In this document: piece after piece, positions 1 through 35,620 of the stretch
Numbering within the stretch: position 1 is the stretch's first letter
How the letters are laid out: every line of letters begins with the position of its first letter
IMG/VR virus record: IMGVR_UViG_3300029643_000041
Reading direction: 5' to 3' (one strand)
Length of the DNA stretch: 35,620 nucleotides
Source: a virus
Taxonomy: Duplodnaviria > Heunggongvirae > Uroviricota > Caudoviricetes
Translations under genes and position numbers: made by a program
Notes under the pieces: model-generated
What the model saw: only the letters and a program-made list of their open reading frames with translations
What the model was told of the DNA's origin: nothing
The model's database searches: none

Positions 1-55
1 GGCATCAGTCTTAATTAGTGCCACTGCTTTTCTTTGATGTCCCCATTTTGTGGAG

Positions 56-99
56 CCCATCAACCCCGCCATTTCGGTTCAAGGTTGATGGGTTTTTTG
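56..99 (+). terminator. Host-side hairpin plus T-run overlapping attL
   Basis: cccatcaacc / ggttgatggg 10-bp stem with about 17-nt loop, followed by tttttt; the 3' arm and the T-run lie in the att core. Confidence 0.45.
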
Positions 100-113
100 T
101 TGCCTGAAATTTA
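88..113. repeat. attL core, 26-bp direct repeat atgggttttttgttgcctgaaattta
   Basis: Exact copy of the sequence at 34939-34964; lies just outside ogr, where P2/186 phages carry att. Confidence 0.75.
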
Positions 114-154
114 AGATGTTTAAAATCATGATGTTAGAAGCACTGTTTTTTAAC

Positions 155-177
155 GATGGCGACAAAATGGCGGCAGC
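155..177. repeat. Candidate Int arm-type site (P' arm), atggcgacaaaatggcggcagcg
   Basis: Near-identical to 34824-34847 (gtggcgacaaagtggcggcagcgg); the two copies would flank the core as direct repeats in a reconstituted attP. Confidence 0.4.
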
Positions 178-178
178 G

Positions 179-394
179 TCAAAGAGAGAGCGCCACCTGT
201 CCTGATTTCATTGGATGCGGCTGAACCGGATTTGACTCTTTTGGCGTTGCAATCGAACGAACAAAAGTTTCATGGGTAACAAAAGTATGGCTGCAGTTAA
301 TGTTCTGGCACTGGTTGTAACGCTCTTTGGTCAATGAAGATACCTGAAAACTGCTGCGAGTATGGGCGGCACTTCCACACAGTGGGCAAATCAT
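179..394 (-). CDS. ogr: Late gene transcriptional activator, Ogr/B zinc-finger family (72 aa from internal Met)
   Basis: Translation MICPLCGSAAHTRSS...ERYNQCQNINCSHTF has the CxxC...CxxxxC Ogr/Delta zinc-finger pattern and P2 Ogr length; adjacent to att and D. The ORF track begins 12 codons upstream. Confidence 0.85.
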   Translation of the reverse strand: MICPLCGSAAHTRSSFQVSSLTKERYNQCQNINCSHTFVTHETFVRSIATPKESNPVQPHPMKSGQVALSL

Positions 395-487
395 CATTTT
401 TCGAGTTCTCCCCATTTTTGCTAAATTCACAATAATGATACCGCATTATTCCATTTTGCAAACTTAAAAGTTCTCCATTGCGAAGAA

Positions 488-1588
488 TCATTCCATTTCG
501 AAATCATCAATCCTCACTTCAAGCTCCAGACTGGTTGTAAAACCGTTATCGGGGCTGACGGTATGCGTCAGAGTCGTAATGGTCCATTCCGCATCATCTA
601 TCGGCTGTTTAAAGCCACTGACCTTCACAGGCATTTCTGTGTAGAGATCTGCCCGCCCTTCCGCCAGTTGTAGCGAGAATGATGCAACGCCGCGTTGCAG
701 GCGTTCCCACTGCATTTTCGCTGCCCGTTCGGCGTTGCTCCGGTTGGCATAAGTGCGATTAAGTACCAGCACGTTTTCATCCGTACCCACCAGGTAATCG
801 CCCTGCTTCTCTTCCGGCTCTTTCTTCTGCTTCTTAGTCCTGCGCTTACGCTTCACCGTAGTGCTTTCTTTCTTCGCGGGTTCGCGGGTATGCAACCAGC
901 TGGCAATTACCCCCGTGTAAGCTCCGCGATCTGCCAGGGTAAAGCGGTGACTGTCGCCGTCCTTACGTGTGATAGTAATCACCGGCAGTGGTTTACCGCT
1001 GGCGCTTTTGCCCTGTCCCTGCCGGATGAATAACAGATTGCCATTTTTCACCGATGCAATGGCACCGTACTGGCGCGCCAGCCGCATCAAAAAACTGCCG
1101 TCACTCTCATTAGTCTGGTCTATATGCTCCACGGGCTTATCCGACAGGTCTTTACCCAGTGCCATCTTCAGCTTGTGCCGCGCGGCTATTTCCTTCACCA
1201 CTTCCCCGATGGTGGTGTTATGCCACGATTTTTCACGGCGGGTATTCAGCGTTTCCCGAAAATCAGCACTTCGCGCCCGGATAGTCAGGCGGTCCGGTGC
1301 GCCAGTGTGTTCAATCTCGTCCACCGTGAATGCCCCTTTCGGGAAAAGCGGCTGCCCCTTCCAGCCCAGCGCCAGCGTAATGACCGCACCACGGCGCGGC
1401 AGCACGATTTTTCCGTCGGCGTCGTCCAGCTCCAGATCAAGCTGGTCCGCTTCAAAGCCCCGATTGTCCGTCAGCGTCAAACTCATCAGGCGGTTATCCA
1501 GCACAGTGGTGATATCCCTGCCCTCAATACTGATGCTGAATGCGGGAGTTTTGTTGCCTTTGTTAAGCAGTTCAGAGCTGAAATTCAC
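488..1588 (-). CDS. D: Tail protein D (late control gene D)
   Basis: 366 aa, position between ogr and U; recognised as P2 gpD family by sequence. Confidence 0.85.
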   Translation of the reverse strand: MNFSSELLNKGNKTPAFSISIEGRDITTVLDNRLMSLTLTDNRGFEADQLDLELDDADGKIVLPRRGAVITLALGWKGQPLFPKGAFTVDEIEHTGAPDRLTIRARSADFRETLNTRREKSWHNTTIGEVVKEIAARHKLKMALGKDLSDKPVEHIDQTNESDGSFLMRLARQYGAIASVKNGNLLFIRQGQGKSASGKPLPVITITRKDGDSHRFTLADRGAYTGVIASWLHTREPAKKESTTVKRKRRTKKQKKEPEEKQGDYLVGTDENVLVLNRTYANRSNAERAAKMQWERLQRGVASFSLQLAEGRADLYTEMPVKVSGFKQPIDDAEWTITTLTHTVSPDNGFTTSLELEVRIDDFEME

Positions 1589-2070
1589 GACAGAAGCCCT
1601 CCCACCGTTTTACTGATATCGCTTAAGGCAGATGTTGCCGTTCCCTGCAGATTATTCAGCTGCGCACTGAGATCACCGAACATATCGGACAGGGATTCAT
1701 CCACCCGTTTGAGCAACAGGGTGAACTCAATCCGGCGCGGCATACCGTCGCGGAAAAACTCCGTTTTAGTCTGATTCAGTCCCTCAATCACATACATGCC
1801 ATAAATCGTGCCGCTGCCTTCAATCAGGGGCCATGCTTTCCCCTGTTCTGCCATCTGCTCCAGTGCCAGCAACGACAGCCTGCCGCCTGTTATCTCCGGC
1901 ATAAGAACACCGGAAAGCGTCAGCATGTCGTTGTCCGGTCCCAGAAACTGCGTGGACGGACGACGGTTTACCCGACTGTTTGCCGCATGTCGCCAGCTAC
2001 GTTGATACTGCAGTTCCTGATACGGCACGGTGCGCAGCATAAACACGTACAATCCCAGTACCATCATCAT
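1585..2070 (-). CDS. U: Tail protein U
   Basis: 161 aa (P2 gpU is 159 aa); stop overlaps D start; recognised as gpU family. Confidence 0.85.
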   Translation of the reverse strand: MMMVLGLYVFMLRTVPYQELQYQRSWRHAANSRVNRRPSTQFLGPDNDMLTLSGVLMPEITGGRLSLLALEQMAEQGKAWPLIEGSGTIYGMYVIEGLNQTKTEFFRDGMPRRIEFTLLLKRVDESLSDMFGDLSAQLNNLQGTATSALSDISKTVGGLLS

Positions 2071-5000
2071 GCGTCGTATCCCCCCTGATCGCTGTAGTTA
2101 CTCCTGGCTTTTGCCTTCAGCCTGCGTTCACGTTCATCAAGCTGGCGGGCCACCTCCCGCGCAATATCCTGCGCACTTTGTCCTGGCTGTGTCTGGATGA
2201 TGATCTGCGTCGGTGCTTCAATCCGGTAAATGGGCGGCACAGTAGCTGCACGACTCACCATCGCTTCACCGCCTTTCGCGGGAAGCGCCAACGGATGCAA
2301 CGGTGGAAGCTCTGCAGGCGCGGCAGCAACGCCCATCATTCCGGCAACAACGGCAGCCAGTGCAGCTGTATTTCTCCGGCTGGTCACATTTGCCGGGCCG
2401 TTAACAATTTCCGGCCCGTTTTCACCGACGATGCCAAACTGCCCGCGCGGGATATAGCCGCCGCTGTCATACATCCCCGCAAAGCCATATCCCCATGACG
2501 GAAAACCACCCGATGGCATCATCACTTTACCGTCTGCATTCACCGTCGCAGGTTGCTGACGCGTCACGCTTTCCGGCAGTTTCGCCTTTGCAGCCTCTTT
2601 ACTGACAATGCCGAGTTTATCCAGCAACCAGGAAACGCCGGATTTCAGGGAGTCCAGCGGATGCATGACCATATTCAGCCCTTCCGCCAGTGCCTCCCCG
2701 AATCTCCGCCCCATTGCCGCTGCGCTCTGCAGTTCGGCAGAGGTCGACTTAACGGGTGTCAGCAGATCAGTAAACCAGCCCCACAGCGCCTGCACTTTGT
2801 CGCCAATCCACTGAAACACAGGCTTAAGTGGTTCGAACGCTGCACTGATGGGACCTGCCGCCGCTTTGAATCCTTCCACCACGCCACCAAGAAATGCGGT
2901 GATGGGTTGCCAGTATTTCCAGACAACCAGCGCCACGCCCGCCAGTGCAGTAACCACAAGACCTATCGGACTGAGCAGAGCGCCTAACAGACCAGATATG
3001 GCATACAGAGCAACGCGCAGCATCGCCAGCGGGCCGGATGCCAGCACTCGCAGCACCGCGCCTGCGGCTGCCAGTCCACCGCGCAGTACCGCCAGAGGAT
3101 TCATAAACATCACAGCAACAGCACGTAAAGCGGATAATCCAGACCGCAACAGTGCAACCGGCGCACCTGCTACAGTTTTCAGGACATTCCCCGTCAGTGA
3201 TGCCGTGCGGCGCAAAGACGACAACGGCGCAGTAAGTAAACCCGCTGCGTTGCCCGATGAAGCAAGCCTGCGTCGCAGCAGTGCCAGTGGAGCGCCAGCT
3301 AACCAAGACAACGCGCTGCTGGTTCGTGTTACTGCTGCCGTAACGGAAGGTAACGTTTTGATACCCAGCACAGAGAATCCCAGACGGATGACTGCCAGCG
3401 GCCCCAGCACTGCAGCCAGCGCCACCGCTAAGGTGCCGAGGCCCACGGTAACGGCAGCCACAACAGCCGCTACTTTCATCAGTGTGCCTGTCAGTTCCGG
3501 GTTAGCTTCCACCCAGCGGCGCAACGACCCCGTGATGCTTTTCACCGTGTACAGAATATCCATCAGCGGCTGGCGCAGCGTTTCGCCCAGGCTGCTGAAG
3601 GTGTTCTGCGCTCCGGTTTTGACCAGCAACCACTGAGCAGAAAGTGAGTCTTTGTTGATGTCGGATTCTTTCTGCATGGAACCGAGCGCATCATTGCCCG
3701 CTGTCAGTTTTAACTGGCGCTGCAGTTCCGGAAGGTTGTTTGCCAGTTTCGCCGCGTCATCTCCAAACTCTTTACCAAACAACATGGTCATGGCAGACAG
3801 ACGCTTATCCTGCGGCAGTGCGTTCACCTTCTCCAGCACACGCTGGATAGTTCCCATCGCATCCTTCGTCATCTGCTTTTCAATCACTTCAGGATTGAGT
3901 TTCAGCAGATTCATCCCTTCAAAGAAACTCTTGCTCTGCATGGTGGCAATGGACAATTCACGCACCATCGCGTTTGCTGCACTGGCTGCAACCTCCGGCG
4001 CAGCGCCCAGTGTCAGGAAGGTGGAACCCAGCGCCGCCGCTTTACGATAATCCAGACGGTCAGCCACACCGCCCAGACGTTGCATGACATCAATGATGTC
4101 TGCCCCTTTCGACATGGCGTTATCATCCAGATAGTTCAGCGCATCACCGAGCTGTTCAATATTGCGGGTAGGGATTTTGTAGAGCTGGGCGATTTTCCCC
4201 AGACTTTCTGACAGTTCATCCGCTGGCAGCTCAAAGGCTGTTGCAGCCTTTGCTGCCGTACTGGCGAAGGCCAGCAGGTCACGTTTCTGGTCTTCCCAGC
4301 TGTCGTCAGGATTTGCGACGTTCATGCGCGCACCACCTTCAACCAGTGCGGCAAAGTCCACAGCACCGTTTTCCATCGGCAACTGTTCGCTGGCAGCCTT
4401 GATGGCATCCTGCATTTCGTAAAAACGCGCAGTGCGGTTGCCATTATCATCACGCAGACCATTGACCTGCTTTGCCACACCTTTCATGGCATCTTCCATG
4501 CTGGTATAGCTTTTTACTGCTGCCATCACTGGCGCACCCATTGCCAGCCCTGCAGCCGTGGTAGTGGCTCCGGCTCCTGCAATGCGATCGCGCACTTCAA
4601 GCCGTCTTGAGTATTGTTCTCTGGCAGCGTTCATCCGTGCCTGTTGTTCACCCAGACGTTTAAGTGCTTTTTGCTGGCCCTCCAGTGCCTGCCTTGTTTC
4701 TTCAGCATTTTTCTTAAGTTCTCGCTGGGCACTACTGAGTTGTCTGGTATCAATCCCTGATTCTTTAAGTGCCTGACGTTGTCTCTGGACCGCCCCCAAC
4801 AAGCCGTTATAGGTCTGCTGAAGTTCCTGTACTCGTGTTTTGGCCTGACTGAATAACTTTGCCTGCGCGGCGGTTGGCCTGTTAGTGGCAGCAAATTGTG
4901 TGGCGAGTTTTGCCGCCTCTTCGCGGGCTGCGTTCAGGTTGTTGGCTGTTATGGCTAGTTGCGAGCGCGTCTTGCGAAATTCATCAATTCTGCCAGCCTG

Positions 5001-5144
5001 CTTATTCAGTTCTTTGAGGCTGTTTCGGGTATTCTGAATTGCGCCAGCCAGCTCTTTCGAACTGGCCTGTGCAGCACGGAATGGGCGGGTGAGTTTGTCA
5101 ACCGCATTAAGAATGACCTGCAGGCGCAGGTTATTATCACTCAT
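2067..5144 (-). CDS. T: Tail tape measure protein
   Basis: 1025 aa with a coiled-coil-rich N-terminus and Ala/Gly/Leu-rich hydrophobic repeats; sits between E/E' and U. Longer than P2 gpT (815 aa). Confidence 0.9.
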   Translation of the reverse strand: MSDNNLRLQVILNAVDKLTRPFRAAQASSKELAGAIQNTRNSLKELNKQAGRIDEFRKTRSQLAITANNLNAAREEAAKLATQFAATNRPTAAQAKLFSQAKTRVQELQQTYNGLLGAVQRQRQALKESGIDTRQLSSAQRELKKNAEETRQALEGQQKALKRLGEQQARMNAAREQYSRRLEVRDRIAGAGATTTAAGLAMGAPVMAAVKSYTSMEDAMKGVAKQVNGLRDDNGNRTARFYEMQDAIKAASEQLPMENGAVDFAALVEGGARMNVANPDDSWEDQKRDLLAFASTAAKAATAFELPADELSESLGKIAQLYKIPTRNIEQLGDALNYLDDNAMSKGADIIDVMQRLGGVADRLDYRKAAALGSTFLTLGAAPEVAASAANAMVRELSIATMQSKSFFEGMNLLKLNPEVIEKQMTKDAMGTIQRVLEKVNALPQDKRLSAMTMLFGKEFGDDAAKLANNLPELQRQLKLTAGNDALGSMQKESDINKDSLSAQWLLVKTGAQNTFSSLGETLRQPLMDILYTVKSITGSLRRWVEANPELTGTLMKVAAVVAAVTVGLGTLAVALAAVLGPLAVIRLGFSVLGIKTLPSVTAAVTRTSSALSWLAGAPLALLRRRLASSGNAAGLLTAPLSSLRRTASLTGNVLKTVAGAPVALLRSGLSALRAVAVMFMNPLAVLRGGLAAAGAVLRVLASGPLAMLRVALYAISGLLGALLSPIGLVVTALAGVALVVWKYWQPITAFLGGVVEGFKAAAGPISAAFEPLKPVFQWIGDKVQALWGWFTDLLTPVKSTSAELQSAAAMGRRFGEALAEGLNMVMHPLDSLKSGVSWLLDKLGIVSKEAAKAKLPESVTRQQPATVNADGKVMMPSGGFPSWGYGFAGMYDSGGYIPRGQFGIVGENGPEIVNGPANVTSRRNTAALAAVVAGMMGVAAAPAELPPLHPLALPAKGGEAMVSRAATVPPIYRIEAPTQIIIQTQPGQSAQDIAREVARQLDERERRLKAKARSNYSDQGGYDA

Positions 5145-5573
5145 CGTTGGCCCCGCTTCTCTGAATCGCTTTATACCGCCATTCCAGCACTTCGGTCAGC
5201 GGCATAACGTCAGTAACGGATGGCGGCCAGTGAAAAATGGTGGCGATATCTGCCACCAGATCGTCAACCGTCAGGCTGTCGGTAAACCGGCAAGTACCGA
5301 CTTCTTCAACAAAAAAGTGACAACCTCAACCGACATAGCGGTGAGATCTGCCGGGTCCATCTCTGCAATTTCCTGTGCGGTCAGTGCCGGACTGGAGATG
5401 CGGGGGATCACGGTCATCATCGCGTTTACATCCATATCCATAATGGCCTGCAGGCGTGTACCGCGCAGCGCACCGGACTGCGGTTTACGCAGCACAATTT
5501 CGGTGATTTCTGTTTTACCGCGCTTGATGGGGGTATCCAGTTGAATGGTCTTTTCAGTCTGCTTATCGCTCAT
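5137..5573 (-). CDS. E': E+E' fusion product made by a programmed -1 frameshift at T TTT TTG
   Basis: Slippery heptamer in the E frame at 5316..5310 (minus strand); the -1 frame then stays open (VEEVGTCRFTDSLTVDDLVADIATIFHWPPSVTDVMPLTEVLEWRYKAIQRSGANDE) to a TGA at 5139-5137, overlapping the T start, as in P2. Confidence 0.6.
5271..5573 (-). CDS. E: Tail assembly chaperone E
   Basis: 100 aa ORF ending ...VTFLLKKSVLAGLPTA; contains the T TTT TTG slippery heptamer near its 3' end. Confidence 0.85.
   Translation of the reverse strand: MSDKQTEKTIQLDTPIKRGKTEITEIVLRKPQSGALRGTRLQAIMDMDVNAMMTVIPRISSPALTAQEIAEMDPADLTAMSVEVVTFLLKKSVLAGLPTA
5310..5316 (-). promoter_or_regulatory. -1 ribosomal frameshift slippery site T TTT TTG
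   Basis: Read directly from the minus strand in the E reading frame. Confidence 0.6.
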
Positions 5574-5627
5574 TTTGCTGTCCTGTAAATTGGGTTCTGG
5601 CGCGGCATTCCGCGCCGTTCAGATACA

Positions 5628-6143
5628 TCAGAGGCCGAGTGCGTTGCGGTGCGCTTCCATCAGGTCCACACCGTCCACAATTTCCACCATGTTGATAAGG
5701 TCCACTTCATAGAGCACCTCACCATTGATGGTCAGCTTCGCGTAGCTGTTGGTACTGGTCACTTTGGTGGTGTTGCTTTCGCCCGTCTTCCACTCACCAG
5801 AGTCAACTTCTTTGTGACGTCCACGCACCACAAGCTCCACGGCCTGCACTTCCCCGGTATCGTCACGCTGGATAGAGCCGGTAAAGCGCAACTGGATGCC
5901 ATCCACCGTGGCTTTGCCCATCTGCTTAAACAGCAGCAGTTCAGTACCACCAATGGAAAATTCTGTGTCCAGCGCACTGTCATCAAGCCCCAGATCCACA
6001 TCCACTGCACCTGGCATTCCGCCGCCGCGATACTTCTCATATTTGCGGGTGAATTTCGGCAGCGTCAGCGACTCTACGATCCCCTGCCAGTTGTTCCCGT
6101 CGTTAAACAGGTTCAGATGTTTTAATTTGCGTGGTAAAGCCAT
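5628..6143 (-). CDS. FII: Tail tube protein FII
   Basis: 171 aa (P2 FII is 172 aa), immediately downstream of FI. Confidence 0.9.
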   Translation of the reverse strand: MALPRKLKHLNLFNDGNNWQGIVESLTLPKFTRKYEKYRGGGMPGAVDVDLGLDDSALDTEFSIGGTELLLFKQMGKATVDGIQLRFTGSIQRDDTGEVQAVELVVRGRHKEVDSGEWKTGESNTTKVTSTNSYAKLTINGEVLYEVDLINMVEIVDGVDLMEAHRNALGL

Positions 6144-6152
6144 GTTGTCCCC

Positions 6153-7325
6153 TTACGCGCTGACCTGGCTGGCAAAATTCACCAGATACTGATCGGTGAT
6201 GCGCTGGCGCAGCATCAGATTTTCAAGTGGCGGCACTGGCGTGTAGTCGTAGTCGATGGTGAGCTTCCCGGCTTTCAGCGTGTCTTTATCGTTCACCGAC
6301 TCGTCCAGCCAGCAATCACCACCAATGAGATAGCCCTGACTGACCAGGCTGCGCATTTTGGCGCGGATACCTTCGATAATGTCGCGGGCCAGCGACTGAT
6401 TCAGCGGTTTGTCCACCGCCCACATGTGCGCTTCTGCCATCGTGTCCATCAGCACCTGCGCCGTGCGGGTGTAGTTTTCGAAGGCAAAGAGCGGATCATC
6501 GCTCAGACAGCGGGAACCCCAGAAGCGAAAACCATCCTTGCGCACAAGCGTGGTGACGTCGTTCTGGTTCAGCAGACCTGCATCGGTTGCCGGGTCCTGC
6601 AGATCCCAGAACACATCTGCAGAAATTCCGGTGACACCGTTCACGCCCACGTTGGACAGGCTTTTGTGCCATCCGGTTTGCTCGTCAATTTTGGCGCGCA
6701 GACCAAGCGCACGGGCGGTGGCATATGCCGTTGCTTCGGCATTCAGCACAGTGTCCCAGCCAGTAAAGTCAGGCCAGATCAGCATCCCTTCGCGCTGGCT
6801 AAAGTTTTCACGGTAAGTGATCGCCTCCTGTACCGTCTTGCAGCCATATGCTGACAGGTAAGCAAATCCACGCAGGCTTTGCGCCACGCTCAGCAACTCA
6901 GTAGCTACCGCCTTGGTGTCGTGGCCTGGCACGCCGAGAATGCGCGGTTTAACGCCGAGCTGTGACTGGGCAGATAACAGGGCTTTCATACCTGTTTTTT
7001 TACCTTCAGCAGTCACTGCGCCGATGATATTGGTCGTGGTTTCGTCTTCCGTTTCACCCTGCGGCACACGCACAACAACGGTCACGGGTTTTGCCTGGTC
7101 AGCGATGGCATCCAGCGAACGGGCCAGCGTACCGGACTCACCCGCTTTACCGCTGGCAGTAAGCACATCAGTGATCAGCACGGGTTTATTAAGAGGGAAC
7201 ATTTTTGCATCGGCATCATCGCCCGTGCAGACCATGCCCACGATGGCGGTGCTCACCGTAGTAATGGATCGAGTGCCTTCGTTGACTTCAACAACGCGCA
7301 CCCCGTGGTGGTAATCCTGAGCCAT
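6153..7325 (-). CDS. FI: Tail sheath protein FI
   Basis: 390 aa (P2 FI is 396 aa); recognised as contractile sheath family. Confidence 0.9.
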
Positions 7326-7401
7326 AGTGGCGAACCTCCTGATTGGATTAGGCTTCGCCCTATGTTGAAGTGATTGTGCCTGACAAACAGCTAAGCGCAG
7401 T

Positions 7402-7419
7402 TGTACCGTTATTCACACA
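7402..7419. promoter_or_regulatory. Candidate Ogr-dependent late promoter dyad (TGT-N12-ACA) upstream of FI
   Basis: tgtaccgttattcacaca, 77-94 nt upstream of the FI start; same TGTACCG...CACACA pattern as the dyad upstream of P. Confidence 0.45.
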
Positions 7420-7467
7420 AAATGACGGTATTTGTCTGCTTTCAGGGATAATCAAAATAAAGCTGAG

Positions 7468-8034
7468 TCAGGGAGATTCATTGCTCTTATTTGCCGGAAA
7501 TTTTCGATAAATGGTAGAAACGCCTACATCAAAAATCAGTGCAATACGCTGTCTTGATTCTCCGGCCTCGAGTAAACGCCCAATCTGTGCCCACTGTTCG
7601 CTGGTCAACTTAGGACGGCGTCCACCTACTCTGCCTTTAACACGAGCTGCAGCCAGCCCTGCCCTGGTACGTTCAACTATCAGTTCGCGTTCCATTTCAG
7701 CCAGGGCACCCATGACATGAAAAAAGAAACGGCCCATTGGGGTACTGGTATCAATACTGTCAGTCAGGCTTCGGAAATTCACGCCACGCTGGCGCAACTC
7801 TTCTATCAGCGTAACAAGATGCCGCATACTGCGCCCCAACCTGTCCAGCTTCCAGACAACCAGCGTGTCTCCTGCCGATAGTGTTCTGAGCAGTTTTTTC
7901 AGTCCCGGTCGGTCGGACTTCGTGCCGCTGATTTTATCCTCAAAAATCCGCTCGCATCCTGCGCACTCCAGCGCGTTACGCTGCAATTCCGTGTTCTGGT
8001 CATTTGTTGACACGCGTACATAGCCAATAAGCAT
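7468..8034 (-). CDS. Serine recombinase, DNA invertase of the Gin/Hin/Pin/Cin family
   Basis: 188 aa; MLIGYVRVSTNDQ...DTLVVWKLDRLGRS...MGRFFFHVMGALAEMERELIVERT...GGRRPKL...GVSTIYRKF closely resembles Hin/Gin, including the catalytic Ser region and C-terminal HTH. Confidence 0.9.
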   Translation of the reverse strand: MLIGYVRVSTNDQNTELQRNALECAGCERIFEDKISGTKSDRPGLKKLLRTLSAGDTLVVWKLDRLGRSMRHLVTLIEELRQRGVNFRSLTDSIDTSTPMGRFFFHVMGALAEMERELIVERTRAGLAAARVKGRVGGRRPKLTSEQWAQIGRLLEAGESRQRIALIFDVGVSTIYRKFPANKSNESP

Positions 8035-8091
8035 GAGTATCCCCCTGAATAAAAACCGGAGATGATGCCTGTTGCCCGTTATCTCTGCATT

Positions 8092-8115
8092 TTCATAAAC
8101 GTTGGTTTAGGAGAA
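8092..8115. repeat. Inversion crossover site 1 (gix/hix-like)
   Basis: ttcataaacgttggtttaggagaa; its reverse complement shares a 14-bp half-site (ttctcctaaaccaa) with the site at 9881-9906; lies next to the invertase gene. Confidence 0.65.
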
Positions 8116-8460
8116 GCGGCGAAAAGGGATGTGGGCACAGGAGATAATCAGATACCGGATATGTCTTTCTGGTCTTCCGCATCGGGTGGCGTTAATTTCC
8201 CTAATGGATTCCAGATGCGATTCGGTGCTATCGCTGGTAATGGTGGAAAATTATTTTCTACGCCATTTACAAATCAGTGCTATGGCATTGTTTTCGGACA
8301 AACATATGGAGCCAACTACTGGATGTTCAGCCCGATGTACAGAGCATCTGATCTGAGTAATACCAGTTTTGCATTCATTAACAAAGCCTGGTCTGGAATT
8401 CCGGGGACAGGTGCTCAGGACGCTGGTGAATCAGTTTTTTATATTGCAGTAGGGTATTAA
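8104..8460 (+). CDS. Alternative, currently unexpressed tail-fibre C-terminal segment
   Basis: Open frame from the crossover site encoding GLGEAAKRDVG...NGFQMRFGAIAG...; would join the constant part of H (…LSYLGLGE) in frame after inversion. Confidence 0.6.
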   Translation, partial: GLGEAAKRDVGTGDNQIPDMSFWSSASGGVNFPNGFQMRFGAIAGNGGKLFSTPFTNQCYGIVFGQTYGANYWMFSPMYRASDLSNTSFAFINKAWSGIPGTGAQDAGESVFYIAVGY

Positions 8461-8461
8461 T

Positions 8462-8905
8462 ATGGAAATGGTTTATAGCGCCTCAAATAATAGTTTTTTC
8501 GCTAAAAATGATGTGGCGAAATATGAACAGGCCGGATGGGAACTTGCTGATATTGTCGAAGTGACATATGACACTTACCTGGAATTTATTGAAGACAGAA
8601 CGTTGCAAGGGAAAGTACGCATCGCGGGTGATGATGGCCTTCCCACCTGGGGGGAAATTCCACCGCCAACTCATGAGGAACAAATTGCCGCAGCCGAACT
8701 GGAAAAGCAGCAATTGATTAATCAGGTCAACGAATACATAAACAGTAAGCAATGGCCTGGTAAAGCAGCGATTGGTCGCCTAAAAGGTGAGGAACTGGCG
8801 CAATATAATTTGTGGCTGGATTATCTGGACGCACTGGAACTGGTTGATACCTCCAGTGCTCCAGATATTGAATGGCCTACGCCTCCGGCAGTTCAGGCCA
8901 GATGA
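8462..8905 (+). CDS. Alternative tail fibre assembly protein
   Basis: 147 aa; C-terminus (…ELVDTSSAPDIEWPTPP) parallels the C-terminus of G (…TATDTSTAPDVIWPELP); converges on G with a 29-bp 3' overlap. Confidence 0.75.
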   Translation: MEMVYSASNNSFFAKNDVAKYEQAGWELADIVEVTYDTYLEFIEDRTLQGKVRIAGDDGLPTWGEIPPPTHEEQIAAAELEKQQLINQVNEYINSKQWPGKAAIGRLKGEELAQYNLWLDYLDALELVDTSSAPDIEWPTPPAVQAR

Positions 8906-9479
8906 CGTCCGGCGCTGTGCTGGTATCTGTTGCCGTCACCGCATCAATGTAATCCAGCACAGCGTTAAGTCGGGTGTTTTCTGTCTGCGTCAGCTTCCGC
9001 CCGGCCTGCAATTTCAGTTGAATCAGACTAATGGAAGCCATTGCAGTATCAATCAGTGACTGACGCTGTGCTTCTGCCGCGTCTAGTGCGGCGCTATGCT
9101 GTGCCTCAGTATCTGTCACCCATTTCTCACCATCCCATTCATCGTATGGCGTTAACGGGGCGATAGTGGTTGTATTTTCAGGGTAATCACCTGGTGCTGT
9201 GATTTCTTTTGATTCTCCTGTTTCGGTGCTAAAAACGATTTCACCGCGATGGTCTGGCACATATTCCCATGAGTTAAAATCTGCAGAACGGCAGATTGCA
9301 TAACCAGCTTTACGTGTAACTGGTGAATCTAAACAGGAATATGCAGGGATACCGACACCAATGGCAAGATATTCATTTGAAGTAGAAATATATTCCCGAG
9401 TTTTACCATCATAGTTATAGACGGTAATATTCCCCGCCTTCGTGGCAATAAGCTCGCTATTTAATACGGCGTTATCCAT
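8877..9479 (-). CDS. G: Tail fibre assembly protein G
   Basis: 200 aa directly downstream of H; carries the conserved Tfa C-terminal motif. Confidence 0.85.
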   Translation of the reverse strand: MDNAVLNSELIATKAGNITVYNYDGKTREYISTSNEYLAIGVGIPAYSCLDSPVTRKAGYAICRSADFNSWEYVPDHRGEIVFSTETGESKEITAPGDYPENTTTIAPLTPYDEWDGEKWVTDTEAQHSAALDAAEAQRQSLIDTAMASISLIQLKLQAGRKLTQTENTRLNAVLDYIDAVTATDTSTAPDVIWPELPEA

Positions 9480-10942
9480 TATGCAGCCCTTACGATATAG
9501 TTAAATGCAATATTTCGTGGACGGGTTTCGCTCCCGCCATATGATGATGTAAATCCCGAATATGCCCGGTGTCCCGCATCCGTCGTATTAGCCCAGGAAG
9601 GACCGCTAGAAGTATAGATGACCCCATTGTAATCATGGCCGTGTGCCTCAATGCTCCCGTCCTGAGCAGACAGGAGAGTCCGTCCTGAATCAATTCCTCT
9701 TCCATCATCCCACCCACGAATGAATTCGCCGCGTAAATCTGGCAATTTATTTGTCGGATAAACTTTTGCCAGTTCCGGATACTCTTCGGCAGAAAAAGCT
9801 GCACCGTTGCATTTCAGCCAGCCTGTTGGCGGTGTGACTGAAGGCCACGGAACAGGCACACCTACGGGTAATGCAGAGCCTTCTCCTAAACCAAGGTATG
9901 AGAGAAGACCAGCGACATCCTTTCCACTCAAATTAGTCAGCGTATTGTCCAGCGGTTGTTTACCTGCCAGCGCATTAAGCATTGTCGTGGCAAAGTTCGG
10001 ATCATTCCCCAGTGCCGCCGCCAGTTCGTTCAGTGTATCCAGTGCAGCAGGTGCTGACCCCACCATTGCTGCAATTGCCGATTTCACAAAAGCCGTGGTG
10101 GCAATCTGTGTATTGTTAACCGACTGTGCGGCAGTGGGGGCTGTTGGCGTTCCGGTGAGTGCCGGACTTGACAGCGGCGCTTTCAGTGCCAGCGCATTGT
10201 TAATGGTGGTACTGAATTTCGGATCATTGTTAATGGCTGCGGCTAATTCTTTCAGCGTGTCCAGCGTGGCTGGCGCACCATTAATCAGGGCCGTCAGTGC
10301 CGCCTGAACAAACGCGGTGGTCGCAACCTGCGTGGTGTTATTCCCTGCCGCTGGCGTTGGCGCTTTTGGTGTCCCGGTAAACGTCGGACTTTCTTTGGGT
10401 GCATACTGTGAATGCGGGTCCGGTGCGGCAAGATGTTTTGCCATCTGATCATCCACGTACACCTTCAGCTCCAGTACCTTGTCATCCACATACTTGCGGG
10501 TTGCCAGCACTACGGCAGGGTCGATTTTCAGGGTGATATTGTCCGTGCTGCTGGTAATCAGCACCATGCGCACGGTCTGGGTACGCCCGCTGCCTTCAGC
10601 CAGTTGCGGTTTATAGCTTTCCGGGCAGTTCCCCACGGCAATCAATGCCCCTGACTCATCAAACAGGCCCACTTCACGTATCCACCAACCGCCCTCGTTT
10701 TCAGGGATCACCTGTTCAGCAATAATCTGGCTGCTGTTCTGCGGGTCGATATAGAGCATATTCAGCGCAGCCCGGCGTTTCTCATTTACCAGTGCCGTCT
10801 GCTTTGCGTCCGGCGTCGGCAATGCTCCGCCGCCATCGCCCACCGCCATATGGGTAATTTTTAGCGGCACACCGAGCGCGGCGGCGCTGGCAAGTTTCGC
10901 CGCGCCAATATCCGTCAGCAGGGTATAAAATTTTGTGCTCAT
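9479..10942 (-). CDS. H: Tail fibre protein H
   Basis: 487 aa; N-terminus MSTKFYTLLTDIGAAKLA typical of P2 H; internal tandem fibre repeats; C-terminal WLKCNGAAFSAEEYPELAKVYP...DLRGEFIRGWDDGRGID receptor-domain motif. Confidence 0.9.
   Translation of the reverse strand: MSTKFYTLLTDIGAAKLASAAALGVPLKITHMAVGDGGGALPTPDAKQTALVNEKRRAALNMLYIDPQNSSQIIAEQVIPENEGGWWIREVGLFDESGALIAVGNCPESYKPQLAEGSGRTQTVRMVLITSSTDNITLKIDPAVVLATRKYVDDKVLELKVYVDDQMAKHLAAPDPHSQYAPKESPTFTGTPKAPTPAAGNNTTQVATTAFVQAALTALINGAPATLDTLKELAAAINNDPKFSTTINNALALKAPLSSPALTGTPTAPTAAQSVNNTQIATTAFVKSAIAAMVGSAPAALDTLNELAAALGNDPNFATTMLNALAGKQPLDNTLTNLSGKDVAGLLSYLGLGEGSALPVGVPVPWPSVTPPTGWLKCNGAAFSAEEYPELAKVYPTNKLPDLRGEFIRGWDDGRGIDSGRTLLSAQDGSIEAHGHDYNGVIYTSSGPSWANTTDAGHRAYSGFTSSYGGSETRPRNIAFNYIVRAA
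9881..9906. repeat. Inversion crossover site 2, inside H
   Basis: ttctcctaaaccaaggtatgagagaa encodes LLSYLGLGE in the H frame; inverted relative to site 1. Confidence 0.65.
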
Positions 10943-11544
10943 GGATTCACTCTCATTGTGTCAATAACATGGACCGCCCCGCCTTCATGCGCGGTGCCAC
11001 CGGAAATAATCGTTTCGTTGATATACGGATAGATCGTGATTTCTTCGCCAATATAGCTGGCGGCTCCCACCCAATGCGGGCCGCTGGTCTGCAGATTGAT
11101 GGACATGCCGATCATGTGGCGGCTACATGGTTTGGCATCGCTTATCAGTCGCTCAAGTTCCAGATAGGTATCTTCAGTGATGCCCTGGTCCTGCACGCCG
11201 ATATCCAGGCGAAACGTGCCCGGTGCCTCTCCGGTTTGCCACCACTCAATAATGCGGATCAGAAAGCCGAACGGCTCCACCACCCGCCGCACGGCACTGG
11301 TGGTCCCTTTATGCTGATGAATATAAAAAGCATCCTTCACCACCTGGCGCTTGACGCTTTCTGTCCAGCCCTCGTCCCAGCGATCCACAGAGAACGCCCA
11401 GGCGAGATAAGGCAGGAAACTGACCGGACAGGTTGCCGGATTCCACAAGTCACGAAGCGGCACCTGCAGATCAGAAATCCCGCTGCAGGTTTGCGCCAGT
11501 CGGCGCTCCAGTGGTGTTGAACCCGGTGGCAGCAGACTATTCAT
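10939..11544 (-). CDS. I: Baseplate assembly protein I
   Basis: 201 aa between J and H; recognised as gpI family. Confidence 0.8.
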   Translation of the reverse strand: MNSLLPPGSTPLERRLAQTCSGISDLQVPLRDLWNPATCPVSFLPYLAWAFSVDRWDEGWTESVKRQVVKDAFYIHQHKGTTSAVRRVVEPFGFLIRIIEWWQTGEAPGTFRLDIGVQDQGITEDTYLELERLISDAKPCSRHMIGMSINLQTSGPHWVGAASYIGEEITIYPYINETIISGGTAHEGGAVHVIDTMRVNP

Positions 11545-12445
11545 CCGTTCCTCCGTTGGTTACGCTCCACTGCGTACATGATGCCGCCTGTGTTTTGTTC
11601 AGGACCACATCCGCCAGAGGAGAAGCCAGCTCCACACGCTGCACACCCTCAACATGCAGGGCGGCAAAGATGGCGCTACGGCGAATATCCCGACCAAGAC
11701 GCGTCTGACTGGCGATGTACTTCTGCAGGCTGGCTTTTGCCGCTGCCATTACCGGCTCTGCTTCCGGTCCCGGATAGAGAAAAATGGTGGCTTCCACGCG
11801 ATACGGGATGATTTCTGCGCTGCGAACCGTAAGACGGTCAGCCACCGGGCGGACGTTCTCACTGTTCAGAGCTTTTTCCACCACGTCCAGCAGGTCTTTT
11901 TCTGCAGTTCCATCGCCTTCGCGGCTAAGGACTGTCAGCACCACCTCTGCAGGTGCCGGGCTGGTTGCACTGGCATCCGCCACCCGACCGTCGGCGCTTC
12001 GGGCATGAAATTCATAAGCTGCAGTTGGCCCCGCAACTGAAAGCCCTTCAAAGGCTGCAGGCACACGCAGGCGTAACGCTTCATCGCTTTCCATCACAGC
12101 TGCAACGGGCGGCACAGCATCATTATCAGCAGGCGTCACCGTCAGGCGTGTCACGTTGTAGTTGGCAGCGAGCTGGTCAAGATCGCCGCCCATCGCGTAA
12201 GCCACCATCACCGCCTGCGCGGCTTCGTTAATGCGCTGGCGCAGAAGCAACTCACGGTAAGCGTTCTCCTGCAACAATTTAGTGACGGGTTCAGATTCCA
12301 GTTCCAGCGTGCGGATCACGGCTTCCTGCTCATCTTTCGGATGAAGCGCCACAAATTCTGCCTTGCGTTCGGCAAGCAGTGTCTCAAAGTCCGGCACATC
12401 CACAATCTGCGGTGCAGGCAACTGCGAAAGGTCAATCACTGCCAT
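11537..12445 (-). CDS. J: Baseplate protein J
   Basis: 302 aa from the internal Met (MAVIDLSQLP), matching P2 gpJ length; the track ORF starts 13 codons upstream at a GTG. Confidence 0.8.
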   Translation of the reverse strand: MAVIDLSQLPAPQIVDVPDFETLLAERKAEFVALHPKDEQEAVIRTLELESEPVTKLLQENAYRELLLRQRINEAAQAVMVAYAMGGDLDQLAANYNVTRLTVTPADNDAVPPVAAVMESDEALRLRVPAAFEGLSVAGPTAAYEFHARSADGRVADASATSPAPAEVVLTVLSREGDGTAEKDLLDVVEKALNSENVRPVADRLTVRSAEIIPYRVEATIFLYPGPEAEPVMAAAKASLQKYIASQTRLGRDIRRSAIFAALHVEGVQRVELASPLADVVLNKTQAASCTQWSVTNGGTDE

Positions 12446-12791
12446 TCTCTGCTCCTGTTGATACGGAAAGGGACACAGGCACACCGTTATTCCGCCGCCC
12501 GGTCAGCTCCACCACCATAGAACCGTCAAAGTTGCTGTTGATGGTGATGGAATCCAGCGTCAGCCGTGGCTCCCAGCGACTCAGCGCCACATACACTGCC
12601 GACATGACCTGCAGGCGTAATGCCGGATTTTGTGGCTGATCTATCAAAACCGACAGGAGGGAACCATATTCCCGGCGGGCAATGCGGCTACCCTGCGGTG
12701 TCAGCAGAATGTCCCGCACCGACTGGCGCAGATGATCAATATCAGTAATGACTTTGCCGCTGGTATTGTTCATCCCGCTATAAAGCGTCAT
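12432..12791 (-). CDS. W: Baseplate wedge protein W
   Basis: 119 aa (P2 gpW is 115 aa), position between V and J. Confidence 0.8.
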   Translation of the reverse strand: MTLYSGMNNTSGKVITDIDHLRQSVRDILLTPQGSRIARREYGSLLSVLIDQPQNPALRLQVMSAVYVALSRWEPRLTLDSITINSNFDGSMVVELTGRRNNGVPVSLSVSTGAENGSD

Positions 12792-13366
12792 ACCGGGCCT
12801 CCGGTTGTATCGCCGCCTTTCAGGACGCCAGTATGCTGATGCGCATCAACCACAATCCCGTTAGAGCTCATCGCTCCGCCGCCCTGGGTAACGCCACCAT
12901 TGATCACCACTTCGCTGTTAATACGCGTGCGGTCAGCCTCCAGTACAAACTCACTGGTTTTCATGGTGATGTTGTCAGCGGCCTCAATGACCATTGATTT
13001 GATGCCCCTGACATACCAGCGTCCGGTGGCGGGTTCGTATTCAAACCAGCCACCGTCAGGATGTTCTGTCACGCAGGCGTCCGCCGACGTCGACGGTGGC
13101 GCGAACTGATTCGAATAGATGGCGGGTAACGCAAAGGCGGTTTCCAGATTGCCGCCCAGACTCAGCAGCACCACCTGCTCACCTTCCGATGGTCGCCACC
13201 ATGTGCGGGCATTCCCGGCACGCAGCGTCAGCCAGCTGATCCAGTTGGTTTCAAGCTCGCCCGTTTTCACCCGGCAAAGCCAGTTTTCCCTGTCCACTTC
13301 GGTGACTACCCCAGTGCGGATCAGGTTGGTGATAAGGCGCATGATTTCGGTTAATTGTGCGTTCAT
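12788..13366 (-). CDS. V: Baseplate spike protein V
   Basis: 192 aa; first gene after a late promoter dyad; recognised as gpV family. Confidence 0.8.
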   Translation of the reverse strand: MNAQLTEIMRLITNLIRTGVVTEVDRENWLCRVKTGELETNWISWLTLRAGNARTWWRPSEGEQVVLLSLGGNLETAFALPAIYSNQFAPPSTSADACVTEHPDGGWFEYEPATGRWYVRGIKSMVIEAADNITMKTSEFVLEADRTRINSEVVINGGVTQGGGAMSSNGIVVDAHQHTGVLKGGDTTGGPV

Positions 13367-13412
13367 AGGGAAAGGTTGCCATCAGGGGAAGAAAGGCGGC
13401 AGTGCTGCAACT

Positions 13413-13430
13413 TGTATCAGTGCTGATACA
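13413..13430. promoter_or_regulatory. Candidate late promoter dyad (TGT-N12-ACA) upstream of V
   Basis: tgtatcagtgctgataca, a near-perfect palindrome 47-64 nt upstream of the V start. Confidence 0.45.
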
Positions 13431-13434
13431 AAGA

Positions 13435-13881
13435 TCACCCCGCCAGCCATTGCAGAATCATGTCGCGGGTCATTGCCTCAACATCATCATTTACACCCAG
13501 AAGGCGACGCTCTGCGTAACGGACCTCCGGTCCTTTGCGGCTGACGCGATCACGTAAGCCGTAGTGATGAACACGGGCAATGCGCTGTACCTTGCCTTCA
13601 AACTGCACGCTGGCAGAGTCGGCGCTGGCGGCAGTTTTCAGGTATTTTGTGGTGCGCAGCTTTGTAAACATCTGACGTTTGATGCGCCCCTTTTTGCTGC
13701 GTGCTGTTACCCTGCGCGGCTCATAACTGCTGCCATCAGGATTGCGCTGCATCCTGATGTTCTGCTGCTGTGTCCGGCGCAGTTCCTGCGCCAGCTGGCG
13801 CATCATGCGGCTTCTTGCGGCTGGCTCCAGATTCGCCAATAATGCACTCAGCCAGTTGTCCACCTTCTGCAGTTCAGCCAC
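13435..13881 (-). CDS. S: Tail completion protein S
   Basis: 148 aa (P2 gpS is 150 aa). Confidence 0.85.
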   Translation of the reverse strand: MAELQKVDNWLSALLANLEPAARSRMMRQLAQELRRTQQQNIRMQRNPDGSSYEPRRVTARSKKGRIKRQMFTKLRTTKYLKTAASADSASVQFEGKVQRIARVHHYGLRDRVSRKGPEVRYAERRLLGVNDDVEAMTRDMILQWLAG

Positions 13882-14326
13882 GTTTCACCGTCCACATTTC
13901 TTCAGGTTCATCAGGTTCCGCTACCGCTTCAACGTTCGACACACTGCCGTCAGTGCTGACTAGCACACGCTCCGTCAGTTGCAGGTTAAGGCTGATATCA
14001 CAGACATCGTTGCGCAGAATATCCACCTCAAAGGTGAATAGCTTTTCCCGTAACGCCGGGTTATTGATGGCATCGGGCTGGTTATCCCGCAGCCACAGCA
14101 AAACCGGGGCCATCAGCAGATTCTGGTCGCCGCTGAAATCCTCAATCACCACGTTCAGGGTGTAGCGGTACTCCCATGACATGGAGCTGGCCCCCGTGGC
14201 AACCAGCGAACCGTTATCCACAAACAGATGCAGTTTGTCCGGGTTATTGCGGACATAAGGCACCGCTTTATTGAGGGCGTGGCGCAGGGATTGTGGTTTG
14301 TTCACTGTTTCGCTCCTGACACGCAA
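13874..14326 (-). CDS. R: Tail completion protein R
   Basis: 150 aa; an alternative GTG start with an AGGAG Shine-Dalgarno lies 7 codons in (about 14305). Confidence 0.8.
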   Translation of the reverse strand: MRVRSETVNKPQSLRHALNKAVPYVRNNPDKLHLFVDNGSLVATGASSMSWEYRYTLNVVIEDFSGDQNLLMAPVLLWLRDNQPDAINNPALREKLFTFEVDILRNDVCDISLNLQLTERVLVSTDGSVSNVEAVAEPDEPEEMWTVKRG

Positions 14327-14558
14327 TAATCATGTCCACTTTGTCTGCACAGACCGCCCAGGCGGCCTCCGTTTCATCCAGCAACTCGTTCAGGTCACCG
14401 TTAGTGCGCGGCGCTGCCTGCACCAGCCGACACGGCGTCACTCGCGGACAACCACTGACGGTAAGCTGCACCTCCGGTGAGTGCCGGACGTTCCCGCAGC
14501 CGGATAATGTCAGCAGGCAAAGGAGTATCAGCCCAGCGGCGTAAATCCTCGTTCTCAC
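14268..14558 (-). CDS. lysC: Outer-membrane spanin lipoprotein LysC (Rz1-like)
   Basis: 96 aa; signal peptide with lipobox LLTLSGC; out-of-frame overlap with the 3' end of lysB, as in P2. Confidence 0.7.
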   Translation of the reverse strand: MRTRIYAAGLILLCLLTLSGCGNVRHSPEVQLTVSGCPRVTPCRLVQAAPRTNGDLNELLDETEAAWAVCADKVDMIIACQERNSEQTTIPAPRPQ

Positions 14559-14829
14559 GTTTCAGTTCCTCGATCCGGCGTTGTCGTTGTCTCAGCTGTG
14601 CGCTGGTCTGTTCTGCTTCGGCATAGAGCCGCGCCTGCTCCCGGTTATTGGTTTCAGTCAGAATGGACAGGCTGATAAGCTGGCTGTTGCTCTTTGCCAG
14701 TGCCTGGCTTTTGCTCTGCAGCTCGTCTGCCTGCGTGCTGATGGTCTGGCTGGCATCAGCCAGCCGCCACGTCTGCCAGCCCAGCGCCGCCAGTAATAAC
14801 GCCAGCACAACCAGCAGCAACCGGTTCAT
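14401..14829 (-). CDS. lysB: Inner-membrane spanin LysB (Rz-like)
   Basis: 142 aa; N-terminal transmembrane helix followed by a coiled-coil periplasmic region. Confidence 0.8.
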   Translation of the reverse strand: MNRLLLVVLALLLAALGWQTWRLADASQTISTQADELQSKSQALAKSNSQLISLSILTETNNREQARLYAEAEQTSAQLRQRQRRIEELKRENEDLRRWADTPLPADIIRLRERPALTGGAAYRQWLSASDAVSAGAGSAAH

Positions 14830-15203
14830 GCTGCTACCTGTTGCGCCATCTGATTACGGGTGATCCAGAAGGCAATAACGGTCAGTAGATAAAAGACCAG
14901 GGTAATAGCCCCCCCCGTCCAGGCGAGACTTACAACAATCAGCAATCGCATCACCCAACTGGTAAATACGTTTTCTTTTCGGGTAATTGTCTTCAGCAAA
15001 GATGCCCTTAACTCCTGCCAGAGCGGGCCATTCTTAATTAACGCAGCCAGTGCTACCGGAATTACCGCCCATGTCAGCAAACAGGCTACCCAAACGCCGG
15101 ACGCTGCCAGTACCGGAAAAATCCCCTGCGGATACACCATTGCTGCGATTAACAGCGCCATCCATAACATCAGAAACAGTCCGCTGATTAATTTCTTTTT
15201 CAT
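14826..15203 (-). CDS. lysA: Lysis timing membrane protein LysA
   Basis: Multi-transmembrane protein; start placed at the ATG preceded by AGGGAG (MKKKLISG...); the track ORF extends 24 codons upstream into K. Confidence 0.65.
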   Translation of the reverse strand: MKKKLISGLFLMLWMALLIAAMVYPQGIFPVLAASGVWVACLLTWAVIPVALAALIKNGPLWQELRASLLKTITRKENVFTSWVMRLLIVVSLAWTGGAITLVFYLLTVIAFWITRNQMAQQVAA

Positions 15204-15204
15204 T

Positions 15205-15717
15205 TCAGTTTGCTCCCTGTAAACACCAGGCCATCTCCCGCGCACGGCGGTTATCCAGCCCCTGATTAAAAACACCTTTCACATAAACCCAGCGCGGCAA
15301 CTGTCGGCACGCATCTGCCCAGCGCCGCTGATTGAGTAAATTCACCAGCGTGGAACTGCAGGCATTGCCCGTTCCCACGTTGAAGGCAAACGACACCGCA
15401 GCGTCATACACCTTCTGCGGCGGCTGTTGCTTCACACACCTTTCCAGCGCCCGCTCCACACGCAGCACGTTGGAGATCAGCCCTTCCGCTGCCTGTCGTT
15501 CCGTAATGGTTTTGCCGGGAATGACGCCCGATGTATTACCAATGCCGTCGGTCCAGACACCCGCGCTGCACTGATACGGCTGCAGACGACAGCCTTCGTA
15601 ATCGGCAATCAGTTTCAGCCCCTCCACGGAGGTGTGAAGCTGCTGAAAACCCGGCAGCGTGGCAGCAATAGCCAGCACGGTCCCGACAAGGCAGCGTTTA
15701 ACGATTGATGGATTCAT
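15205..15717 (-). CDS. K: Endolysin K (phage lysozyme with hydrophobic N-terminus)
   Basis: 170 aa (P2 K is 165 aa); hydrophobic N-terminal segment (LVGTVLAIAATLP) suggests a signal-anchor-release type; lysozyme-like core. Confidence 0.8.
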   Translation of the reverse strand: MNPSIVKRCLVGTVLAIAATLPGFQQLHTSVEGLKLIADYEGCRLQPYQCSAGVWTDGIGNTSGVIPGKTITERQAAEGLISNVLRVERALERCVKQQPPQKVYDAAVSFAFNVGTGNACSSTLVNLLNQRRWADACRQLPRWVYVKGVFNQGLDNRRAREMAWCLQGAN

Positions 15718-15913
15718 AGTCCTCCCGCGAGATCTGCCCGTCGCGCAGAAGCTGGTAGGCTTTGTGTTTGTAGTACCAGTTGATAGCCAGCATCAGCACA
15801 CCAATCATCAGGCCGCCCAGCGTTGAGGCATCCTTGATGGACAAATCGCCCAGCCAGGCCAGCACGACGGCGATGCAATACGTGATAAAGGCGCTGATTC
15901 GCTCAAGCGTCAT
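15698..15913 (-). CDS. Y: Holin Y
   Basis: 71 aa with two hydrophobic helices and a charged C-terminus, directly upstream of the endolysin. Confidence 0.65.
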   Translation of the reverse strand: MTLERISAFITYCIAVVLAWLGDLSIKDASTLGGLMIGVLMLAINWYYKHKAYQLLRDGQISREDYESINR

Positions 15914-15916
15914 AAT

Positions 15917-16120
15917 TCAGTCCCATAGCTGGACGGTCTGCACAGTGGTGGTGGTCGGAATGTCCGGCAGCTCCACCTGCAGCCCGTGAGGTAAAAAGGG
16001 GCCGTATTCGGCAAGCCCCGGATTTGCCTTCAGTACCTGCTCCGTGACACCCTGCGTGCGCCCGTAATGACGCCAGCAAAGCGCGTCCACCGTGTCATAC
16101 TGATGCGCACGCACTTTCAT
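15917..16120 (-). CDS. X: Tail protein X
   Basis: 67 aa (P2 gpX is 67 aa), between L and the holin. Confidence 0.8.
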   Translation of the reverse strand: MKVRAHQYDTVDALCWRHYGRTQGVTEQVLKANPGLAEYGPFLPHGLQVELPDIPTTTTVQTVQLWD

Positions 16121-16647
16121 CAGATAAGCTCCACTGTGCAGTGCGGCGCATCCTGCACTCGGCTGATGGCCCAGCGGGCGTCACGCCACAAATCACCGCT
16201 TGCTTCCGCCAGTTCCTCGCCCCGCTTCACACCGGACGCCGTGGCGTCATAGTCCTGGTAACGTTCGTTGAGCATGGCGCGTGCCCAGCAGTAAACCGCG
16301 TTGAAATAGTGCTGAATGCGCTCACTTTTGCCGTCCAGCTGTTCCGCCGGAACCTCTGCCAGCGAGGCATACCCCAGCATCTGCTGGCATCTGCGAAACT
16401 CATACAGCTCTGCGTTGACCTCCGAAATTGCCGACAGCGCAACCTGCTTTAAACGCGGCTGCGTCACCGTGCCGTCAGTGCGCATCACGCTGCGAAACTC
16501 CGACAGGTCCACATCAGGCCAGAACGGCGTATTCCTGATGATTTCCGCCTGTTCCGGTGCCTGTTCTGGCGCAACAAACTTCATGCTGCTTTCTCCTGAA
16601 ATAGAGGGCGGTGGACGGGGTTTTGATGTGGCAGTGCCTTTCGCCAC
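16120..16647 (-). CDS. L: Head completion protein L
   Basis: 175 aa, between M and X. Confidence 0.8.
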   Translation of the reverse strand: MAKGTATSKPRPPPSISGESSMKFVAPEQAPEQAEIIRNTPFWPDVDLSEFRSVMRTDGTVTQPRLKQVALSAISEVNAELYEFRRCQQMLGYASLAEVPAEQLDGKSERIQHYFNAVYCWARAMLNERYQDYDATASGVKRGEELAEASGDLWRDARWAISRVQDAPHCTVELI

Positions 16648-16679
16648 CCCGTGCCGCCCGTGCGCGGGGGCACGTTCTG

Positions 16680-17330
16680 TCAGCGGCTGTCATTGCGCAG
16701 TCTGCGCTCCAGCTGCTGTTTGTCTTTTTTCACGCCACAGCGGGGATCGAGCTGTAACGCATGGTTGAGATGATTAAGGGCGGAAGCCGGATTGCTTTCA
16801 CTCAGGACAGCGCCAATCGCTTTATGCAGACGCGCCCGTGACTGGTCCGGCATATCCAGACCGTCTGTCAGCTCCAGCGTCTGCAGCAACAGATCGACAT
16901 CGAAGCCGGTAGTGGCAAGCATTGCGCTCTGTGCCGCGTCTGCCATTTCCTCTGCCAGCACGGTCTGCACGTTGCGGTTACCCAGCGGCATCACCCAGCC
17001 ATGACGCAGAGCATGACGCCCAATCTCCAGCGCCCCGGCATAATCGCCGGCATCAATGCGCCACAGCATCACGTACATCAGCACGTCATCCTGTTGAGCG
17101 CCTCCGGCAGCCAGGACACCCTCCGCCCAGGCGGCGTACTTTGGCAGCAGCTCCACTTTGATTTCCGCTTTTTTGACCGTGGACTGAACGCCCTTGAGGC
17201 GGCGGCGGTCTTCCGCCAGTTGCAGCAGCATCAGGTCATAGCCCGACGCGTGGCGAACACTGCCACCCTCACGAGCGGCCTGTTCAGCCTGAACGCGCAG
17301 GCGATGCTGCCGTGCGGGACTCAGGCTCAT
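16680..17330 (-). CDS. M: Terminase small/endonuclease subunit M
   Basis: 216 aa; recognised as gpM family (…YDLMLLQLAEDRRRLKG…DDVLMYVMLWRIDAGDYAGALEIG…). Confidence 0.85.
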   Translation of the reverse strand: MSLSPARQHRLRVQAEQAAREGGSVRHASGYDLMLLQLAEDRRRLKGVQSTVKKAEIKVELLPKYAAWAEGVLAAGGAQQDDVLMYVMLWRIDAGDYAGALEIGRHALRHGWVMPLGNRNVQTVLAEEMADAAQSAMLATTGFDVDLLLQTLELTDGLDMPDQSRARLHKAIGAVLSESNPASALNHLNHALQLDPRCGVKKDKQQLERRLRNDSR

Positions 17331-17333
17331 GGG

Positions 17334-18392
17334 TTACGCTCCGGCTTCTGCTGCAGCGGCGCTAAAATCGCCAATCTGGATGTTTTCCACCAGTGCTGCG
17401 CAGCGGTAGTCCTCAACCACATAGGCTTCGTTAACGGATTCAAAGTTTTCAATCCGGTCACGTTTCGGGTTGTCGATAACTGAACGGCGGCGGGTGTCTT
17501 CCTGCCAGTAGATGGACAGGTTATCCAGACGGGTGATCAGCAGCGCATTCGGCGGGAAGAATGGCGCACGCACGGCCTGCAGGCCACCCATGCGTTTCTG
17601 GCTGATGATCATATCGGCAGCCAGTTTTTCACTGTTTTCCTGCTCTTTGTTGACCAGCGGGAAATACTTGTCAGACAGCAGTTCACGACCGCAAATCACC
17701 ACCAGATCGTCATCGTCCTGGTAGACCACGTCGATAAGCTCATTGACCGCATCCATCACTACAGCGTCCAGGTTGGCATATTCGCCACCTTTGCCGACTT
17801 TCACTGCGCCCGGTGTGGTTTCACCGCCCGTGGTGGTGCTGCCCATGACGTGATCCGGTGCATCCTCACGGATTTTCTGCAGCCAGCCTTTGTTCACATC
17901 CTGCAGCAGCGGGTTTTCGCTACGGTTGGAGGTTTTCGCACGCTTCACGCCGTTAAAGCCGATCATGATGCGGTCCAGTGCCTGACGTTTCACGATGGCG
18001 TCACGGATACGCACCTGGAAATCCTGAAACTTCGCCCACAGGTCCAGCTTCGCGTAGGTCAGCACCGTGTCAAAGTTGGTCTGCTCGCATTTATATTCCA
18101 CATCGACCATCAGCGTCGGATCGACAGGCTCACGCTCTTTTGCGGTGGTATCAGTGGTTCCGGCAATGGTGCTGCCAACACCCAGCCCCAGCAACTGACC
18201 AGACTGCTCAGTCACTGGCGTGACATTAATCAGCGTCAGGAATGCGGCGGATTGCTGGATCTGGTCTTCCAGCGTCTGCTGCACAGACGGCTCTACAGTG
18301 AACTTGCTGGACAGTTCTTCAACTGCCACACCGTTCAGACGCGCCAGCTGCTGCAGGTAAGCGTTAAAAGCAAAGCGGGTATTCTTCTTCAT
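17334..18392 (-). CDS. N: Major capsid protein N
   Basis: 352 aa (P2 gpN is 357 aa). Confidence 0.9.
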   Translation of the reverse strand: MKKNTRFAFNAYLQQLARLNGVAVEELSSKFTVEPSVQQTLEDQIQQSAAFLTLINVTPVTEQSGQLLGLGVGSTIAGTTDTTAKEREPVDPTLMVDVEYKCEQTNFDTVLTYAKLDLWAKFQDFQVRIRDAIVKRQALDRIMIGFNGVKRAKTSNRSENPLLQDVNKGWLQKIREDAPDHVMGSTTTGGETTPGAVKVGKGGEYANLDAVVMDAVNELIDVVYQDDDDLVVICGRELLSDKYFPLVNKEQENSEKLAADMIISQKRMGGLQAVRAPFFPPNALLITRLDNLSIYWQEDTRRRSVIDNPKRDRIENFESVNEAYVVEDYRCAALVENIQIGDFSAAAAEAGA

Positions 18393-18408
18393 CAGGTTTT
18401 GTGCTCCA

Positions 18409-19242
18409 TCAGCAATTGGTCAGAGTGTCAGCGGGGGCGTTACCGCCTGTTGCACGCTGGCGGTAGTCCTGGCGGCTGTCTTCATGACTCAGCTTATTCA
18501 CCAGTTCGTTAAAGGCGGTCTGCTGTGCCTGCAGGGCAGTCTCCAGCTCAGACAGACGTTCTTCCTGCTCAGACAGGGATTTTTCGGTGCGTGCGCTCAG
18601 GTTCTGCTGCTCAGTGGCAACCAGCTCCACGGCCTTATGCACATCAGAGAACCGGGCGTCATCGGACTGCTCTTTTTTGGTAAACAGCGCCGTGACACGG
18701 GCAAACAGGGACGGCTTGTCCTCCTGGATTTCTTCCAGTTCGATCACCGTTTCCTCTGCAGCGGTAAAAAGATTGGCGGGATTCTGCTTGCGGTTTGCCA
18801 GCGGGTTATGGGCTGCACTGGCGCTGAATGTCAGCATTTCCGTACCCAGACTGGCGGGATCATCAGTGGCAGCCAGGCCGACCAGGTAGGCTTTGCCCGT
18901 ATCAGCAAACTTCGGGCTGACTTCCATAGAGGTGAATAATTTCTGGCCTTTTTTCACCAGCTCCACCAGGGACTCCGTTGGCTCAACGTCGGCATACAGC
19001 GCCATCTTGCCCGCCAGCGGACCTTCCGTGATTTCTTCAGCAAACAGCGCCGTCACCTTGCCGTAGCGGTTAAAGGTGCTGTCCGGCAGATAAGACTTGA
19101 TGTGCTCAAGGTTAATCAGCGCGGTATACACCGCCGGGTTGTAGCTGGCTGCCATCTGTTCCAGCCATTCACGCTGGATTTCGCGTCCGTCGGTGGTGGC
19201 ACCTTCCACCCCGATGCGAAAACGCTTTGCTTTCACTGTCAT
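18409..19242 (-). CDS. O: Capsid scaffolding protein O
   Basis: 277 aa (P2 gpO is 284 aa). Confidence 0.9.
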   Translation of the reverse strand: MTVKAKRFRIGVEGATTDGREIQREWLEQMAASYNPAVYTALINLEHIKSYLPDSTFNRYGKVTALFAEEITEGPLAGKMALYADVEPTESLVELVKKGQKLFTSMEVSPKFADTGKAYLVGLAATDDPASLGTEMLTFSASAAHNPLANRKQNPANLFTAAEETVIELEEIQEDKPSLFARVTALFTKKEQSDDARFSDVHKAVELVATEQQNLSARTEKSLSEQEERLSELETALQAQQTAFNELVNKLSHEDSRQDYRQRATGGNAPADTLTNC

Positions 19243-19320
19243 GAGCCGTGCTCCGTTAGAAAAAACTTACTGGAGCCTTATGGTTGCGGTGATGGGGGCA
19301 GTGAAACAATGCGCGGTATT

Positions 19321-19338
19321 TGTACCGACAACCACACA
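19321..19338. promoter_or_regulatory. Candidate late promoter dyad (TGT-N12-ACA) in the divergent O/P intergenic region
   Basis: tgtaccgacaaccacaca, 47-64 nt upstream of the P start. Confidence 0.45.
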
Positions 19339-19384
19339 AACCGCAGGCGGGGAAAGCCGTCATTCAAGGCTGTAGGTTTGTGCC

Positions 19385-21151
19385 ATGAACACCACACTGA
19401 CACCCGCAGATCTCGATCCCCGTCGGCAGGCCATGCTGCTGTACTTTCAGGGATACCGCGTAGCCCGCATTGCTGAAATGCTGGGCGAGAAAGTTGCAAC
19501 CGTTCACAGCTGGAAAAAACGCGACAAGTGGGGTGACTATGGGCCGCTGGATCAGATGCAGCTCACCACCGCCGCACGCTACTGCCAGCTCATCATGAAG
19601 GAGCACAAAGAAGGGAAAGACTTTAAAGAAATTGACCTGCTGGCGCGCCAGTCGGAGCGCCACGCGCGGATCGGCAAGTTTAACAATGGCGGCAACGAAG
19701 CCGACTTAAACCCTAACGTCGCCAACCGCAACAAAGGCCCGCGCCGTCAGCCGGAAAAGAATGTTTTCACCGATGAACAGATTGAGAAGCTGGAAGAAAT
19801 CTTCCATTCCTCCATGTTCAACTACCAGCGCCACTGGTGGGAAGCCGGAAAAACCAACCGCATCCGCAACCTGCTGAAGTCACGCCAGATCGGCGCGACC
19901 TTCTATTTTGCCCGTGAAGCCCTGATTGACGCCCTGCTAACCGGACGTAACCAGATTTTCCTTTCCGCCAGTAAGGCACAGGCCCACGTCTTTAAACAGT
20001 ACATCATCGACTTCGCCAAAGAAGTGGAGGTGGAGCTGAAAGGCGATCCGATGGTGCTTCCCAACGGGGCCACTCTTTACTTCCTCGGCACCAATGCCCG
20101 CACGGCCCAGAGTTACCACGGCAACCTGTATCTGGATGAATATTTCTGGATACCGAAATTCCAGGAGCTGCGCAAAGTGGCTTCCGGTATGGCTATTCAC
20201 AAAAAATGGCGACAAACCTATTTTTCCACGCCATCCAGCCTGACCCACAGTGCTTATCCGTTCTGGTCCGGTGCGCTGTTCAACCGTGGACGCAACAAAG
20301 CCGACAAGGTGGACATCGACCTGTCCCATAGCAATCTGGCCCCCGGCCTGCTGTGCGCAGACGGGCAATACCGCCAGATAGTCACCGTGGAAGATGCGGT
20401 GCGCGGCGGCTGTAACCTGTTCGACCTTGACCAGTTGCGCATGGAGTACAGCCCGGACGAATACCAGAACCTGCTGATGTGCGAGTTCGTGGACGATCTC
20501 GCGTCCGTGTTCCCGCTCAGCGAGCTGCAGGCGTGCATGGTGGACAGCTGGGAAGTCTGGACCGACTTTCATGCACTGGCCCTGCGCCCGTTTGGCTGGC
20601 GCGAGGTGTGGATCGGTTATGACCCGGCAAAAGGTACGCAAAACGGCGACAGCGCCGGATGCGTGGTGGTGGCACCGCCAGCCGTGCCGGGCGGTAAGTT
20701 CCGCATTCTTGAGCGTCACCAGTGGCGCGGGATGGACTTCCGCGCCCAGGCTGACGCCATCAAAAAACTGACCGAACAGTACAACGTGACCTATATCGGC
20801 ATCGACTCGACGGGTGTCGGTCACGGGGTTTATGAAAACGTGAAAGCGTTTTTTCCAGCCGTCCGGGAGTTTGTCTACAACCCCAACGTTAAAAACGCCC
20901 TGGTACTCAAGGCCTACGACATTATCAGTCACCGTCGTCTGGAGTTTGACGCCGGACACACCGACATAGCGCAGTCATTTATGGCAATCCGTCGCGCAAC
21001 CACCGCCAGCGGCAACCGCCCGACCTATGAAGCAAGCCGCAGTGAAGAAGCCAGCCATGCCGATCTGGCCTGGGCAACAATGCACGCACTGTTTAACGAA
21101 CCGCTGCAGGGCGAGTCCGCCAATACCAGCAATATTGTGGAGATTTTTTGA
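19385..21151 (+). CDS. P: Terminase large (ATPase) subunit P
   Basis: 588 aa (P2 gpP is 590 aa); divergent from O. Confidence 0.9.
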   Translation: MNTTLTPADLDPRRQAMLLYFQGYRVARIAEMLGEKVATVHSWKKRDKWGDYGPLDQMQLTTAARYCQLIMKEHKEGKDFKEIDLLARQSERHARIGKFNNGGNEADLNPNVANRNKGPRRQPEKNVFTDEQIEKLEEIFHSSMFNYQRHWWEAGKTNRIRNLLKSRQIGATFYFAREALIDALLTGRNQIFLSASKAQAHVFKQYIIDFAKEVEVELKGDPMVLPNGATLYFLGTNARTAQSYHGNLYLDEYFWIPKFQELRKVASGMAIHKKWRQTYFSTPSSLTHSAYPFWSGALFNRGRNKADKVDIDLSHSNLAPGLLCADGQYRQIVTVEDAVRGGCNLFDLDQLRMEYSPDEYQNLLMCEFVDDLASVFPLSELQACMVDSWEVWTDFHALALRPFGWREVWIGYDPAKGTQNGDSAGCVVVAPPAVPGGKFRILERHQWRGMDFRAQADAIKKLTEQYNVTYIGIDSTGVGHGVYENVKAFFPAVREFVYNPNVKNALVLKAYDIISHRRLEFDAGHTDIAQSFMAIRRATTASGNRPTYEASRSEEASHADLAWATMHALFNEPLQGESANTSNIVEIF

Positions 21152-22179
21152 TGGGAAAGAGTAAAAAAAAACGCGCTGCGGCGACGAACCAGATCCAGCA
21201 TAAAAGCCAAGCTTCAGCCGAAGCATTCAGCTTCGGTGATCCCATTCCAGTACTTGACCGCCGCGAACTGCTGGACTATGTGGAATGCGTACAGACAGAT
21301 CGCTGGTATGAGCCTCCCGTCAGCTTTGACGGACTGGCGCGCACCTTCCGCGCTGCCGTGCATCACAGTTCACCAATTGCAGTGAAATGCAACATTCTGA
21401 CCAGCACCTACATCCCTCACCCGCTTCTCAGCCAGCAGGCTTTTTCGCGTTTTGTGCTGGACTATCTGGTATTTGGTAACGCCTACTTGGAGAAACGCAC
21501 GAACCGATTCGGTGAAGTTATCGCCCTTGAGCCTGCGCTGGCAAAATACACCCGACGCGGGTTAGACCTGGATACCTACTGGTTTGTACAATACGGTATG
21601 ACAACCCAGCCGTATCAGTTCGCGAAAGGCAGCATTTTTCATCTGATGGAACCGGACATCAACCAGGAGATCTACGGCCTGCCCGGTTATCTTTCTGCCA
21701 TTCCGTCAGCCCTGCTCAACGAGTCCGCCACGCTGTTCCGCCGCAAGTATTACATTAACGGCAGTCATGCAGGCTTCATCATGTATATGACTGACGCCGC
21801 GCAGAACCAGGAGGATGTGAACAACCTCCGCAACGCGATGAAAAGCGCCAAAGGACCGGGCAACTTCCGTAACTTGTTTATGTACTCGCCTAACGGCAAA
21901 AAGGACGGGCTTCAGATCATCCCGTTGTCAGAAGTTGCAGCGAAGGATGAATTTCTGAATATCAAGAACGTGAGCCGGGACGACATGATGGCGGCACACC
22001 GTGTGCCGCCGCAAATGATGGGGATTATGCCGAATAATGTTGGGGGGTTTGGGGATGTGGAGAAAGCTAGTAAGGTTTTTGTGACAAATGAATTAGTACC
22101 TCTACAAAAAAAAATCCATGAATTTAATCAGTGGATAGGGATGCATATTATCAATTTCTCAGAATATAATATAGATTAA
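21148..22179 (+). CDS. Q: Portal protein Q
   Basis: 343 aa (P2 gpQ is 344 aa); start overlaps the P stop. Confidence 0.9.
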   Translation: MMGKSKKKRAAATNQIQHKSQASAEAFSFGDPIPVLDRRELLDYVECVQTDRWYEPPVSFDGLARTFRAAVHHSSPIAVKCNILTSTYIPHPLLSQQAFSRFVLDYLVFGNAYLEKRTNRFGEVIALEPALAKYTRRGLDLDTYWFVQYGMTTQPYQFAKGSIFHLMEPDINQEIYGLPGYLSAIPSALLNESATLFRRKYYINGSHAGFIMYMTDAAQNQEDVNNLRNAMKSAKGPGNFRNLFMYSPNGKKDGLQIIPLSEVAAKDEFLNIKNVSRDDMMAAHRVPPQMMGIMPNNVGGFGDVEKASKVFVTNELVPLQKKIHEFNQWIGMHIINFSEYNID

Positions 22180-22202
22180 TTATATATACATCCCTCTAAC
22201 CT

Positions 22203-22886
22203 TTAAGGCATTCTATTCTCAAAAACATGCTTTATCGCAGTGGTAAAGCATCTATCTTTTACATTCTTTTTAAACTCATCAAAGACCATAGATCTAACAT
22301 CTTCAATTTCACATCCTGATTCAATAAGCTGAGATGCACATCCGACCAGTTCCTTTATTAATGTCATGCTTAATTCTATTGCACGTCTTCTTTCCGCCTT
22401 GACTCCTCCTGAGGACGGGTTTAAGTTAAATACTCTTAACGTAACCTCTGCCATTTTGTGTTCTTTCTCATTCAAGCCTTCTCTAATATGAACATCACCA
22501 TTTTCCAAAAAATGGAAAAAAACATCTGGATTTTGTCTATCAGCTTTAATTAAATCATCATCGTTATATTTTTGCTTATCCTTATAAAACCCACACCTTT
22601 GCGGCTCACCACATGAGCCAAACAAATTAGACCACTCGAAAGTTAAATTTTTGTAATAACTTTTCCTGTAAAAATGTTCAATATGCCTCTCAACTTTATT
22701 TTTGCCACCACTTTTATGATGCTCTATTTTTTTCTCGCAATAAGCACATAATTTACCTTGCATTTTTATTATTTCTTCCCATATTTCTTTTTTATCATTT
22801 GATGATAGGGAATTCCAATCATCCCTCCTATAGTCAAATTTATTAAGAACGGAAGGCCCTGGCATTTGCCTAGATAGATATTTCAT
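22203..22886 (-). CDS. HNH endonuclease, Septu PtuB-like retron effector component
   Basis: 227 aa; CAYCEKKIEHH...VERHIEHFYRK...CGEPQRC HNH/zinc motif; start overlaps the ATPase stop (ATGA); strongly AT-rich. Confidence 0.8.
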   Translation of the reverse strand: MKYLSRQMPGPSVLNKFDYRRDDWNSLSSNDKKEIWEEIIKMQGKLCAYCEKKIEHHKSGGKNKVERHIEHFYRKSYYKNLTFEWSNLFGSCGEPQRCGFYKDKQKYNDDDLIKADRQNPDVFFHFLENGDVHIREGLNEKEHKMAEVTLRVFNLNPSSGGVKAERRRAIELSMTLIKELVGCASQLIESGCEIEDVRSMVFDEFKKNVKDRCFTTAIKHVFENRMP

Positions 22887-24517
22887 TTTACATCCTTACT
22901 TCCAGAAAAGTGCTGATTTATCTTATTTTTGAACTCCAAAACAGATATAAGATCATCACACTCTTGAACTAAAGGATGGTCTAATCCGAAATGTTTAATA
23001 ACTTTTTCTCTTAACAAAAGAGCCTCGTCACTGCTATAACGATTAAGCTCAACCAATTTTTTATATTCTTCAAGCCAACCATTTTCTTTAGTAGAGGGTA
23101 TAGGATCAGTTCTCATTCCATATAAAAGTGCATCCTGATTACTAACACCTTTTATTTGATAGTCGGGGTGAGACACTATCAAATCATTAACACCATCTAC
23201 TTCCACTTCCTGTAGAATACGCACTGAACGAGAGCTAACAGTGGATAAAACCTGTGGGCTATGGGTAGTAATTACAAATTGAACATTTGGGAATGTAGAT
23301 GTCAAACGCTCAATAATTGTCTGTTGCCATTGCGGATGCAAATGCAAATCAATTTCATCAATTAAAACAATCCCATATCCCAATAGAGGATTAGATAAAT
23401 TTGGATTAAGTAAAATTAAACGTCGAGCCAAATCACCAACTAAAGTAAATATAGTTTTCTCACCTTGAGACAACTGTTGAATATCTAATTCAACCTCTCC
23501 TTTTTTAAGGATAATCTTATAATCATCATCACCATAAACAAGCTTAATCCACTGAAATTCAGGCAAGAACTTTAGAATGGTATTTATAACACTATCATAA
23601 AGTGATACTGCATTATTAAACTTATGTTCTCCTGATTGCAGAGATTTCATGTAGTTCAATTTTTCTTTAAGCGAAAGCTCTAAACCTTTTATAACTGTTG
23701 AATCAATATTATCAATCGCAGATAGTTGAGTTAATGTTGCTTTCAAACTCTGAATATCTGAAAATAACGCATTGATTGTCGTTTGTGACTCACTCAATTT
23801 CTCTTGTGAAGCTCTGTTATGAAGAAATACAAGCCATTGAAAAAAATCGGTAAAATCATTTCTGTCAAACTCGATTTCATCATACACATCGAATTTTGAC
23901 CATACAGTTTTAGTTTTAGCATTTTTTCTTTTCCTATCAACCCCACCGCCTATATAAGAACGCGCAATAGAATAATATGCCATCAAAGGCAAGCTTGCAT
24001 TATCAACATATTTATTCACAAGTCTATAAATACTTGCAAGTTTTTTTATCTCCAACAATTCATTATTTCTAGAATAATATGCCCCCTCTTTCGCTTTAGT
24101 AATCAAAATACTGGTATTAAAGTCCTTGAGTTTTATATTTGCATCAATTGATGCATACTCAACATCAACAGAGTTATTAACTTCATGGCTTTTAATATAA
24201 GTACCAGGCTTACTCTCCTTTTCAATATTTGATCTCAACCAACTCAAAACAATTGCTATTGCATCCAAAATAGTGCTTTTACCGAATCCGTTATCCCCGA
24301 CAAAAACAGTCAAATCATCTTCTAAAGAAATCTGTAGTTCTCTTATCCGTTTAAAATCATGTATACCTATTTTATTTAAATGAAACTTACTCTCATTTAA
24401 AGTAGATATTAGCTTTTGAAGCTCAACAGACTCCTTCAAATAATCCTCGTTTATCACATGTGATTCCAACTCTAAAAAATCAACATAGCAAGTCTCTAAA
24501 TTCATTTTATTTATCAT
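22883..24517 (-). CDS. P-loop ATPase, Septu PtuA-like retron effector component
   Basis: 544 aa; Walker A VFVGDNGFGKST, Walker B VLIDEIDLHLHP, then ITTHSP; translationally coupled to the RT upstream and the HNH downstream. Confidence 0.8.
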   Translation of the reverse strand: MINKMNLETCYVDFLELESHVINEDYLKESVELQKLISTLNESKFHLNKIGIHDFKRIRELQISLEDDLTVFVGDNGFGKSTILDAIAIVLSWLRSNIEKESKPGTYIKSHEVNNSVDVEYASIDANIKLKDFNTSILITKAKEGAYYSRNNELLEIKKLASIYRLVNKYVDNASLPLMAYYSIARSYIGGGVDRKRKNAKTKTVWSKFDVYDEIEFDRNDFTDFFQWLVFLHNRASQEKLSESQTTINALFSDIQSLKATLTQLSAIDNIDSTVIKGLELSLKEKLNYMKSLQSGEHKFNNAVSLYDSVINTILKFLPEFQWIKLVYGDDDYKIILKKGEVELDIQQLSQGEKTIFTLVGDLARRLILLNPNLSNPLLGYGIVLIDEIDLHLHPQWQQTIIERLTSTFPNVQFVITTHSPQVLSTVSSRSVRILQEVEVDGVNDLIVSHPDYQIKGVSNQDALLYGMRTDPIPSTKENGWLEEYKKLVELNRYSSDEALLLREKVIKHFGLDHPLVQECDDLISVLEFKNKINQHFSGSKDVK

Positions 24518-25452
24518 TATTTGTTTCCTTCCATCAGGAACTTAGTTATTAACTCACAACCATATTTTTTTTGTAACCTTAATAAAAAATCACCCTCCAA
24601 ATAATTTGCAAACGCAATCATCCCTTTGGTTTTATTTATTTCTTCGGAAGATAAGAGTCCCAAAGAATATTTATGAATCTTTGCAAACAGCATCCTTTTA
24701 CGATCGCGACCAATTGATAAATTGCCCTGAGGTGTAAGTGTTACACCAGTCACGTGCCGATTATGAGCCATCGATGTAAAAATTGTTTTAGATTCATTGA
24801 TTGATAGACCGGGAACATGGAGCGACAACATTTTTTTTACCACCTTAGGAACCCTGCACAATATATCCTTAATATTAGTTGAAAAAGTTATATCATCTGC
24901 ATACCTTGAATAAGTGATACCATTGTTACGGCACCAATCATCAAGACTCTTGTCAAAGTCATACATAACAAAATTACTAATAAATGGTGAGCTTGGCGCC
25001 CCTACACTTAATATCAACGTTGTACTTCTCTTTTTTCCCGGACGCCAAAAAAGCAAATTACGTAGGGTGTTCTCATCAAATGAATCCAATTTCAGCCCTG
25101 TGTTCTCAAGTTTCGAGAAAAATATATCAGGTTTAATTTTGTTAAAGAAGTTCTGAAAATCCATTTTAAGAATATAATTATTATCTTTATGCAACAATGC
25201 ATTATCTTTAATACTTTTTTTATATTCATATGCCATTGCCTTATGATGAACAGGCAGCTTTGGCTGTAGCAAAGATACTATAAATCTCTGTACGTTTTTT
25301 AGTTCCTTTGTCGGCTGAGCTATCACCCGAAAACCTGCGCCACGTTTAGGAATATAATAAACTTTATATTTTTTGGGGGCCTCATTTAAAAGTAATTGGA
25401 AAGCTAATCTATTATAATTAAACTTACTGATAATTTTAGAAGTTAGTTGCAT
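24517..25452 (-). CDS. Retron-type reverse transcriptase
   Basis: 311 aa; ILKMDFQNFF, SVGAPSSPFISNF, YSRYADDITF (YxDD box) and the retron-typical VTG triplet (HNRHVTGVTL); AGAGGGG Shine-Dalgarno before the ATG; preceded by a structured non-coding region. Confidence 0.85.
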   Translation of the reverse strand: MQLTSKIISKFNYNRLAFQLLLNEAPKKYKVYYIPKRGAGFRVIAQPTKELKNVQRFIVSLLQPKLPVHHKAMAYEYKKSIKDNALLHKDNNYILKMDFQNFFNKIKPDIFFSKLENTGLKLDSFDENTLRNLLFWRPGKKRSTTLILSVGAPSSPFISNFVMYDFDKSLDDWCRNNGITYSRYADDITFSTNIKDILCRVPKVVKKMLSLHVPGLSINESKTIFTSMAHNRHVTGVTLTPQGNLSIGRDRKRMLFAKIHKYSLGLLSSEEINKTKGMIAFANYLEGDFLLRLQKKYGCELITKFLMEGNK

Positions 25453-25700
25453 ATAACCCCTCTTAAAACCAAAGCGCCATGCAACTTTACATAGCGCTTT
25501 GACTCTTCACTAAAGACAGCGAAAGACACAGATTTCTCCTTCGCATATCTGCCCCGGGCAGGGATGCGAAGGAGAAATCTGTGTCTTTCGCAACCCTAAA
25601 CCGGACAATAAATTTAAGCCTGGCTAATCACCCGGCTGGAACCAATGTTCCTACACTAAAGAGCGTAATGATTTTAATGAACAAATAGATATAAGGCAAG
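25453..25700 (-). ncRNA. Candidate retron msr-msd non-coding RNA (limits approximate)
   Basis: Non-coding stretch directly 5' of the RT on the same strand; 28-bp perfect inverted repeat (arms 25519-25546 and 25564-25591, 17-nt loop) consistent with an msd stem; smaller hairpins at 25638-25651 and 25461-25490. Flanking a1/a2 repeats were not resolved by eye. Confidence 0.5.
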
Positions 25701-25704
25701 GCGC

Positions 25705-25735
25705 GCGCTCGTATCCCCGCCACGCCTGCCCGCTT
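25705..25735. other. cos-like GC-rich motif (candidate cohesive-end site)
   Basis: Minus-strand ggcgtggcggggatacgag matches 14 of 19 positions of the P2 cohesive end GGCGAGGCGGGGAAAGCAC as I recall it; lies between the Tum-module terminator and the retron. Confidence 0.3.
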
Positions 25736-25770
25736 TATGTAGTGGTTTTCATGCACCTGCATGATCTACG

Positions 25771-25797
25771 CAAAAGCCCGCCAGTTCTGGCGGGCCT
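25771..25797 (-). terminator. Rho-independent terminator closing the SOS/Tum-like operon
   Basis: Minus strand gcccgccag-aa-ctggcgggc followed by ttttg. Confidence 0.6.
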
Positions 25798-25930
25798 TAG
25801 CAAAAACGATCCTCAAACGATCATGCGATCTCATGCGGCATAGACATGCACTACAGAGCTAACGCCTCGCAAGGGCTCGTTGTTCAACCTTGCTGACGCC
25901 AGAAACAAGTTCAGACGCCAGCAACGTTTC

Positions 25931-26164
25931 TTAATGCAGCCAGCTGTCGTCTTCCCACACCTTCTGCATAATTTTCATCACTTGTTTTCTTTCTTCGTCC
26001 AGTTGCAGTCCGGTCAGTTCCACACCGTTAGAGCTACCTTTGCGGATACGAATTACCGTTTTGGGATACAGGGGGCGCAGATTGCGGTAAAGCTCGGATT
26101 CAAGGGCGTCCAGTGTAGACTGGCTAATCTTCTGCTCTTTATCGATCATTATTTCAATGCGCAT
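25931..26164 (-). CDS. DinI-family protein (Tum-like antirepressor C-terminal module)
   Basis: 77 aa from the internal Met with a GAGGTG Shine-Dalgarno; MRIEIMIDKEQKISQSTLDALESELYRNL...VWEDDSWL parallels E. coli DinI (MRIEVTIAK...). Confidence 0.8.
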   Translation of the reverse strand: MRIEIMIDKEQKISQSTLDALESELYRNLRPLYPKTVIRIRKGSSNGVELTGLQLDEERKQVMKIMQKVWEDDSWLH

Positions 26165-26174
26165 AAAAGTCACC

Positions 26175-26363
26175 TCAGCTGATGACATCCATTGAGCGGT
26201 TGTATTCGTGGGTTCTGATTTTTGCCATGAGTTCATCTGTCAGTTCAGAAACCCACTGCAGGGCCAGCCCCTTCTCTTCATCACTACACTCACTAGCCGC
26301 TACAAGCTTAAGAAAAAAATCAATGCGCTGGAGCTTCAAAGACTCCAAAAAATAGTCCTGCAT
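26175..26363 (-). CDS. Small acidic protein, first gene of the LexA-controlled operon (possible Tum N-terminal module)
   Basis: 62 aa ORF starting about 30-60 nt downstream of the LexA box; ends 10 nt before the DinI-like start. Confidence 0.45.
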   Translation of the reverse strand: MQDYFLESLKLQRIDFFLKLVAASECSDEEKGLALQWVSELTDELMAKIRTHEYNRSMDVIS

Positions 26364-26405
26364 CTTTCCTCCTATGACACCAAAGCAATACTGTATATAT
26401 AACCA

Positions 26406-26421
26406 CTGTTTATGTTTACAG
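26406..26421. promoter_or_regulatory. LexA operator (SOS box) CTGT-N8-ACAG
   Basis: ctgtttatgtttacag, overlapping a TATACT -10 element with a TTTACA -35 on the minus strand; an adjacent half-site tactgtatatata at 26389-26401. Confidence 0.65.
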
Positions 26422-26515
26422 TATATAATAATCTTACTGATGTAAAACGTTTTTTTACGCTCATCAGCCTGATATGCCTGGTATTATTAAGAGCACGAAT
26501 TGTTAACCCGCGTAA

Positions 26516-28888
26516 TTAATACAGGTTTCGCCACTTATCATCTTCCTGCAAACGCTGGTTCCGATAGAAGATACGTAGGCCTGCTCCTGACGGAATACTG
26601 CCGCCGCGAAGCAGTAAATCGACCTCTTTCTCGCTGCCATCAAATCCCCTGGACTTCAGTTCATACACGAGCTGCAGTCGCTGATGGTCTGTAATTCGCT
26701 GTTTGTAGTCTTTACGCCGTTTCGGTTTCACCAGGCGTAACCTTGCTGCCAGTTCCCGGCGCTCTTTTTTGCTCATACTGTGCAGGTAATCGTGCAACTC
26801 CTTGTCATCCATGCGGGTGATATCCGTTCTGGTATCTCCATCAGTTGATTTGTCTTTCCCTTGTTGGTACAAATTTTCAGCAAGGGGACAGTTATTGCCA
26901 CGAGTCCAAGGGGCGCAAGCGCCCTGGTCGGCTGCCGCCTCCTGAACGTCAACGGCTTTACGAACCATTTTCCACTTCACTGCATGAGTGCAGATCTTAC
27001 CCTCTGCAATGGGTGACCAGATGCCATAAATACGAATACCGTGATCGCCATAGGCGGTCGGCTCTTCGTTAATTTCATAAGCTGTTCTGATAAGGTGATA
27101 TTTGCGGGGAACCAGCACGCCGCCCTGCTTCATGATGTAGGTGGCAAAACAGCCAGCATCAGCAGCAGCCAGGATGGCATCAAGGCGTGGGTTATCCAGT
27201 ACCGGCGCACCTGCTTTTTTGTCCCCCTGCTGCCTTGCCGCCTGACCAGCCAGCAATCGCAGTTCACGGTAAGCCTGACGCCCCGGAATACCAAAGAAGC
27301 GGAATTGCTGAACACGATGCAGAGACGCCCAGGCATTAACGTATTCAGCGTTATCACGCAGGGATTTACCCGTTTCCTTGCTGATCTCACCAGCCAGACC
27401 ACGCCCGTCAATGTTCTTACTGATGTATTTCGCGATGTAGCTTGTTGGCGTACCTTTGCGCGGGTTTATCAGCTCAGACTTAAAGCGTGGTCCCGTGTTA
27501 TTACCCAGCTCCTCGCGGTCTTCACGAATGGCAAACTTACGCAGTAATGCAGTGATGGCGCGGCGGTCTTTTTTGCGCATAAAACACAACAGGTGCCAGT
27601 GAACTGTACCGTCATGATGCGGCTCAGCCACCCGCACGCCATACCAGCGCAATCCGGCTTTGTGCATCGCCTTACGAAATGCAGCAAACATGCCGACCAA
27701 ATAATCACTGCTTTGTCTTACTGTCGCGTTGGTCCAGGTCGGGTTTGGCCTGCCGTTATTTAGCGTGGAATGGAAACGTGACGGACAGGTGATGGTGTAG
27801 AAAACGGCGCAGTCACCACGCATTTCCGCGATAAGCTCCAGGCCTTTAACACAGGCCATCATCTCGTTGCGGCGATGCGCCGGGTTGCTGCTGCTGGCGT
27901 TTACCACATCCTCCATGTTCAGCGTGTCGCCGTCTTCGTTCACCAGTTCATGAGAACGGAAAAACTCCAGCGACTTACGGCGCTGCTCACGTTTATGCAT
28001 CACGGCTTCATAGCTGACATAGGGAGATGCTTTTTTGCTGACCAGGCAGACAGCACGCAACTGCTCTTCCCGCCATTCGCAACGCATCTTCCATAATTTC
28101 CGATACCACCAGTCGGCGCACAGCATACGCGCCAGCGAACCCGGAATGAGTTCATAAGGCACAGGTTTGCGGCGGTTTCTTTTCCGGCGGAGTTGCTCAA
28201 ACGCAGGCGGTATGACATCCAGTCGCAGGGTTTCTGCAGCCACCTTTTCCCATGTCTTGCGGATTTCTTCTGGCTTAACATCATCGGTGGCATACAAATC
28301 ACCACAAGCTACATCAAGGCACATACTCATATGCGCAGCTACCAGGGTGGACAGGCGTTTCACCTGATCCTGACTCATTTCAGGCAGAATCAGCAGGCCG
28401 TCCAGCCCTTCATGGCTTGCCATAAAGCGAAAAGAAGTGGATAGCTGACTGTCGCGTACATGCTCCAGCCGTTCCAGACATGGCTTAATCGTCTCACGCA
28501 AATAGCGGGAATAAGCCTTTGGCCTGCCAAGGCTGCTGAAGTATTCAATACGTTGCATCAGCGGCTTGCTGATATGGGAAGGCTGGGCATTGACGTCCGC
28601 CAGAATGACCATATCTGGATTAAAACGCTGCTGCTCATGCGCCAGCTTTGCCCGACTAATGAGCTTATCCTGCTCCATTTCGCGCTGGACAGGATCACGG
28701 GATTCATTAAAGAAATAACGCTCCCAGACCTGATCACTCAGTACCTCGCGGCGCAGGTGTTCCTGCTCGTTATCGGCAGCGTACAGAGCGATCAGGTTTG
28801 AAAGCGCAGAAACTGAAGATTGCTCTTCTGTCTCTACGTAAGGATTGATTGCTTTTTTCTCAGCATTCCAGGAATAGCTGTAGTTCAT
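26516..28888 (-). CDS. A: Rolling-circle replication initiator endonuclease A
   Basis: 790 aa (P2 gpA is 761 aa); contains the [10 protein letters not shown] metal-binding motif region of the GPA family. Confidence 0.9.
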
Positions 28889-29718
28889 TACGCAATCTCC
28901 AGTTCGAGCTGTGAAGGCTGCAAACCATTCGACAGCCAGTCAGAAACTGAAGGTGGGCGAACAGCTTCAATTGCACCTTTTAAAATTGCGCAACGGTTTT
29001 TCAGAATGACAGCTTTCAGCTCCTTTTCCGTCAGATTGCGCGAATACTCAGCCTCCTGAATAGCCCGCGTAAGCTCAGGATATTTGCTATTAAATTTGGG
29101 GACATTGCAGGCAAGATTTGTACTGTCGGCAGTCGCCAGTGGGTAATTTCCCAACACACGACCGTCAAGCATGCGCAAACCATGAACAGCTGTTTTGAAA
29201 TTGTGTCGGCAATAAATTGCTTCAAAAGCGTCCTGCATACGACGATGCCAGTGCGCAGTTCTAATAGCCGCATATTCACCAGACGATCCAAAGCAGACAC
29301 GAGGCCATTCACGACATAGCTCGATAAGCCGATCGATTGACTCGTGCAGATGCCAGACGGGAGTTGCCTTCCCGTAGAACATTTTCGGAACTTCGTTTAT
29401 CAGGGCATCATTGTCACGTTCACCTCCGTCCACAACATCAGGAATGACAAAAAAAGCGACCTTAGGATGGTGGTAATAGTTCAGGAGCCATTTATAAAAA
29501 TCACTCCAGTTAATTTTTAGCCCACGCCCCCATGCAGAAAATGCGCCGTTATCAATGCCAACGACCTGAGCGTGCTGAATGGACGCCGCAATCTGATCTG
29601 GTCGTACATAGGAGACGAAAGCACCAGCTCCGCTCACCGCAATACGATGAACGTCGCCAGCACTTCCCCAGACAGGCGTCCCATGGAAATGATGAATTCC
29701 GTGGTGCATTTCTTTCAC
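28888..29718 (-). CDS. Hypothetical protein (276 aa), translationally coupled between dam and A
   Basis: Open frame with start overlapping the dam stop and stop overlapping the A start; His-rich N-terminus and a [10 protein letters not shown] motif; no family assigned by eye. Confidence 0.7.
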
Positions 29719-30569
29719 ACTTGCACCCCGAAAATAACAGTAGAGTCACGTCCCCTACTAAAATCGGCACTAAACCAATTAGCAGATTTAGTGGCAATCA
29801 TCTCTGTTGCAAATTTTCCCTCCCCCGCTGCAACGCCGATGCTGCGTTTCGCCCTGATGTAGTGGTGAGTGAAATTACGATAAAGAGACCGGGTCAAAGA
29901 CGTGTCACTGTTAGAAACAATGACCGGATGTCCTTCAGATGCTCGATGTTCAAGAACGGATGCCAGGTGATACTGGTCATCTTCAGTGAAACCATCAGTG
30001 TGATAGCCGGAAAACGTACCGTCATACGGCGGATCGCAATACACCACATCCCCCGCCTTCAACATCGCCAGCGTTTCATCAAAGCTGGCGCAGAAAAACG
30101 TTGCCCGCTGGGCTTTTTCTGCAAATGCGCGAATTTCTTTTTCAGGGAAATACGGATTTTTATAATTACCGTAGGGAATGTTGAAATGCCCGCTCTTGTT
30201 ATAGCGGCATAAACCACGGTAACCGTGACGATTGAGATACAGAAAATATACCGCTTTCATGAAATCAGTAATTTCAGTGGAGTAATTAAACTCCTGCCTT
30301 ATGTTGTAATAAGCCACCTCCCTGTTTGCGATCTCAAATAAAACTCTGGCGCGAGATATAAACGATTCACAATCAGCGGCAACCTTTTTATAGAGGTTGA
30401 TTAAATCAGGATTAATATCCGCAACCAGATAGCTGGGGTAATCCGTCTCCATCATCACAGCACAGGAACCCGCGAAAGGTTCAACCAGTCGCGGGCCAGC
30501 AGGAAGGTGTTTTTTCAGTTCGGACATTATGGCGGTTTTATTTCCCGCCCATTTCAGGATAGTGCTCAT
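29715..30569 (-). CDS. dam: DNA adenine methyltransferase, Dam-like (D12 class)
   Basis: ILKWAGNK N-terminal motif and DPPY catalytic motif ([10 protein letters not shown]); start taken at the Met of [11 protein letters not shown] (track ORF begins 20 codons upstream at TTG). Confidence 0.85.
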
Positions 30570-30793
30570 ACAGCACCTCCGTTGTAATGTTTGCCTTTCA
30601 GCTCTGCGATTTCCTGACAGGTAATGCAAAGCTGCACACCCGGAATGGCACGGCGGCGTGCTGGCGGAATTGGCGCTTCACACTCAATGCAAAGCACGCG
30701 AGACACGCCCGGTGTTTTGGCACGGGCAGCACGGATATGGCGCTGGCGTTCTTCTTCAACGCGCTGCTGTACGAGATCCATTGCATCAGCCAT
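30566..30793 (-). CDS. TraR/DksA-family C4 zinc-finger protein
   Basis: 75 aa; CIECEAPIP...CITCQ four-cysteine motif. Confidence 0.75.
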   Translation of the reverse strand: MADAMDLVQQRVEEERQRHIRAARAKTPGVSRVLCIECEAPIPPARRRAIPGVQLCITCQEIAELKGKHYNGGAV

Positions 30794-31032
30794 TAGTGGA
30801 TCTCCTGCGCTTCGTTCTGGATTGCTTCAGCAGTCACACGCAGCAGTTCTGCCGCTTCCACGTGGTTTAGCTGACGGGATGAGATATGACACGCCAGGCT
30901 ATCAAGGCGAGCTGCCATTGCTTCAGCCCTTGCCCGGCGTTCTTCCAGACGAGCCTCTGTCAGTAAAATATTAAGCCCTGCATCATCCGGTCCGGTTTTA
31001 GTCGTGAGGATTTCAATATTACGCATAATCAA
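30793..31032 (-). CDS. Hypothetical early protein
   Basis: 79 aa ORF in the early operon; no recognisable motif. Confidence 0.45.
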   Translation of the reverse strand: MIMRNIEILTTKTGPDDAGLNILLTEARLEERRARAEAMAARLDSLACHISSRQLNHVEAAELLRVTAEAIQNEAQEIH

Positions 31033-31093
31033 TTCTCCTGAATTTAGATAAAGGGATACCCGGCGGGTTTACGCCATTAATTTCATTAGTTGG

Positions 31094-31435
31094 TTAATTC
31101 GGCATGGTTAGCCGTCTGGGAAATAAGCTCACCACTGCACGAAAATGATTCATTGCTTTAATCAACTCCCGCTTTTCGTCAGTGGTCAGCTCATTGATGC
31201 TGATGCTATGACGTTCAGCCGGAATTTTTGCCATAAAGAATATGGCTGCCAGTGCTCGTTTATTTTGTTCGTTATTGATATCCCGTGGATCACGCATATC
31301 TTTAATAAACCGCTCAAGCTCTGACTCAATATTCAGGCCAAAAACTTTCGCCCTTAATTCCGCTATGTGATTAAGTCCATTCAGGCGTTCACCGGGGCTT
31401 AATGGAACAGTCGCCGCAGCGCCTTCAATAGCCAT
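31094..31435 (-). CDS. Hypothetical early protein
   Basis: 113 aa ORF in the early operon. Confidence 0.5.
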   Translation of the reverse strand: MAIEGAAATVPLSPGERLNGLNHIAELRAKVFGLNIESELERFIKDMRDPRDINNEQNKRALAAIFFMAKIPAERHSISINELTTDEKRELIKAMNHFRAVVSLFPRRLTMPN

Positions 31436-31599
31436 TTGTTCCCCCGTTTTTTCGTAGATAGTTCTGCCAGCAATTCATCTTGTGAACGGCACGGATGCCA
31501 GCGTTTACCATCCTCACCCATGATCCAGCCGTGACCGTAGTGCATTGCCGGGCTTTGTTTTACCAGCAGCGATGCAAATGATGGTTCTTTCGTCAGCAT
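31399..31599 (-). CDS. Hypothetical small early protein (position of 186 fil)
   Basis: Start taken at the internal Met (MLTKEPS...) to avoid overlap with cII; overlaps the next ORF by 37 nt, so one of the two may be spurious. Confidence 0.35.
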   Translation of the reverse strand: MLTKEPSFASLLVKQSPAMHYGHGWIMGEDGKRWHPCRSQDELLAELSTKKRGNKWLLKALRRLFH

Positions 31600-31606
31600 A
31601 AGCACC

Positions 31607-32122
31607 TCACAGCAAACCGAATGAAGCACCGAGGCCAGTCACGGTATCAACTGCACTCGCCATCGCAGGATTAGCCTGTAAACGGGCCTGCAATGAAACA
31701 GCAGCCAGCGCCATCAGTCGTGTTACAGAGTTAATGCTGCTGATAGCATCACGACGACCGGCACTAGTTTTTACATCACCAGATACCGCACCTGCTGCAA
31801 CACGTCCGATCTCTGCAGTTGCGCTCATGACGTAATGCGGCAGTTTCTCTTTTGCAACCTCATTAATCGGTACACATGGCAGGCAGTGAATCTGTGCCAG
31901 AAAACCATCTACCAGCGTTGAATCTTCAGTCAGATCGGTAAGCAGCCAGATTTCTGGTGCGGTTAATAAATGAGGCTGAGCTGGGTTCAGCTTGTTCCGC
32001 AGAATCTGCACATTCATGCCTGCACGTTCTGCCAGTTGCACCAGATTGTGGCGCAGTGCAAATGCACGACAGGCTTCATCAAAATGTGGATGTTTGGAAA
32101 CTTGGTAATCAAACATGGTCAA
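31607..32122 (-). CDS. cII: CII-like lysogeny establishment regulator (186 CII family)
   Basis: 171 aa; [24 protein letters not shown]...[25 protein letters not shown]...[21 protein letters not shown] closely parallels 186 CII as recalled. Confidence 0.8.
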
Positions 32123-32148
32123 TGCCTCTGATGTATTTCAGAATCGAA

Positions 32149-32370
32149 CTAATTAAGGTTTAGATTGCATTCTGAAAGCGCATCAACGGTCATGGCTGCT
32201 ATGTTGATCATCACTTTTTCGCGTTTTTTATCTTTACGCAAACGGTGACGGATAAGGCGTCCATCAGCCAACATGTCATTGATGGTATCGATGGACAGTC
32301 CTGTCAGCTCGCTATAGCGTTCAATAGTCACATGAGGCGTGGTAAGAGTGATTGAAATGTTAGGTCTCAT
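32149..32370 (-). CDS. apl: Apl/Cox-like excisionase and switch regulator
   Basis: 73 aa HTH protein, first gene of the lytic operon, divergent from cI. Confidence 0.75.
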
Positions 32371-32414
32371 GATGCAACATTCCTCGTTTAATGATGATTA
32401 ATCAGGACGAATAC

Positions 32415-32454
32415 GGATCGTTTGTATTTTGTGAACACCATAAACATACGATCG
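32415..32454. promoter_or_regulatory. Candidate immunity-switch operator palindrome between apl and cI
   Basis: ggatcgtttgtatttt-gtgaacacc-ataaacatacgatcg, an imperfect inverted repeat centred in the 119-bp switch region. Confidence 0.4.
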
Positions 32455-32495
32455 CATCATGAAATCGTCAAGATAAAAGTTCACTTGGAGTGACC

Positions 32496-33065
32496 ATGAA
32501 TTTGGAGAAAGGCGGACGAGGCGCTATAGAGCGCATGGTAGAAGCTTATGGATTCAAAACTCGACAGGCGTTGTGCGATCATTTAGGAATCTCTAAAAGT
32601 ACACTCGCTACACGCTACATGCGTGACTCATTCCCAGCAGAATGGGTAATCCAGTGCGCCCTTGAAACGGGCACCTCGCTTAATTGGCTCACAACTGGAC
32701 ATGGTTCAAAGCAAACTTCAGGTAATACAAATACGATGGAAGTTGCTAAGTATGTATTATCTGATGGTGCCTTGCGTGAAGACGGTTTTTATATTTTTGA
32801 TAAGGGATTTCTACCCTCTACGTTTAAAAAACCTTTTGTCATCACAGATAACAATTCTGAATTTATTTGTGATAAAGAATTTGATGATATACGTGATGGT
32901 AAATGGGTAATAAGTATTGATGGCGAAATAACAATCCGCGACATTACTCGTTTACCCGGTGGAAGAATCTTCGTTGAAGGTGGAAACAGATCCTTCGAGT
33001 GCAAGATAGAAGATGTTGAAATAATTGGAAAAATTATAAGTTTAACAATTAAGTACGTTAGGTAA
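32496..33065 (+). CDS. cI: CI immunity repressor (186 CI-like)
   Basis: 189 aa from the ATG preceded by GGAG; N-terminal HTH (ERMVEAYGFKTRQALCDHLGISKSTLATRY), position upstream of int. Confidence 0.8.
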   Translation: MNLEKGGRGAIERMVEAYGFKTRQALCDHLGISKSTLATRYMRDSFPAEWVIQCALETGTSLNWLTTGHGSKQTSGNTNTMEVAKYVLSDGALREDGFYIFDKGFLPSTFKKPFVITDNNSEFICDKEFDDIRDGKWVISIDGEITIRDITRLPGGRIFVEGGNRSFECKIEDVEIIGKIISLTIKYVR

Positions 33066-33080
33066 TACCGGGAGTAAACT

Positions 33081-33272
33081 ATGCTTGGTAAGGTATTTTT
33101 TGTGGTTTTATCATGCTCTTTGTTATTAAACCCACTAACTACCTATGCTAAAAATTATCCTTGTTCTGGGAAAAAGGGAGGTGTCTCTCACTGTACCTCC
33201 GATGGAAAGTTCGTTTGCAATGATGGAACCATTAGTAAATCAAAAAAAATCTGTACTAAAAACTCGCGATAA
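33081..33272 (+). CDS. Small secreted cysteine-containing basic peptide (candidate moron)
   Basis: 63 aa; signal peptide [23 protein letters not shown], then a mature part with four Cys and many Lys; AT-rich; between cI and int. Confidence 0.5.
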
Positions 33273-33458
33273 TTTTTGCTTTTATATCTGCGCCTAATAT
33301 AACAATGAGCCGCAGGCTAACCGCAAAAGTCACATACTCACATAGCAAAAAATAGCCAACTTCATTATGGCTTCAGTGAGATGTATGGTCGCAAGATTTC
33401 ATACATTGACACTGGTTATACATACAGTAAAAATGCTCTCTATTGGAGGGCATTTTTT

Positions 33459-34490
33459 ATGGCAGTACGAAAACTCACCACAGGAAAATGGCTTTGCGAA
33501 TGTTACCCCGCCGGACGTAGTGGGCGTCGTGTGCGTAAACAATTCGCCACCAAAGGCGAAGCACTGGCTTTTGAGCGTCACACGATGGAAGAAACCGAAG
33601 CAAAGCCCTGGCTGGGCGAATCAGTAGATCGTCGAACCCTGAAAGACGTGGTTGAGCTATGGTTCAAACTACATGGTAAATCTCTGACTGCTGGGCAGCA
33701 TGTCTATGACAAATTGCTGCTGATGGTTGACGCTCTGGGCAATCCCCTTGCAACCGATCTCACATCTAAAATGTTTGCCCATTATCGAGATAAACGACTG
33801 ACAGGTGAGATCTACTTCAGCGAGAAATGGAAGAAAGGGGCCAGCCCGGTCACCATTAACCTGGAGCAAAGCTATCTAAGTAGTGTTTTTAGCGAACTAT
33901 CCCGCCTGGGCGAATGGTCGTATCCAAACCCACTGGAGAACATGCGAAAATTCACCATCGCAGAAAAAGAGATGGCATGGCTTACCCATGAGCAGATTGT
34001 TGAACTGCTGGATGATTGCAAACGTCAGGACCCAATTCTGGCACTGGTAGTCAAGATATGCTTAAGCACAGGCGCACGCTGGCGAGAAGCAATAAACCTT
34101 ACCCGCTCACAGGTGACCAAATACCGAATTACCTTTGTCAGAACGAAGGGGAAGAAAAACAGAAGCATCCCTATCAGTAAAGAGCTTTACGAAGAGATCA
34201 TGGCGCTCGATGGGTTCAATTTCTTCACAGACTGCTATTTTCAATTTTTATCCGTGATGGAAAAAACGTCTATCGTGCTCCCTCGCGGTCAACTGACACA
34301 CGTTCTGCGCCATACGTTTGCGGCGCATTTTATGATGTCGGGTGGAAATATCCTTGCTTTGCAAAAAATCCTCGGACATCACGACATAAAAATGACTATG
34401 CGTTACGCACATCTAGCACCGGATCACCTGGAAACTGCATTACGGTTTAATCCGCTGGCAACACTACCAACATCAATAGCAAGTTTTTGA
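33459..34490 (+). CDS. int: Tyrosine integrase
   Basis: Start at MAVRKLTTGKW (P2 Int begins MAIKKL); C-terminal HVLRHTFAAHFMMSGGNILALQKILGHHDIKMTMRYAHL catalytic region. The track ORF begins 26 codons upstream. Confidence 0.9.
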   Translation: MAVRKLTTGKWLCECYPAGRSGRRVRKQFATKGEALAFERHTMEETEAKPWLGESVDRRTLKDVVELWFKLHGKSLTAGQHVYDKLLLMVDALGNPLATDLTSKMFAHYRDKRLTGEIYFSEKWKKGASPVTINLEQSYLSSVFSELSRLGEWSYPNPLENMRKFTIAEKEMAWLTHEQIVELLDDCKRQDPILALVVKICLSTGARWREAINLTRSQVTKYRITFVRTKGKKNRSIPISKELYEEIMALDGFNFFTDCYFQFLSVMEKTSIVLPRGQLTHVLRHTFAAHFMMSGGNILALQKILGHHDIKMTMRYAHLAPDHLETALRFNPLATLPTSIASF

Positions 34491-34548
34491 AAATGCGTAT
34501 TTTGCCCTGTTGAGCTAATATTCTTTTTTTTCACATGGAGCACTATCA

Positions 34549-34818
34549 ATGAATAAGTTTCAGCATCAGGGAGCGGAATTGCGCAACAGAGCCAAAGAAT
34601 TGGCTTTATCCGTACTTAAAACTCACCCAGATGCCCAAAAAAACGGCAACGGCGTTAAGCAAGCTGAGGTATTTCGTCTAAGCGGCCTCGATTGGGGAGA
34701 AAAACGGAAAGCCACAAGTTCGAACCAACAATATTGGGTTGTTGCACTATTGCGTGAACTAGAAGAGGAGGGGTTAGTCGAACAGATTGAAGATAGGGGC
34801 CCATGGCGTCTAAGGTAA
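34549..34818 (+). CDS. Hypothetical protein between int and the att arm site (possible winged-helix DNA-binding protein)
   Basis: 89 aa ORF ending 5 nt before the arm-type repeat; no family assigned. Confidence 0.45.
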   Translation: MNKFQHQGAELRNRAKELALSVLKTHPDAQKNGNGVKQAEVFRLSGLDWGEKRKATSSNQQYWVVALLRELEEEGLVEQIEDRGPWRLR

Positions 34819-34823
34819 AACAA

Positions 34824-34847
34824 GTGGCGACAAAGTGGCGGCAGCGG
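34824..34847. repeat. Candidate Int arm-type site (P arm)
   Basis: gtggcgacaaagtggcggcagcgg, a near copy of 155-177. Confidence 0.4.
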
Positions 34848-34938
34848 TTGGCATTACCCCGTAATCACCACCACTGACCACCAACCCAACTTATTGTTTT
34901 TACTCTAACTTATTGTTTCCATTAACCCATTTACATAA

Positions 34939-34964
34939 ATGGGTTTTTTGTTGCCTGAAATTTA
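34939..34964. repeat. attR core, 26-bp direct repeat
   Basis: Exact copy of 88-113; lies downstream of int and is followed 5 bp later by the stop codon of a host TetR-family gene. Confidence 0.75.
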
Positions 34965-34968
34965 TCTA

Positions 34969-35535
34969 CTACCCAGCAATCCTCTCAACCATCCTCAAAA
35001 TCTCCTCGCGTGATAGCGGCTTACGGTCGGTGACAAAATGCAGCGTCATTCCCTCAATAAACGCATCAAGCGCGCGGGCGGTTCCGGGTTCAAACCATTG
35101 TTCGAGCGTTTGTTGACTGCGCTGCATCCAGTTTTGCATTACCGTTTTTAAGAGCGGTTTTCGGCTAGCCAGCGCGTAGAGCTGGTACATCAGCTCCATA
35201 TTATCCGGCGTTGCGACCTGTGAGCTGTAGATCATATCGGTGATAGCCTGGCATGCGCCTGGAGCATCACTAACATCGCTAAAAAATGCCTGATATTGCC
35301 GGGACATGATCTCAGTAAAACGGCTGAACGCCTCCAGCAACAACTCATCAATTCCTGAAAAATAGTAGGTCATCGATCCCAACGGCACCCCGGCAAGGGT
35401 AGCAATTGTGCGGTGTGTAACAGCATGTATTCCGTAAAGTTTCACCGCCTCCAGCGTGGCCTGGATAATTTTTTCTCGCCGTTGCGGATCGTTAGCGCGA
35501 CGCATGTCATTTCCTCTCTCTGCAATTGTGTACAA
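34969..35535 (-). CDS. Host TetR-family transcriptional regulator
   Basis: 188 aa; N-terminal TetR HTH ([37 protein letters not shown]); lies outside attR. Confidence 0.85.
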
Positions 35536-35620
35536 ATGTACACAGTCTTGCTAATGTTGTCTTCCCTCTTCTTATTTTGACGTGGTCTATGACCGTAAAT
35601 TCTTCACGTAATGCATTGAA

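Follow-up and report, generated by a model that had tools for sequence, protein, structure and literature searches.

The closest described system is that of phage P2, where a −1 frameshift at TTTTTTG yields E of 91 amino acids and E+E′ of 142 amino acids, as reported in PMC3091744. In P2, by the account of the literature, the fusion is produced at several percent of E translation, and tail assembly depends on it. The E and E+E′ pair of the FETUD operon is credited to Christie et al. 2002, as cited in PMC3091744 and PMC3931495. The lambda G/GT system likewise has two overlapping open reading frames, flanked by the major tail (tube) gene on one side and the tape measure gene on the other, from which two products with a common N terminus are made in a fixed ratio (PMC5009743, PMC3931495), and no amino-acid similarity exists between P2 E/E′ and lambda G/GT (PMC3931495). 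Lambda has a non-contractile tail, unlike the P2-type element, and its reported shift efficiency is lower, with P2-like phages shifting at 2–3 times the rate of lambda G-T, which is ∼1:30 (PMC5009743).

Architecture of the two-frame locus

The window, the whole 35,620-nucleotide stretch of DNA analysed here, carries on its minus strand a locus that is very probably the E/E+E′ programmed −1 ribosomal frameshift of a P2-like prophage (Peduoviridae, Fels-2/Elveevirus type). The arrangement is an ordinary one that has already been described, and it is intact here. Its features are the following:

5628..6143, minus strand: gene FII, tail tube, directly upstream of E (PF04985 Phage_tube, 9e-60)
5271..5573, minus strand: gene E, the 0-frame product of 100 amino acids (open reading frame with PF10109 and PHROG 103 matches)
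5326..5328, minus strand: TGA closing the −1 frame 5′ of the slip site, the 5′ limit of the 55-nt zone that permits the full product
5310..5316, minus strand: slippery heptamer T_TTT_TTG, which falls into the X_XXY_YYZ register when read in the E frame (codon phase 2, offset 257 within E)
5137..5310, minus strand: E′, the −1 frame extension of 57 codons plus TGA 5139-5137 (PF06528; PHROG 1756 and 6416; diversity by codon phase)
2067..5144, minus strand: gene T, tape measure of 1025 amino acids (PF10145 PhageMin_Tail, 2e-18)

Read on the minus strand, E runs from ATG 5573 to TGA 5273-5271 and has the C-terminal end ...VEVVTFLLKKSVLAGLPTA. The first T of TTTTTTG (5316-5310) is the third base of an E codon, which sets the register as T_TTT_TTG. 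The preliminary description had placed this heptamer in the E frame 13 codons before the stop, and the count bears this out, with the TTG codon followed by 12 more sense codons. Its second claim, of a −1 frame open for 57 codons up to a TGA that overlaps the start of T, also stands: from the re-read G5310, 57 codons (VEEVGTCRFTDSLTVDDLVADIATIFHWPPSVTDVMPLTEVLEWRYKAIQRSGANDE) precede TGA 5139-5137, and T begins at ATG 5144-5142, so that the last 8 nt of E′ also belong to T (ATGAGTGA, 5144-5137). The predicted E+E′ fusion is 145 amino acids long, with the junction peptide of the −1 ribosomal slip product predicted as ...VEVVTFLVEEVG... / ...SVEVVTFLVEEVGTCR.... The E and −1 frames are jointly open over just 55 nt (5325-5271), and T_TTT_TTG is the sole in-register X_XXY_YYZ heptamer inside this two-frame zone. 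Gene T shares the reading frame of E. The E/E′ pair sits between FII and T in the operon order FI-FII-E-T-U-D-ogr, where FI is the sheath gene and GpU, GpD, and Ogr follow the tape measure.

The heptamer alone was rejected as evidence of frameshifting, since shuffles predict 11 ± 3.4 copies of TTTTTTG and the window has 25. The 37 open reading frames of the window hold 47 in-register X_XXY_YYZ heptamers, and only from two of them does a −1 shift lead beyond the stop of the 0 frame. One is the present site; the other, G_GGG_GGA at 2085-2079, is by its position only the likely ribosome-binding site of gene U.

Both parts of the predicted fusion have recognizable relatives. Residues 9–88 of E match PF10109 (Phage_TAC_7) at 1e-18 and 67.5 bits (cut-off 25), and E as a whole scores 4e-44 against PHROG 103 (“tail protein”). 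The −1 extension has its match in PF06528 (Phage_P2_GpE), at 5e-19 and 67.9 bits (cut-off 23), so that chance is no explanation for the open −1 frame, and the open reading frame in that frame also matches PHROG 1756 and PHROG 6416. These matches place E in the P2 gpE tail-assembly-chaperone family and the extension in the P2 E′ family. At the threshold of E ≤ 0.01 the Pfam scan returned just PF10109 and PF06528, with no similarity of E/E′ to lambda gpG/gpGT; the analogy with lambda G/GT drawn in the preliminary description holds for organization and function (PMC5009743, PMC3931495), not for sequence homology. NCBIfam gave no match for E, E′, or the fusion, a PDB sequence search at E ≤ 1 found no relative with a solved structure, and Rfam placed no family in the locus at its gathering threshold and nothing meaningful at E ≤ 5.

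The correspondence with P2, also proposed earlier, is close. P2 has both Pfam families, TTTTTTG in the same register, the 57-codon extension, and the placement between FII and T, all as here, and the P2 fusion that we reconstructed is 142 amino acids long, equal to the published length. In L-413C and Wphi the heptamer position and the 57-codon extension are as here, and both records carry an E+E′ join that runs 8 nt into T. No such join is given in the P2 record, where T nonetheless starts at the same position in the locus. The two systems differ in size, the fusion being 145 amino acids here and 142 in P2 (47.5% amino-acid identity) and E being 100 and 91, respectively. The two-frame overlap is 55 nt here and 37 nt in P2, so that the E tail after the slip site has 12 residues here as compared with 6 in P2. 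The locus confirms that the tail module of the prophage is intact and P2-type. Close relatives, given here with their protein identity across the locus, are the Fels-2/Elveevirus/Felsduovirus prophages Cartapus (Escherichia, 97.9%), 4LV2017 (Klebsiella, 96.6%), and RE-2010 (Salmonella, ∼86%), and all three have identical geometry, with the heptamer, 12 codons to the E stop, and the 57-codon extension.

Slippage itself, its frequency, and the chaperone role are modelled here on experiments with P2 and lambda. Ribosomes would begin at ATG 5573 and most would reach TGA 5271, releasing E as a 100-residue chaperone. A minority, with UUU occupying the P site and UUG the A site of U_UUU_UUG, would slip by −1 as both tRNAs re-pair, and would then read 57 codons to TGA 5137, giving a 145-residue protein made of E residues 1–88 and the E′ domain. 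On the lambda G/GT model, the part common to both products would coat the tape measure T, the E′ domain, being rare, would bring in the tube protein FII, and the slip rate would fix the ratio of E to E+E′.

Conservation of the slippery site and coding evolution of the −1 frame

The fusion protein, used as a tblastn query, matched 419 phage records, and in 386 of them the match extends over at least 80% of its length. Among the matches listed, all those with coverage of ∼80% or more are split into two pieces, corresponding to two frames, and none has both parts in one frame. In all 22 of a set of diverse loci, E′ lies in the −1 frame and the overlap contains an X_XXY_YYZ heptamer in register. 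The heptamer is T_TTT_TTG in 15 of these, including P2, L-413C, Wphi, PSP3, KS14, and phiCTX, where it occupies the homologous position, and T_TTT_TTT or T_TTT_TTC in four. The remaining three have one each of G_GGA_AAG, C_CCT_TTC, and A_AAT_TTT; the lambda slip site is G_GGA_AAG. A further 118 loci, gathered by a single-protein query and from independent assemblies, all have T_TTT_TTG (110) or T_TTT_TTA (8), with extensions of 57–64 codons. The codon before the run specifies Thr, Gly, Ser, Leu, Asp, or His among the relatives, yet always ends in T. The locus is also widespread: of 5426 complete E. coli genomes, 988 carry the region at 95% identity or more, and at least 80 IMG/VR contigs encode an E protein that is 100% identical over its 100 amino acids.

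On 64 distinct gapless sequences, nucleotide diversity was computed separately for each codon phase. In the zone coding for E only, the values for the three phases are 0.046, 0.028, and 0.249; in the overlap they fall to 0.014, 0.022, and 0.049, with all three phases constrained; and in the zone coding for E′ only they are 0.016, 0.132, and 0.038. Past the E stop, the peak of diversity thus moves from the third positions of the E frame to those of the −1 frame. The switch includes the five codons (5270-5257) upstream of a GTG at 5256. The −1 frame thus evolves as coding sequence, and the switch of phase shows selection on both frames.

Other routes to an E′ product

The GTG at 5256 is the basis of an alternative in which E′ is a separate protein of 39 amino acids, made by independent initiation at this codon or by re-initiation after the E stop 12 nt upstream.

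5254..5256, minus strand: GTG, the start in public records of a separate 39-residue “GpE family” CDS and the first ATG/GTG/TTG that follows the upstream stop in the −1 frame

No ATG, GTG, or TTG occurs in the −1 frame between the stop at 5328-5326 and GTG 5256. A separate “GpE family phage tail protein” CDS is annotated in Cartapus, p13P477T-2, RE-2010, ST11-OXA48phi15.3, phiE202, and RefSeq E. coli, a GTG or ATG is present at the aligned position in many relatives, and the PF06528 model spans just the last 37 residues of E′, all of which would fit a short protein. However, the codons at 5270-5257, which lie upstream of the GTG, show variation mainly at third positions of the −1 frame and none at second positions, the overlap is constrained in all three phases, and the alignment to PHROG 1756 begins at residue 3 of the 62-residue −1 frame open reading frame, which is the slip site. 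Moreover, the codon aligned to the GTG specifies Tyr in 1F53_PE003, Glu in H905, and Trp in VHML, none of them a start, and in phiMhaA1 it is Ile (ATT), a rare start at best. The match to the anti-SD sequence upstream of GTG 5256 is weak (−3.0 kcal/mol), although this discriminates poorly, the site of E itself reaching −4.0 kcal/mol; ribosome-binding-site strength was accordingly set aside as an uninformative test of independent initiation. The P2 E′ is described in PMC3931495 as an extension of E without a ribosome-binding site of its own, and a separate start offers no reason for the conserved in-register slippery heptamer. A separate 39-residue protein is consequently very unlikely, and GTG 5256 is probably not a real start; under the frameshift, the E′ part would be accessible solely through a shift from E.

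The practical value of the site lies in annotation. Most public records split the locus into a “phage tail assembly protein” and the 39-residue “GpE family” CDS, so that the 145-residue E+E′ is absent from the protein sets of those records. The records of the Fels-2-type prophages, such as Cartapus and RE-2010, give E and a 39-residue “GpE” as two CDSs with no frameshift join, and the ten best-matching of the 988 E. coli genomes annotate two separate CDSs. Among curated records, a joined CDS noted as a −1 frameshift is found in L-413C, Wphi, and PSP3; KS14 labels E+E′, and Smp131 has a joined, unlabelled CDS.

The same two-frame fusion could in principle be reached by transcriptional slippage, in which RNA polymerase would add one U within the T6 run, giving a product of equal length that reads ...VTFFVEEV... 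instead of ...VTFLVEEV.... The site is a homopolymer run, and its six U residues leave a small formal possibility of polymerase slippage; the run is T7 in Smp131, 1F53_PE003, and ST11-OXA48phi15.3, and transcriptional slippage is a recoding route elsewhere, for example in type III secretion genes (PMC5009743). On the other hand, the heptamers at the homologous sites of phiMhaA1 (G_GGA_AAG), Kp4847-1 (C_CCT_TTC), and Shae_phiSM (A_AAT_TTT) are heteropolymeric X_XXY_YYZ sequences, which fits tandem tRNA slippage and not polymerase stuttering, and among the relatives the run is always in the X_XXY_YYZ register. Six residues are, in addition, fewer than the run lengths usually tied to efficient transcriptional slippage in bacteria, which counts against this route. 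The literature on P2 calls the event translational (PMC3091744, PMC3931495), and we regard a transcriptional origin as highly improbable.

An artefact or decay, be it a sequencing error, a pseudogenizing 1-bp indel, or a coincidental heptamer beside an open −1 frame, deserves almost no credence: homopolymer runs are prone to indel errors and TTTTTTG is common in the window, but the two-frame layout recurs in all 22 diverse phages, all 118 further loci, and the 988 E. coli genomes, a one-frame version is absent among the relatives listed, the −1 frame has a Pfam match at 5e-19, the codon-phase switch shows selection on both frames, and for the one other heptamer extending past a 0-frame stop the position suggests that it is the SD of gene U.

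Sequences flanking the slip site

The U_UUU_UUG motif is not among the most efficient E. coli motifs in the survey of PMC4066793, and a shift rate of several percent would consequently need help from the sequence context. Two elements flanking the heptamer are candidates for such a role:

5324..5327, minus strand: SD-like GAGG, 8 nt upstream of the heptamer, a possible stimulator
5278..5301, minus strand: possible 7-bp hairpin GUCGGUA-N10-UACCGAC, starting 8 nt past the heptamer and part of the minimum free energy fold of a 39-nt segment

No other site in E pairs as strongly with the anti-SD sequence as the GAGG (−6.8 kcal/mol), which agrees in motif and in spacing with the stimulators of PMC4066793, where experiments define the stimulatory distance as 6–17 nt. 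Of 49 distinct contexts, all from sequences related to one another, 40 have an SD-like motif, as compared with 13% of control positions. The motif encodes a conserved Glu/Lys-Val dipeptide, a confounder, and its conservation may simply mirror that dipeptide. All but one of 64 sequences use GAG at codon 83, while GAA is the codon at four of the five other conserved Glu positions.

The start of the hairpin at 8 nt fits the usual spacing of 5–9 nt between heptamer and structure (PMC5009743). Across 25 distinct sequences 90% of cells are paired, with just two double changes, and 13–16 of 500 shuffles do as well; the 39-nt segment that holds the hairpin has a fold z-score of −0.7. The fold of the 80 nt downstream has a z-score of −2.6, mostly due to distal helices, and fold z-scores across 12 relatives range from −1.7 to +1.0. 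The possible hairpin of the Fels-2/Elveevirus clade is absent in P2, KS14, and phiCTX, no downstream structure is common to P2, PSP3, KS14, phiCTX, phiE202, and SEN5, and PMC3091744 reports no hairpins in P2, KS5, KS14, or KL3. Because of the weak covariation, the z-score of the 39-nt segment, and the lack of anything common to the relatives, a downstream stimulatory structure lacks statistical support and is not claimed. Compared with most Fels-2-type records, the window has a G to A change at 5295 that puts Thr for Ala in E′ and also makes the closing pair of the putative hairpin A-U, not G-U.

The locus resembles the dnaX and IS3/IS911 cassettes in its X_XXY_YYZ heptamer, in the spacing of the GAGG, and in a potential stem-loop at 8 nt, the flanking elements here being candidates; it differs in that the heptamer is U-rich, that of the dnaX/IS type being A_AAA_AAG. 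We tentatively suggest, as a possibility that is itself rather doubtful, that the P2-like frameshift is boosted across much of the Peduoviridae by an SD-like element (GAGG, AGGTG, or GGNGG) 6–14 nt upstream, as in dnaX/IS911, and that in the Fels-2/Elveevirus clade the 7-bp hairpin may add to it. The upstream motif is a lead on how a weak U-rich heptamer attains a useful shift rate, and such a boost, if true, would explain how the modest U_UUU_UUG reaches 2–3 times the rate of lambda G-T.

The E/E' locus and its P2-type arrangement

The minus strand was read from 4900 to 6000 and every number in the preliminary description was recomputed, all of its coordinates and counts proving correct. The following features make up the region.

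6153–7325: tail sheath gene, neighbour of tube gene FII
5628–6143: tail tube gene FII, neighbour of E
5573 (ATG) to 5273–5271 (TGA), minus strand: gene E, 100 residues
5316–5310, minus strand: slippery heptamer TTTTTTG
2067–5144: tape measure gene T, after E
After T: genes for GpU, GpD and Ogr

The heptamer lies in the E frame 13 codons before the E stop, as first described (TTG, then a further 12 sense codons), in the register T_TTT_TTG because the run begins at the last base of an ACT codon. Re-reading of G5310 in the -1 frame opens the 57 codons originally counted, ending at TGA 5139–5137, with a predicted E+E' fusion of 145 residues (E residues 1–88 plus 57). The reported overlap with T also holds: the T reading frame (1025 residues) starts at ATG 5144–5142 and E' ends at 5137, so that the two share 8 nt (ATGAGTGA). 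Upstream, the -1 frame is shut by TGA 5328–5326, and in the 55-nt zone where both frames are open, TTTTTTG is the sole in-register X_XXY_YYZ heptamer.

E matches Pfam PF10109 (“Phage tail assembly chaperone proteins, E, or 41 or 14”, 1e-18) and the -1 extension matches PF06528 (“Phage P2 GpE”, 5e-19), despite containing no ATG, GTG or TTG before GTG 5256. With these matches, the in-register heptamer and a gene order that is the P2 FI-FII-E-T-U-D-ogr layout, the P2 E/E' arrangement claimed for the locus is reproduced. Among phage records, those of Escherichia phage Cartapus (Elveevirus, 97.9%) and Klebsiella phage 4LV2017 are nearest; the E+E' protein of P2 is 47.5% identical to that of the window. 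In P2, the shift site TTTTTTG yields E (91 residues) and E+E' (142 residues) (PMC3091744), and the P2 fusion rebuilt here is also of 142 residues. P2 E' is without a ribosome-binding site, shares 37 nt with the end of E and also runs into T (PMC3931495); the 37-nt overlap was reproduced. Exactly the same join is annotated as a -1 frameshift in the notes to the L-413C, Wphi and PSP3 records, is labelled E+E' in KS14 and is present, unlabelled, in Smp131. The earlier interpretation is supported: the locus carries the E/E+E' frameshift already known from P2, in a type of prophage that is very common.

Conservation of the slip site and the switch of frame

The heptamer by itself is no evidence, with 25 copies of TTTTTTG in the window against 11 expected; it is the combination that counts. 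A -1 product running past the 0-frame stop is produced by only two of 47 in-register X_XXY_YYZ heptamers (37 ORFs, 31 kb), namely TTTTTTG 5316–5310 and G_GGG_GGA 2085–2079 (minus strand). The latter is in register three codons before the T stop, its -1 frame is that of gene U and its product would be a T-U fusion. Read from position only, it is most simply the Shine-Dalgarno sequence of U, because it lies 9 nt before the U ATG (2070).

With the fusion as query, tblastn matched 419 phage records, 386 of them with at least 80% query coverage. Among the matches listed, all those with about 80% coverage or more were split into two pieces in two frames, and no relative with E and E' in one frame was seen. 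Further loci (21) were fetched from enterobacterial phages and phages of Burkholderia, Ralstonia, Pseudomonas, Stenotrophomonas, Vibrio and Mannheimia; E' lies in the -1 frame, with an in-register slippery heptamer inside the overlap, in 22/22 loci including the window. The heptamer is T_TTT_TTG in 15, T_TTT_TTT in two, T_TTT_TTC in two, and G_GGA_AAG, C_CCT_TTC and A_AAT_TTT in one each. In another 118 loci (38 species-representative genomes and 80 IMG/VR contigs) it is T_TTT_TTG (110) or T_TTT_TTA (8), with extensions of 57–64 codons. Among relatives the last base is G, A, C or T and the six before it show no variation, and the preceding codon specifies Thr, Gly, Ser, Leu, Asp or His, always with a final T. 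The pattern of substitution at the run shows a constraint on the nucleotides and not on the protein.

Nucleotide diversity by E-frame codon phase in 64 distinct gapless sequences
Zone: phase 0 (E position 1); phase 1 (E position 2); phase 2 (E position 3)
E only: 0.046; 0.028; 0.249
Overlap: 0.014; 0.022; 0.049
E' only: 0.016; 0.132; 0.038

Position 2 of the E frame corresponds to position 3 of the -1 frame, and the diversity peak thus shifts to the -1-frame wobble position. The five codons from the E stop to GTG 5256 already have the -1 pattern, with changes mainly at third and never at second positions.

Most records, including PGAP-annotated RefSeq genomes, imply instead a separate 39-residue protein independently initiated at GTG 5256. 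They carry two CDSs, a “phage tail assembly protein” and a 39-residue “GpE family phage tail protein” whose start is the equivalent GTG (OV696611.1, CP019275.1, NC_019488.1 and the best 10 RefSeq matches among 988 E. coli genomes, H103–H112). Against such a start stand the coding-type conservation upstream of the GTG, the PHROG 1756 match, which covers the -1 extension from the slip site onward, and the aligned codon, which is a non-start in three relatives (Tyr, Glu, Trp) and ATT (Ile) in a fourth; ribosome-binding-site strength does not discriminate either way. Because no -1 join is annotated, the E+E' fusion is absent from these records' protein sets, and a correction of the annotation is a useful by-product. 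The RSY1 record has a single CDS that begins at an upstream ATG of the -1 frame, and its N-terminal part is probably read in the wrong frame.

Transcriptional slippage at the T6 run is an unlikely alternative, as three relatives have a heteropolymeric heptamer at the homologous site and the register is kept in every case. So many independent assemblies have the same layout that sequence errors in the region, a concern raised in the preliminary description, and a pseudogene are excluded. Of 5426 complete E. coli genomes, 988 carry the region at 95% identity or more, and the E protein is 100% identical across 100 residues in at least 80 viral contigs.

Mechanism and candidate stimulators

Tandem -1 tRNA slippage on U_UUU_UUG is the best explanation, and would yield mostly E with E+E' in a minority. 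In lambda, both G and GT bind the tape measure through their shared G part, GT also binds the major tail protein through its T domain, and the ratio is ∼30:1; frameshifting in P2-like phages is 2–3 times more frequent (PMC5009743). By analogy, E and E+E' would have corresponding chaperone roles.

A potential stem, GUCGGUA-N10-UACCGAC (5301–5278), begins 8 nt past the heptamer. In 25 distinct sequences of the same clade, 90% of cells are paired and one pair shows a U-A, U-G, C-G series; there are only two double changes, 13–16 of 500 shuffles do as well and the stability is unremarkable. The stem is absent from P2, KS14 and phiCTX, and no downstream hairpins were seen in P2-like Burkholderia phages (PMC3091744).

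On the 5' side, GAGG 5324–5327 (minus strand) is the strongest anti-Shine-Dalgarno match within gene E and agrees in motif and spacing with the rule drawn from experiments in PMC4066793. Over this site and homologous positions in loci L003–L059, a GAGG, AGGTG or GGNGG motif occurs 6–14 nt 5' of the heptamer in 40/49 distinct, though related, contexts versus 13% of control positions; among phage-level relatives it occurs in 11/18. The motif falls in the codons for a conserved Glu/Lys-Val dipeptide, whose Glu codon is GAG in 63/64 sequences, with GAA at four of five other conserved E-gene Glu codons. The element, a testable lead, may stimulate frameshifting from the 5' side or may simply reflect the dipeptide; the evidence is suggestive, not proof.

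Possible invertible segment, cargo and likely prophage ends

7468–8034: serine DNA invertase (Resolvase and HTH_7, 6e-53), adjoining the tail-fibre gene
8062–8460, plus strand: ORF preceding 8462–8905
8462–8905, plus strand: tail-fibre-assembly gene (Caudo_TAP), opposite in orientation to the next
8877–9479, minus strand: tail-fibre-assembly gene (Caudo_TAP)
9479–10942: tail-fibre gene
22203–22886, minus strand: PtuB-like HNH nuclease (1.5e-117)
22883–24517, minus strand: PtuA-like ATPase (1e-193)
24517–25452, minus strand: reverse transcriptase (PADLOC RT_I-A, 5e-131)
23–101, plus strand: RybB sRNA (Rfam RF00110, 105 bits), left edge of the window
34969–35535: TetR-family host gene, right flank

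The 7468–9479 region looks like an invertible host-range segment of the Mu G/P1 C type. As to its putative crossover sites, the sole inverted repeat detected is a weak one (8815–8832/8941–8958, 78%).

After the portal gene lies a cargo of three genes (22203–25452, minus strand), which by their matches appear to form a type I-A retron defence system. Rfam at the gathering threshold gave no match upstream of the reverse transcriptase (about 25452–25900), where the msr/msd RNA is expected. The cargo is not common to the closest Klebsiella phages, whose match stops at 22111.

A 26-bp direct repeat, ATGGGTTTTTTGTTGCCTGAAATTTA, is found at 88–113, in the 3' end of rybB, and at 34939–34964, just past the integrase gene (33381–34490). 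The two copies are likely to be attL and attR of a prophage of ∼34.8 kb that inserted into rybB at its 3' end.

Follow-up and report, generated by a model that had tools for sequence, protein, structure and literature searches.

Inversion of tail fibre genes by a dedicated recombinase is a shared feature of phages Mu (G segment, Gin) and P1 (C segment, Cin). In both, a serine invertase adjoins the segment, which has a 26-bp site at either end. One of these sites falls within the fibre gene, at an LGL-E motif, and alternative C-termini, with their cognate chaperones, can follow a constant N-terminus; an enhancer occupies the 5' part of the invertase gene. The Fin invertase of Fels-2, reportedly described by Kutsukake et al. 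in 2006, is a parallel that we do not use as evidence.

Inversion at the Z/fun position of P2-like prophages is also already published, and cassettes of this type are common and already annotated. In P2-like prophages of enteropathogenic Escherichia coli (EPEC), inversion was detected by sequencing cultures, and one of these prophages, with three sites, works as a shufflon (PMC4272514). Inversion was confirmed by PCR in a P88-type prophage of ST131 (bioRxiv 10.1101/2022.05.07.487787), and the Z/fun hotspot of P2 has been noted to contain an invertase whose neighbouring genes are inverted (bioRxiv 10.1101/2024.10.15.618418). Carotovoricin Er, a P2-like tailocin with a contractile tail of the P2 type, is reported to change its target range when its fibre gene undergoes inversion (Nguyen et al. 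2001, as cited in PMC4272514), although it is a bacteriocin from Pectobacterium, not a phage.

The locus reported here was found in a stretch of 35,620 nucleotides, hereafter the window. It is very probably a site-specific inversion cassette of the Pin type (Gin/Cin/Hin family), occupying the Z/fun slot of a P2-like prophage. It has all the elements listed above for Mu and P1, the enhancer being represented by a homologous, putative stretch, but at about 3.0 and 4.2 kb the segments of Mu and P1 exceed it in size, their invertases are less similar and their phage backbones different. Its nearest relative is the Pin/P-segment cassette of e14, a cryptic prophage of E. coli K-12, and not Mu or P1. 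The e14 P segment measures 1797 bp, compared with 1789 bp here; its left site and the start of its invertase are separated by much the same distance as here, about 54 bp; its tfaP and tfaE genes, likewise convergent, overlap by 29 bp as well; and the StfE-like tip and TfaE are common to both cassettes. However, e14 is a defective lambdoid remnant, whereas here the cassette belongs to a P2-like prophage that looks complete, and is joined to an entire H fibre of the P2 type. Moreover, the StfP tip of e14 is gp53-like, while the second tip of our locus is of a rare type. Finally, the TfaE module, which occupies the silent position in the e14 K-12 reference (stfP-tfaP / tfaE-stfE-pinE), is here in the expressed position.

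Genomic context and invertase

The late genes of the window follow the order V-W-J-I-H-G / (Z/fun slot) / FI-FII-E-T-U-D, as established from the map of open reading frames, the annotations of relatives and comparison with the P2 reference. A Phage_GPA protein encoded at 26516-28888 likewise fits P2-like phages (Peduoviridae). The P2 reference carries fun(Z) between G and FI, with no invertase there, which agrees with the preliminary description of this DNA, in which the locus was placed at the Z/fun position and P2 was said to have no such switch. Other P2-like prophages, those of EPEC E2348/69, the P88-type in ST131 and those in RefSeq E. coli genomes such as SF-468 and AH19D088, carry the cassette at the corresponding place, with the fibre genes on one side and FI, the sheath gene, on the other, and with the same invertase and the same logic. 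A scan with Rfam returned RybB at the prophage edge only, and nothing in the switch. The invertase gene and the enhancer proposed within it are as follows.

7468-8034, minus strand: serine DNA invertase of the Pin/Cin/Gin/Hin group, 188 aa, with catalytic Ser9 in MLIGYVRVSTNDQ
7945-8016, minus strand: probable Fis-dependent recombinational enhancer, by homology; nt 19-90 of the invertase gene, near its start

The Hin/Gin-like serine invertase that had been proposed to lie beside the segment is borne out by its domains, Pfam Resolvase (6.3e-53) and HTH_7 (5.7e-16), an N-terminal catalytic domain and a C-terminal helix-turn-helix that fit the invertase subgroup of small serine recombinases. It aligns over its full length (residues 1-184) with Gin in the PDB (3uj3/4m6f; E 2e-92), and is 84% identical to PinE of e14, 77% to Cin of P1 and 73% to Gin of Mu, with Ser9 and 110 invariant columns common to the four proteins. 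With the invertase of strains that are found in both orientations it shares 183 of its 188 residues (97%).

Nucleotides 19-90 of the gene are homologous to the enhancer annotated at nt 19-90 of P1 cin, with 56 of 72 bases identical (78%), compared with 377 of 540 (70%) for the whole gene; 61 of the 72 bases are shared with e14 pinE. One 15-mer of the form G-N13-C, at nt 71-85, is present in all four genes compared, and another, at nt 22-36, is present in the genes of the relatives except P1 cin. This similarity suggests that the stretch may bind Fis, and that recombination would depend on it.

Crossover sites

In a search of positions 6500-12500 the top-ranked inverted repeat had its arms at 8090-8116 and 9880-9906, which contain the two crossover sites and delimit the segment between them.

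8090-8115: left crossover site, TTTTCATAAACG-TT-GGTTTAGGAGAA, 26 bp, central dinucleotide at 8102-8103
9881-9906: right crossover site, TTCTCCTAAACC-AA-GGTATGAGAGAA, within H, central dinucleotide at 9893-9894, encoding LLSYLGLGE
8104-9892: invertible segment, 1789 bp separating the two central dinucleotides, of which 1763 bp (8117-9879) lie inside the repeat arms

The preliminary description had given these sites as 8092-8115 and 9881-9906, with a common part of 14 bp, and its coordinates are accurate to within two bases. The inner half-sites are identical, the exact 14 bp in common being TTGGTTTAGGAGAA, and the 12-bp half-sites fit TT.TC..AAACC; the cores, TT and AA, are complementary and the sites are inverted. 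Aligning the sites to known invertase sites, a check proposed at the outset, succeeded for both of them with pix, cix and gix, although the central dinucleotide of Mu gix is GA/TC and that of our sites AA/TT. The left site matches the pinE-proximal site of e14 at 25 of 26 bases. No further site was found within eight mismatches of the consensus in the whole window, and fifty shuffles yielded no match with six or fewer mismatches. A shufflon with multiple inversions, as in one EPEC P2-like prophage, is ruled out, given that the window has two sites only.

Fibre tips, chaperones and the product of inversion

The genes affected by the segment are listed below, together with an open reading frame on the silent side that begins outside it.

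9479-10942, minus strand: tail fibre H, 487 aa, with a Phage_tail_fib N-terminal domain (3.4e-65) and a Collar domain
8877-9479, minus strand: currently expressed chaperone, TfaE-like, in the position of P2 G, 200 aa, Caudo_TAP 5.4e-32
8104-8460, plus strand: alternative tail fibre C-terminus Sv', currently unfused, 118 aa, PHROG 1396 tail fibre 4.5e-24
8462-8905, plus strand: alternative tail fibre assembly chaperone Tfa', 147 aa, Caudo_TAP 6.1e-31, PHROG 188 1.9e-58
8062-8460, plus strand: silent-side open reading frame, 132 aa, consisting of a 17-aa leader, MMPVARYLCIFINVGLGE, from outside the segment, followed by Sv'

The H protein is constant from residue 1 to 350, followed by GLGE (351-354), which comes from the shared half-site, and by the variable tip in current use (355-487), 61% identical to StfE of e14. 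The LLSYLGLGE motif said to mark the junction between constant and variable parts was located at residues 346-354. In sequence the tips bear no relation to each other, one being of the Collar/StfE-like type and the other of the PHROG 1396 type. The latter, Sv', has no Pfam match, and is 33-55% identical to the fibre ends of SfII/SfIV/SfV and other phages as detected by tblastn; on these PHROGs and tblastn results it can be placed loosely among tail fibre ends. The chaperones differ in their relationship with e14: the TfaE-like one is 89% identical to TfaE over 200 aa, whereas Tfa' is only 57% identical to TfaP, over 105 aa.

The two chaperone genes converge and overlap by 29 bp, as previously noted, but the accompanying analogy with the Mu G and P1 C segments had to be rejected: U and U' are 28 bp apart in both phages, and the true match is the tfaP/tfaE pair of e14.

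When the segment was inverted in silico, residues 1-350 of H were joined in frame to Sv', yielding an uninterrupted 468-aa protein, H', that ends in ...FYIAVGY, and Tfa' came to lie behind H in place of the G-position chaperone. Both outcomes had been predicted in the preliminary description. In flipped genomes H' is annotated intact, as a 468-aa 'phage tail protein'.

Both orientations occur in natural isolates

The strongest support for an invertase-driven switch comes from natural isolates that carry the segment in both orientations. The prophages of E. coli SF-468 and AH19D088, which are 98% identical to the one studied here, have no mismatches in about 8.2 kb of flanking sequence, and yet their 1763-bp interiors are exact reverse complements of each other, with breakpoints equivalent to window positions 8117 and 9879, inside the repeats. 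Among complete E. coli genomes with full-length matches at 98% identity, seven have the orientation of the window and four are flipped. In addition, both orientations of a sister prophage are present within one assembly. About half of the complete E. coli genomes (about 2990 of 5426) match parts of the cassette, but the Sv'/Tfa' pair is uncommon, with 11 full-length matches among the 5426, and most relatives carry a gp53-like tip. The window itself displays one orientation, and flipping in its own strain is what its 98%-identical relatives lead us to expect.

Together with the in-frame fusion, the alignment of the sites and the presence of Ser9, these orientations support the original proposal of an invertase-driven switch of the fibre C-terminus and its chaperone. 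A single orientation combined with a dead invertase would speak against that proposal; what we found is an intact Ser9 and relatives in both states.

In the mechanism we propose, the invertase would bind the two 26-bp sites, presumably with Fis on the enhancer inside its own gene, and introduce staggered cuts of 2 bp at the matching central AA/TT; strand rotation would then flip the segment of about 1.79 kb. In the orientation seen, the late operon V-W-J-I-H would produce H(1-350) ending in the StfE-like tip, together with the TfaE-like chaperone; once the segment has inverted, H(1-350) would instead end in the other tip, of 118 aa, and be accompanied by the 147-aa chaperone. The phage coming from a lysogen population would then be of two receptor specificities, and inversion would be expected to change host range.

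Alternative explanations

It is conceivable, though in our judgement improbable, that the cassette serves the lysogen instead of, or besides, the phage. The silent-side open reading frame would in that case make a free tip that masks surface receptors, and inversion would switch a superinfection block. This frame starts outside the segment and is in frame with either tip, its leader resembles that of e14 StfE, and T2 adsorption is reportedly blocked by the chimeric StfE2 of e14, which arises when the P segment inverts (PMC12529663). However, the Shine-Dalgarno-like GGAG directly abuts the ATG of this frame, a poor spacing, and no promoter was predicted upstream of it. The leader also overlaps the crossover site and the upstream region of the invertase, so its conservation may reflect constraint on the DNA and not on the protein, and the tip differs from the gp53-like domain on which the e14 work was done. 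The prophage, moreover, looks complete, and a role in phage host range suffices to explain the cassette. We give equally little credence to a combined version, in which the switch would toggle phage host range and lysogen defence alike, a free receptor-binding protein from 8062-8460, here with a tip that lacks a Pfam match, blocking the adsorption of other phages.

Slightly less likely again is a fossil switch, whose invertase or sites have decayed, leaving the segment frozen in the orientation seen. That the window has a single orientation would fit such decay, as would the one base by which each outer half-site differs from the 98%-identical relatives that flip, and the failure to predict a promoter for the invertase. 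Yet the left outer half-site is identical to that of an e14 site known to recombine, there is no flaw in the inner half-sites or the central dinucleotides, and the invertase is full length, with all residues invariant in Pin, Cin and Gin kept and near identity to the enzymes of the flipping relatives. As for the promoter, the scan of 7200-10000, which gave the invertase gene no sigma-70-like promoter, is uninformative, because promoter and terminator predictions there were no more numerous than in shuffled sequence. The least credible origin of the two public orientations is RecA-dependent homologous recombination between the repeats, or misassembly, in place of the invertase. Homologous exchange between inverted repeats is possible in principle, and a segment bounded by repeats may be collapsed or turned round during assembly, but the perfect repeat spans just 14 bp, far below efficient RecA substrates, and the breakpoints coincide with canonical invertase sites beside an intact invertase. 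Four complete genomes, independent of one another, show the flipped state, as do sister prophages, and inversion was verified experimentally for related prophages (PMC4272514; bioRxiv 10.1101/2022.05.07.487787). On these grounds, repeat length, breakpoints, recurrence and experiments on relatives, we rejected this origin.

Implications for annotation and phage typing

Beyond correct annotation, the importance of an invertase-driven fibre switch at this locus is slight. The cassette explains why the annotation of tail fibres in P2-like prophages is inconsistent, with truncated 'hypothetical' tips and two H proteins per prophage, and why assemblies of one strain may disagree. Were the free-tip defence role true, it would extend the mechanism recently claimed for e14 StfE2 to intact P2-like prophages, which a large fraction of E. 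coli genomes contain. For phage typing and therapy, two adsorption types would be expected in lysates of such a lysogen, and the uncommon Sv'/Tfa' pair is a candidate for a new receptor specificity.

Architecture of the fibre locus

In the ORF map, the window is a P2-like (Peduoviridae) prophage whose late genes run along the minus strand, in an order that recurs in annotated relatives. The fibre locus and its surroundings are organized as follows.

488-1588, minus: D, late gene
Between D and T, minus: U, late gene
2067-5144, minus: T, tape-measure gene
Between T and FII, minus: E, late gene
5628-6143, minus: FII
6153-7325, minus: FI, sheath; the switch locus comes next
7468-8034, minus: serine invertase, 188 aa, Resolvase and HTH_7 domains
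8062-8460: ORF with in-frame ATG outside the invertible segment; 17-aa leader within 8062-8115
8090-8115: left 26-bp crossover site, TTTTCATAAACG-TT-GGTTTAGGAGAA
8462-8905, plus: alternative chaperone
8877-9479, minus: expressed chaperone
9881-9906: right 26-bp crossover site, TTCTCCTAAACC-AA-GGTATGAGAGAA
9479-10942, minus: fibre H; then I, J, W, V

P2 itself lacks such a switch, as the preliminary description held: in the P2 reference, fun(Z) occupies the interval between G and FI, and there is no invertase there.

The invertase aligns over its full length with crystallised Gin (E 2e-92), and is 84%, 77% and 73% identical to e14 PinE, P1 Cin and Mu Gin, respectively. Ser9 is kept, as are all columns invariant across these three enzymes, and only five of 188 residues differ from the invertase of flipping relatives. 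Taking the enhancer annotated at nt 19-90 of P1 cin as reference, the homologous stretch lies at 8016-7945, where 56 of 72 bases match P1. Since this is somewhat above the gene-wide level, and since two conserved positions carry recurrent G-N13-C motifs (nt 71-85 in four of four genes; nt 22-36 in all except P1 cin), the 5' end of the invertase gene likely contains a Fis-dependent enhancer, judging by sequence.

The top inverted repeat of the region (8090-8116 and 9880-9906) corresponds to the two crossover sites, which share inner half-sites and core (14 bp) and differ in their outer half-sites. Both align with gix, cix and pix drawn from reference genomes; of the 26 bases in the left site, 25 agree with the pinE-proximal site of e14, and AA/TT forms the core, as in cix and pix. 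Shuffled sequence gave no match to the crossover consensus at six or fewer mismatches. No further site was found within eight mismatches elsewhere in the 35.6-kb window, so that the switch is a simple one with just two sites.

The right site sits in H, where it codes for LLSYLGLGE (residues 346-354). Inversion in silico at the central dinucleotide gave an open 468-aa fibre, H', composed of H residues 1-350 and 118 residues from 8104-8460, with the 147-aa alternative chaperone gene beginning one base past it. Both chaperone genes encode Caudo_TAP, and their 3' ends share 29 bp. The alternative tip has no match in Pfam and belongs to a PHROG of tail fibres; its identity to the fibre ends of collected phages amounts to only 33-55%. 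It is uncommon in E. coli, where most prophages have a gp53-like tip at this position. The invertase, inverted sites, LLSYLGLGE junction and two Tfa genes proposed beforehand were all found, and the anticipated in-frame fusion, with the second chaperone gene behind it, is what the in-silico inversion gives.

Both orientations in natural genomes

Because the window shows one orientation only, public genomes served as a natural experiment on flipping. Seven complete E. coli genomes contain the native 2.8-kb sequence at full length (98% identical), and four others contain its in-silico flipped version, also at full length and with equal identity and bit score. Between E. coli SF-468 and AH19D088, all neighbourhood proteins are identical; across 10 kb of DNA, the flanks have no mismatches, and the 1763-bp interior of one strain is exactly the reverse complement of the other's. 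The switch points correspond to window positions 8117 and 9879 and lie within the repeats. Annotations of the flipped genomes list the predicted 468-aa H' as an intact tail protein and place the 147-aa chaperone next. A single assembly also has a sister prophage (around 93% identical) in either orientation, one copy on the chromosome and one on a 29.5-kb extra contig; the inverted block is likewise bounded by the crossover sites.

That assembly, GCF_001874485.1 (E. coli O25b:H4), holds one P2-like prophage twice with the fibre segment opposite (L007 3803-5665 versus L008), the second copy being a linear 'extrachromosomal' contig with frameshift errors. This likely reflects a culture of mixed orientation, or excised phage DNA assembled separately. 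Neither outcome set out in the preliminary description as refuting the switch was therefore seen: both orientations exist among relatives, the catalytic Ser9 is intact, and the sites align with gix-type sites.

Relationship to known invertible segments

The cassette is most aptly regarded as a P segment of the e14 type that has been grafted onto a fibre of the P2 type. Its expressed chaperone shares 89% identity with TfaE and its expressed tip resembles StfE; the alternative chaperone shares 57% identity with TfaP. Moreover, the tfaP/tfaE overlap in e14 is exactly 29 bp (extract L005 2518-2546), whereas the convergent chaperone genes of Mu (extract L003 4003-4032) and P1 (extract L006 6319-6348) are 28 bp apart, so that the overlap had been wrongly likened to Mu G and P1 C. 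Overlap versus gap provides a simple marker of Pin-type and Gin/Cin-type cassettes.

The ORF at 8062-8460 runs from outside the segment into whichever tip is unfused, and PGAP annotates it in relatives of both orientations. Its leader, MMPVARYLCIFINVGLGE, resembles the e14 StfE leader, MPFACYFFIFINVGLGE, and an analogous e14 chimera, StfE2, has recently been claimed to block T2 adsorption (PMC12529663). By analogy, the product might protect the lysogen; however, its start codon has a poor ribosome-binding context, promoter prediction gave nothing upstream of it, and conservation of the leader may merely reflect overlap with the crossover site, making such a role very improbable.

In our view, the mechanism is very probably site-specific inversion of the Pin type, by which the fibre tip and its chaperone are exchanged together. 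The preliminary observation is confirmed, and its interpretation, after minor corrections, is supported. The finding holds, although such switches had been described before: coexisting orientations were reported from sequenced clonal cultures for two P2-like EPEC prophages, one of them a simple two-state switch like that of the window (Goldberg et al., PMC4272514); PCR confirmed reversible inversion between fibre genes in an invertase-bearing P88-type prophage of ST131 (bioRxiv 10.1101/2022.05.07.487787); and a phage-hotspot survey often found a DNA invertase in the P2 Z/fun hotspot, with adjacent genes inverted (bioRxiv 10.1101/2024.10.15.618418). Of 5426 complete E. coli genomes, 2990 contain matches to parts of the cassette, and it is routinely annotated in them.

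Other features of the prophage

The prophage flank has matches in nearly all complete E. coli genomes, and the host is therefore E. coli or a close relative. A RybB sRNA gene at one edge (23-101, plus, 105 bits) and a phage integrase gene at the other (33381-34490, plus), followed by a TetR-family gene (34969-35535, minus), suggest integration next to or into rybB.

A three-gene cargo (22203-25452, minus) occupies the P2 old/tin hotspot, adjoining Q, the portal gene.

24517-25452, minus: reverse transcriptase, best PADLOC model RT_I-A (4.9e-131)
22883-24517, minus: PtuA-like ATPase
22203-22886, minus: PtuB/HNH-like protein

This trio resembles a type I-A retron defence system; Rfam gave no msr/msd RNA match in the gap of around 1 kb at 25453-26515.

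Beyond V (around 13250-14100), the window passes directly to the next late gene (13435-13881), and relatives otherwise 96-98% identical carry a 1.9-kb AAA-family ATPase gene in the same slot (L001 10243 onward). This position is another cargo slot that varies between sister prophages.

What the first reader, a model, noticed from the sequence alone, without database searches (positions are those of the whole stretch)
22203..25770. Retron with Septu-like ATPase and HNH effectors in an AT-rich cargo block next to the portal gene
A 311-aa reverse transcriptase carries the YxDD catalytic box (YSRYADDITF) and the retron-typical VTG triplet. It is preceded on the same strand by a structured non-coding region and followed, with overlapping stop/start codons, by a Walker A/B ATPase and an HNH nuclease. 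This is the architecture of retrons that use Septu-type (PtuA/PtuB) effectors, such as Ec78/Ec83. The block is markedly AT-rich against a GC-richer phage backbone, so it looks horizontally acquired. It lies between the portal gene Q and a cos-like motif, where 186-related prophages are known to carry retrons and P2-family phages carry defence cargo. The family is known, but this particular RT-msd-effector variant and its placement in an SOS-inducible prophage deserve a direct look.
Basis: partly seen in the sequence, partly recalled or inferred. Interest (0 to 1): 0.85.

Follow-up and report, generated by a model that had tools for sequence, protein, structure and literature searches.

The report
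Known type I-A retron in P2-like prophage
This is an intact copy of an anti-phage retron (reverse transcriptase, small RNA, ATPase and nuclease) whose structure and mechanism were published in 2025, sitting in the known cargo hotspot of a P2/186-like prophage, so the reading is correct but not new.

Summary
On the minus strand lie a sigma-70-like promoter, a 163-nt msr-msd ncRNA (25664..25502), a 311-aa RT (YADD, VTG), a 544-aa PtuA ATPase and a 227-aa PtuB HNH nuclease. Together they form a 3.6-kb block of 31-36% GC, against about 55% in the prophage backbone.

The system is not new. RT and PtuB are 100% identical, and PtuA 542/544 identical, to the chains of PDB 9N69/9N6B/9N6C. That is the type I-A retron of E. 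coli FORC_082 (George et al., Nat Commun 2025). The DNA is 99.8% identical to that chromosome and the ncRNA core is identical.

That paper shows that the msDNA scaffolds an RT-PtuA4-PtuB complex, that phage flap nucleases (T3, T5) degrade the msDNA, and that the HNH then cleaves tRNA-Ser and arrests translation.

The site, between the portal gene and cos of a P2/186-like prophage, is a documented defence hotspot that carries retrons.

What this window adds is context only: an apparently intact prophage integrated at rybB, a LexA-boxed DinI operon, and sister retron cassettes at the same site in other strains. Novelty: already known. Interest: low.

The parts
25671..25699 (-). Putative retron promoter: TTGCCT, 17-nt spacer, TAAAAT. 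It lies inside the cargo, 9 nt from cos. The ncRNA 5' end is expected about 7 nt downstream of the -10 element.
   Evidence: Consensus scan, a pattern match only. Backbone homology to other P2-like phages stops at 25701.
25502..25664 (-). Retron ncRNA (msr-msd). a1 25664-25657 pairs with a2 25509-25502. The unpaired branching G is at 25656. msr is 25664-25600, with stem-loops at 25651-25638 and 25637-25617. msd is about 25599-25510 and contains a 73-nt hairpin at 25591-25519.
   Evidence: Fold -87 kcal/mol, z = -9.8. Rfam msr RF00170 at 25600-25664: 45.9 bits, E 3.5e-7, full length, below the gathering score of 52. Model R1 finds the same RNA upstream of the RT in 9 more distant loci (11 hits with the two E. 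coli sister loci). On the 10-sequence alignment, 41 of 59 pairs show compensatory changes; 95% of cells pair, against about 42% when the partner is slid. The published numbering A7/G8 fits a 5' end at about 25663. The msd end is inferred from the reported msDNA of about 90 nt.
25469..25500 (-). Hairpin directly 3' of a2 and before the RT ribosome-binding site (AAAGCGCTAT..ATGGCGCTTT, then GGTTTT). It may act as an attenuator or as a 3'-end stabiliser of the ncRNA.
   Evidence: A strong hairpin sits at the same place in 11 of 12 type I-A loci with unrelated sequences, z from -3 to -9. It is part of the Rfam STnc400 model, which matches 25461-25598 at 71.4 bits, E 5e-14, below the gathering score of 80. 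Function is inferred.
24517..25452 (-). Retron reverse transcriptase, 311 aa (YADD 184-187, VTG 234-236).
   Evidence: 311/311 identical to PDB 9N69 chain E. PADLOC RT_I-A 4.9e-131. Pfam RVT_1. NCBIfam retron_St85_RT 321 bits against a cut-off of 235.
22883..24517 (-). PtuA, an SMC/ABC-type ATPase, 544 aa (Walker A at 74-81, Walker B D387).
   Evidence: 542/544 identical to the FORC_082 PtuA (E156G, I157V); residues 2-544 align to PDB 9N69 chain A with the same two differences. PADLOC PtuA 1.3e-193 and ATPase_I-A 8.1e-152. Pfam AAA_15, AAA_21, SMC_N. D387A abolishes defence in the paper.
22203..22886 (-). PtuB, an HNH nuclease, 227 aa (H71 catalytic). This is the tRNA-cleaving effector.
   Evidence: 227/227 identical to PDB 9N69 chain F. 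PADLOC PtuB 1.5e-117. NCBIfam PtuB 160.7 bits against a cut-off of 150. H71A abolishes defence and toxicity.
22090..25700 (.). AT-rich exchangeable cargo cassette. The left edge lies inside the last 25-30 codons of the portal gene; the right edge lies 7 bp from cos.
   Evidence: GC profile. Identity to other P2-like prophages falls from about 0.9 to about 0.6 after roughly 22100 and resumes at 25701. Other cargo occupies the same site in L002, L003 and L004.
25708..25726 (-). cos cohesive-end site of the prophage, GGCGTGGCGGGGATACGAG.
   Evidence: Compared with the annotated cos of phage 186, bases 1-19. Invariant across four P2-like elements.
21148..22179 (+). Portal gene (P2 Q / 186 W), convergent with the retron operon. 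Context only.
   Evidence: Pfam Phage_portal. Annotated as phage portal protein in FORC_082 and strain 98208.
25931..26421 (-). Context: LexA box CTGTTTATGTTTACAG (26406-26421), a 62-aa ORF (26363..26175), and a DinI-like gene (26164..25931). An intrinsic-terminator-like hairpin follows at 25797-25770.
   Evidence: The only exact LexA-box match in the window. Pfam DinI. 41% identity to the C-terminal part of 186 Tum. The 186 p95/LexA/tum annotation is. Sequence read.

Best explanation
The locus is an intact copy of the type I-A retron ('Retron-Septu') first characterised from E. coli FORC_082. It is carried as cargo in the cos-proximal hotspot of a P2/186-like prophage.

How it works, by inference from identity with the published system:
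1. A promoter inside the cargo transcribes the msr-msd ncRNA followed by the RT, PtuA and PtuB genes.
2. The RT primes from the 2'-OH of the branching G (window 25656) and copies the msd into an msDNA hairpin of about 90 nt.
3. The msDNA acts as a scaffold for two PtuA ATPase dimers. These hold one PtuB HNH nuclease in an inactive state, giving an RT-ncRNA-msDNA-PtuA4-PtuB complex of 364 kDa.
4. When a phage that encodes a flap-type 5' nuclease infects (T3 exonuclease, T5 D15), the msDNA is degraded.
5. PtuB then becomes active and cleaves tRNA-Ser. Translation stops and the phage fails to replicate.

For the prophage, the retron would serve to exclude competing phages from its lysogen.
For: Shown here:
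- The three proteins are 100%, 99.6% and 100% identical to the chains of PDB 9N69/9N6B/9N6C.
- The DNA differs from the FORC_082 chromosome at 7 of 3801 bases, and the ncRNA core 25663-25502 is identical.
- The catalytic residues that the paper mutated are present: RT YADD, PtuA D387, PtuB H71.
- The ncRNA has a1/a2, an unpaired G after a1, two msr stem-loops and a long msd hairpin, with strong covariation and a full-length Rfam msr hit.
- Family assignment to type I-A comes from PADLOC and NCBIfam.

Shown in the literature for the identical system (PMC12475279):
- Defence against T3 and T5.
- Requirement for the ATPase and HNH active sites, and toxicity of RT-dead mutants.
- An msDNA of about 90 nt, and the architecture of the complex.
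- Triggering by T3/T5/T7 flap nucleases through msDNA degradation.
- tRNA-Ser cleavage.

Hotspot context.
Against: - Nothing was measured for this particular lysogen. The published assays used plasmid clones in MG1655, so native expression from the prophage is unknown, including possible silencing of the AT-rich block.
- PtuA differs at two adjacent residues (E156 and I157 here, G156 and V157 in FORC_082), within the stretch of residues (100-203) that the paper lists as contacting the msDNA. Single alanine mutants nearby (N151A, N152A) were neutral, and this exact allele occurs on 80 public contigs. A functional effect is therefore unlikely but untested.
- The paper itself leaves open how the HNH is released, and whether tRNA cleavage is the whole cause of arrest.
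- The promoter and the msDNA end points are inferred from sequence.
Confidence: 0.93

Rival explanations
1. It is retron Ec78 (Eco7) or Ec83 (Eco4) itself, and would therefore deplete tRNA-Tyr and be evaded by T5 tRNA-Tyr and ORF75.
For: Same type I-A architecture. PGAP names the PtuB 'retron Ec78 ... PtuB'. PDB Ec78 and Ec83 chains are clear homologues.
Against: The match to the Ec78 and Ec83 RTs is far weaker (288 and 269 bits) than to the FORC_082 RT (698 bits, 311/311 identical). PtuA scores below the NCBIfam Ec78-PtuA equivalog cut-off, 472 against 500. The FORC_082 system cleaves tRNA-Ser and is not evaded by T5 tRNAs or ORF75.
Confidence: 0.02
2. The genes are intact, but the cassette is silent or non-functional in its native prophage. 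Causes could be repression of the AT-rich DNA, a weak promoter, or the PtuA E156/I157 allele. It would then give the lysogen no defence.
For: GC of 31-36% is typical of xenogeneic DNA. The promoter is only a 9-of-12 consensus match, and such matches were no more frequent than in shuffled sequence. Function was shown only from plasmids.
Against: The paper cloned the operon with about 550 bases of its own upstream DNA and obtained defence. All ORFs and catalytic residues are intact. The exact proteins are kept on hundreds of contigs in E. coli and Salmonella.
Confidence: 0.05
3. The RT is not a retron RT (group II intron, DRT or Abi type), and the ATPase-HNH pair is an independent Septu system that merely lies next to it.
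For: Weak, sub-threshold similarity to group II intron RT and to Drt2, Drt3a and Drt4 models. PtuA and PtuB also hit stand-alone Septu models.
Against: The group II model scores 65.6 bits against a cut-off of 300, and the Drt models score even less. No intron RNA appears in Rfam. An msr-msd ncRNA with covariation lies directly upstream. The identical proteins are seen in one complex with the msDNA.
Confidence: 0.005

Closest known systems
Type I-A retron of E. coli FORC_082 (George et al., Nat Commun 2025; PDB 9N69, 9N6B, 9N6C)
   Same: RT 311/311 and PtuB 227/227 identical; PtuA 542/544. The ncRNA core is identical. DNA identity is 99.8% over 3.8 kb. The flanking portal and DinI genes are the same, as is the chromosomal site between ybjL and rcdA.
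   Different: There are 7 SNPs, two of them in PtuA (E156G, I157V). The host prophage here appears complete, with capsid, lysis and tail genes. In FORC_082 it has lost the capsid, lysis and several tail genes, and carries a TIR-domain gene.
Retron Ec78 (Eco7) and Ec83 (Eco4), the classical type I-A retrons
   Same: Same gene order (ncRNA, RT, PtuA, PtuB), the same ncRNA layout, and tRNA-directed HNH toxicity held in check by the msDNA complex.
   Different: The proteins are clearly diverged: RT 288 and 269 bits against 698 for the identical chain. Ec78 depletes tRNA-Tyr and is evaded by T5 tRNA-Tyr and ORF75. The FORC_082-type system cleaves tRNA-Ser and is not evaded.
Sister type I-A retron cassettes at the same prophage site (E. 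coli N10, locus L002; E. coli M37H, locus L003)
   Same: Same position between portal and cos, same orientation. The ncRNA plus the adjacent cos/backbone DNA is 82-91% identical by megablast.
   Different: Proteins are only 46-60% identical. The central msd stem differs through compensatory changes.
Stand-alone Septu (PtuA/PtuB, PDB 8EE4/8EE7)
   Same: Homologous ATPase and HNH proteins. The paper reports structural similarity of the ATPase C-terminal claw and the HNH.
   Different: Septu has no RT, ncRNA or msDNA, and the paper says its HNH was reported to be a DNase. Similarity to the solved Septu chains is weak: PtuB E 4.6e-5.
cos-proximal defence hotspot of P2-like phages (Rousset et al. 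2022); retrons Ec67 and Ec86 in 186-related prophages (Dodd & Egan 1996)
   Same: The cargo lies between gpA and gpQ next to cos, the locus reported to hold retrons and many other defence systems. The 1996 title places Ec67 and Ec86 between cos and a terminator of a 186-related prophage.
   Different: None in kind. Here the cargo is on the portal side of cos. In 186 that gap is only 176 bp.

Membership tests
Retron (general) | RT of the retron clade with a YxDD catalytic box and the retron-typical VTG motif | tested here: met
   YADD at 184-187 and VTG at 234-236. The 25 PADLOC matches listed are all retron RT models. NCBIfam retron_St85_RT scores 321 against a cut-off of 235.
Retron (general) | Upstream msr-msd ncRNA with terminal inverted repeats a1/a2, an unpaired branching G just after a1, and an msd hairpin | tested here: met
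   a1 25664-25657, a2 25509-25502, G 25656, 73-nt msd hairpin. 41 of 59 pairs are compensatory across 10 loci. Rfam msr hit is full length, E 3.5e-7, but below the gathering score.
Retron (general) | Production of RT-dependent msDNA | not testable with these tools
   Reported for the FORC_082 system, whose RT and ncRNA core are identical: an msDNA of about 90 nt in the purified complex.
Type I-A retron (RT + SMC-like ATPase + HNH) | RT of the I-A clade, followed on the same strand by a PtuA-type ATPase and a PtuB-type HNH | tested here: met
   RT_I-A 4.9e-131, ATPase_I-A 8.1e-152, HNH_I-A 3.7e-57. The genes overlap in one operon.
FORC_082 type I-A retron (PDB 9N69) | Near-identity of all three proteins and of the ncRNA | tested here: met
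   311/311, 542/544 and 227/227 residues. The ncRNA 25663-25502 has no difference from FORC_082.
Retron Ec78 (Eco7) proper | Equivalog-level match of the effectors to the Ec78 PtuA and PtuB models, and high identity to the Ec78 RT | tested here: not met
   PtuA 472.2 bits is below the cut-off of 500. PtuB 160.7 bits is just above its cut-off of 150. The RT match to Ec78 chains is 288 bits against 698 for the identical chain.
Stand-alone Septu | PtuA and PtuB acting without an RT or ncRNA | tested here: not met
   An RT and an ncRNA lie directly upstream in the same operon, and the identical proteins form a complex with the msDNA.
P2-like cos-proximal defence hotspot | Variable cargo between gpA and gpQ next to cos, in a P2-family prophage | tested here: met
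   cos at 25708-25726. Portal and GPA domains flank the block. Different cargo occupies the same site in L002, L003 and L004.
Group II intron RT | Intron RNA domains together with a maturase-type RT | tested here: not met
   group_II_RT_mat scores 65.6 bits against a cut-off of 300. Rfam finds no intron.
186-type SOS-inducible prophage | A 186-type CI repressor plus a LexA-repressed tum antirepressor operon | tested here: inconclusive
   CI has the Phage_CI_repr and Phage_CI_C domains. A perfect LexA box lies at 26406-26421. The DinI-like gene is 41% identical to the C-terminal part of 186 Tum. The 62-aa ORF shows no similarity to 186 Tum.

The most novel reading that the evidence does not exclude
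The retron belongs to an allelic series of swappable type I-A cassettes at the portal-cos junction of P2-like prophages.
- Each cassette brings its own AT-rich portal C-terminus.
- Each has a nearly invariant msr, a different msd stem, and a PtuB only 50-55% identical to the others.
- The alleles may therefore recognise different phage triggers or cleave different tRNAs.

Separately, the structurally conserved hairpin right after a2 (the 3' part of Rfam STnc400) may act as an attenuator that sets the ratio of ncRNA to RT/effector mRNA.
Probability: 0.3. Interest if true: 0.35.

Novelty: already known. Interest (0 to 1): 0.15.

Why it matters
It matters little as a discovery. The system, its structure, its trigger and its target were published in 2025, and the hotspot was described in 1996 and 2022.

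The window is useful as a clean natural example. The FORC_082-type retron sits here on an apparently complete P2/186-like prophage, whereas the FORC_082 prophage itself has lost capsid, lysis and tail genes. That makes the retron's role as a phage-borne exclusion weapon, and its native regulation, testable in a lysogen.

The comparison of three diverged cassettes at one site could also guide work on how PtuB tRNA specificity evolves.

Tried and rejected
- Rfam at gathering thresholds found only RybB in the window. The retron ncRNA appeared only with the permissive E-value search, as sub-threshold msr and STnc400 hits. Two microRNA-family hits on the msd palindrome (MIR7533, mir-2068) were dismissed as artefacts of the long hairpin.
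- No deposited phage genome holds this retron. The best RT match is 47.8% identical, and the Klebsiella P2-like phages carry a different RT at 36%.
- The paper's supplements are not held, so the published ncRNA boundaries could not be checked letter by letter.
- A preprint on H-NS silencing of immunity loci could not be read.
- BLASTP of the 62-aa ORF against 186 Tum found nothing. Pfam and NCBIfam also gave no family for it.
- The opposite-strand hits of model R1 on the msd palindrome were excluded from the covariation count.
- Read-through from the LexA-controlled operon into the retron was considered. It is judged unlikely because a terminator-like hairpin with a T-run (25797-25770) and cos lie between them. 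This was not tested.
- Two Python calls failed because of file naming.


Full report
**1. Observation**

The minus strand between 22203 and 25700 holds three overlapping ORFs:
- a 311-aa protein, 25452..24517;
- a 544-aa protein, 24517..22883;
- a 227-aa protein, 22886..22203.

The gene junctions are TAATG and ATGA. The first protein contains YSRYADDITF (YADD at 184-187) and VTG (234-236). The second has Walker A GDNGFGKS (74-81), LSQGE (349) and DEID (387). The third has CAYC (47) and HIEH (68-71).

GC content is 0.30-0.36 over 22001-25500, against 0.52-0.60 in the neighbouring structural genes. The portal gene ends at 22179.

A cos site, GGCGTGGCGGGGATACGAG, lies at 25726..25708. It matches the annotated cohesive end of phage 186 at 14 of 19 positions, including the first 13.

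**2. What the proteins are**

PADLOC places the three proteins in type I-A retrons:
- RT_I-A 4.9e-131;
- PtuA 1.3e-193 and ATPase_I-A 8.1e-152;
- PtuB 1.5e-117 and HNH_I-A 3.7e-57.

Pfam gives RVT_1 for the RT, and AAA_15, AAA_21 and SMC_N for the ATPase. NCBIfam gives retron_St85_RT (321 bits, cut-off 235), PtuB (160.7, cut-off 150) and PtuA just under its equivalog cut-off (472, cut-off 500). Group II intron and DRT models fall far below their cut-offs.

**3. Identity with a solved system**

A sequence search of the Protein Data Bank shows that:
- the RT is 311/311 identical to chain E of 9N69/9N6B/9N6C;
- the HNH protein is 227/227 identical to chain F;
- ATPase residues 2-544 align to residues 10-552 of chain A with two differences. 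The nine extra N-terminal residues of the chain fit the Strep tag described in the paper.

Ec78 and Ec83 chains are much weaker matches: RT 288 and 269 bits, against 698 for the identical chain.

The DNA of 22100-25900 is 99.8% identical, over its full length, to four of 5,426 complete E. coli genomes. The first of these is strain FORC_082. Against FORC_082 there are 7 differences in 3801 bases:
- two change PtuA (E156G, I157V);
- none falls within the ncRNA core 25663-25502.

The exact proteins are common in draft assemblies. The RT is on 718 contigs, PtuB on at least 1000, and this PtuA allele on 80. They also occur in Salmonella enterica.

**4. Literature**

PDB 9N69, 9N6B and 9N6C belong to George et al., Nat Commun 2025 (PMC12475279), 'a Type I-A retron from E. 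coli FORC82'. For this system the paper reports:
- defence against T3 and T5 but not T4 or T7, from the operon cloned with about 550 bases of its upstream DNA;
- loss of defence with ATPase D387A or HNH H71A, and toxicity of RT-dead mutants;
- a 364-kDa complex of RT, ncRNA, an msDNA of about 90 nt, four ATPases and one HNH;
- a priming guanosine at G8, next to A7, near the VTG motif and YADD;
- activation by the T3 exonuclease and by the T5 (D15) and T7 flap nucleases, through msDNA degradation;
- cleavage of tRNA-Ser, with no evasion by T5 tRNAs or ORF75, unlike Ec78, which depletes tRNA-Tyr.

The mechanism I give for this window is inferred from sequence identity with that system. It was not measured here.

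**5. The ncRNA**

Read on the minus strand, the region folds into the canonical retron shape:
- a1 (25664-25657) pairs with a2 (25509-25502);
- an unpaired G sits at 25656;
- two msr stem-loops lie at 25651-25638 and 25637-25617;
- a 73-nt msd hairpin spans 25591-25519;
- the fold energy is -87 kcal/mol, z = -9.8.

The published A7/G8 numbering fits a 5' end at about 25663. That position is about 7 nt downstream of a TTGCCT-17-TAAAAT promoter-like site at 25699-25671. This is a pattern match only, and the scan found no more such matches than in shuffled sequence.

With the reported msDNA length of about 90 nt, the msd would span roughly 25599-25510 (inference).

Two related E. coli loci align across the ncRNA, and 11 pairs already show compensatory changes. 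A covariance model built from the three sequences finds a full-length match upstream of the RT in 9 more distant gammaproteobacterial loci, so 11 loci in all besides the window. Counted on a 10-sequence alignment made with that model:
- 95.3% of cells pair, against about 42% when the partners are slid;
- 41 of 59 pairs have changes on both sides;
- 0 of 500 shuffles reach the observed values.

The alignment was fitted to the model, which favours the structure. The slid controls argue that the signal is real.

Rfam gives sub-threshold but full-length hits:
- msr (RF00170) at 25600-25664, 45.9 bits, E 3.5e-7;
- STnc400 (RF02058) at 25461-25598, 71.4 bits, E 5e-14.

The STnc400 hit covers the msd, a2 and a further hairpin.

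**6. Context**

The window holds an apparently complete P2/186-like prophage. It has tail, baseplate, lysis, capsid, terminase and portal genes, then replication, CII, CI and integrase genes.

A 26-bp direct repeat bounds the prophage at 88-113 and 34939-34964. The left copy overlaps the 3' end of rybB, which lies at 23-101.

Backbone homology to other P2-like elements is invariant through cos and stops at 25701. On the other side, identity falls from about 0.9 to about 0.6 inside the last 75-95 bp of the portal gene, where GC drops to 0.27. The exchangeable block is therefore about 22090-25700.

The same site holds other cargo in other elements:
- type I-A retrons only 46-60% identical in protein in E. 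coli N10 and M37H;
- an unrelated gene in phage vB_EcoM-813R9.

This is the gpA-gpQ, cos-proximal hotspot of Rousset et al. 2022, which lists retrons among its cargo. Dodd and Egan (1996) already placed Ec67 and Ec86 between cos and a terminator of a 186-related prophage. The FORC_082 paper does not discuss the prophage context in the text I searched.

**7. SOS inducibility**

The CI repressor is of the 186 type. The only exact LexA-box match in the window lies at 26406-26421, upstream of a 62-aa ORF and a DinI-like gene. This mirrors the LexA-controlled p95-tum operon of 186.

The DinI-like protein is 41% identical to the C-terminal part of 186 Tum. The 62-aa ORF shows no similarity to 186 Tum and matches no family. 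It is conserved in many P2-like phages, where it is annotated as hypothetical. SOS control of this operon is therefore likely. SOS induction of the prophage itself is not established.

**8. Verdict**

The locus is a near-identical copy of a retron that is already characterised structurally and mechanistically, sitting in an already described hotspot.

The remaining open points are minor:
- native regulation of the retron in the lysogen;
- the role of the hairpin after a2;
- whether the diverged cassettes at this site differ in tRNA or trigger specificity.

Novelty: already known. Interest: 0.15.

Noticed in passing
window 25469-25500 (-); also L002, L003, L008, L012-L016, L018, L019: A strong hairpin lies directly after a2 of the retron ncRNA and before the RT ribosome-binding site. 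It occurs in 11 of 12 type I-A loci with unrelated sequences (z from -3 to -9) and is often followed by a T-run. It is part of Rfam STnc400, which appears to be the msd half of a retron ncRNA. It may be an attenuator or a 3'-end stabiliser.
   Followed up: partly
window 22090-22179 (+): The last 25-30 codons of the portal gene are AT-rich (GC 0.27) and diverge from other P2-like prophages. The cargo cassette seems to bring its own portal C-terminus, so the left exchange point lies inside the portal ORF.
   Followed up: partly
window 23-113 and 34939-34964: RybB sRNA lies at 23-101 (105 bits). A 26-bp direct repeat, ATGGGTTTTTTGTTGCCTGAAATTTA, occurs at 88-113 and 34939-34964. These look like the prophage att sites, with integration into the 3' end of rybB.
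   Followed up: partly
window 25931-26421 (-): A perfect LexA box lies at 26406-26421, upstream of a 62-aa ORF of unknown family and a DinI-like gene. The DinI-like protein matches the C-terminal part of 186 Tum (41% identity), but the 62-aa ORF shows no similarity to 186 Tum. The 62-aa ORF is conserved in Klebsiella, Salmonella, Escherichia and Yersinia P2-like phages.
   Followed up: partly
window 7468-9479: A serine invertase (Resolvase + HTH_7, 188 aa, minus strand) lies next to oppositely oriented small ORFs and the tail-fibre genes, in a lower-GC stretch. This is probably an invertible host-range segment.
   Followed up: no
L001 (E. coli FORC_082) 8708-31629: In FORC_082, the source strain of the published retron, the host prophage lacks the capsid, lysis and several tail genes. 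It carries a TIR-domain protein and pseudogenes. Strain 98208 (L005) and this window keep a full gene set.
   Followed up: partly
window 24049-24051 (PtuA codons 156-157): PtuA has E156/I157 here, G156/V157 in FORC_082 and the PDB chain, and E156/V157 in strain 98208. The two residues lie within the stretch (100-203) that the paper lists as msDNA-binding, next to N151 and N152.
   Followed up: no
L002 6001-6396 and L003 6001-6364 versus window 25503-25900: [quoted passage not shown] Their proteins are only 46-60% identical, and the promoter stretch between cos and a1 is poorly conserved. The ncRNA is therefore far more conserved than the retron genes.
   Followed up: partly
Klebsiella phages such as NC_047818 (4LV2017), about 12022-12849: Klebsiella P2-like phages that share the 62-aa ORF carry a different retron-type RT (36% identity) about 2.4 kb away. 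This is apparently the same hotspot with another retron type.
   Followed up: no

What the first reader, a model, noticed from the sequence alone, without database searches (positions are those of the whole stretch)
25453..25700. Perfect 28-bp hairpin upstream of the RT as candidate msd; a1/a2 repeats unresolved
Arms 25519-25546 and 25564-25591 are exact reverse complements with a 17-nt loop (atctgccccgggcaggg). That predicts an msDNA of roughly 75-85 nt. Further 5' in the transcript are smaller hairpins (ggaaccaatgttcc at 25638-25651) that could be msr stem-loops, and a hairpin with a G-U pair lies just before the RT Shine-Dalgarno (25461-25490). I could not find convincing a1/a2 inverted repeats by eye; only direct repeats (cactaaaga at about 25505 and 25654) are obvious, so the msr boundaries are uncertain.
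Basis: seen in the sequence. Interest (0 to 1): 0.6.

Follow-up and report, generated by a model that had tools for sequence, protein, structure and literature searches.

The report
Known retron msd hairpin (FORC 82)

Summary
The perfect 28-bp hairpin (25519-25546 / 25564-25591) is real. It is the longest inverted repeat in the window and folds far better than shuffled sequence (z = -16.6). It is the msd stem of a type I-A retron on the minus strand: ncRNA, RT (24517-25452), PtuA-like ATPase (22883-24517) and PtuB-like HNH nuclease (22203-22886).

[quoted passage not shown] 2025). The ATPase differs from FORC_082's at two residues. The ncRNA is base-for-base identical to FORC_082's. That paper shows a ~90-nt msDNA, a ~40-nt retained RNA, and phage-nuclease-triggered tRNA-Ser cleavage.

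The unresolved a1/a2 repeats are an 8-bp stem with two G·U pairs: a2 at 25664-25657 (GCUCUUUA), a1 at 25509-25502 (UGAAGAGU), priming G at 25656. Covariation across 14 lineages supports all four helices. By homology to Ec78, the msDNA is plus strand 25511-25606: 96 nt, or 92 nt after debranching, not 75-85 nt.

The packaging site (cos) is a separate element at 25726-25708. The hairpin just before the RT lies at 25470-25501, outside the ncRNA, and looks like a terminator or attenuator.

Verdict: already known, low interest.

The parts
25671..25699 (-). Predicted sigma-70 promoter of the retron ncRNA: -35 TTGCCT (25699-25694), 17-nt spacer, -10 TAAAAT (25676-25671)
   Evidence: Consensus scan. 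The same geometry occurs in all 14 lineages: a TANNNT hexamer ending 6-8 nt before a2, with TTGNNN 17 nt upstream. Inferred, not mapped experimentally.
25502..25664 (-). Unprocessed retron ncRNA (msr-msd), 163 nt from a2 to a1
   Evidence: Full-length match to covariance model R1 at 176.9 bits. MFE fold and RNAalifold agree. Identical in E. coli FORC_082. Ec78 numbering transferred.
25657..25664 (-). a2 inverted repeat (GCUCUUUA), 5' end of the ncRNA
   Evidence: Pairs with 25509-25502 in the MFE fold and the consensus fold. Helix 1 is 98.2% paired in 14 lineages, with compensatory changes at 2 of 8 pairs.
25656..25656 (-). Priming (branching) guanosine, in the invariant UUUAG motif
   Evidence: Unpaired G at the top of the a2/a1 stem and invariant in 14 lineages. 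Matches 'G8 preceded by A7' in PMC12475279 and 'initiating G downstream of the conserved UUA' in PMC12819146.
25638..25651 (-). msr stem-loop I (GGAAC AUUG GUUCC)
   Evidence: Compensatory changes at 4 of 5 pairs.
25617..25637 (-). msr stem-loop II (AGCC G GGU ... GCC A GGCU), the RT-bound handle retained after processing in Ec78
   Evidence: 100% paired in 14 lineages, with one compensatory pair. Corresponds to Ec78 rU27-rU48.
25598..25616 (-). Conserved linker (UAAAUUUAUU) plus the termination/template-end region (GUCCGGUUU). G25606 is the predicted last templated base.
   Evidence: Homology to Ec78 rC49-rU58 and rG59-rU67, validated on L018. The motif AAYUUAUUG is nearly invariant. Inferred by homology.
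25511..25606 (+). Predicted msDNA (plus-strand sequence): 96 nt as synthesised, 92 nt if the first 4 nt are removed on debranching as in Ec78
   Evidence: Transfer of the Ec78 ends (template A135 to G59). Agrees with the ~90-nt msDNA measured for the FORC 82 retron. The exact ends are inferred.
25519..25591 (-). msd hairpin: 28 perfect bp plus a 6-bp apical extension. This is the finding itself.
   Evidence: Compensatory changes at 22 of 28 pairs across 14 lineages.
25502..25509 (-). a1 inverted repeat (UGAAGAGU), 3' end of the ncRNA
25470..25501 (-). Post-a1 hairpin (14 bp, 4-nt loop) followed by GUUUUAAG. Terminator/attenuator-like and outside the ncRNA proper.
   Evidence: A hairpin of unrelated sequence sits at this position in 13 of 14 lineages (12 significant in the 45-nt shuffle test), median z = -4.5 against 0.1 for control windows. 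Also part of the Rfam STnc400 model. Function inferred.
24517..25452 (-). Retron reverse transcriptase, 311 aa (NALLH at 84, YADD at 184, VTG at 234). Shine-Dalgarno AGAGGGG at 25464-25458.
   Evidence: Pfam RVT_1. PADLOC RT_I-A, E = 4.9e-131. 311/311 identical to PDB 9n69_E. Motifs.
22883..24517 (-). SMC/ABC-type ATPase effector (PtuA-like), 544 aa
   Evidence: PADLOC PtuA 1.3e-193 and ATPase_I-A 8.1e-152. PDB 9n69_A at 1189 bits. Two substitutions against FORC_082.
22203..22886 (-). HNH nuclease effector (PtuB-like), 227 aa
   Evidence: PADLOC PtuB 1.5e-117 and HNH_I-A 3.7e-57. PDB 9n69_F full length. Identical to FORC_082.

Best explanation
The region 25664-25502 on the minus strand encodes the msr-msd non-coding RNA of the type I-A retron first characterised in E. 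coli FORC 82. The proposed sequence of events is below, with each step marked as shown or inferred.

1. Transcription. It starts at about G25664 from a sigma-70 promoter (inferred).
2. Folding. The RNA ends pair as an 8-bp a2/a1 stem, which places the 2'-OH of G25656 next to the first template base A25511 (inferred from the fold, covariation and the published G8).
3. Reverse transcription. The RT copies the msd region, which contains the 28+6-bp hairpin, up to about G25606. This gives a 96-nt single-stranded DNA that refolds into the same hairpin. Its 3' end stays hybridised to the RNA segment GUCCGGUUU (ends inferred from Ec78; a ~90-nt DNA was shown experimentally for the identical ncRNA).
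4. Processing. RNase H removes the template. The DNA is probably debranched and loses 4 nt, leaving a ~40-nt RNA (shown for Ec78; consistent with the gel sizes for FORC 82).
5. Assembly. The DNA hairpin is a 'harpoon' scaffold. Four SMC-type ATPase subunits clasp it and hold the HNH nuclease inactive (shown by cryo-EM, PDB 9N69).
6. Activation. Phage flap exonucleases from T3 and T5 degrade the msDNA. This releases or activates the HNH nuclease, which cleaves tRNA-Ser and arrests translation (shown in PMC12475279).

The cassette is AT-rich cargo in the cos-proximal defence hotspot of a complete P2-like prophage.
For: - Identity to the solved system: RT 311/311 and HNH 227/227 identical to PDB 9n69, ATPase near-identical.
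- The ncRNA from a2 to a1 is identical to strain FORC_082. The whole 3598-nt cassette differs at 7 positions.
- Published experiments on that retron: ~90-nt msDNA, ~40-nt RNA, priming G8, pairing of the 5' and 3' ends, phage defence, the nuclease trigger and tRNA-Ser cleavage.
- PADLOC best hits are RT_I-A, PtuA/ATPase_I-A and PtuB/HNH_I-A.
- Rfam msr covers 25600-25664 (E = 1.3e-6) and STnc400 covers 25461-25598 (E = 2e-13).
- The MFE fold from the predicted start gives the a2/a1 stem with G25656 unpaired, and RNAalifold gives the same.
- The covariance model finds the ncRNA upstream of the RT in every locus that has upstream sequence.
- Covariation: 97.3% of cells paired against about 44% when partners are slid; 29 of 48 pairs show compensatory changes.
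- The Ec78 numbering reproduces every published landmark on L018 and transfers to the window without indels up to G59.
- A conserved promoter geometry is present in 14 of 14 lineages.
Against: - No transcript or msDNA data exist for this window itself.
- The exact 5' and 3' ends of the msDNA, and debranching, are transferred from Ec78, whose RT is only 47% identical. I could not read the nucleic-acid chains of 9N69.
- The Rfam matches are below gathering thresholds (45.9 against 52 bits; 71.4 against 80 bits).
- The covariation alignment was fitted to the model structure, which favours pairing.
- The a2/a1 stem is mostly invariant, so only 2 of its 8 pairs give compensatory evidence.
- The window's ATPase carries E156 and I157 where FORC_082 has G and V, with unknown effect.
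Confidence: 0.95

Rival explanations
1. The hairpin is part of the phage DNA-packaging (cos) site rather than of the retron.
For: The retron lies directly next to cos: the cohesive-end sequence is only 62 nt upstream of the ncRNA start. P2-type cos function needs some flanking sequence.
Against: - cos is a distinct element at 25726-25708, identical to the annotated cos of phage SEN8.
- Backbone homology shared by more than 1200 P2-like prophages stops at about 25695. Those phages lack the hairpin.
- The hairpin travels with the RT in non-phage contexts, on a Klebsiella plasmid and in chromosomal islands, and shows RNA-type covariation.
Confidence: 0.01
2. The hairpin is an independent small regulatory RNA (the Rfam STnc400 family) or a transcription terminator, unrelated to reverse transcription.
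For: The best Rfam hit over the hairpin is the 'sRNA' family STnc400. STnc400 was described as a stable Salmonella transcript of ~55 nt, with a fainter ~190-nt band taken as a precursor.
Against: - STnc400 maps to the STM3844/STM3845 intergenic region. From my own knowledge, not tested here, that is directly upstream of the St85/Sen2 retron genes, so it is itself a retron ncRNA.
- The real terminator of the upstream phage operon is at 25801-25770 (repeat I3).
- A 34-bp stem is not a terminator-type structure.
- The identical sequence yields msDNA experimentally.
Confidence: 0.02
3. The retron in this window is inactive: a decayed copy whose ncRNA no longer functions.
For: Decayed relatives exist. 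E. coli E2348/69 has lost exactly the msd hairpin and most of the RT. The window's ATPase differs from the tested one at residues 156 and 157.
Against: - All three ORFs are intact.
- The catalytic motifs are present: YADD, NAXXH, VTG, HNH H71 and ATPase D387.
- The ncRNA is identical to the functional one.
- The only nearby nucleotide changes are one base before a2 and a pair-preserving U-A to U.G change in the post-a1 hairpin.
Confidence: 0.05

Closest known systems
E. coli FORC 82 type I-A retron (George et al. 2025, Nat Commun; PDB 9N69/9N6B/9N6C)
   Same: RT and HNH are 100% identical. The ATPase differs from FORC_082's at two residues (156 and 157). The ncRNA from a2 to a1 is identical. 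The operon order and the P2-like prophage context are the same in strain FORC_082.
   Different: Seven nucleotide differences in 3598 nt. These include C25665 (T in FORC_082, one base before a2) and G25478 (A in FORC_082, in the post-a1 hairpin). The window comes from a closely related strain, not FORC_082 itself.
Retron Ec78 / Retron-Eco7 (type I-A; PMC12819146, PMC12804668, PMC12673091)
   Same: Same architecture: an 8-nt IRa2, the UUAG priming motif, two msr stem-loops, a conserved linker, the msd hairpin, an 8-nt IRa1, then RT-PtuA-PtuB. The msDNA hairpin acts as a spine that sequesters PtuAB. The numbering aligns position for position up to G59.
   Different: RT is 47%, PtuA 38% and PtuB 43% identical. 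The msd stem has 22 bp in Ec78 (77 msDNA positions in the paper's numbering) against 28+6 bp here (96-nt msDNA). Ec78 depletes tRNA-Tyr and is evaded by T5 tRNAs. FORC 82 targets tRNA-Ser and is not evaded.
Retron St85 / Sen2 of Salmonella and Rfam STnc400 (RF02058)
   Same: RefSeq names the RT 'retron St85 family'. The STnc400 model aligns to the msd hairpin, the a1 region and the downstream hairpin at 71.4 bits.
   Different: From my own knowledge, St85 is a type II-A retron with a different effector (RcaT); this was not tested here. The score is below the family's gathering threshold of 80 bits.
Retron Ec86 / Eco1 (type II-A3)
   Same: The general retron mechanism: an a1/a2 stem, 2'-OH priming from a conserved G, and an msd hairpin.
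   Different: The RT is only distantly related (E = 3.6e-27). The Ec86 msDNA stays branched and the RT dimerises, and the effector is an NAD+-hydrolysing toxin.
Cos-proximal defence hotspot of P2-like phages (Rousset et al. 2022, PMC9122126)
   Same: The cassette sits between cos/gpA and the portal gene gpQ. This is exactly the hotspot described, which is reported to contain retrons.
   Different: Nothing substantive. This is one more occupant of the hotspot.

Membership tests
Retron (general) | RT of the retron clade with NAXXH, YADD and VTG motifs | tested here: met
   NALLH at residue 84, YADD at 184, VTG at 234. Pfam RVT_1. All top PADLOC hits are retron RT models.
Retron (general) | ncRNA flanked by inverted repeats a1/a2 that pair | tested here: met
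   An 8-bp stem, 25664-25657 with 25509-25502, in the MFE and consensus folds. It is 98.2% paired in 14 lineages, with 2 compensatory pairs.
Retron (general) | Conserved priming guanosine immediately 3' of a2 | tested here: met
   G25656 lies in the invariant UUUAG motif and is unpaired at the stem top. It matches the published G8.
Retron (general) | Long msd stem-loop between msr and a1, directly upstream of the RT on the same strand | tested here: met
   Hairpin at 25591-25519, with 22 of 28 pairs covarying. The RT starts at 25452.
Retron (general) | Production of msDNA by the RT | not testable with these tools
   Shown experimentally for the identical ncRNA and RT of strain FORC_082 (PMC12475279), not for this window.
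Type I-A retron (Mestre et al. 2020) | RT followed by an ABC/SMC-type ATPase and an HNH nuclease (PtuA/PtuB-like) | tested here: met
   PADLOC RT_I-A 4.9e-131, ATPase_I-A 8.1e-152 and HNH_I-A 3.7e-57. The ORFs overlap in operon order. Classification.
Type I-A retron (Mestre et al. 2020) | IA1/IIA1-type ncRNA structure | tested here: met
   The covariance model built from the window and its relatives finds full-length matches in Ec78-type, Vibrio cholerae and other type I-A-like loci.
FORC 82 retron (PDB 9N69) | Sequence identity of the proteins and the ncRNA | tested here: met
   RT 311/311, HNH 227/227, ATPase 542/544, ncRNA 163/163.
Retron Ec78 (Eco7) itself | Near-identity to Ec78 proteins and its 144-nt ncRNA | tested here: not met
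   RT 47%, PtuA 38%, PtuB 43% identical. The ncRNA is 163 nt with a different msd stem. Same family, different retron, despite the RefSeq label 'retron Ec78 ... PtuB'.
Rfam msr (RF00170) / STnc400 (RF02058) | Score at or above the curated gathering threshold | tested here: not met
   45.9 against 52 bits and 71.4 against 80 bits. Neither appears in the gathering-mode scan. The thresholds miss a genuine, experimentally validated retron.
P2-type cos site | The hairpin lies within the conserved cos element | tested here: not met
   cos is at 25726-25708. Backbone conservation ends at about 25695. The hairpin starts 117 nt from the cohesive end.

The most novel reading that the evidence does not exclude
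The type I-A retron ncRNA may be a self-contained transcription unit. Its promoter would place +1 at the first base of a2. A position-conserved but sequence-unconserved hairpin immediately after a1, often with a U-run, would act as a leaky intrinsic terminator or attenuator. That would set a high ratio of ncRNA to RT-PtuAB and so keep the toxic effectors saturated with msDNA. In P2-like phages, the -35 box of that promoter is supplied by the conserved cos flank, so exchangeable cargo is plugged into a backbone promoter element. None of the retron papers I read describes this.
Probability: 0.4. Interest if true: 0.3.

Novelty: already known. Interest (0 to 1): 0.1.

Why it matters
The finding adds no new biology. 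The retron, its ncRNA, its msDNA, its structure and its trigger were published in 2025, and the prophage hotspot that carries it was described in 2022.

Its practical value is for annotation:
- RefSeq annotates none of these ncRNAs. In one relative it places a pseudo-CDS and an over-extended RT start over the ncRNA region.
- Rfam's curated thresholds miss this validated retron.

The exact window coordinates given here for a2, the priming G, the msd template, a1, the promoter and the downstream hairpin could serve annotation or retron engineering.

The modest new observations are the conserved promoter geometry and the post-a1 terminator-like hairpin across type I-A retrons. They suggest a testable way in which ncRNA and effector stoichiometry could be controlled.

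Tried and rejected
- Rfam in gathering mode found nothing in the region. Only the permissive E-value mode showed the msr and STnc400 matches. The microRNA-family matches there are generic long-hairpin artefacts.
- Folding 25700-25453, which includes untranscribed upstream sequence, gave a misleading closing stem between promoter-region A/U runs and the a1 area. Folding from the predicted start gave the true a2/a1 stem.
- A literal search for the P2 cohesive-end sequence, recalled from memory, with up to 3 mismatches found nothing. The prophage has a different cos type, which I located through phage records that end at cos.
- No supplementary files of PMC12475279 are held, and the nucleic-acid chains of PDB 9N69 cannot be searched. 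The published ncRNA/msDNA sequence therefore could not be compared directly. I used the strain FORC_082 genome instead.
- A megablast of the cassette against the phage collection found no phage record carrying this retron, only the shared backbone.
- The terminator scan did not flag the post-a1 hairpin, so its terminator role remains inferential.
Only Y-U-N-A-G is conserved at the 3' copy across the family.
- Reverse-strand covariance-model hits over the hairpin are palindrome echoes.
- The weak model hit at 14833-14943 (12.8 bits, E = 0.47) is noise.

Full report
**Observation.**
The minus strand of 25453-25700 was read directly. Arms 25519-25546 and 25564-25591 are exact reverse complements. 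The repeat finder extends them to 36-nt arms at 94% complementarity. No other short-range inverted repeat in the 35.6-kb window comes close; the next is a 19-nt palindrome at 79%.

As single-stranded DNA, the segment 25506-25602 folds into 28 bp plus a 6-bp apical stem at -41.1 kcal/mol. Shuffles give -9.0 +/- 1.9 kcal/mol (z = -16.6). As RNA, the 248-nt region has z = -11.2. So the '17-nt loop' is really a further stem with a 3-nt loop.

The small hairpin at 25638-25651 and the direct repeat at 25505-25516 / 25651-25662 are as described. The hairpin before the RT start is at 25470-25501, not 25461-25490.

**What surrounds it.**
Three overlapping ORFs lie downstream on the minus strand:
- 24517-25452, 311 aa: a retron reverse transcriptase (Pfam RVT_1; PADLOC RT_I-A, E = 4.9e-131).
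- 22883-24517, 544 aa: a PtuA-type SMC/ABC ATPase (PADLOC 1.3e-193; ATPase_I-A 8.1e-152).
- 22203-22886, 227 aa: a PtuB-type HNH nuclease (1.5e-117; HNH_I-A 3.7e-57).

The RT carries NALLH, YADD and VTG. Upstream are a DinI-like gene and the P2-type replication gene A.

**Identity.**
The RT is 311/311 identical to PDB 9n69 chain E. The HNH matches chain F over its full length, and the ATPase matches chain A at 1189 bits. These entries belong to the type I-A retron of E. coli FORC 82 (George et al. 2025, PMC12475279).

Compared with the FORC_082 chromosome, the 3598-nt cassette differs at 7 positions. RT and HNH are identical. At ATPase residues 156 and 157 the window has E and I where FORC_082 has G and V. 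The ncRNA from a2 to a1 is base-for-base identical.

Only 8 of 5426 complete E. coli genomes carry this or a related ncRNA at this site. The flanking 100 nt of P2 backbone occur in 1277 genomes.

**What is already shown experimentally for that retron.**
- The purified complex contains a ~90-nt msDNA and a ~40-nt ncRNA.
- The priming guanosine is G8, preceded by A7.
- The msDNA is a 'harpoon' clasped by four ATPase subunits that hold one HNH.
- The retron defends against T3 and T5.
- Phage flap exonucleases cause msDNA degradation, and the HNH then cleaves tRNA-Ser.

**Resolving a1/a2 and the boundaries.**
- *Promoter.* A sigma-70-like promoter lies at -35 TTGCCT (25699-25694) and -10 TAAAAT (25676-25671), which predicts a start at about 25664. 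In all 14 lineages examined, a TANNNT hexamer ends 6-8 nt before a2, with TTGNNN exactly 17 nt upstream.
- *Single-sequence fold.* Folding from 25664 gives an 8-bp closing stem, GCUCUUUA (25664-25657) with UGAAGAGU (25509-25502). It has two G.U pairs, and G25656 is unpaired at its top. With C25663 as position 1, G25656 is G8 and A25657 is A7, as published.
- *Consensus fold.* RNAalifold on five divergent E. coli and Klebsiella sequences returns the same stem. Its outer pair varies G-C / A-U / G.U.
- *Covariance model.* The model built from that alignment finds a full-length ncRNA just upstream of the RT in Vibrio, Shewanella, Cellvibrio, Methylococcaceae and other loci whose RTs are 45-50% identical.
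- *Pair counts.* On the 14-sequence alignment, 97.3% of cells are paired, against 41-46% when partners are slid by 1-3 columns. No shuffle reached the observed covariation. Compensatory changes occur at 2 of 8 a2/a1 pairs, 4 of 5 pairs in stem-loop I, 1 of 7 in stem-loop II and 22 of 28 msd pairs.
- *Caveats.* The alignment was fitted to the model, and most a2/a1 columns are invariant.

**Ends of the msDNA.**
The Ec78 paper (PMC12819146) gives these landmarks:
- a 144-nt ncRNA with 8-nt IRa1 and IRa2;
- retained RNA rU27-rU67;
- a template-primer duplex rG59-rU67 with dA69-dC77;
- debranching with loss of dT1-dA4.

On the Ec78-type locus L018, a2 to a1 is exactly 144 nt and every landmark fits. 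The window aligns without indels up to G59. This gives:
- first template base A25511, last G25606;
- msDNA = plus strand 25511-25606, 96 nt, or 92 nt after loss of 4 nt, in agreement with the ~90 nt measured;
- retained RNA at about 25638-25598, 41 nt, in agreement with ~40 nt.

These ends are inferred by homology.

**Rfam.**
In E-value mode, msr (RF00170) aligns to 25600-25664 at 45.9 bits against a gathering score of 52. STnc400 (RF02058) aligns to 25461-25598 at 71.4 bits against 80. Neither passes in gathering mode.

STnc400 was defined in Salmonella in the STM3844/STM3845 intergenic region. It showed a ~55-nt stable form and a fainter ~190-nt band that the authors took for a precursor. 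From my own knowledge, that site is immediately upstream of the St85/Sen2 retron genes, so this family is effectively a retron msd model.

**The packaging-site alternative.**
Linear records of phages SEN8 and EtG end exactly at window 25727. SEN8 positions 1-19, annotated 'putative cos site', are identical to window 25726-25708 on the minus strand (GGCGTGGCGGGGATACGAG).

Backbone similarity to other P2-like phages stops at about 25695 on this side and at about 22112-22140 on the portal side. The cassette between those points is 30-36% GC, against 52-60% for the backbone. The hairpin therefore lies in the cargo, 117 nt from the cohesive end.

It also accompanies the RT on a Klebsiella plasmid and in chromosomal islands. 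Rousset et al. 2022 already describe this cos-proximal gpA-gpQ region as a defence hotspot that contains retrons.

**Relation to other retrons.**
The window retron is not Ec78. Identities are RT 47%, PtuA 38% and PtuB 43%. Two other divergent type I-A retrons occupy the same P2 hotspot, in strains N10 and AREA_497, with RT identities of 61% and 56%.

**Side observations.**
A strong hairpin of unrelated sequence starts within 6 nt after a1 in 12 lineages and about 17 nt after it in L015, so 13 of 14 in all. In the 45-nt shuffle test, 12 of 14 are significant. L015's hairpin starts too late for that window, and L006 has none. Median z is -4.5, against 0.1 for control windows inside the RT gene. 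Several of these hairpins are followed by U-runs. The window's hairpin is 25501-25470, followed by GUUUUAAG and then the RT Shine-Dalgarno. I read it as a leaky terminator or attenuator. That is an inference: the simple terminator scan did not flag it.

The window also contains the whole prophage. Perfect 26-nt direct repeats lie at 88-113 and 34939-34964, and the left one overlaps the 3' end of rybB. An integrase and a CI-type repressor sit at the right end.

**Verdict.**
The element is an already characterised retron in an already described prophage hotspot, so novelty and interest are low.

Noticed in passing
window 25470-25501 (-); also L002, L003, L004, L008-L012, L014, L015, L017, L018 just 3' of a1: A strong hairpin of unrelated sequence starts within 6 nt after a1 in 12 type I-A lineages and about 17 nt after it in L015. 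In a 45-nt shuffle test, 12 of 14 are significant (median z = -4.5 against 0.1 for controls). It is often followed by a U-run. It looks like a leaky terminator or attenuator between the ncRNA and the RT-effector genes, and the retron papers I read do not describe it.
   Followed up: partly
window 25671-25699 (-) and the 55 nt upstream of a2 in 13 other loci: A TANNNT -10 box ends 6-8 nt before a2, with a TTGNNN -35 box exactly 17 nt upstream, in 14 of 14 lineages. The ncRNA 5' end therefore appears to be the transcription start. In the P2-hotspot retrons, the -35 box lies in the conserved cos flank and the -10 box in the cargo.
   Followed up: partly
window 25708-25726 (-): The cos cohesive-end sequence GGCGTGGCGGGGATACGAG is identical to the annotated cos of Salmonella phage SEN8. 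The retron ncRNA starts only 62 nt from the cohesive end, so the retron is the first cargo at the left end of the packaged genome.
   Followed up: yes
window 88-113 and 34939-34964; rybB at 23-101 (+): Perfect 26-nt direct repeats (ATGGGTTTTTTGTTGCCTGAAATTTA) bound a complete ~34.9-kb P2-like prophage. The left copy overlaps the 3' end (terminator) of the host sRNA gene rybB. The integrase is at 33381-34490 and a CI-type repressor at 32490-33065.
   Followed up: partly
L016:4000-4088 (E. coli E2348/69, NC_011601.1 ~1701529-1701617): A decayed Ec78-type retron. The msd hairpin is deleted precisely between GCGAAAG and UAAAGAG, leaving msr and a1. The RT is truncated to a 133-aa ORF and PtuAB are absent.
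   Followed up: partly
L002:4967-5149 and L002:5301 (E. coli N10, NZ_CM165902.1): Apparent RefSeq annotation problems. A 'hypothetical protein' pseudo-CDS just overlaps the 5' end of the ncRNA. The RT start is placed at 5301, directly after a1, so it runs through the post-a1 hairpin (327 aa against 311). No ncRNA is annotated in any of the genomes inspected.
   Followed up: no
window 22112-22203: Similarity to other P2-like phages ends about 40-70 nt before the portal gene stop at 22179, so the portal C-terminus is encoded in the AT-rich variable zone. Only 23 nt separate the convergent stop codons of the portal gene and PtuB.
   Followed up: no
window 24049-24051 (ATPase residues 156-157): The window's ATPase has E156 and I157 where FORC_082 has G and V. 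The sites lie a few residues from N151 and N152, which the paper lists among msDNA-contacting residues. Strain 98208 shares E156 with the window and differs only at I157V.
   Followed up: no
window 25770-25801 (-): An intrinsic-terminator-like hairpin (GCCCGCCAG...CUGGCGGGC followed by UUUUG) closes the upstream phage operon (gene A, DinI-like gene) just before cos. It is separate from the retron transcript.
   Followed up: no
window 25461-25664 (-): Rfam's curated thresholds miss this experimentally validated retron (msr 45.9 bits against 52; STnc400 71.4 against 80). STnc400, filed as an sRNA, appears to be the msd and downstream hairpin of St85-family retrons.
   Followed up: partly
window 25502-25664 vs L002:5136-5299: The ncRNA outside the msd stem is much better conserved than the proteins. 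For the window against strain N10, the ncRNA is ~85% identical in nucleotides while the RT is 61% and PtuA 56% identical in amino acids. The msd stem sequence diverges with compensation.
   Followed up: no

Follow-up and report, generated by a model that had tools for sequence, protein, structure and literature searches.

A very probable P2-family cos site bordering an Ec78/Eco7-type retron in the cos-to-portal slot of a P2/186-type prophage

The window analysed here is the whole 35,620-nucleotide stretch of IMG/VR virus record IMGVR_UViG_3300029643_000041 (Caudoviricetes). It contains a complete P2/186-type prophage with intact genes for terminase, capsid, scaffold, integrase and GPA. The prophage is framed by a perfect 26-nt att direct repeat, ATGGGTTTTTTGTTGCCTGAAATTTA, the two copies of which lie 34,851 bp apart from start to start, and this distance is the length of the phage genome. 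The prophage is within the size range of phage SEN8 (35,203 bp). The gene order, namely A (minus strand), DinI (minus strand), cos, cargo and Q (plus strand, reading toward cos), is the order found in P2 and 186. The framework consists of the following features.

88..113, plus strand: att direct repeat, 26 nt, left copy (repeat search)
16680-19242, minus strand: scaffold, capsid and small terminase genes
16680..17330, minus strand: small terminase gpM (Pfam Phage_term_smal, 138 bits)
19385..21151, plus strand: large terminase gpP (Pfam Terminase_6N, Terminase_6C and Terminase_5)
21148..22179, plus strand: portal gene Q (TIGR01540, 362 bits)
26516-28888, minus strand: replication gene A
33381-34490, plus strand: integrase
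34939..34964, plus strand: att direct repeat, 26 nt, right copy (repeat search)

The Ec67 prophage has been described as a 34-kb element between 26-bp direct repeats (PMC7826664, citing Hsu et al. 1990), and the att repeat of the window may represent the same attachment site.

The DNA next to Q is occupied by a cargo cassette, all of it on the minus strand.

22203..22886, minus strand: PtuB HNH endonuclease effector (NF041761, 160.7 bits against a cut-off of 150)
22883..24517, minus strand: PtuA-type ATPase effector (NF041760, 472 bits, slightly under the cut-off of 500)
24517..25452, minus strand: retron reverse transcriptase (RT), St85 family (NF038233, 321 bits against a cut-off of 235)
25461..25598, minus strand: putative retron msd region, a long hairpin (Rfam RF02058 STnc400, 71.4 bits, E = 1e-13; gathering score 80)
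25600..25664, minus strand: putative retron msr (Rfam RF00170, 45.9 bits, E = 6.5e-7; gathering score 52)
25671..25699, minus strand: promoter-like site with -35 TTGCCT at 25699-25694, a 17-bp spacer and -10 TAAAAT at 25676-25671 (a consensus match only, 9/12)

The cargo is an Ec78/Eco7-type retron, made up of a promoter-like site, a putative msr-msd, RT, PtuA and PtuB, in which the promoter-like site would, judging from its consensus match, provide promoter activity. The Rfam matches to msr and msd had very low E-values, yet both were under the gathering scores of their models. RF02058 STnc400 is catalogued as a gammaproteobacterial sRNA; it looks like the msd part of St85/Ec78-type retrons instead. 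The same retron locus was found in 4 of 5426 complete E. coli genomes with 99.8% identity, where the RefSeq annotation reads retron Ec78 ptuB. Strains 98208, 98233 and FORC_082 are among the carriers.

On the other side of the cargo, beyond the candidate cos site, lies a putative SOS operon.

25771..25797, minus strand: predicted intrinsic terminator of the SOS (tum/DinI) operon (hairpin fold; within the extended cos region)
25931..26164, minus strand: DinI/Tum-like gene, last gene of the putative LexA-controlled operon (NCBIfam DinI model, E = 5.8e-11, below the curated cut-off)
26175..26363, minus strand: 62-aa ORF, first gene of the SOS operon (without NCBIfam match)
26406..26421, no strand assigned: LexA box, a perfect CTGT-N8-ACAG upstream of the operon (the only zero-mismatch match in the window)

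In vB_EcoM-813R9 and Fels-2, the position of the 62-aa ORF is taken by an annotated hypothetical protein. The succession of LexA box, 62-aa ORF, DinI-like gene and terminator mirrors the p95-tum-t95 layout of phage 186. The initial annotation had proposed a LexA-controlled operon ended by a strong terminator, and the LexA box, the DinI-like gene and the hairpin were all present; at the sequence level they point to LexA control and to termination at the hairpin.

Three features define the candidate cos site between the SOS operon and the retron.

25701..25755, minus strand: 55-bp cos core, comprising a 29-bp right flank TGCATGAAAACCACTACATAAAGCGGGCA, the 19-mer GGCGTGGCGGGGATACGAG and CGCGCGC (P2-versus-P4 comparison)
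25708..25726, minus strand: predicted 19-nt cohesive-end sequence GGCGTGGCGGGGATACGAG (likeness to P2-family cohesive ends)
25756..25851, minus strand: right-hand extension of the packaging signal, a putative terminase recognition region (TGCAT/GCAT motifs at fixed nick distances)

When the window was read directly, the minus-strand 19-mer GGCGTGGCGGGGATACGAG was located at 25708-25726, with the plus strand at 25700-25729 reading ggcgcgcgctcgtatccccgccacgcctgc, and the 13-mer GGCGTGGCGGGGA was placed at 25714-25726 (minus strand). The motif reported in the initial annotation is thus present, but the coordinates 25711-25729 given there were 3 bp off. A 44-aa ORF that spans cos (25628-25762, minus strand) was treated as spurious.

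The limits of the core were set by comparing P2 with P4, which gave a 29-bp right flank, the 19-nt end and 7 bp of the form (Y)GCGCGC, P4 parting from P2 7 bp past the cohesive end. PMC5694545 credits a 55-bp core to Ziermann and Calendar 1990; functionally, cos would have the limits that conservation suggests. The annotated ends of P2, 186, PSP3 and P4 were anchored at the cohesive end and aligned without gaps. Over the core, the window was identical to P2 at 42/55 positions, to P4 at 43/55, to 186 at 44/55 and to PSP3 at 45/55, and the alignment to P2 and 186 bore out the resemblance to the P2 cohesive end that had been noted earlier. A degenerate core built from P2, P4, 186 and PSP3 scored 47/55 at 25701-25755 (minus strand), as against 31 at the runner-up site over both strands of the whole window and a maximum of 34 over 30 shuffles. 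The 55-bp core match is unique in the window and far above chance.

Within the core, the 19-mer itself was identical to 186 and PSP3 at 15/19 positions and to P2 and P4 at 14/19. Its opening 13 bases fit exactly (13/13) the GC-rich form GGCG(A/T)GGCGGGGA with which the 19-nt ends of P2, P4, 186 and PSP3 begin, whereas its last six bases are TACGAG in the window as against AAGCAC or AAGCAT in these phages. Four of these last six bases are unlike those of 186 (ATACGAG versus AAAGCAT), so that cleavage would rely on a co-evolved terminase. The flanks are also those of P2, P4, 186 and PSP3, with TGCAT.AAAACC...AAGCGGGC on the right, GCGCGC on the left, and TGCAT repeats at -100, -110 and -124. The 13-mer alone, allowing up to 2 mismatches, gave 2 matches in the window against 1.78 expected, which is not significant, and a search of the window for the 186 19-mer with up to 3 mismatches gave no match, the real difference being 4 mismatches. 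Significance was therefore drawn from the 55-bp core.

A database search revealed that the records of PSP3, Erwinia EtG and SEN8 terminate exactly at the base aligned with 25727, and that the records of Smp131 and Cartapus start inside the cos site. The nick geometry was borrowed from the record annotation of 186 and PSP3, in which the top strand is cut at the 5' end and the bottom strand at the 3' end. The nicks are accordingly predicted at 25727/25726 on the minus strand and at 25708/25707 on the plus strand, which would leave 19-nt 5' overhangs. Mapped virion ends for a phage with the exact 19-mer were not found in the literature; SEN8 is an isolated infectious phage, the announcement of which gives ggcgtggcggggatacgag as cos, assigned during annotation (PMC5427200).

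The position of the site agrees with the family as well, since in P2, P4, 186 and PSP3 cos lies between the replication/SOS genes and portal gene Q, as in the window. The distance differs, the DNA from cos to Q being a 3.5-kb cargo in the window and 167-177 bp in P2 and 186. We consider it very probable that 25701-25755 (minus strand) is the cos core of a complete 34.85-kb prophage of the P2/186/Fels-2 type, which carries an Ec78/Eco7-type retron in the slot between cos and Q. This reading is based on sequence homology, uniqueness of the site, its position, the variability of the cargo among relatives and the presence of the packaging genes. By homology, cleavage would take place at the predicted bases and the TGCAT repeats would have a role in packaging.

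The similarity to the family extends beyond the core on one side. TGCAT/GCAT motifs occur at about -29, -36, -100 (25823-25826), -110 (25833-25836) and -124 (25846-25850) from the nick, and in the ungapped, nick-anchored alignment these positions are common to the window, P2, P4, 186 and PSP3, while the DNA between the motifs has diverged. The motifs at about -100, -110 and -124 are candidate small-terminase binding repeats, and they are kept in the satellite P4 too. Terminase recognition may thus be placed on the SOS-operon side, as far as about 25851. Towards the retron, conservation ends 7 bp beyond the cohesive end, at 25701. The conserved packaging signal would cover the terminator of the SOS operon, and not the cargo. 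It had been expected earlier that the retron promoter and msr would overlap the packaging signal. This did not hold: the -35 starts 2 bp past the edge of the core, and msr, the match to which starts at 25664, lies 37 bp from the core and 6 bp downstream of the end of the -10. The neighbour that overlaps would be the opposite one, because the conserved signal runs to about 25851 over the terminator and stops at 25701 on the retron side.

The hairpin that shares this region reads GCCCGCCA-GAAC-TGGCGGGC and then UUUUGCGU on the minus strand. Its minimum free energy was -25.1 kcal/mol (z = -5.3), and 0 of 200 shuffles folded as well, in agreement with the strong terminator that had been assigned to 25771-25797. 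It presents a GC-rich stem followed by a U-run 3' of the last operon gene, the U-run having only 4 U. A simple terminator scan did not list the hairpin at 25771-25797, likely because the A-U extension of the stem consumes part of the U-run. A GCCAG..CTGGCG palindrome is found at the terminator position in 186, PSP3, Fels-2 and SEN8 also. It is possible, though we think it rather unlikely, that the hairpin is mainly a structural part of the packaging signal and that termination is incidental, terminator and cos forming one composite element. In 186 and PSP3 the palindrome lies at an equal distance from the nick and is devoid of a U-run, the terminator annotated in 186, t95b, is located further upstream, and P4 has a GCGCC..GGCGC palindrome at that position, all of which would fit such a structural role. 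However, P2 has no clear palindrome there, and the hairpin of the Fels-2 group has a UUUU tail and lies 134 bp after the DinI stop, so that it looks like an operon terminator.

The interval on the Q side of cos was compared among relatives by an exact search of IMG/VR with the identical 36-nt core, which returned at least 120 viral contigs. Among the 120 matches listed, at least about 80 unrelated sequences begin directly after CGCGCGC. Where the DNA suffices, the distance from cos to Q ranged from 143 to 3521 bp among the matches listed, and Q was convergent in all bar one; the present retron spacer, at 3521 bp, is the largest cargo among them. Spacers at the short end of this range (143-175 bp) are comparable to those of P2 and 186 (167-177 bp) and look like an unoccupied slot. 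In the window and the matches listed, variation is confined to the Q side of cos, where it begins 7 bp after the cohesive end. The exception in orientation is IMGVR_UViG_3300011853_000021 (L070), in which the portal gene is upstream of cos on the same strand, the only such case among the matches listed; this arrangement may be a rearrangement or a misassembly.

At least five other RT-containing cargos, in addition to Ec86, occupy the same slot, and all are transcribed from cos towards Q. The RTs of the cargos at loci L024/L040, L045/L068, L089 and L073 are 24-32% identical to the RT of the window.

Named phages of the Felsduovirus and Elveevirus group behave similarly. The 19-mer with CGCGCGC is identical in Fels-2, SEN8, Cartapus and vB_EcoM-813R9, and the right flank including the terminator hairpin is identical or nearly so. 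In all four, similarity ends after CGCGCGC and differing genes follow up to the convergent portal gene. These phages thus carry cargo between cos and Q, as in the window, and the cargos of the group comprise an HNH endonuclease with a hypothetical protein, a DUF4145 protein, a Hypoth_Ymh protein and a 565-aa hypothetical protein. An apparent similarity to Klebsiella phages reaching 14 bp past the core was rejected, being a BLAST extension through chance matches into unrelated cargo.

Retron Ec86 occurs in the same setting. Using a query sequence which we take to be the Ec86 RT, IMG/VR contigs were matched at 100% identity. These Ec86 loci (L134-L142) present DinI, GGCGTGGCGGGGATACGAG CGCGCGC, the Ec86 cassette and a convergent Q. 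They have exactly the cos sequence of the window, a DinI protein with 100% identity to its counterpart there and a Q protein with about 93%. The two differ in the type of retron, the window carrying an Ec78/Eco7 retron with St85-family RT, PtuA and PtuB and the Ec86 loci the Ec86 cassette. They differ also in the distance of the promoter-like site from the core, 2 bp in the window versus about 22 bp in the Ec86 loci. The initial annotation had placed the retron on the Q side of cos, and this placement stands, as relatives with identical cos carry other cargo there and Ec86 occupies the same slot.

This layout was already published in 1996, a point missed in that annotation. The title of Dodd and Egan 1996 reportedly places retrons Ec67 and Ec86 of 186-related prophages between cos and the portal gene, and is said to have the terminator of the portal operon (tW/tQ) as the Q-side bound of the cargo. 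In this last respect the window departs from the title, for a portal-operon terminator tQ/tW is absent from it.

The same interval is described as a hotspot between cosL and the gpQ homologue (PMC5694545). Rousset et al. 2022 describe the cos-proximal gpA-gpQ locus of E. coli P2-like phages as a defence hotspot that includes retrons (PMC9122126). As that report delimits it in the part relevant here, the hotspot spans gpA to gpQ as a whole, with no distinction between the sides of cos, whereas the window and at least 120 relatives vary on the Q side only.

The other border of the cargo lies within Q. The stop codon of Q (22179) and that of the ptuB/HNH gene (22203) are separated by 22 AT-rich bases, ttatatatacatccctctaacc, and, as noted earlier, this spacer between Q and ptuB harbours no cos-like sequence. 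No tQ/tW-like hairpin was found in 22180-22202, and the cargo is not bounded by a portal-operon terminator. A plus-strand terminator-like hairpin, ATGCTTTATCGCAGTGGTAAAGCAT, with a T-rich tail is present at 22227-22251, inside the 3' end of ptuB and 48 bp past the Q stop; tQ being missing, it could be a substitute terminator of the P-Q operon.

The GC content is about 0.5 up to about 22100, where it falls to 0.25, and it rises again at 25700. The last ~23 codons of Q are AT-rich (GC 0.25), like the cargo, and belong to the variable module, the reach of which into Q is about 70-80 bp; on comparison with a Klebsiella relative, nucleotide similarity of Q is regained about 68 bp into the gene. Because of the GC shift, the resumed Q similarity and the cargo-like Q codons, the exchanged module is roughly 22110-25700, the end of Q included. 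Across relatives (loci L014-L133) the 3' end of Q, roughly its last 10 codons, differs in nucleotide sequence, with a composition matching that of the adjacent cargo, which suggests that recombination between the cos core and a site within Q swaps the cargo modules. A C-terminal Q motif resembling ..FE.Y.L appears to be retained among relatives.

If the insertion of the retron had removed a left flank needed for packaging, the motif would be a dead remnant of cos, the prophage would be defective and virion DNA with a terminal retron would not exist. P2, 186 and PSP3 do share an extra stretch of similarity left of the core (GGTGG.GC), which the window lacks, and the retron-bearing locus is present in only 4 of the 5426 complete E. 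coli genomes. But the 55-bp P2/P4 core is present in full; P4, a satellite packaged by P2 terminase, likewise loses its similarity to P2 7 bp past the cohesive end; the isolated phage SEN8 carries the same core and then unrelated cargo; at least about 80 different cargos follow an identical core among the 120 matches listed; and the packaging genes are all full length. We therefore regard a dead remnant as very improbable. That the true cos adjoins Q as in P2 and 186, with 25708-25726 a chance GC-rich match and the retron on the replication side like P2 old/tin, is hardly credible: the cos sites of P2 and 186 are indeed only 167-177 bp from the portal stop and the accessory genes known there, old and tin, are on the opposite side of cos, but a cos in the 22-bp AT-rich spacer between Q and ptuB was rejected, there being no competing site above 31/55 elsewhere in the window, and the right flank of 25701-25755 matches Fels-2, SEN8 and other relatives.

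With 25701-25755 as the cos core, the following course of events may be proposed. Upon induction, the terminase formed by gpM and gpP, both encoded here, would recognise the packaging signal, probably via the TGCAT repeats that extend to about 25851 on the side of the SOS operon. It would then introduce staggered nicks at 25727/25726 (minus strand) and 25708/25707 (plus strand), yielding the 19-nt 5' cohesive ends. As the retron fills the slot from the left edge of the core to the 3' end of Q, and adjoins cos on the Q side, it would come to lie at the left end of virion DNA. The linear molecule would begin with the 19-nt overhang, 8 bp of duplex and the promoter-like -35, the retron constituting the first ~3.5 kb of this end. 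In the prophage or the circular form, the terminator at 25771-25797 would shield the retron from read-through of the SOS operon.

Because the -35 sits 2 bp past the core and only 8 bp away from the nick in the bottom strand, binding or cutting of cos by terminase and transcription of the retron ncRNA and effector operon might be mutually exclusive, the retron being silent on genomes in packaging and on injected linear DNA, and switched on only once the ends are joined. We hold this to be very improbable. If true, a phage-borne defence system would have its timing switch built in, which might explain the cargo promoters found right at the boundary of the core.

The layout itself is already known, from Ec67 and Ec86 in 1996 and from the cos-proximal hotspot surveyed in 2022, and the locus is an ordinary P2-family cos with retron cargo. 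The present analysis fixes the cos site and the predicted virion ends for annotation of the window. It presents the retron as phage cargo that would be packaged at the very left end of the genome, in a place taken by many other defence genes in relatives. It also refines the picture for this cos type in two respects: the variable region is strictly Q-side, from 7 bp past the cohesive end through the last ~23 codons of Q, and the conserved packaging signal would span the terminator of the SOS operon, not the cargo.

Follow-up and report, generated by a model that had tools for sequence, protein, structure and literature searches.

The locus studied here raises a simple question: does a LexA-controlled operon composed of a 62-aa ORF and a 77-aa DinI-family ORF encode the phage induction protein Tum as two genes, or is it what is left of one broken gene? 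It lies in a 35,620-nt stretch of viral DNA (IMG/VR record IMGVR_UViG_3300029643_000041), referred to below as the window, which is a P2/186-like (Peduoviridae) prophage of the Fels-2/DuoHS type. A first-pass annotation had proposed that the locus is an SOS-controlled, Tum-like induction module in which the two halves of Tum appear as separate ORFs, and had listed a frameshift, a sequencing error, and a genuine two-gene organization as possible reasons for the split. The observation is confirmed by our analysis, and the interpretation is supported: the system is a real but ordinary member of the 186/PSP3/Fels-2 Tum family. In our reading, a P2-like (186-like) prophage of the Fels-2/DuoHS type very probably has its SOS operon here and encodes Tum by two genes, tumA and tumB (Table 1).

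Table 1. Positions of the SOS operon features, of the elements downstream, and of the cI gene in the window
Feature	Position	Strand	Basis or remark
cI, 186-type immunity repressor, presumed TumA target	32490..33065	+	likely start ATG at 32496
-35 hexamer TTTACA of p95-like SOS promoter	26441..26446	-	from sequence; kept in relatives; activity predicted
-10 hexamer TACTGT, inside LexA box 1	26418..26423	-	same hexamer as annotated 186 p95 -10
LexA box 1, CTGTAAACATAAACAG on minus strand (CTGTTTATGTTTACAG on plus strand)	26406..26421	-	CTGT-N8-ACAG pattern
Putative LexA box 2, imperfect, GTGGTTATATATACAG	26391..26406	-	one base in common with box 1
tumA, 62-aa putative antirepressor gene, stop codon included	26175..26363	-	Shine-Dalgarno AGGAGG upstream
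Intergenic gap, 10 nt, TGAGGTGACTTTTATG, with tumB ribosome-binding site GAGG	26165..26174	-	read from sequence
tumB, 77-aa DinI-family gene, stop codon included	25931..26164	-	Pfam DinI
Hairpin and invariant motif (…GCAAGGTTGAACAACGAG-N4-6-GCGAGGCGTTAG), operon 3' untranslated region	25857..25927	-	covariation
Predicted intrinsic terminator, GGCCCGCCAG-AACU-CUGGCGGGCU then UUUUG	25770..25797	-	minimum-free-energy fold
cos site GGCGTGGCGGGGATACGAG, right end of phage map	25708..25726	-	186 cos match

The genes around the operon are those of a 186-type genetic switch. The CI repressor encoded in the window shares 32% identity with 186 CI across 175 aa (E = 8e-38), and alongside it are Apl/Cox-like and CII-like genes (PHROG matches) and an integrase gene. 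A 790-aa ORF (26516..28888) corresponds to the P2 gpA-like replication gene, and the SOS operon sits between this gene A and cos.

The control region was examined on the minus strand, where a -35 and a -10 hexamer are spaced by 17 nt (TTTACA-17-TACTGT). As originally described, a consensus LexA box lies over the -10 of this promoter, and box 1 also overlaps the expected transcription start. The annotated p95 promoter of 186 has the same layout: its hexamers are TTCACA-N18-TACTGT, and its LexA site likewise overlaps the -10. The CTGT-N8-ACAG pattern has a single occurrence in the 35.6-kb window, which is box 1, and in a shuffle control, at least one match was found in 29 of 100 shuffles; by itself, the pattern is weak evidence and carries no significance. 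We take box 1 as functional not from the pattern alone but because the same position is kept in relatives, a CTG-N10-CAG box being found directly 5' of the TumA-like ORF in 14 of 14 of them, which come from several Peduoviridae genera and include distant ones. The SOS promoter was not reported by a simple sigma-70 consensus scan because TACTGT matches TATAAT poorly.

Next to box 1, the first-pass annotation had seen a half-site. The element is present, but it is a second, imperfect box (26406..26391) rather than a mere half-site: box 2 lacks the canonical CTG and is kept in all seven Fels-2-type relatives compared. In contrast, 186 and PSP3 have one LexA box each. With their one-base overlap, the tandem boxes of the window resemble colicin operators, where tandem overlapping boxes are bound by two LexA dimers and repression is very tight (PMC2994835). 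By analogy, firing of the window promoter may be delayed and confined to heavily damaged cells.

The product of the first gene, tumA, matches PHROG 698 (E = 3.6e-38) and 493 database clusters, with identities of 81 to 100% among the 120 matches listed. An exhaustive HMMER search with a TumA profile yielded 88 representatives at 50% clustering, nearly all of which are stand-alone proteins of 50 to 75 aa, while 186 Tum was not reached by this profile at E <= 0.001. BLASTP of the 62-aa ORF against 186 Tum produced no alignment either. The first-pass annotation had named a lack of similarity to the Tum N terminus as evidence against its reading, and the BLASTP result, taken alone, would have been just that. 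Profile-profile comparison gave a different picture. When a profile (A2) built from 37 diverse relatives of the window ORF was compared with a profile of 24 186-type Tum N-termini (A3) using hhalign, the two aligned over residues 3-44 of each with a probability of 96.7% (E = 3.7e-10). A narrow profile containing close TumA relatives only reached a probability of 15% against the Tum N-termini. The homology between TumA and Tum thus rests on the broad profile, since BLASTP was negative and the narrow profile scored only 15%.

Searching phage genomes with the Tum N terminus uncovered stand-alone homologs with LexA boxes upstream in ENT90, an Erwinia phage, and in several Yersinia phages. By eye, these Yersinia/Erwinia phage proteins bridge the TumA and Tum families, with the common motif ERIELIARL…C..DRE.AL.WIAEL. 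On these comparisons, we regard the 62-aa protein as a TumA-type homolog of the Tum N-terminal domain, in line with its initial reading as the N-terminal half of Tum. No match was found to TumA in Pfam, NCBIfam, or PDB sequence searches. Its AlphaFold2 model is a two-helix hairpin (pLDDT 89), for which a Foldseek search of the PDB returned generic helical matches only (E > 1) and no informative neighbors. The gene shows a pN/pS of 0.13 to 0.16 against diverged relatives, at a pS of 0.44 to 0.68 for these relatives. TumA-like ORFs preceded by a LexA box are also found without a DinI gene (in ENT90, ESSI-2, ev040, and Yersinia phages), and since such TumA-only modules exist, the DinI part is a dispensable accessory of the module.

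The assignment of the second gene is straightforward. Both the coordinates and the Pfam match agree with the initial description of a 62-aa ORF followed, after 10 nt, by a 77-aa DinI-family ORF. The tumB product matches Pfam DinI (PF06183) over profile positions 1-63 of 63 with E = 6.6e-23 (81.3 bits, cut-off 24.2), and a phmmer search reached the E. coli DinI structure 1GHH (E = 2.7e-6). It aligns with residues 71-145 of 186 Tum at 41% identity (E = 3e-24). The suggestion that both ORFs could be aligned to 186 Tum therefore held directly for the DinI ORF, whereas for the 62-aa ORF, it failed by BLASTP and held with the broad profile. Against the NCBIfam equivalog for chromosomal DinI, tumB scores 42.7, below the cut-off of 111, and because it falls under this cut-off, we consider it a member of the DinI family and not the host ortholog. 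Like tumA, it is under purifying selection, with a pN/pS of ~0.13 at the same range of pS in relatives.

Immediately after the tumB stop, we observed a 3' element consisting of a hairpin and then an invariant motif, GGTTGAACAACGAG-N4-6-GCGAGGCGTTAG. The hairpin stem shows compensatory changes, with six pairs that have double changes among 23 distinct copies. We found 87 full copies of this element in IMG/VR, 75 of which have a DinI-like ORF directly upstream. Its position is that of the partial terminator t95a of 186, and it marks the border of a variable cargo region. The element is not essential, since it is absent from DuoHS and Fels-2, and an Rfam search of the operon and its 3' untranslated region found nothing.

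Farther downstream, 134 nt beyond the DinI stop, there is an 11-bp GC-rich stem followed by UUUUG, which is also present in 813R9 and MLG42. This predicted hairpin (25797..25770) is likely the operon terminator, and it corresponds to the strong terminator with which the operon had been said to end, although it falls outside the interval originally assigned to the module. A simple terminator scan did not report it because its tail has only four T. The cos site comes next, with 15 of 19 bases matching the annotated 186 cos and an upstream flank that corresponds to the right end of the 186 record. Since cos follows directly, the operon is the final transcription unit on the right-hand side of the phage map, and the same holds in 186. 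An Ec78-type retron (msr-msd, RT, PtuA, and PtuB) lies between cos and the portal gene of the window, a cargo that is found at the same place in only 4 of 5,426 complete E. coli genomes.

The split arrangement is already known. The GenBank record of PSP3 describes tumA as "similar to 5' end 186 tum; UV induction of prophage" and tumB as "similar to dinI and 3' end of 186 tum," and the Fels-2 record (loci STM2728/STM2726.1) links its own DinI gene to PSP3 TumB. A passage in Lemire et al. 2011 (PMC3121763), after Bunny et al. 2002, states that tum is split in Fels-2 and PSP3, and the same article attributes to a personal communication from G. E. Christie that the upstream gene of PSP3 is the antirepressor. 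As in the window, both phages have a LexA-box promoter followed by a small upstream ORF and a DinI-like downstream ORF, with the module placed at the right genome end, past replication gene A. Fels-2 has a TumA (STM2728) 98% identical to that of the window and an identical TumB, and its downstream cargo genes differ. PSP3 has a divergent TumA type and a single LexA box, and its tumA stop codon plus one codon precede tumB in the same frame, whereas in the window, tumA and tumB do not share a frame, 10 nt lie between them, and there is a second, overlapping box.

Genetic evidence comes from the E. coli HS prophage DuoHS, in which the Phollow study (Nat Microbiol 2025, PMC12055606) made an in-frame deletion of "tum." The deletion, like lexA(Ind-), abolished mitomycin C-induced lysis and virion assembly, while an SOS reporter still fired in the deletion strain (PMC12055606). 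In the supplement of that study, the deleted gene has the locus tag ECHS_RS04495, which in RefSeq is a 189-bp ORF located 10 nt upstream of the DinI-like ECHS_RS04500, i.e., it is tumA. The DuoHS module is nearly the same as that of the window: TumA is identical at 61 of 62 residues (T51S), TumB at 77 of 77 (ECHS_RS04500), CI has 95% identity, and there is no difference in the promoter or boxes. The two differ in their downstream cargo, which is the hairpin-motif element, cos, and the Ec78-type retron in the window but two hypothetical genes in HS. Since TumA, TumB, and CI of DuoHS are this close, we count the proposed function as demonstrated on an almost identical module.

The other known systems are more distant. 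In its database record, 186 Tum (146 aa) "inhibits CI DNA binding," the p95 promoter and LexA site are annotated, and DinI-like short forms translated from internal starts are said to "modulate SOS induction." The 186 locus resembles that of the window in the LexA box over a TACTGT -10, the genomic position, and the CI/Apl/CII-type switch, but both parts are fused in one polypeptide, there is a single LexA box, and orf97 is next in the operon. Tum acts by sequestering CI (PMC7708051); in the passages of PMC3121763 and PMC7708051 that cite Shearwin 1998, binding to CI is shown only for 186 Tum. The dinI-gfoA and dinI-gftA operons of Gifsy phages are likewise LexA controlled and encode a DinI homolog and a small antirepressor that binds the repressor without cleaving it (PMC3121763). 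Their gene order is reversed compared to the window, with dinI first, and according to the same source, their antirepressors and repressors belong to unrelated families.

A working model can be put together from these elements. In the lysogen, LexA would sit on box 1, probably also on box 2, and cover the -10 and transcription start, keeping the promoter shut. Upon DNA damage, activated RecA would promote LexA self-cleavage, and a tumA-tumB mRNA that ends at the terminator before cos would be made. TumA would then bind the 186-type CI as Tum does in 186, freeing the lytic promoter and leading to lytic growth, and by the same precedent, it would do so by stoichiometric sequestration of CI and not by cleavage. 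TumB is a stand-alone DinI homolog equivalent to the C-terminal half of Tum. It is not the antirepressor; judging from what E. coli DinI does and how 186 is annotated, its most likely role is to modulate the activity of RecA filaments, and hence the strength or duration of the SOS signal. Of this model, our analysis shows that the sequences are homologous, that the module is conserved, and that both genes are under purifying selection, whereas LexA dependence and the requirement for tumA have been shown in near-identical or related phages. The initial proposal of a LexA-controlled, Tum-like induction module is thus borne out by 1) the layout of the locus, 2) the family matches, 3) the 186-type CI/Apl/CII context, and 4) the genetics of DuoHS.

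Could the two ORFs nevertheless be fragments of a single ~140-aa Tum, interrupted by a frameshift, a nonsense mutation, or a sequencing error and hence a pseudogene or an assembly artifact? Two features of the window invite this explanation, namely that 62 and 77 aa add up to nearly the 146 aa of Tum and that the DinI frame is open for 25 codons upstream of its ATG, where it overlaps tumA. The first-pass annotation had pointed to the corresponding longer ORF (25931..26236, 101 aa). The open frame does exist, but we rejected it as a gene: the extension is not conserved and is an accident of the window sequence, as the open stretch in frame with the DinI ATG varies between 4 and 25 codons among relatives, with unrelated sequences. 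When the module was compared with those of 813R9, Fels-2, SopEΦ, 500465-1, ST13-OXA48phi12.1, ST437-OXA245phi4.1, and MLG42, the TumA ORF was intact in all seven. A clean tumB was found in six, always starting with MR(I/V)EIMIDKEQ (MRIEIMIDKEQ in the window) behind a Shine-Dalgarno sequence, and in 500465-1, it is disrupted at both ends. Against this constancy, the tumA stop may be TGA, TAA, or TAG, and the gap to tumB ranges from 10 to 13 nt. The two-gene layout is kept in at least five Peduoviridae genera, and 1,125 of 5,426 complete E. coli genomes carry the module, BL21 and ATCC 8739 among them. Moreover, both ORFs have a pN/pS of ~0.13, none of the 88 representatives of the TumA family is fused to DinI, and in E. 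coli HS, the split module works. A broken tum is therefore extremely improbable. From the comparison of these sequences, we regard it as settled that the two genes are the genuine organization, each of them selected, and not the product of a frameshift or of a sequencing error, two options disfavored by the recurrence of the split across many phage genera and ~1,100 complete E. coli genomes.

Even with two genuine genes, the active antirepressor might be a full-length TumA-TumB fusion produced through stop-codon read-through or a programmed ribosomal frameshift. With a +1/-2 shift within 26236..26178, translation would indeed pass from the TumA frame into the open DinI frame, and in PSP3 and MLG42, the ORFs share a frame with a single TAG between them. 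However, the frame relation is not constant, as every one of the three phases arises with gaps of 10, 11, 12, and 13 nt. We saw neither conservation of the overlap stretch nor a shared slippery site, and a hairpin over the tumA stop and the tumB Shine-Dalgarno, flagged as terminator-like, was dropped because it is not conserved in relatives. TumA-only modules have no DinI gene to be fused to, and 186 itself also makes its DinI part separately. We consider such a fusion very unlikely, only slightly less so than a broken gene. A different objection concerns function: the 62-aa protein might not be a CI antirepressor and might have some other SOS-linked role, acting on the host or on a co-resident element, with induction triggered otherwise. 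The absence of a Pfam, NCBIfam, or PDB match and the generic helical hairpin fold of TumA are compatible with this, and it is odd for a specific binder that identical TumA proteins are paired with CI repressors that are 38 to 55% identical overall. Yet, deleting the gene in DuoHS abolishes induction with an intact SOS response, TumA is homologous to the non-DinI half of Tum, which is a demonstrated CI antirepressor, and the N-terminal domain of CI is well conserved among same-TumA phages, so that a conserved target surface exists. This makes some other role improbable, although less so than a fusion, and we retain the two-gene Tum module with TumA as its antirepressor.

The repressors themselves suggest where TumA might act. 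Among phages with a TumA that is at least 98% identical, the CI linker and C-terminal domain are 23 to 41% identical, whereas the N-terminal 48 aligned residues are 71 to 81% identical. In 186, which has a different Tum type, these 48 aligned residues are 42% identical. A tentative reading, which we think has less than an even chance of being right, is that TumA targets the conserved N-terminal DNA-binding domain of 186-type CI instead of an immunity-specific surface and is a shared, trans-acting cross-inducer. Its basis is the correlation between TumA and CI identities. If this were true, one TumA allele could inactivate CI proteins with divergent linkers and C-terminal oligomerization domains, and it could cross-induce P2-like prophages that have other CI types, whether these are co-resident or incoming.

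These findings bear on a very common class of P2-like prophages, since the module decides whether DNA damage, including that caused by quinolones and mitomycin C, wakes them, and about one in five complete E. coli genomes has it. They also reveal an annotation gap. In the RefSeq annotation of these genomes, the two genes are labeled "hypothetical protein" and "DinI-like family protein," and because tumA has neither an informative label nor a Pfam or NCBIfam model, automated annotation sees only "DinI" and misses the induction switch in ~1,100 complete genomes. Since the module adjoins cos and a slot that in the window is occupied by an Ec78-type retron, induction would also mobilize a defense system. 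Finally, the fusion found in 186 and the split form found here are two states of one module, of which antirepressor-only forms also exist.

Both ends of the phage 186 record are matched by the flanks of a cos site in the window (see the table). Since the site itself also matches 186 cos, we concluded that the prophage map ends directly after the terminator of the SOS operon tumAB. An Ec78-type retron defence system is placed between cos and portal gene Q; among 5,426 complete E. coli genomes, only 4 have this cargo in the same position.

Features of the prophage window and of compared loci
Feature	Position	Strand	Remarks
Putative LexA box 2	window 26391-26406	minus	imperfect (GTGGTTATATATACAG); one base common to box 1
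Hairpin-motif element	window 25857-25927	minus	conserved; directly 3' of tumB stop
cos site	window 25708-25726	minus	GGCGTGGCGGGGATACGAG; 15/19 bases as in 186 cos
Ec78-type retron system	window 22203-25664	minus	
Retron msr	25664..25600	minus	Rfam RF00170, 45.9 bits, slightly below gathering score 52
Retron msd region	about 25598..25461	minus	matches STnc400
Retron RT	25452..24517	minus	NCBIfam retron_St85_RT, E 5e-96
PtuA ATPase	24517..22883	minus	472 bits, slightly below NCBIfam cut-off 500
PtuB HNH nuclease	22886..22203	minus	
CI repressor	window 32490-33065		
Tum-N/TumA-like ORF	L004 (Erwinia phage ENT90) 859-1098		stand-alone; behind LexA box
Tum-N/TumA-like ORF	L005 898-1080		stand-alone; behind LexA box
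Tum-N/TumA-like ORF	L006 868-1101		stand-alone; behind LexA box
Tum-N/TumA-like ORFs	L014; L015		stand-alone; behind LexA boxes

At the other end of the operon, the consensus LexA box over the promoter (box 1) overlaps a putative second box, which is kept in Fels-2-type relatives and has no counterpart in 186 and PSP3. This overlapping layout is similar to that of colicin operons, where double SOS boxes confer very tight repression (PMC2994835).

The element 3' of tumB consists of a hairpin bordered by AACGTTGC…GCAAGGTT, whose stem varies in sequence through compensatory changes, followed downstream by the unchanging motif GGTTGAACAACGAG-N4-6-GCGAGGCGTTAG. Among 120 IMG/VR loci we found 87 full copies, 75 of them with a DinI-like ORF immediately upstream. 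The element is missing from the E. coli HS prophage DuoHS and from Fels-2, and has no match in Rfam. Possible roles are partial termination of transcription, stabilisation of the RNA, or marking where the cargo hotspot begins or ends.

We also noted an anomaly in the record of Escherichia phage 500465-1 (L010, 701-1231), where a local patch of the TumA ORF is frameshifted (…EERGWLCSGVSEL…) and the DinI gene has lost both its normal start and its stop, its frame extending into the 3' hairpin-motif region. These disruptions in the published record probably arose through errors of sequencing or assembly, or through decay.

When the window CI was set against that of phages sharing at least 98% TumA identity with the window (loci L016-L021), overall repressor identity was just 38-55%. 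The N-terminal DNA-binding domain was 71-81% identical, and the linker plus C-terminal domain just 23-41%.

Finally, TumA-like ORFs also stand alone, with no DinI gene downstream in the five compared loci tabulated, and many database proteins of 63-78 aa called 'Tum protein' correspond to the N-terminal half alone. These findings show that the antirepressor domain occurs fused to DinI, split from DinI, or alone.

Follow-up and report, generated by a model that had tools for sequence, protein, structure and literature searches.

A predicted DpdA-family DNA-guanine transglycosylase in the early replication operon of a P2-like Escherichia coli prophage

What is the function of the 276-aa protein encoded between a DNA adenine methyltransferase gene and the replication gene A of a P2-like phage? 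The gene lies in a window of 35,620 nucleotides, the whole stretch of viral DNA analyzed here (IMG/VR record IMGVR_UViG_3300029643_000041), which is a P2-like prophage of E. coli inserted between rybB and rcdA. Its product is a 'hypothetical protein' in RefSeq, and the complete E. coli genomes that carry the gene number at least 102. A first-pass annotation had suggested, as a speculative possibility, the 7-deazaguanine DNA-inserting DpdA family. The present analysis concerned the gene structure, family, fold, conservation of catalytic positions, preQ0 gene content and genomic context of this locus. Overall, the 276-aa protein, encoded in the early replication operon, is likely to be a phage DpdA of the 'singleton' group, with a minimal tRNA-guanine transglycosylase (TGT) fold that has no zinc site, and would transfer host preQ0 into phage DNA.

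Gene order and the variable slot upstream of gene A

The four genes run head-to-tail on the minus strand in the order TraR-like gene, dam, 276-aa ORF and gene A, with ATGA, GTGA and TAATG junctions, and the coordinates and strand assigned to them in the first-pass annotation were reproduced:

30566..30793, minus strand: TraR/DksA-type C4 zinc-finger gene (PF01258 and TIGR02419), a homolog of P2 orf82 at the same position
29715..30569, minus strand: dam, encoding a Dam-family N6-adenine DNA methyltransferase of 284 aa (PF02086, E 2.3e-75; DPPY at residue 179)
28888..29718, minus strand: dpdA-like gene, encoding a predicted Zn-less TIM-barrel DNA-guanine transglycosylase of the 'singleton' DpdA group
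26516..28888, minus strand: gene A, encoding a rolling-circle replication endonuclease (PF05840, E 8e-127)

Three stop/start overlaps had been proposed, of which those at 30566/30569 and 28888 were found as described. The TraR stop and dam start form an ATGA overlap, GTATGAGC, with GGAGG read from the sequence 7 nt upstream, and the stop of the 276-aa ORF and the start of A form a TAATG overlap at 28888, GCGTAATGAAC, in which the ATG of A shares the A of the dpdA stop. The overlap at 29715/29718 depends on the start codon: GTG at 29718 yields 276 aa (MKEMHHG...) and a GTGA overlap with the dam stop, GTGTGAAAGAAATG, whereas ATG at 29709, the start given by RefSeq/PGAP, yields 273 aa (MHHG...) and places the dam stop 5 nt away, without overlap. 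The N-terminal motif quoted earlier is present but fits this 273-aa product, not the 276-aa one. At E<=1e-5, 4312 database relatives of the 276-aa protein were found, and in an alignment of 41 homologs with 59-85% identity (alignment A1) 66 columns are invariant, indicating that the ORF and its neighbors are real genes and not chance ORFs. A terminator and promoter scan of the operon gave nothing above chance except one plausible site:

32443..32471, minus strand: candidate early promoter Pe, sigma-70-like (TTGACG-17-TATGTT, 9/12), between the CI-type repressor and cox-like genes

This candidate was recognized solely by its consensus match, such sites not being enriched in the region; its position corresponds to that of P2 Pe, from where it would drive the operon containing dam and dpdA. 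Given the location of dpdA in the early replication operon, its expression would presumably begin only once the phage has infected a cell or been induced, in tight coupling with Dam on the upstream side and the gpA nickase on the downstream side.

The TraR/DksA-type gene, found in 73 of 80 related loci, belongs to the P2 backbone and marks the upstream border of a variable slot, and is not part of a modification module. The earlier statement that P2 has no genes here is inexact: P2 orf83 (DUF5405, 91 aa) lies between the DksA-like orf82 and A, and it is dam and dpdA that are absent from P2. The slot is occupied in P2 as well. The Dam-family protein scored 254 bits against PF02086 (cutoff 22) and 316.7 bits against TIGR00571 (cutoff 114.85), but 287 against the E. 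coli Dam equivalog model, below its cutoff of 441; it is therefore considered a phage Dam rather than a host ortholog, for which we infer GATC specificity. Among the 80 closest viral loci, the order Dam-DpdA-A was observed in 50, an orf83-like gene replaced Dam in 21, and neither was present in 8, while gpA lay directly downstream of dpdA in 78. Conversely, the close relative Cartapus, and also KP12, carry dam without dpdA. Thus, dam is cargo in its own right within the slot that precedes A, and, since each of dam and dpdA occurs without the other, an obligate Dam-DpdA module was rejected and the initial idea of a joint module is weakened.

Family, fold and predicted active site

The 276-aa protein matches PHROG 887, 'queuine tRNA-ribosyltransferase', with an E-value of 8.4e-96. 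The DpdA of phage 9g, whose expression without other phage genes in E. coli leads to dPreQ0 in plasmid DNA (PMC6884629), falls in the same PHROG (E 2e-98), and hhalign of the 276-aa family profile against 9g DpdA gave an E-value of 7.8e-6 over 150 columns. Judged by sequence, the protein belongs to a family already catalogued, a close ortholog, SEN1 gp38, having been listed in 2019. In contrast, scans of the protein with Pfam (E<=0.1), NCBIfam and PADLOC gave no match, and a Pfam scan of 61 diverse relatives including 9g DpdA gave no TGT (PF01702) match at E<=1. PDB sequence searches with the single protein and two family profiles returned only noise (a nanobody and GCN4 coiled coils), so HMM-to-sequence methods cannot bridge to TGT or bacterial DpdA (bDpdA); what links the protein to these enzymes is the comparison of folds, together with HHpred results published for relatives.

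The AF2 model of the protein (pLDDT 85.8, pTM 0.83) shows a TIM barrel with eight strands. Cap10, bacterial DpdA, TGT and archaeosine TGT, the four solved structures that match it best, all belong to the TGT superfamily, and every named match in BFVD at E<1e-3 is a phage 'queuine tRNA-ribosyltransferase'. The remote-homology search and the structure prediction that the first-pass annotation had called for thus both point to the phage DpdA family and a TGT-type fold, and its DpdA guess is borne out by PHROG 887, the homology to 9g DpdA, the fold and the earlier listing of the SEN1 ortholog as DpdA. The residues predicted to form the active site are as follows, with equivalences to bDpdA, TGT and Cap10 assigned by strand order and spacing:

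29551..29553, minus strand: Asp56 codon (IDNGAFS, end of strand 3 in the model), predicted general acid/base, equivalent to bDpdA Asp95 and 9g Asp71; invariant in alignments A1, A2 and A3
29539-29541, minus strand: Phe60 codon, predicted gating Phe, equivalent to bDpdA Phe99 and 9g F75; at least 90% conserved in A1
29437..29439, minus strand: Asp94 codon (IPDV, end of strand 4), predicted guanine/7-deazaguanine recognition, equivalent to bDpdA Asp130 and TGT D156
29350..29352, minus strand: His123 codon (PVWHLHE, end of strand 5), predicted base-edge recognition, equivalent to bDpdA His181, TGT Gln203 and Cap10 Lys154
29278..29289, minus strand: Gly144-Ser-Ser-Gly147 codons (FGSSG loop after strand 6), predicted 7-substituent pocket, equivalent to bDpdA Gly206/207
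29182..29184, minus strand: His179 codon (HGLRML, end of strand 7), aligned with 9g His196; invariant in A2
29125..29127, minus strand: Asp198 codon (ADST, end of strand 8), predicted covalent nucleophile, equivalent to bDpdA Asp256, TGT Asp280 and 9g Asp215

For the corresponding residues of bDpdA, mutagenesis and structural work have established what each does (PMC10164549). D56, H123, G144, H179, D198 and S199 are invariant in 61 sequences that include 9g, with identity down to 18% (alignment A2). The active-site motif quoted in the first-pass annotation is present and aligns with 9g IFLDSGAFSAY, that is, with the general acid/base Asp and the gating Phe. Asp198-Ser199, aligned to 9g CDSS, is invariant in A1, A2 and A3; G-S-S-G is invariant in A1. 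Asp94 does not vary in A1 and shows at least 90% conservation in A2, its equivalence being based on strand position and spacing, as the alignments put the 9g Asp 3 columns off. The mapping of His123 to bDpdA and Cap10 likewise follows from order and spacing (PMC10164549; bioRxiv 2025.04.06.647259). His179 is probably the hydrogen-bond partner of the nucleophile, by analogy with Cap10 H226/D248; 9g His196 was noted as conserved in DpdA1 and absent in DpdA2 (Hutinet 2019).

The protein contains no CxCxxC zinc motif, its five Cys being at 135, 142, 170, 204 and 243, and only 78 residues follow the nucleophilic Asp, compared with ~150 in 7UI4. The His-rich N-terminus pointed out earlier does exist, but most of it corresponds to HxHG(T/S)P, a motif conserved in strand beta-1. 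A special metal-binding tag at this end was rejected on the basis of alignment A1 and the model.

Proposed reaction and known relatives

None of the preQ0 synthesis genes folE, queC, queD and queE was found among the window genes, every one of which was accounted for, and none was found beside the relatives in RCIP0319, MED16, Vibrio K394, 7-11 and SfI. As its phage has no preQ0 gene, the enzyme would be a 'singleton' DpdA dependent on the preQ0 made by E. coli, a pool that was enough for 9g DpdA activity (PMC6884629). A mechanism can be proposed by analogy with TGT and bacterial DpdA, in which we infer the substrate (DNA), the donor (preQ0), the extent and product of modification and any protective effect. 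From duplex phage DNA, a target guanine would flip into the barrel pocket, where Asp94, His123 and the GSSG loop would read the base. [quoted passage not shown] Host preQ0, made by E. coli FolE-QueD-QueE-QueC, would resolve the intermediate to 2'-deoxy-preQ0, which may end as dADG, as in phages MED16 and 7-11. The modification would be expected to be sparse (well under 1% of G) and probably motif-specific, in addition to m6A made by Dam at GATC.

The closest named relatives are Salmonella phage SEN1 gp38 (YP_009217891; 276 aa, 75.7% identity over 97%) and SW9 gp39, both from DpdA-only P2-like phages. The SEN1 ortholog was listed as DpdA-only, without preQ0 genes (Hutinet 2019 Supplementary Data 1), and was named as the closest viral homolog of MED16 DpdA (PMC8306585). 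SEN1 dpdA, like the present gene, lies directly upstream of gene A in a Peduoviridae genome; however, the gene upstream of it is orf83-like instead of dam, and the host and the P2 lineage (Eganvirus) are different. The DpdA of Pantoea phage vB_PagS_MED16 (gp38) is 54.7% identical over its full length, including the C-terminal helical extension. This phage has dpdA without preQ0 genes and an adenine methyltransferase, and its DNA contains m6dA and dADG at ~0.13% of G, a level that did not noticeably affect cutting by the restriction enzymes tried (PMC8306585). Unlike the present phage, MED16 is a lytic siphovirus, and its methyltransferase is of a different family and does not adjoin dpdA in the way dam does here. 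A search for a further common gene to account for dADG found dpdA alone shared between the two phages. That dADG is not the product expected of a DpdA alone counts against the proposed reading, as do the rarity of the modification in MED16 and its lack of effect on the enzymes tried, the missing zinc site and the unmodified DNA of the singleton phage Orion. In phage 7-11, dADG amounts to ~0.02% of G (PMC6884629; PMC8306585).

The DpdA1 proteins of 9g and CAjan (Queuovirinae) belong to PHROG 887 like the present protein, with an identity of only 18-19%. The 9g protein has in common with it the motifs D-x-G-A-F-S, H-x-x-E, H-G and D-S-(S/T), His196 corresponding to His179 and Asp215 to Asp198, and acts without a DpdB-type ATPase (PMC6884629). 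In contrast to the present singleton, 9g and CAjan co-encode FolE, QueD, QueE and QueC or Gat-QueC and modify 25-32% of G, compared with ~0.02-0.13% for relatives of the present gene. Bacterial DpdA from the Dpd system of S. Montevideo (PDB 7UI4) is 11% identical and longer (413 versus 276 aa), and contains a CXCX2CX22H zinc site and a large Ins8 insertion that are both missing here. The bacterial gene lies in a host defence island, whereas the present one is a phage early gene; its neighbors are TraR, Dam and gpA, with no DpdB ATPase or dpd cluster beside it.

Alternative readings and significance

The low modification levels and the position of the gene suggest another, unlikely role for an active DNA 7-deazaguanine transglycosylase, namely placing a few site-specific marks for gpA-dependent replication, packaging or gene expression, or for evading one defence, rather than bulk anti-restriction. 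The dpdA stop overlaps the A start, and dpdA is immediately upstream of gpA in 78 of the 80 loci whatever the upstream gene, even at a gpA identity of 30-37%; tested singleton phages modify only 0.02-0.13% of G, and MED16 was not protected from the enzymes tried. However, the relatives from lambdoid, sipho- and lytic phages have unrelated surroundings (the recombination operon of SfI, head genes in Vibrio K394 and early genes in 7-11), so that the association with gpA may mean no more than that this slot, which also takes dam or orf83, tolerates insertions. That the P2-like singleton DpdA specifically writes a few dPreQ0/dADG marks with a function in the rolling-circle replication driven by gpA, or in escape from one particular defence, is at best an outside chance; it would explain the near-invariant position, with stop-start coupling to A, across three upstream architectures. 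If true, a corollary would be that this Zn-less His-Asp TGT lineage is the nearest relative of CBASS Cap10, a link between phage counter-defence and bacterial defence enzymes. It is rather improbable that the gene, despite its conservation, leads to no measurable modification in E. coli or that its product has drifted away from catalysis to another role. The DNA of Mycobacterium phage Orion, which has a singleton DpdA, is without modified bases (PMC6884629), and expression of phiSM DpdA1 in E. coli gave no activity. The Orion host, however, lacks preQ0 synthesis, whereas gamma-proteobacterial hosts of singletons have the full pathway (PMC6884629), and the catalytic positions are invariant over hundreds of clusters (D94 at least 90% in A2), which argues for retained catalysis.

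Action on RNA, by which infection would alter the queuosine/preQ state of tRNA from the host or the phage, would be in keeping with a fold and catalytic residues common to tRNA-guanine transglycosylases and with the label 'queuine tRNA-ribosyltransferase' carried by relatives, but we regard it as very unlikely. These labels are inherited names: 9g DpdA, of the same PHROG, modifies DNA, and the DNA of 7-11 and MED16 carries 7-deazaguanines (PMC6884629; PMC8306585). The protein has 276 aa against 373-577, lacks the TGT Zn subdomain and the C-terminal tRNA-binding parts, and has no Pfam TGT match; no Rfam tRNA match was found in the window. Cap10 of type IV CBASS (PDB 9NTN), the best solved structural neighbor, is likewise without a zinc site and has a His-Asp catalytic pair (bioRxiv 2025.04.06.647259). 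Cap10 binds the deazaguanylated N-terminus of a CD-NTase, and a corresponding activity here, binding or transferring a protein-linked 7-deazaguanine instead of inserting the free base into DNA, is improbable in the extreme. Cap10 works with, and requires, the QueC-like Cap9 and a CD-NTase with a Gly-rich N-terminus (bioRxiv 2025.04.06.647259), both absent from the window and the 80 related loci, where the neighbors are TraR, Dam, orf83 and gpA; moreover, identity to Cap10 is 11-12%, and the sequence-level relatives are phage DpdAs.

What does assignment to the phage DpdA family add? The basic discovery dates to 2019-2021, so the gain lies in annotation and in the choice of an experimental model, not in the concept. 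A 2026 survey of 5945 P2-like genomes makes no mention of DpdA function. A RefSeq 'hypothetical protein' whose family has thousands of copies in enterobacterial prophages, and which is missed by Pfam, NCBIfam and PADLOC, thus receives a name and a testable mechanism. Temperate P2-like phages offer easy genetics for a singleton DpdA, with an E. coli host, an inducible prophage and que mutants, by which the inserted base, its sites and level, and the source of dADG would become accessible, as would protection against restriction or exposure to modification-dependent defences such as GrwAB.

Assignment to the singleton phage DpdA group

The 276-aa ORF between dam and gene A has no match in Pfam or NCBIfam even at E 0.1, nor in PADLOC at E 0.001, and its close database relatives are all named 'hypothetical protein', none with a precomputed Pfam domain. 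In PHROGs, the protein matches phrog_887, 'queuine tRNA-ribosyltransferase' (E 8.4e-96), as does the DpdA of Enterobacteria phage 9g (E 2e-98), which likewise has no Pfam match. DpdA exchanges guanine in DNA for a 7-deazaguanine base; expression of the 9g enzyme alone in Escherichia coli led to preQ0 insertion into DNA, at 84-790 dPreQ0 per 10^6 nt in plasmids (PMC6884629). Relatives found in phage genomes by tblastn are gp38 of the P2-like Salmonella phage SEN1 (75.7% identity), the DpdA of Pantoea phage MED16 (54.7%), that of Salmonella phage 7-11 (34%), and short versions in the lambdoid phages SfI and SPN3UB (about 40% over the barrel). DpdA is the only protein common to the prophage and MED16. 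The closest viral homologs of MED16 DpdA were reported to be SEN1 gp38 and SW9 gp39, and HHpred matched MED16 DpdA to 2ASH with 99.2% probability (PMC8306585). SEN1 YP_009217891, a 76%-identical ortholog whose gene takes the same position in a P2-like phage, is included in Supplementary Data 1 of Hutinet et al. (PMC6884629). [quoted passage not shown] The speculative DpdA assignment of the first-pass annotation is supported as far as computation goes, and with it membership in the known, catalogued group of singleton phage DpdAs, found in phages without preQ0 synthesis genes.

With 4312 proteins at E<=1e-5 in a 90%-clustered database, which fall into 908 clusters at 50% identity, this is a large family; its members come from E. 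coli, Enterobacter, Citrobacter, Klebsiella, Salmonella, Serratia, Pectobacterium and Yersinia, among others. Annotation of the gene in public databases lags behind. Of 5426 complete E. coli genomes, 102 carry the whole dam-ORF-A junction at >=99% identity, and in each the ORF is called 'hypothetical protein'. Natural lysogens include E. coli 160-11H1, AR_0017 and UMNK88. DpdA function goes unmentioned in a survey of 5945 P2-like genomes published in 2026. In phage 7-11 (locus L089, region 3001-3774), the CDS annotated as 'queuine tRNA-ribosyltransferase' starts at locus position 3070. Homology to the family, however, extends upstream to about 3001-3025 and takes in the conserved beta-1 region, so the start codon was probably deposited too far downstream.

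Fold and proposed active site

An AlphaFold2 model built from an alignment of 41 close homologs (pLDDT 85.8, pTM 0.83) has the make-up of a TIM barrel, in which helices alternate with eight beta-strands, followed by a helical C-terminal extension (residues 206-276). Most relatives, about 240-255 aa long, stop near residue 205, which makes the extension a specific feature of the P2/MED16 clade. Among predicted viral structures, every named match at E<1e-3 is a phage 'queuine tRNA-ribosyltransferase'. In the structure comparison, unrelated TIM barrels followed close behind the TGT-superfamily proteins, at 13.3, and the fold alone is therefore not decisive. The best solved structural neighbor is not the bacterial DpdA (bDpdA, PDB 7UI4), which Foldseek ranked only 45th, but the type IV CBASS protein Cap10 (PDB 9NTN), which Foldseek also put at the top (E 7e-5).

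Across a wider set of 61 sequences, down to 18% identity and including 9g DpdA, residues D56, H123, G144, H179, D198 and S199 are invariant, and H12, G13, N57, G58, A59, P93, D94 and E126 are at least 90% conserved. In the model, all of these residues map to the C-terminal ends of barrel strands or to the positions that immediately follow.

Conserved positions and proposed counterparts (residues counted from GTG 29718)
D56, F60: IDNGAFS, strand 3; aligns with 9g LDSGAFS; proposed bDpdA Asp95 (acid/base) and Phe99
D94: IPDV, strand 4; 9g alignment off by 3 columns; proposed bDpdA Asp130
H123: PVWHLHE, strand 5; conserved in 9g; proposed bDpdA His181
G144-G147: FGSSG, strand 6 loop; G144 conserved in 9g; proposed bDpdA Gly206/207
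H179: HGLRML, strand 7; aligns with 9g His196; proposed Cap10 H226, partner of D248
D198: ADST, strand 8; aligns with 9g Asp215; proposed bDpdA Asp256 (nucleophile)

For bDpdA, residue roles are known from structural and mutational work (PMC10164549), and 9g His196 had been highlighted as a histidine that DpdA conserves and DpdA2 lacks (PMC6884629). The equivalences to bDpdA, drawn from order and spacing, and that to Cap10 are inferences. The zinc motif of TGT and bacterial DpdA, CXCX2C...H, is absent from the 276-aa sequence. Cap10 also lacks a zinc motif and contains a His-Asp pair, H226/D248 (bioRxiv 2025.04.06.647259). In both proteins the TGT zinc site is missing and the nucleophile Asp has a His partner about 20 residues upstream, which hints that a counter-defence enzyme of phages and a defence enzyme of bacteria share a Zn-less lineage.

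The prophage and the variable slot upstream of gene A

The window corresponds to a complete P2-like (Peduoviridae) prophage of E. coli. With rybB on one side and rcdA on the other, the insertion lies in the intergenic region between these two E. coli genes. Segment 7468-9479 corresponds to the invertible tail-fiber region that P2-like phages usually carry, in agreement with the annotation of a related E. coli prophage. A low-GC island (0.32-0.34) at 22203-25664 (-), bordered by the portal gene and the DinI/A region, contains a complete type I-A retron. The island occupies the known P2 defence hotspot, the site of old/tin in P2.

Features of the prophage
23-101: RybB sRNA, left end of the window (Rfam, 105 bits)
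7468-8034: recombinase-family (DNA invertase-like) gene
8062-8905 (+) and 8877-9479 (-): tail-fiber-assembly-sized ORFs in opposite orientation, beside the recombinase gene
22203-22886 (-): retron PtuB/HNH (E 1.5e-117)
22883-24517 (-): retron PtuA-like ATPase (E 1e-193)
24517-25452 (-): retron reverse transcriptase (PADLOC RT_I-A, E 5e-131)
25461-25598: STnc400, just upstream of the reverse transcriptase (Rfam, 71.4 bits, below the cutoff of 80)
25600-25664: retron msr, just upstream of the reverse transcriptase (Rfam, 45.9 bits, below the cutoff of 52)
26516-28888 (-): gene A
28888-29718 (-): 276-aa ORF, dpdA-like
29715-30569 (-): Dam, above the curated TIGR00571 cutoff, with a DPPY motif
30566-30793 (-): TraR/DksA zinc finger
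32471-32443 (-): candidate early promoter Pe, a plausible match
33381-34490: integrase
34969-35535: rcdA (TetR family), right end of the window

On the minus strand, the early operon runs cox-like, CII, DUF5347, DUF2732, TraR/DksA zinc finger, Dam, the 276-aa ORF and gene A. Its three junctions are as first described, with ATGA at TraR/dam, preceded by GGAGG, and TAATG at ORF/A. The dam/ORF overlap (GTGA) holds if GTG 29718 is the start, and becomes a 5-nt gap if ATG 29709 is used. The ten-letter N-terminus originally quoted alongside 276 aa in fact belongs to the latter start, the RefSeq choice, which gives 273 aa. P2 had been said to carry no genes at this position; dam and the 276-aa ORF are indeed absent from P2, but orf83 sits there between the DksA-like orf82 and A.

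Of the 80 closest IMG/VR loci, 78 have dpdA immediately before gpA, even where gpA identity falls to 30-37%; the two exceptions are L081, which stops short of A, and L084, which shows no neighbors. What precedes dpdA varies.

Gene orders among the 80 closest loci
TraR-Dam-DpdA-A: 50
TraR-orf83-like-DpdA-A: 21
TraR-DpdA-A: 8

In phage Cartapus and Klebsiella phage KP12, close relatives of the prophage, Dam abuts A with no DpdA between. Given these three arrangements and Dam without DpdA, the genes are independent cargo of one variable slot; an obligate Dam-DpdA pair is ruled out by their independent occurrence across related loci. A comparison of the window with P2, Cartapus, SEN1 and these 80 loci shows that the slot between the DksA/TraR-like gene (P2 orf82) and A takes varying cargo in Peduoviridae.

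Contents of the slot
orf83 alone: P2
dam alone: Cartapus, KP12
orf83-like and dpdA: SEN1
dpdA alone: some related loci
dam and dpdA: the window, 28888-30793

One Logan contig (36.6 kb) encodes a predicted 421-aa protein, P0011, in which a Dam domain (PF02086) is fused to a 99%-identical DpdA-like copy. Rather than a real fusion, it most likely reflects a frameshift or a sequencing error where the two genes overlap (GTGA).

Proposed reaction and its alternatives

After infection or induction, dpdA would be expressed from the early promoter, plausibly Pe, with its translation probably coupled to that of Dam and gpA. A guanine of duplex phage DNA, the putative substrate, would be flipped into the barrel pocket and displaced by Asp198, giving a covalent glycosyl-enzyme intermediate, with His179 in a positioning role and Asp56 as acid/base. 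Host-made preQ0, supplied by E. coli, would then resolve the intermediate. By analogy with 7-11 and MED16, the outcome is expected to be sparse dPreQ0 and/or dADG, in addition to Dam m6A. In 7-11 DNA, dADG amounts to about 0.02% of G, and DNA of Mycobacteriophage Orion, whose host makes no preQ0, carries no modification (Hutinet et al., PMC6884629). In MED16, a phage with only dpdA, dADG reaches about 0.13% of G, accompanied by m6dA, and had no effect on the restriction enzymes tested (PMC8306585).

Despite the family name in PHROGs, a tRNA-directed role is disfavored, as the zinc and tRNA-binding parts are missing and DNA modifications were found in relatives. The resemblance to Cap10 raises a protein-linked reaction, which is disfavored by the lack of Cap9 and of a CD-NTase in the window and in the 80 closest loci. 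An inactive protein is likewise disfavored by catalytic residues invariant across hundreds of clusters. As for the benefit of DNA modification to the phage, a less likely reading is site-specific marking linked to replication, instead of bulk anti-restriction; it would fit the tight dpdA-A linkage and the low modification levels, but relatives elsewhere occupy unrelated contexts.

Follow-up and report, generated by a model that had tools for sequence, protein, structure and literature searches.

The interval from 32371 to 32495 separates cI from apl in a prophage of 186 type (Peduoviridae) that is common in E. coli. It probably serves a temperate phage of the PhiECO1 immunity class, which is of 186 type, as its immunity (lysis-lysogeny) switch, with two promoters that face each other and the repressor CI acting over the lytic promoter, pR. 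Two overlapping symmetric elements at pR are the candidate CI operators. One is a 38-bp imperfect palindrome (I1), which had been flagged in the original prediction. The other is a 21-bp dyad (P4) which that prediction had missed and which appears, judged by its sequence, to be at least as good an operator candidate. All positions refer to the window, i.e. the whole stretch of 35,620 nucleotides that was analysed, and the coordinates of the features are collected in the table. Coordinates of sites in phage 186 were taken from the GenBank annotation of that phage.

The identity of the region follows the genes on its two sides. The cI product, a two-domain repressor of the 186 family with a helix-turn-helix N-terminal domain and an oligomerising C-terminal domain, matched the Pfam families PF07022 (Phage_CI_repr, E = 2.7e-33) and PF16452 (Phage_CI_C, E = 1.1e-28). 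Its best match among solved structures was CI of phage 186 (PDB 2FJR, E = 3e-31; 2FKD was matched as well), to which it is 32% identical overall and 39% identical in the DNA-binding domain. The product of the gene on the other side belongs to PHROG 575, 'Cox-like excisionase and repressor' (E = 6e-31), and has a weak match to 186 Apl. Genes for CII (Phage_CP76, PF06892, E = 3e-42), Fil (Phage_186_Fil in Pfam) and a DUF5347 protein lie behind the apl-like gene, and an integrase gene comes after cI. In the ORF map combined with the Pfam and PHROG assignments, cI-int is divergent from apl-cII-fil as in 186, and the order of the genes is that of the annotated 186 record. The gene families, the gene order and the match to 2FJR all agree with the original reading of the region as a 186-type switch.

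The cI–apl spacer is 125 bp long, with the cI ATG at 32496. The original prediction had put the length at 119 bp. The ATG is situated 5 nt past the Shine-Dalgarno sequence GGAG (32487-90), and because the GTG at 32490 overlaps this sequence, the ATG and not the GTG is taken as the start of cI. A spacer of 125 nt is also the published length for the PhiECO1/PhiECO2/PhiSEN1 immunity class (PMC3448106). Nilsson et al. 2011 described these three prophages as a 'possible immunity class' on the basis of CI identity and spacer length, with operators and promoters unmapped (PMC3448106). The E. coli HS prophage, PhiECO1, is integrated at the same site as the prophage studied here, beside rcdA. Its CI is 95% identical to that of the window, the N-terminal 93 residues being identical, and its 125-nt spacer is identical to that of the window except at the triplet 32457-59 (3 of 125 nt). 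The published class has CI proteins >96% identical and 125-nt spacers 98-100% identical (PMC3448106). The values for the window, 95% for CI and 97.6% for the spacer, are each just under the published range, and the window is judged to belong to the class. To go by these comparisons, it represents a known, heteroimmune class of 186 type.

The same region was found in 657 of 5,426 complete E. coli genomes, and there was no DNA match to phage 186 itself. Counts of the immunity class ranged from 510 to 657, roughly a tenth of the complete E. coli genomes, and its switch is functionally unmapped. The coordinates given here, those of the two promoters and of two or three candidate operators, can be tested.

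Coordinates of features at the cI–apl switch and in its neighbourhood. Positions are those of the window.
Feature	Position	Strand	Basis and description
CII-type inverted half-sites ATGTTTGG-N11-TCAAACAT	32090..32116	none	start of cII; outside the 32371-32495 interval
apl/cox-like gene, 73 aa, first of the lytic operon	32149..32370	-	PHROG 575
Predicted lysogenic promoter (pL equivalent), weak	32352..32380	+	-35 TTGAAA 32352-57 (inside apl), 17-nt spacer, -10 CAACAT 32375-80
apl-like Shine-Dalgarno GAGGAA	32380..32385	-	read from the sequence; apl ATG 32370..32368
TAATCAT, weak candidate Apl/Cox box near pL	32394..32400	-	motif comparison of classes and attR
I1, 38-bp imperfect palindrome, candidate CI operator	32416..32453	none	repeat finder; spans the pR -10 and predicted start
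Predicted lytic promoter (pR equivalent)	32443..32471	-	-35 TTGACG 32471..32466, 17-nt spacer, -10 TATGTT 32448..32443
P4, 21-bp dyad ACGATCGCAT-C-ATGAAATCGT, candidate CI operator	32448..32468	none	dyad search, centre 32458.0
Hypervariable triplet	32457..32459	none	exact centre of P4; TCA in the window, CAG in E. coli HS and most relatives
GTTCAC-TTGGA-GTGACC dyad, weak third-operator candidate	32479..32495	none	geometry and half-site as in 186 FL, FR and pB (TTCAC-N5-GTGAA)
cI immunity repressor gene, 189 aa	32496..33065	+	Pfam PF07022 and PF16452; PDB 2FJR, 2FKD

A consensus scan of the spacer returned a single promoter-like match, which is sigma-70-like, adjoins cI and is directed at apl. 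Transcription of apl-cII-fil from this pR equivalent is predicted to start at about 32436. The motif TTGAC(G/A)-N17-TAnnnT is found at the same place in all the heteroimmune relatives, and in an alignment it coincides with the pR hexamers annotated in 186. The pL equivalent, with 8 of 12 consensus matches, did not reach the cut-off of the promoter scan. When aligned, it corresponds position by position to the pL annotated in 186 (TTGCGA-17-CATGAT), the -35 of which is also inside apl. The sequence GCAACAT at pL is invariant in 8 divergent spacers, though it is merely the gap between the apl Shine-Dalgarno sequence and the ATG. From pL, which overlaps the start of apl, transcription of cI-int is predicted to begin at about 32386-32390. 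The lytic and lysogenic promoters facing each other, as originally predicted, are thus borne out by sequence only, i.e. by the scan match at pR, by the alignment of the pL hexamers with 186 and by the retention of both across the classes. The predicted starts are about 50 bp apart, compared with 62 bp in 186, and the two transcripts would overlap by about 50 bp; in P2-like phages, facing promoter starts are 40-60 bp apart (PMC7498355). The inverted half-sites at the start of cII equal those in the annotated 186 CII-binding feature (ATGTTTG..CAAACAT) and correspond to the activator site of 186 pE.

An inverted repeat centred on gtgaacacc, described in the original prediction as an operator-like element, is present with its centre at 32434/35. 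The arms of I1, 32416-32433 (GATCGTTTGTATTTTGTG) and 32436-32453 (CACCATAAACATACGATC), are complementary at 14 of 18 positions with 2 nt between them. The palindrome extends from just upstream of the pR -10 to about +21 and is centred near position +1.5 relative to the predicted pR. The repeats atacg(g)atcg reported along with it also exist, as ATACGGATCG (32412-21) and ATACGATCG (32447-55), both containing the self-complementary CGATCG. Because these repeats form the outer arms of the palindrome, the two make up one feature and not separate ones, and the repeats are not above chance. The significance of the palindrome was assessed with 2000 dinucleotide-preserving shuffles of the 125-bp spacer. 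I1 was equalled or beaten in 2.3% of the shuffles with +1/-1 scoring, in 6% with +1/-1.5 and in 49% with +1/-2, and with +1/-3 another palindrome in the spacer scored better. Exact direct repeats in the spacer reach 6 nt at most, a length matched in 89% of the shuffles, and no 5-, 6- or 7-mer was over-represented in the spacer relative to them. Taken alone, I1 is marginally above chance, and its weight comes from its position and conservation. The assignment of the palindrome to CI stands as far as position is concerned, since I1 lies at an operator position, over the pR -10 and start, and its sequence changes with the CI DNA-binding domain; the statistics of the palindrome and the repeats, however, are not compelling.

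P4 exactly fills the 17-nt gap between the -35 and -10 hexamers of pR. Its arms pair at 8 of 10 positions, and the CGATCG of the left arm is common to P4 and I1. It aligns pairwise with the 186 palindrome ATCTCCCAATTGAGAGAT, which is situated between the pR hexamers inside the annotated 186 CI-binding region. P4 is the sole match to ACGAT-N11-ATCGT in the 35.6-kb window, the pattern having been chosen after the site was seen. Among the 83 loci of the class the arms of P4 are near-invariant (1-2 loci differ at a few arm positions), and its centre is hypervariable. The weak third candidate is situated just upstream of the pR -35, overlaps the cI Shine-Dalgarno sequence, and in the relative L005 is altered only between its arms. 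A search of the whole window for TTCAC-N5-GTGAA with at most one mismatch gave 2 matches, one of which adjoins the cI start, against 1.1 expected, and was not significant.

The centres of the three candidate dyads are at 32434.5, 32458 and about 32481.5-32487. P4 and I1 are spaced by 23.5 bp, compared with 21 bp between the sites of 186, where pR is bound strongly through three operators set two turns apart (PMC3675496). The core of I1 and P4 are mutually dissimilar, and searches of the window for the I1 core, the P4 arm and the P4 dyad gave no additional copies beyond chance. Autocorrelation at a lag of 21 bp was absent from the spacer; 186 was positive in the same test (lags 10, 21, 31-32 and 42-43). 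According to the title of reference 5 in PMC3675496, 186 CI recognises two distinct sequence types, so that dissimilar candidate dyads have a precedent, the assignment being still unsettled. When the region was compared with 186 pR and pL, as the original prediction had proposed, the promoter hexamers aligned and P4 fell on the central operator, but an array of three operators two turns apart and the FL and FR sites were not found. In 186, FL and FR are CI sites located about 300 bp on either side of pR, and there are additional CI sites at pB. No distal dyads like FL or FR were conserved in cI or at the apl-cII junction when L005 and L006 were compared, and sites of a different sequence may exist there.

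Conservation of the spacer was compared with that of the adjoining genes. The spacer is about 92% conserved, differing from those of the Enterobacter/Klebsiella relatives, L005 and L006, at 9-10 of 125 positions, whereas 51-60% of the third codon positions differ in apl and the N-terminal part of cI (Fisher p ~1e-19 versus the spacer). The spacer is under strong purifying selection. Since nearly every base of it is conserved, conservation cannot pick out the operator bases. L005 and L006 share the spacer and 93-94% of the CI N-terminal domain with the window, and their C-terminal domains are 36-48% identical to that of the window. The converse is seen in the L004 prophage, where the C-terminal domain is 93% and the N-terminal domain 82% identical, and the spacer is unrelated between the conserved promoter hexamers. 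The spacer is co-inherited with the CI DNA-binding domain.

Three parts of the spacer, 32386-32446, 32456-65 and 32472-95, are class-specific. As the Apl-like protein is 84-92% identical in all the classes, these parts follow the specificity of CI and not that of Apl. The other classes have dyads of their own at, just downstream of or around the pR -10, e.g. GTACCCAATTGGGTAC, ATTCCC-N5-GGGAAT and AGGTTTG-N5-CAAACCT. In one sister sequence matched changes are present on both arms, AGGTTTG..CAAACCT having become GGGTTTG..CAAACCC. The comparison shows that, for new immunities in the 186-type family, the CI DNA-binding domain and the spacer are swapped together, and Apl, pL and the C-terminal domain are kept. 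These phages are a useful natural series on DNA recognition by 186-type 'wheel' repressors.

The triplet at the exact centre of P4 is the variable part of an otherwise almost invariant spacer (32456 sometimes varies). The 7-mer around it, CATCATG in the window, has 12 alleles among the 83 loci; CACAGTG is found in 50 loci, CACGGTG in 13 and the allele of the window in 4. Over 1,960 bp in the 56 comparable loci, 32458 is the sole site with four alleles, and 3-bp segments have 7 alleles at the triplet versus at most 4 anywhere else. Loci whose flanking haplotypes are identical over 1,453 bp can carry different alleles. The 80 N-terminal residues of CI, comprising the DNA-binding domain, are identical in 74 of 74 loci. 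No comparable hotspot was seen in the 46 loci of the L004 class. The TCA allele of the window occurs in none of 510 complete E. coli genomes, and the allele of E. coli HS in 240 of 512. In the common alleles the bases at 32457 and 32459 are complementary to each other (T..A or C..G). Pairing in a hairpin was excluded as the meaning of this complementarity, the loop being a single base.

In the simplest reading, the triplet would comprise the only bases of the promoter spacer with which neither RNA polymerase nor the repressor makes contact. Unconstrained bases exactly at the centre are to be expected of a dimer site with an uncontacted centre, and their presence in P4 supports P4 as a real protein site. 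That the triplet has more alleles than synonymous sites do must be due either to a local hotspot of mutation or to selection acting on the strength of the operator or promoter. It is conceivable, though we regard it as rather unlikely, that the triplet is a natural 'tuning knob', which is uncontacted by the CI dimer, sets CI affinity or pR strength and turns over fast by recurrent mutation or diversifying selection. A functionless local mutational hotspot fits the triplet data equally well. If the triplet does tune the switch, otherwise identical prophages would differ in lysogen stability or induction threshold. Were the hypervariable centre of the dyad functional, it would offer a rare case of natural operator-centre tuning in a prophage population.

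Of the two candidates over pR, I1 might be no functional unit at all but a chance product of the two CGATCG elements and the promoter, the real CI operators being P4 and/or other sites at pR. The loss of significance of I1 under stricter scoring is in line with this, and so are its inner arms, in which 6 of 9 positions pair, and its fate in relatives, where 14 of 18 pairs are present in L005 and 13 of 18 in L006, which has dropped a pair without compensation. The sole dyad-centre signature, the hypervariable triplet, also belongs to P4 and not to I1, and it is P4 and not I1 that aligns with the palindromic 186 operator. I1, however, is invariant across the 83 loci and lies across the -10 and start, where the other classes hold their own dyads, and one of the 186 operators is likewise centred near +1; a chance origin of I1 is a possibility to be reckoned with, but a doubtful one. 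Its arms could also have been kept for methylation, as well as or instead of for repressor contact, if Dam methylation of the pair of GATC sites (32417-20 and 32450-53) influences pR or the binding of CI. GATC occurs immediately upstream of the pR -10 in every class other than 186, whatever the specificity of CI, and a D12-class adenine methylase (dam) is encoded in the window and its relatives, unlike in 186, where the annotated regions examined contain neither a dam gene nor GATC at pR. The link is a correlation, however, the second GATC (32417-20) is specific to the PhiECO1 class, and two GATC in 125 bp are unremarkable against 1.1 expected. A Dam-sensitive switch is considered unlikely.

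A protein other than CI as the ligand of the palindrome and repeats, namely the Cox/Apl-like excisionase-repressor, is less probable still. In 186, seven Apl sites are present between pR and pL from about +1 of pR onwards (GenBank annotation; PMC7498355), and I1 occupies the equivalent stretch. Against this, the sequence at the position of I1 is unrelated in classes with Apl-like proteins as similar as those above, attR is devoid of any I1-like sequence, and Apl/Cox-type sites are not inverted repeats but direct repeats one helical turn (10-11 bp) apart (PMC7498355), for which the signal here, the lag-11 autocorrelation in the spacer, was weak (z = 1.9). The Apl half of the original operator assignment is unlikely on the same grounds. 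A search for Apl boxes as motifs common to the five classes with the same Apl and attR gave no convincing one, the only universal motif being ATGTTGC in the pL -10/leader. As a hint only, TAATCA(C/T) occurs in four of the five classes sharing this Apl, and GTAATCACC is present in attR at 34860-34868. Least probable of all, and hardly to be expected, is a role of the palindrome as an RNA hairpin in the cI leader of pL or pE transcripts that affects the stability or translation of cI mRNA. The arms can fold in plus-strand RNA to a hairpin of -11.9 kcal/mol, but the fold is no better than those of shuffles (z -1.0 to -1.5), there is no Rfam match, relatives do not have compensatory changes, and the pR transcript would hold one arm only. 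CI binding over pR is the preferred reading of the symmetric elements.

Several further repeats in and around the spacer were considered and rejected. The CATGATG direct repeats (at 32327, 32364 and 32386) were set aside as the copy at 32386-96 is changed in L005 and L006. A perfect 9-nt inverted repeat (32367-75 and 32454-62) exists only with the rare TCA allele of the window. The CGCTATAG palindromes at 32310-19 and 32521-34, considered as flanking operators, are not kept in L005 and L006, and the left arm of a 31-bp palindrome inside cI (32842-32872), considered as an analogue of FL, is not conserved in them. Over about 60 bp, pR has a weak resemblance to the late-activator promoter pB (396-490), with p = 0.033 versus shuffles and 0.006 versus other segments of the window. 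This likeness was rejected as a guide to the operator bases, pB being near-identical (3 substitutions) in a heteroimmune prophage of the L004 class, the pR of which is unrelated.

With CI binding over pR, the switch may be pictured as follows. The strong lytic promoter beside cI would drive apl-cII-fil and the replication genes, and the weak lysogenic promoter over the apl start would drive cI-int. In the prophage, CI would bind the symmetric sites that cover pR, P4 and the overlapping I1, and the TTCAC-N5-GTGAC site upstream of the -35 may be a third CI site. Binding of CI would block RNA polymerase at pR, and by analogy with 186 the block should relieve pL of transcriptional interference. 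After infection, CII produced from the pR transcript would activate a pE-like promoter at the start of cII for the establishment of CI. The site of action of the Cox/Apl-like protein is probably closer to pL. A DinI/Tum-like protein, which would be controlled by LexA, probably inactivates CI on SOS induction; a LexA box is found upstream of its gene in the window.

Among the closest known systems is that of phage 186, studied by Dodd, Egan, Shearwin and colleagues. The two have in common the gene order, the protein families and the placement of the promoters, with the pL -35 inside apl and pR beside cI. Also shared are two dyads, one near +1 and one between the pR hexamers, as well as the CII half-sites and the LexA box upstream of the DinI/Tum-like gene. 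The centres of P4 and I1, at about -22 and +1.5, match two of the three pR operators of 186, the positions of which were deduced from the annotated 57-bp CI-binding region and the two-turn spacing. In contrast, the two CI proteins are as divergent as noted above, Apl is barely alignable, and the operator sequences are unrelated. Neither the 10/21-bp periodicity nor an Apl repeat array, which in a 186-type switch lies between pR and pL and recurs at att, was detectable in the spacer, unlike in 186. The C-Cox switches of P2 and WPhi are also similar in having facing early and repressor promoters, an operator over the lytic promoter and a Cox-type protein near the lysogenic promoter. The P2 C protein, however, is small and unrelated and binds direct repeats, and P2 is without cII, whereas the switch described here has a two-domain CI of 186 type and candidate sites that are inverted repeats.

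The 125-bp spacer between cI and the apl-like gene is almost invariant apart from a hypervariable triplet in the predicted lytic promoter pR. Twelve alleles of the 7-mer around the triplet were found among 83 loci, and across 1,960 bp no site other than 32458 has four alleles. Triplet alleles switch inside identical 1.45-kb flanking haplotypes, and the DNA-binding domain of CI is invariant. The TCA allele of the window was found in none of the 510 complete E. coli genomes with the region. A comparable hotspot was not found in the sister (L004) immunity class.

Positions of features in the window
Feature	Position	Strand	Remarks
Late-activator promoter region	396-490	-	upstream of ogr/B-like gene (179-430)
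Type I-A retron	22203-25700	-	between portal gene and tum region
PtuB/HNH-like protein (retron)	22203-22886	-	
PtuA-like ATPase (retron)	22883-24517	-	
Reverse transcriptase (retron)	24517-25452	-	
DinI-like ORF	25931-26236	-	downstream of LexA-box-like sequence
62-aa ORF	26175-26363	-	PHROG 698; downstream of LexA-box-like sequence
LexA-box-like sequence TACTGTAAACATAAACAGTG	~26395-26435	-	upstream of 62-aa and DinI-like ORFs
dam gene (D12-class adenine methylase)	29715-30629	-	
GATC site	32417-32420		
GATC site	32450-32453		directly upstream of pR -10
Hypervariable triplet	32456-32459		exact centre of 21-bp dyad in pR spacer
63-aa ORF	33081-33272	+	between cI and int, inside lysogenic operon; PHROG 6000
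attR region	34820-34935		adjoins rcdA

The CI proteins of the window and of the related prophage loci L004, L005 and L006 are modular, their N-terminal (DNA-binding) and C-terminal (oligomerisation) domains being differently combined, with the exchange point at about residue 72-80. In these four loci the N-terminal domain and the spacer are always inherited together. The Apl-like protein is 84-92% identical across the same immunity classes.

The GATC directly 5′ of the pR -10 is kept in all non-186 immunity classes examined, regardless of CI specificity. For three prophages (the window, ON470620 and the prophage locus L105) the complete gene set was viewed, and all of them carry a D12-class adenine methylase gene. 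In contrast, phage 186 has neither the pR GATC nor an adenine methylase gene in the regions examined. The conserved site and the accompanying methylase gene, both absent from these 186 regions, thus suggest a possible Dam-methylation input at the lytic promoter.

The late-activator promoter region could be aligned with pR across about 60 bp. The two promoters share AGnGAACTTTTA, two bases upstream of the -35, and GTATnnTTATnGTG around the -10. Despite this likeness to pR, the region differs from that of a heteroimmune prophage by only three substitutions.

The LexA-box-like sequence with the 62-aa and DinI-like ORFs is the counterpart of the p95-tum SOS antirepressor module of 186; in the window this counterpart is apparently split into two ORFs. 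Upstream of the neighbouring retron genes is a long msd-like inverted repeat (~25530-25600).

The 63-aa ORF of the lysogenic operon is cysteine-rich with a signal-peptide-like N-terminus, is labelled 'YdcA family' in the annotation of some genomes, and is likely to be a lysogenic-conversion 'moron'. In the attR region, two AAGTGGCG repeats match the 186 Int arm-site consensus in reverse-complement orientation. GTAATCACC occurs in the region as well, and a pair of CTTATTGTTT direct repeats with a 20-bp spacing precedes a terminator-like hairpin.
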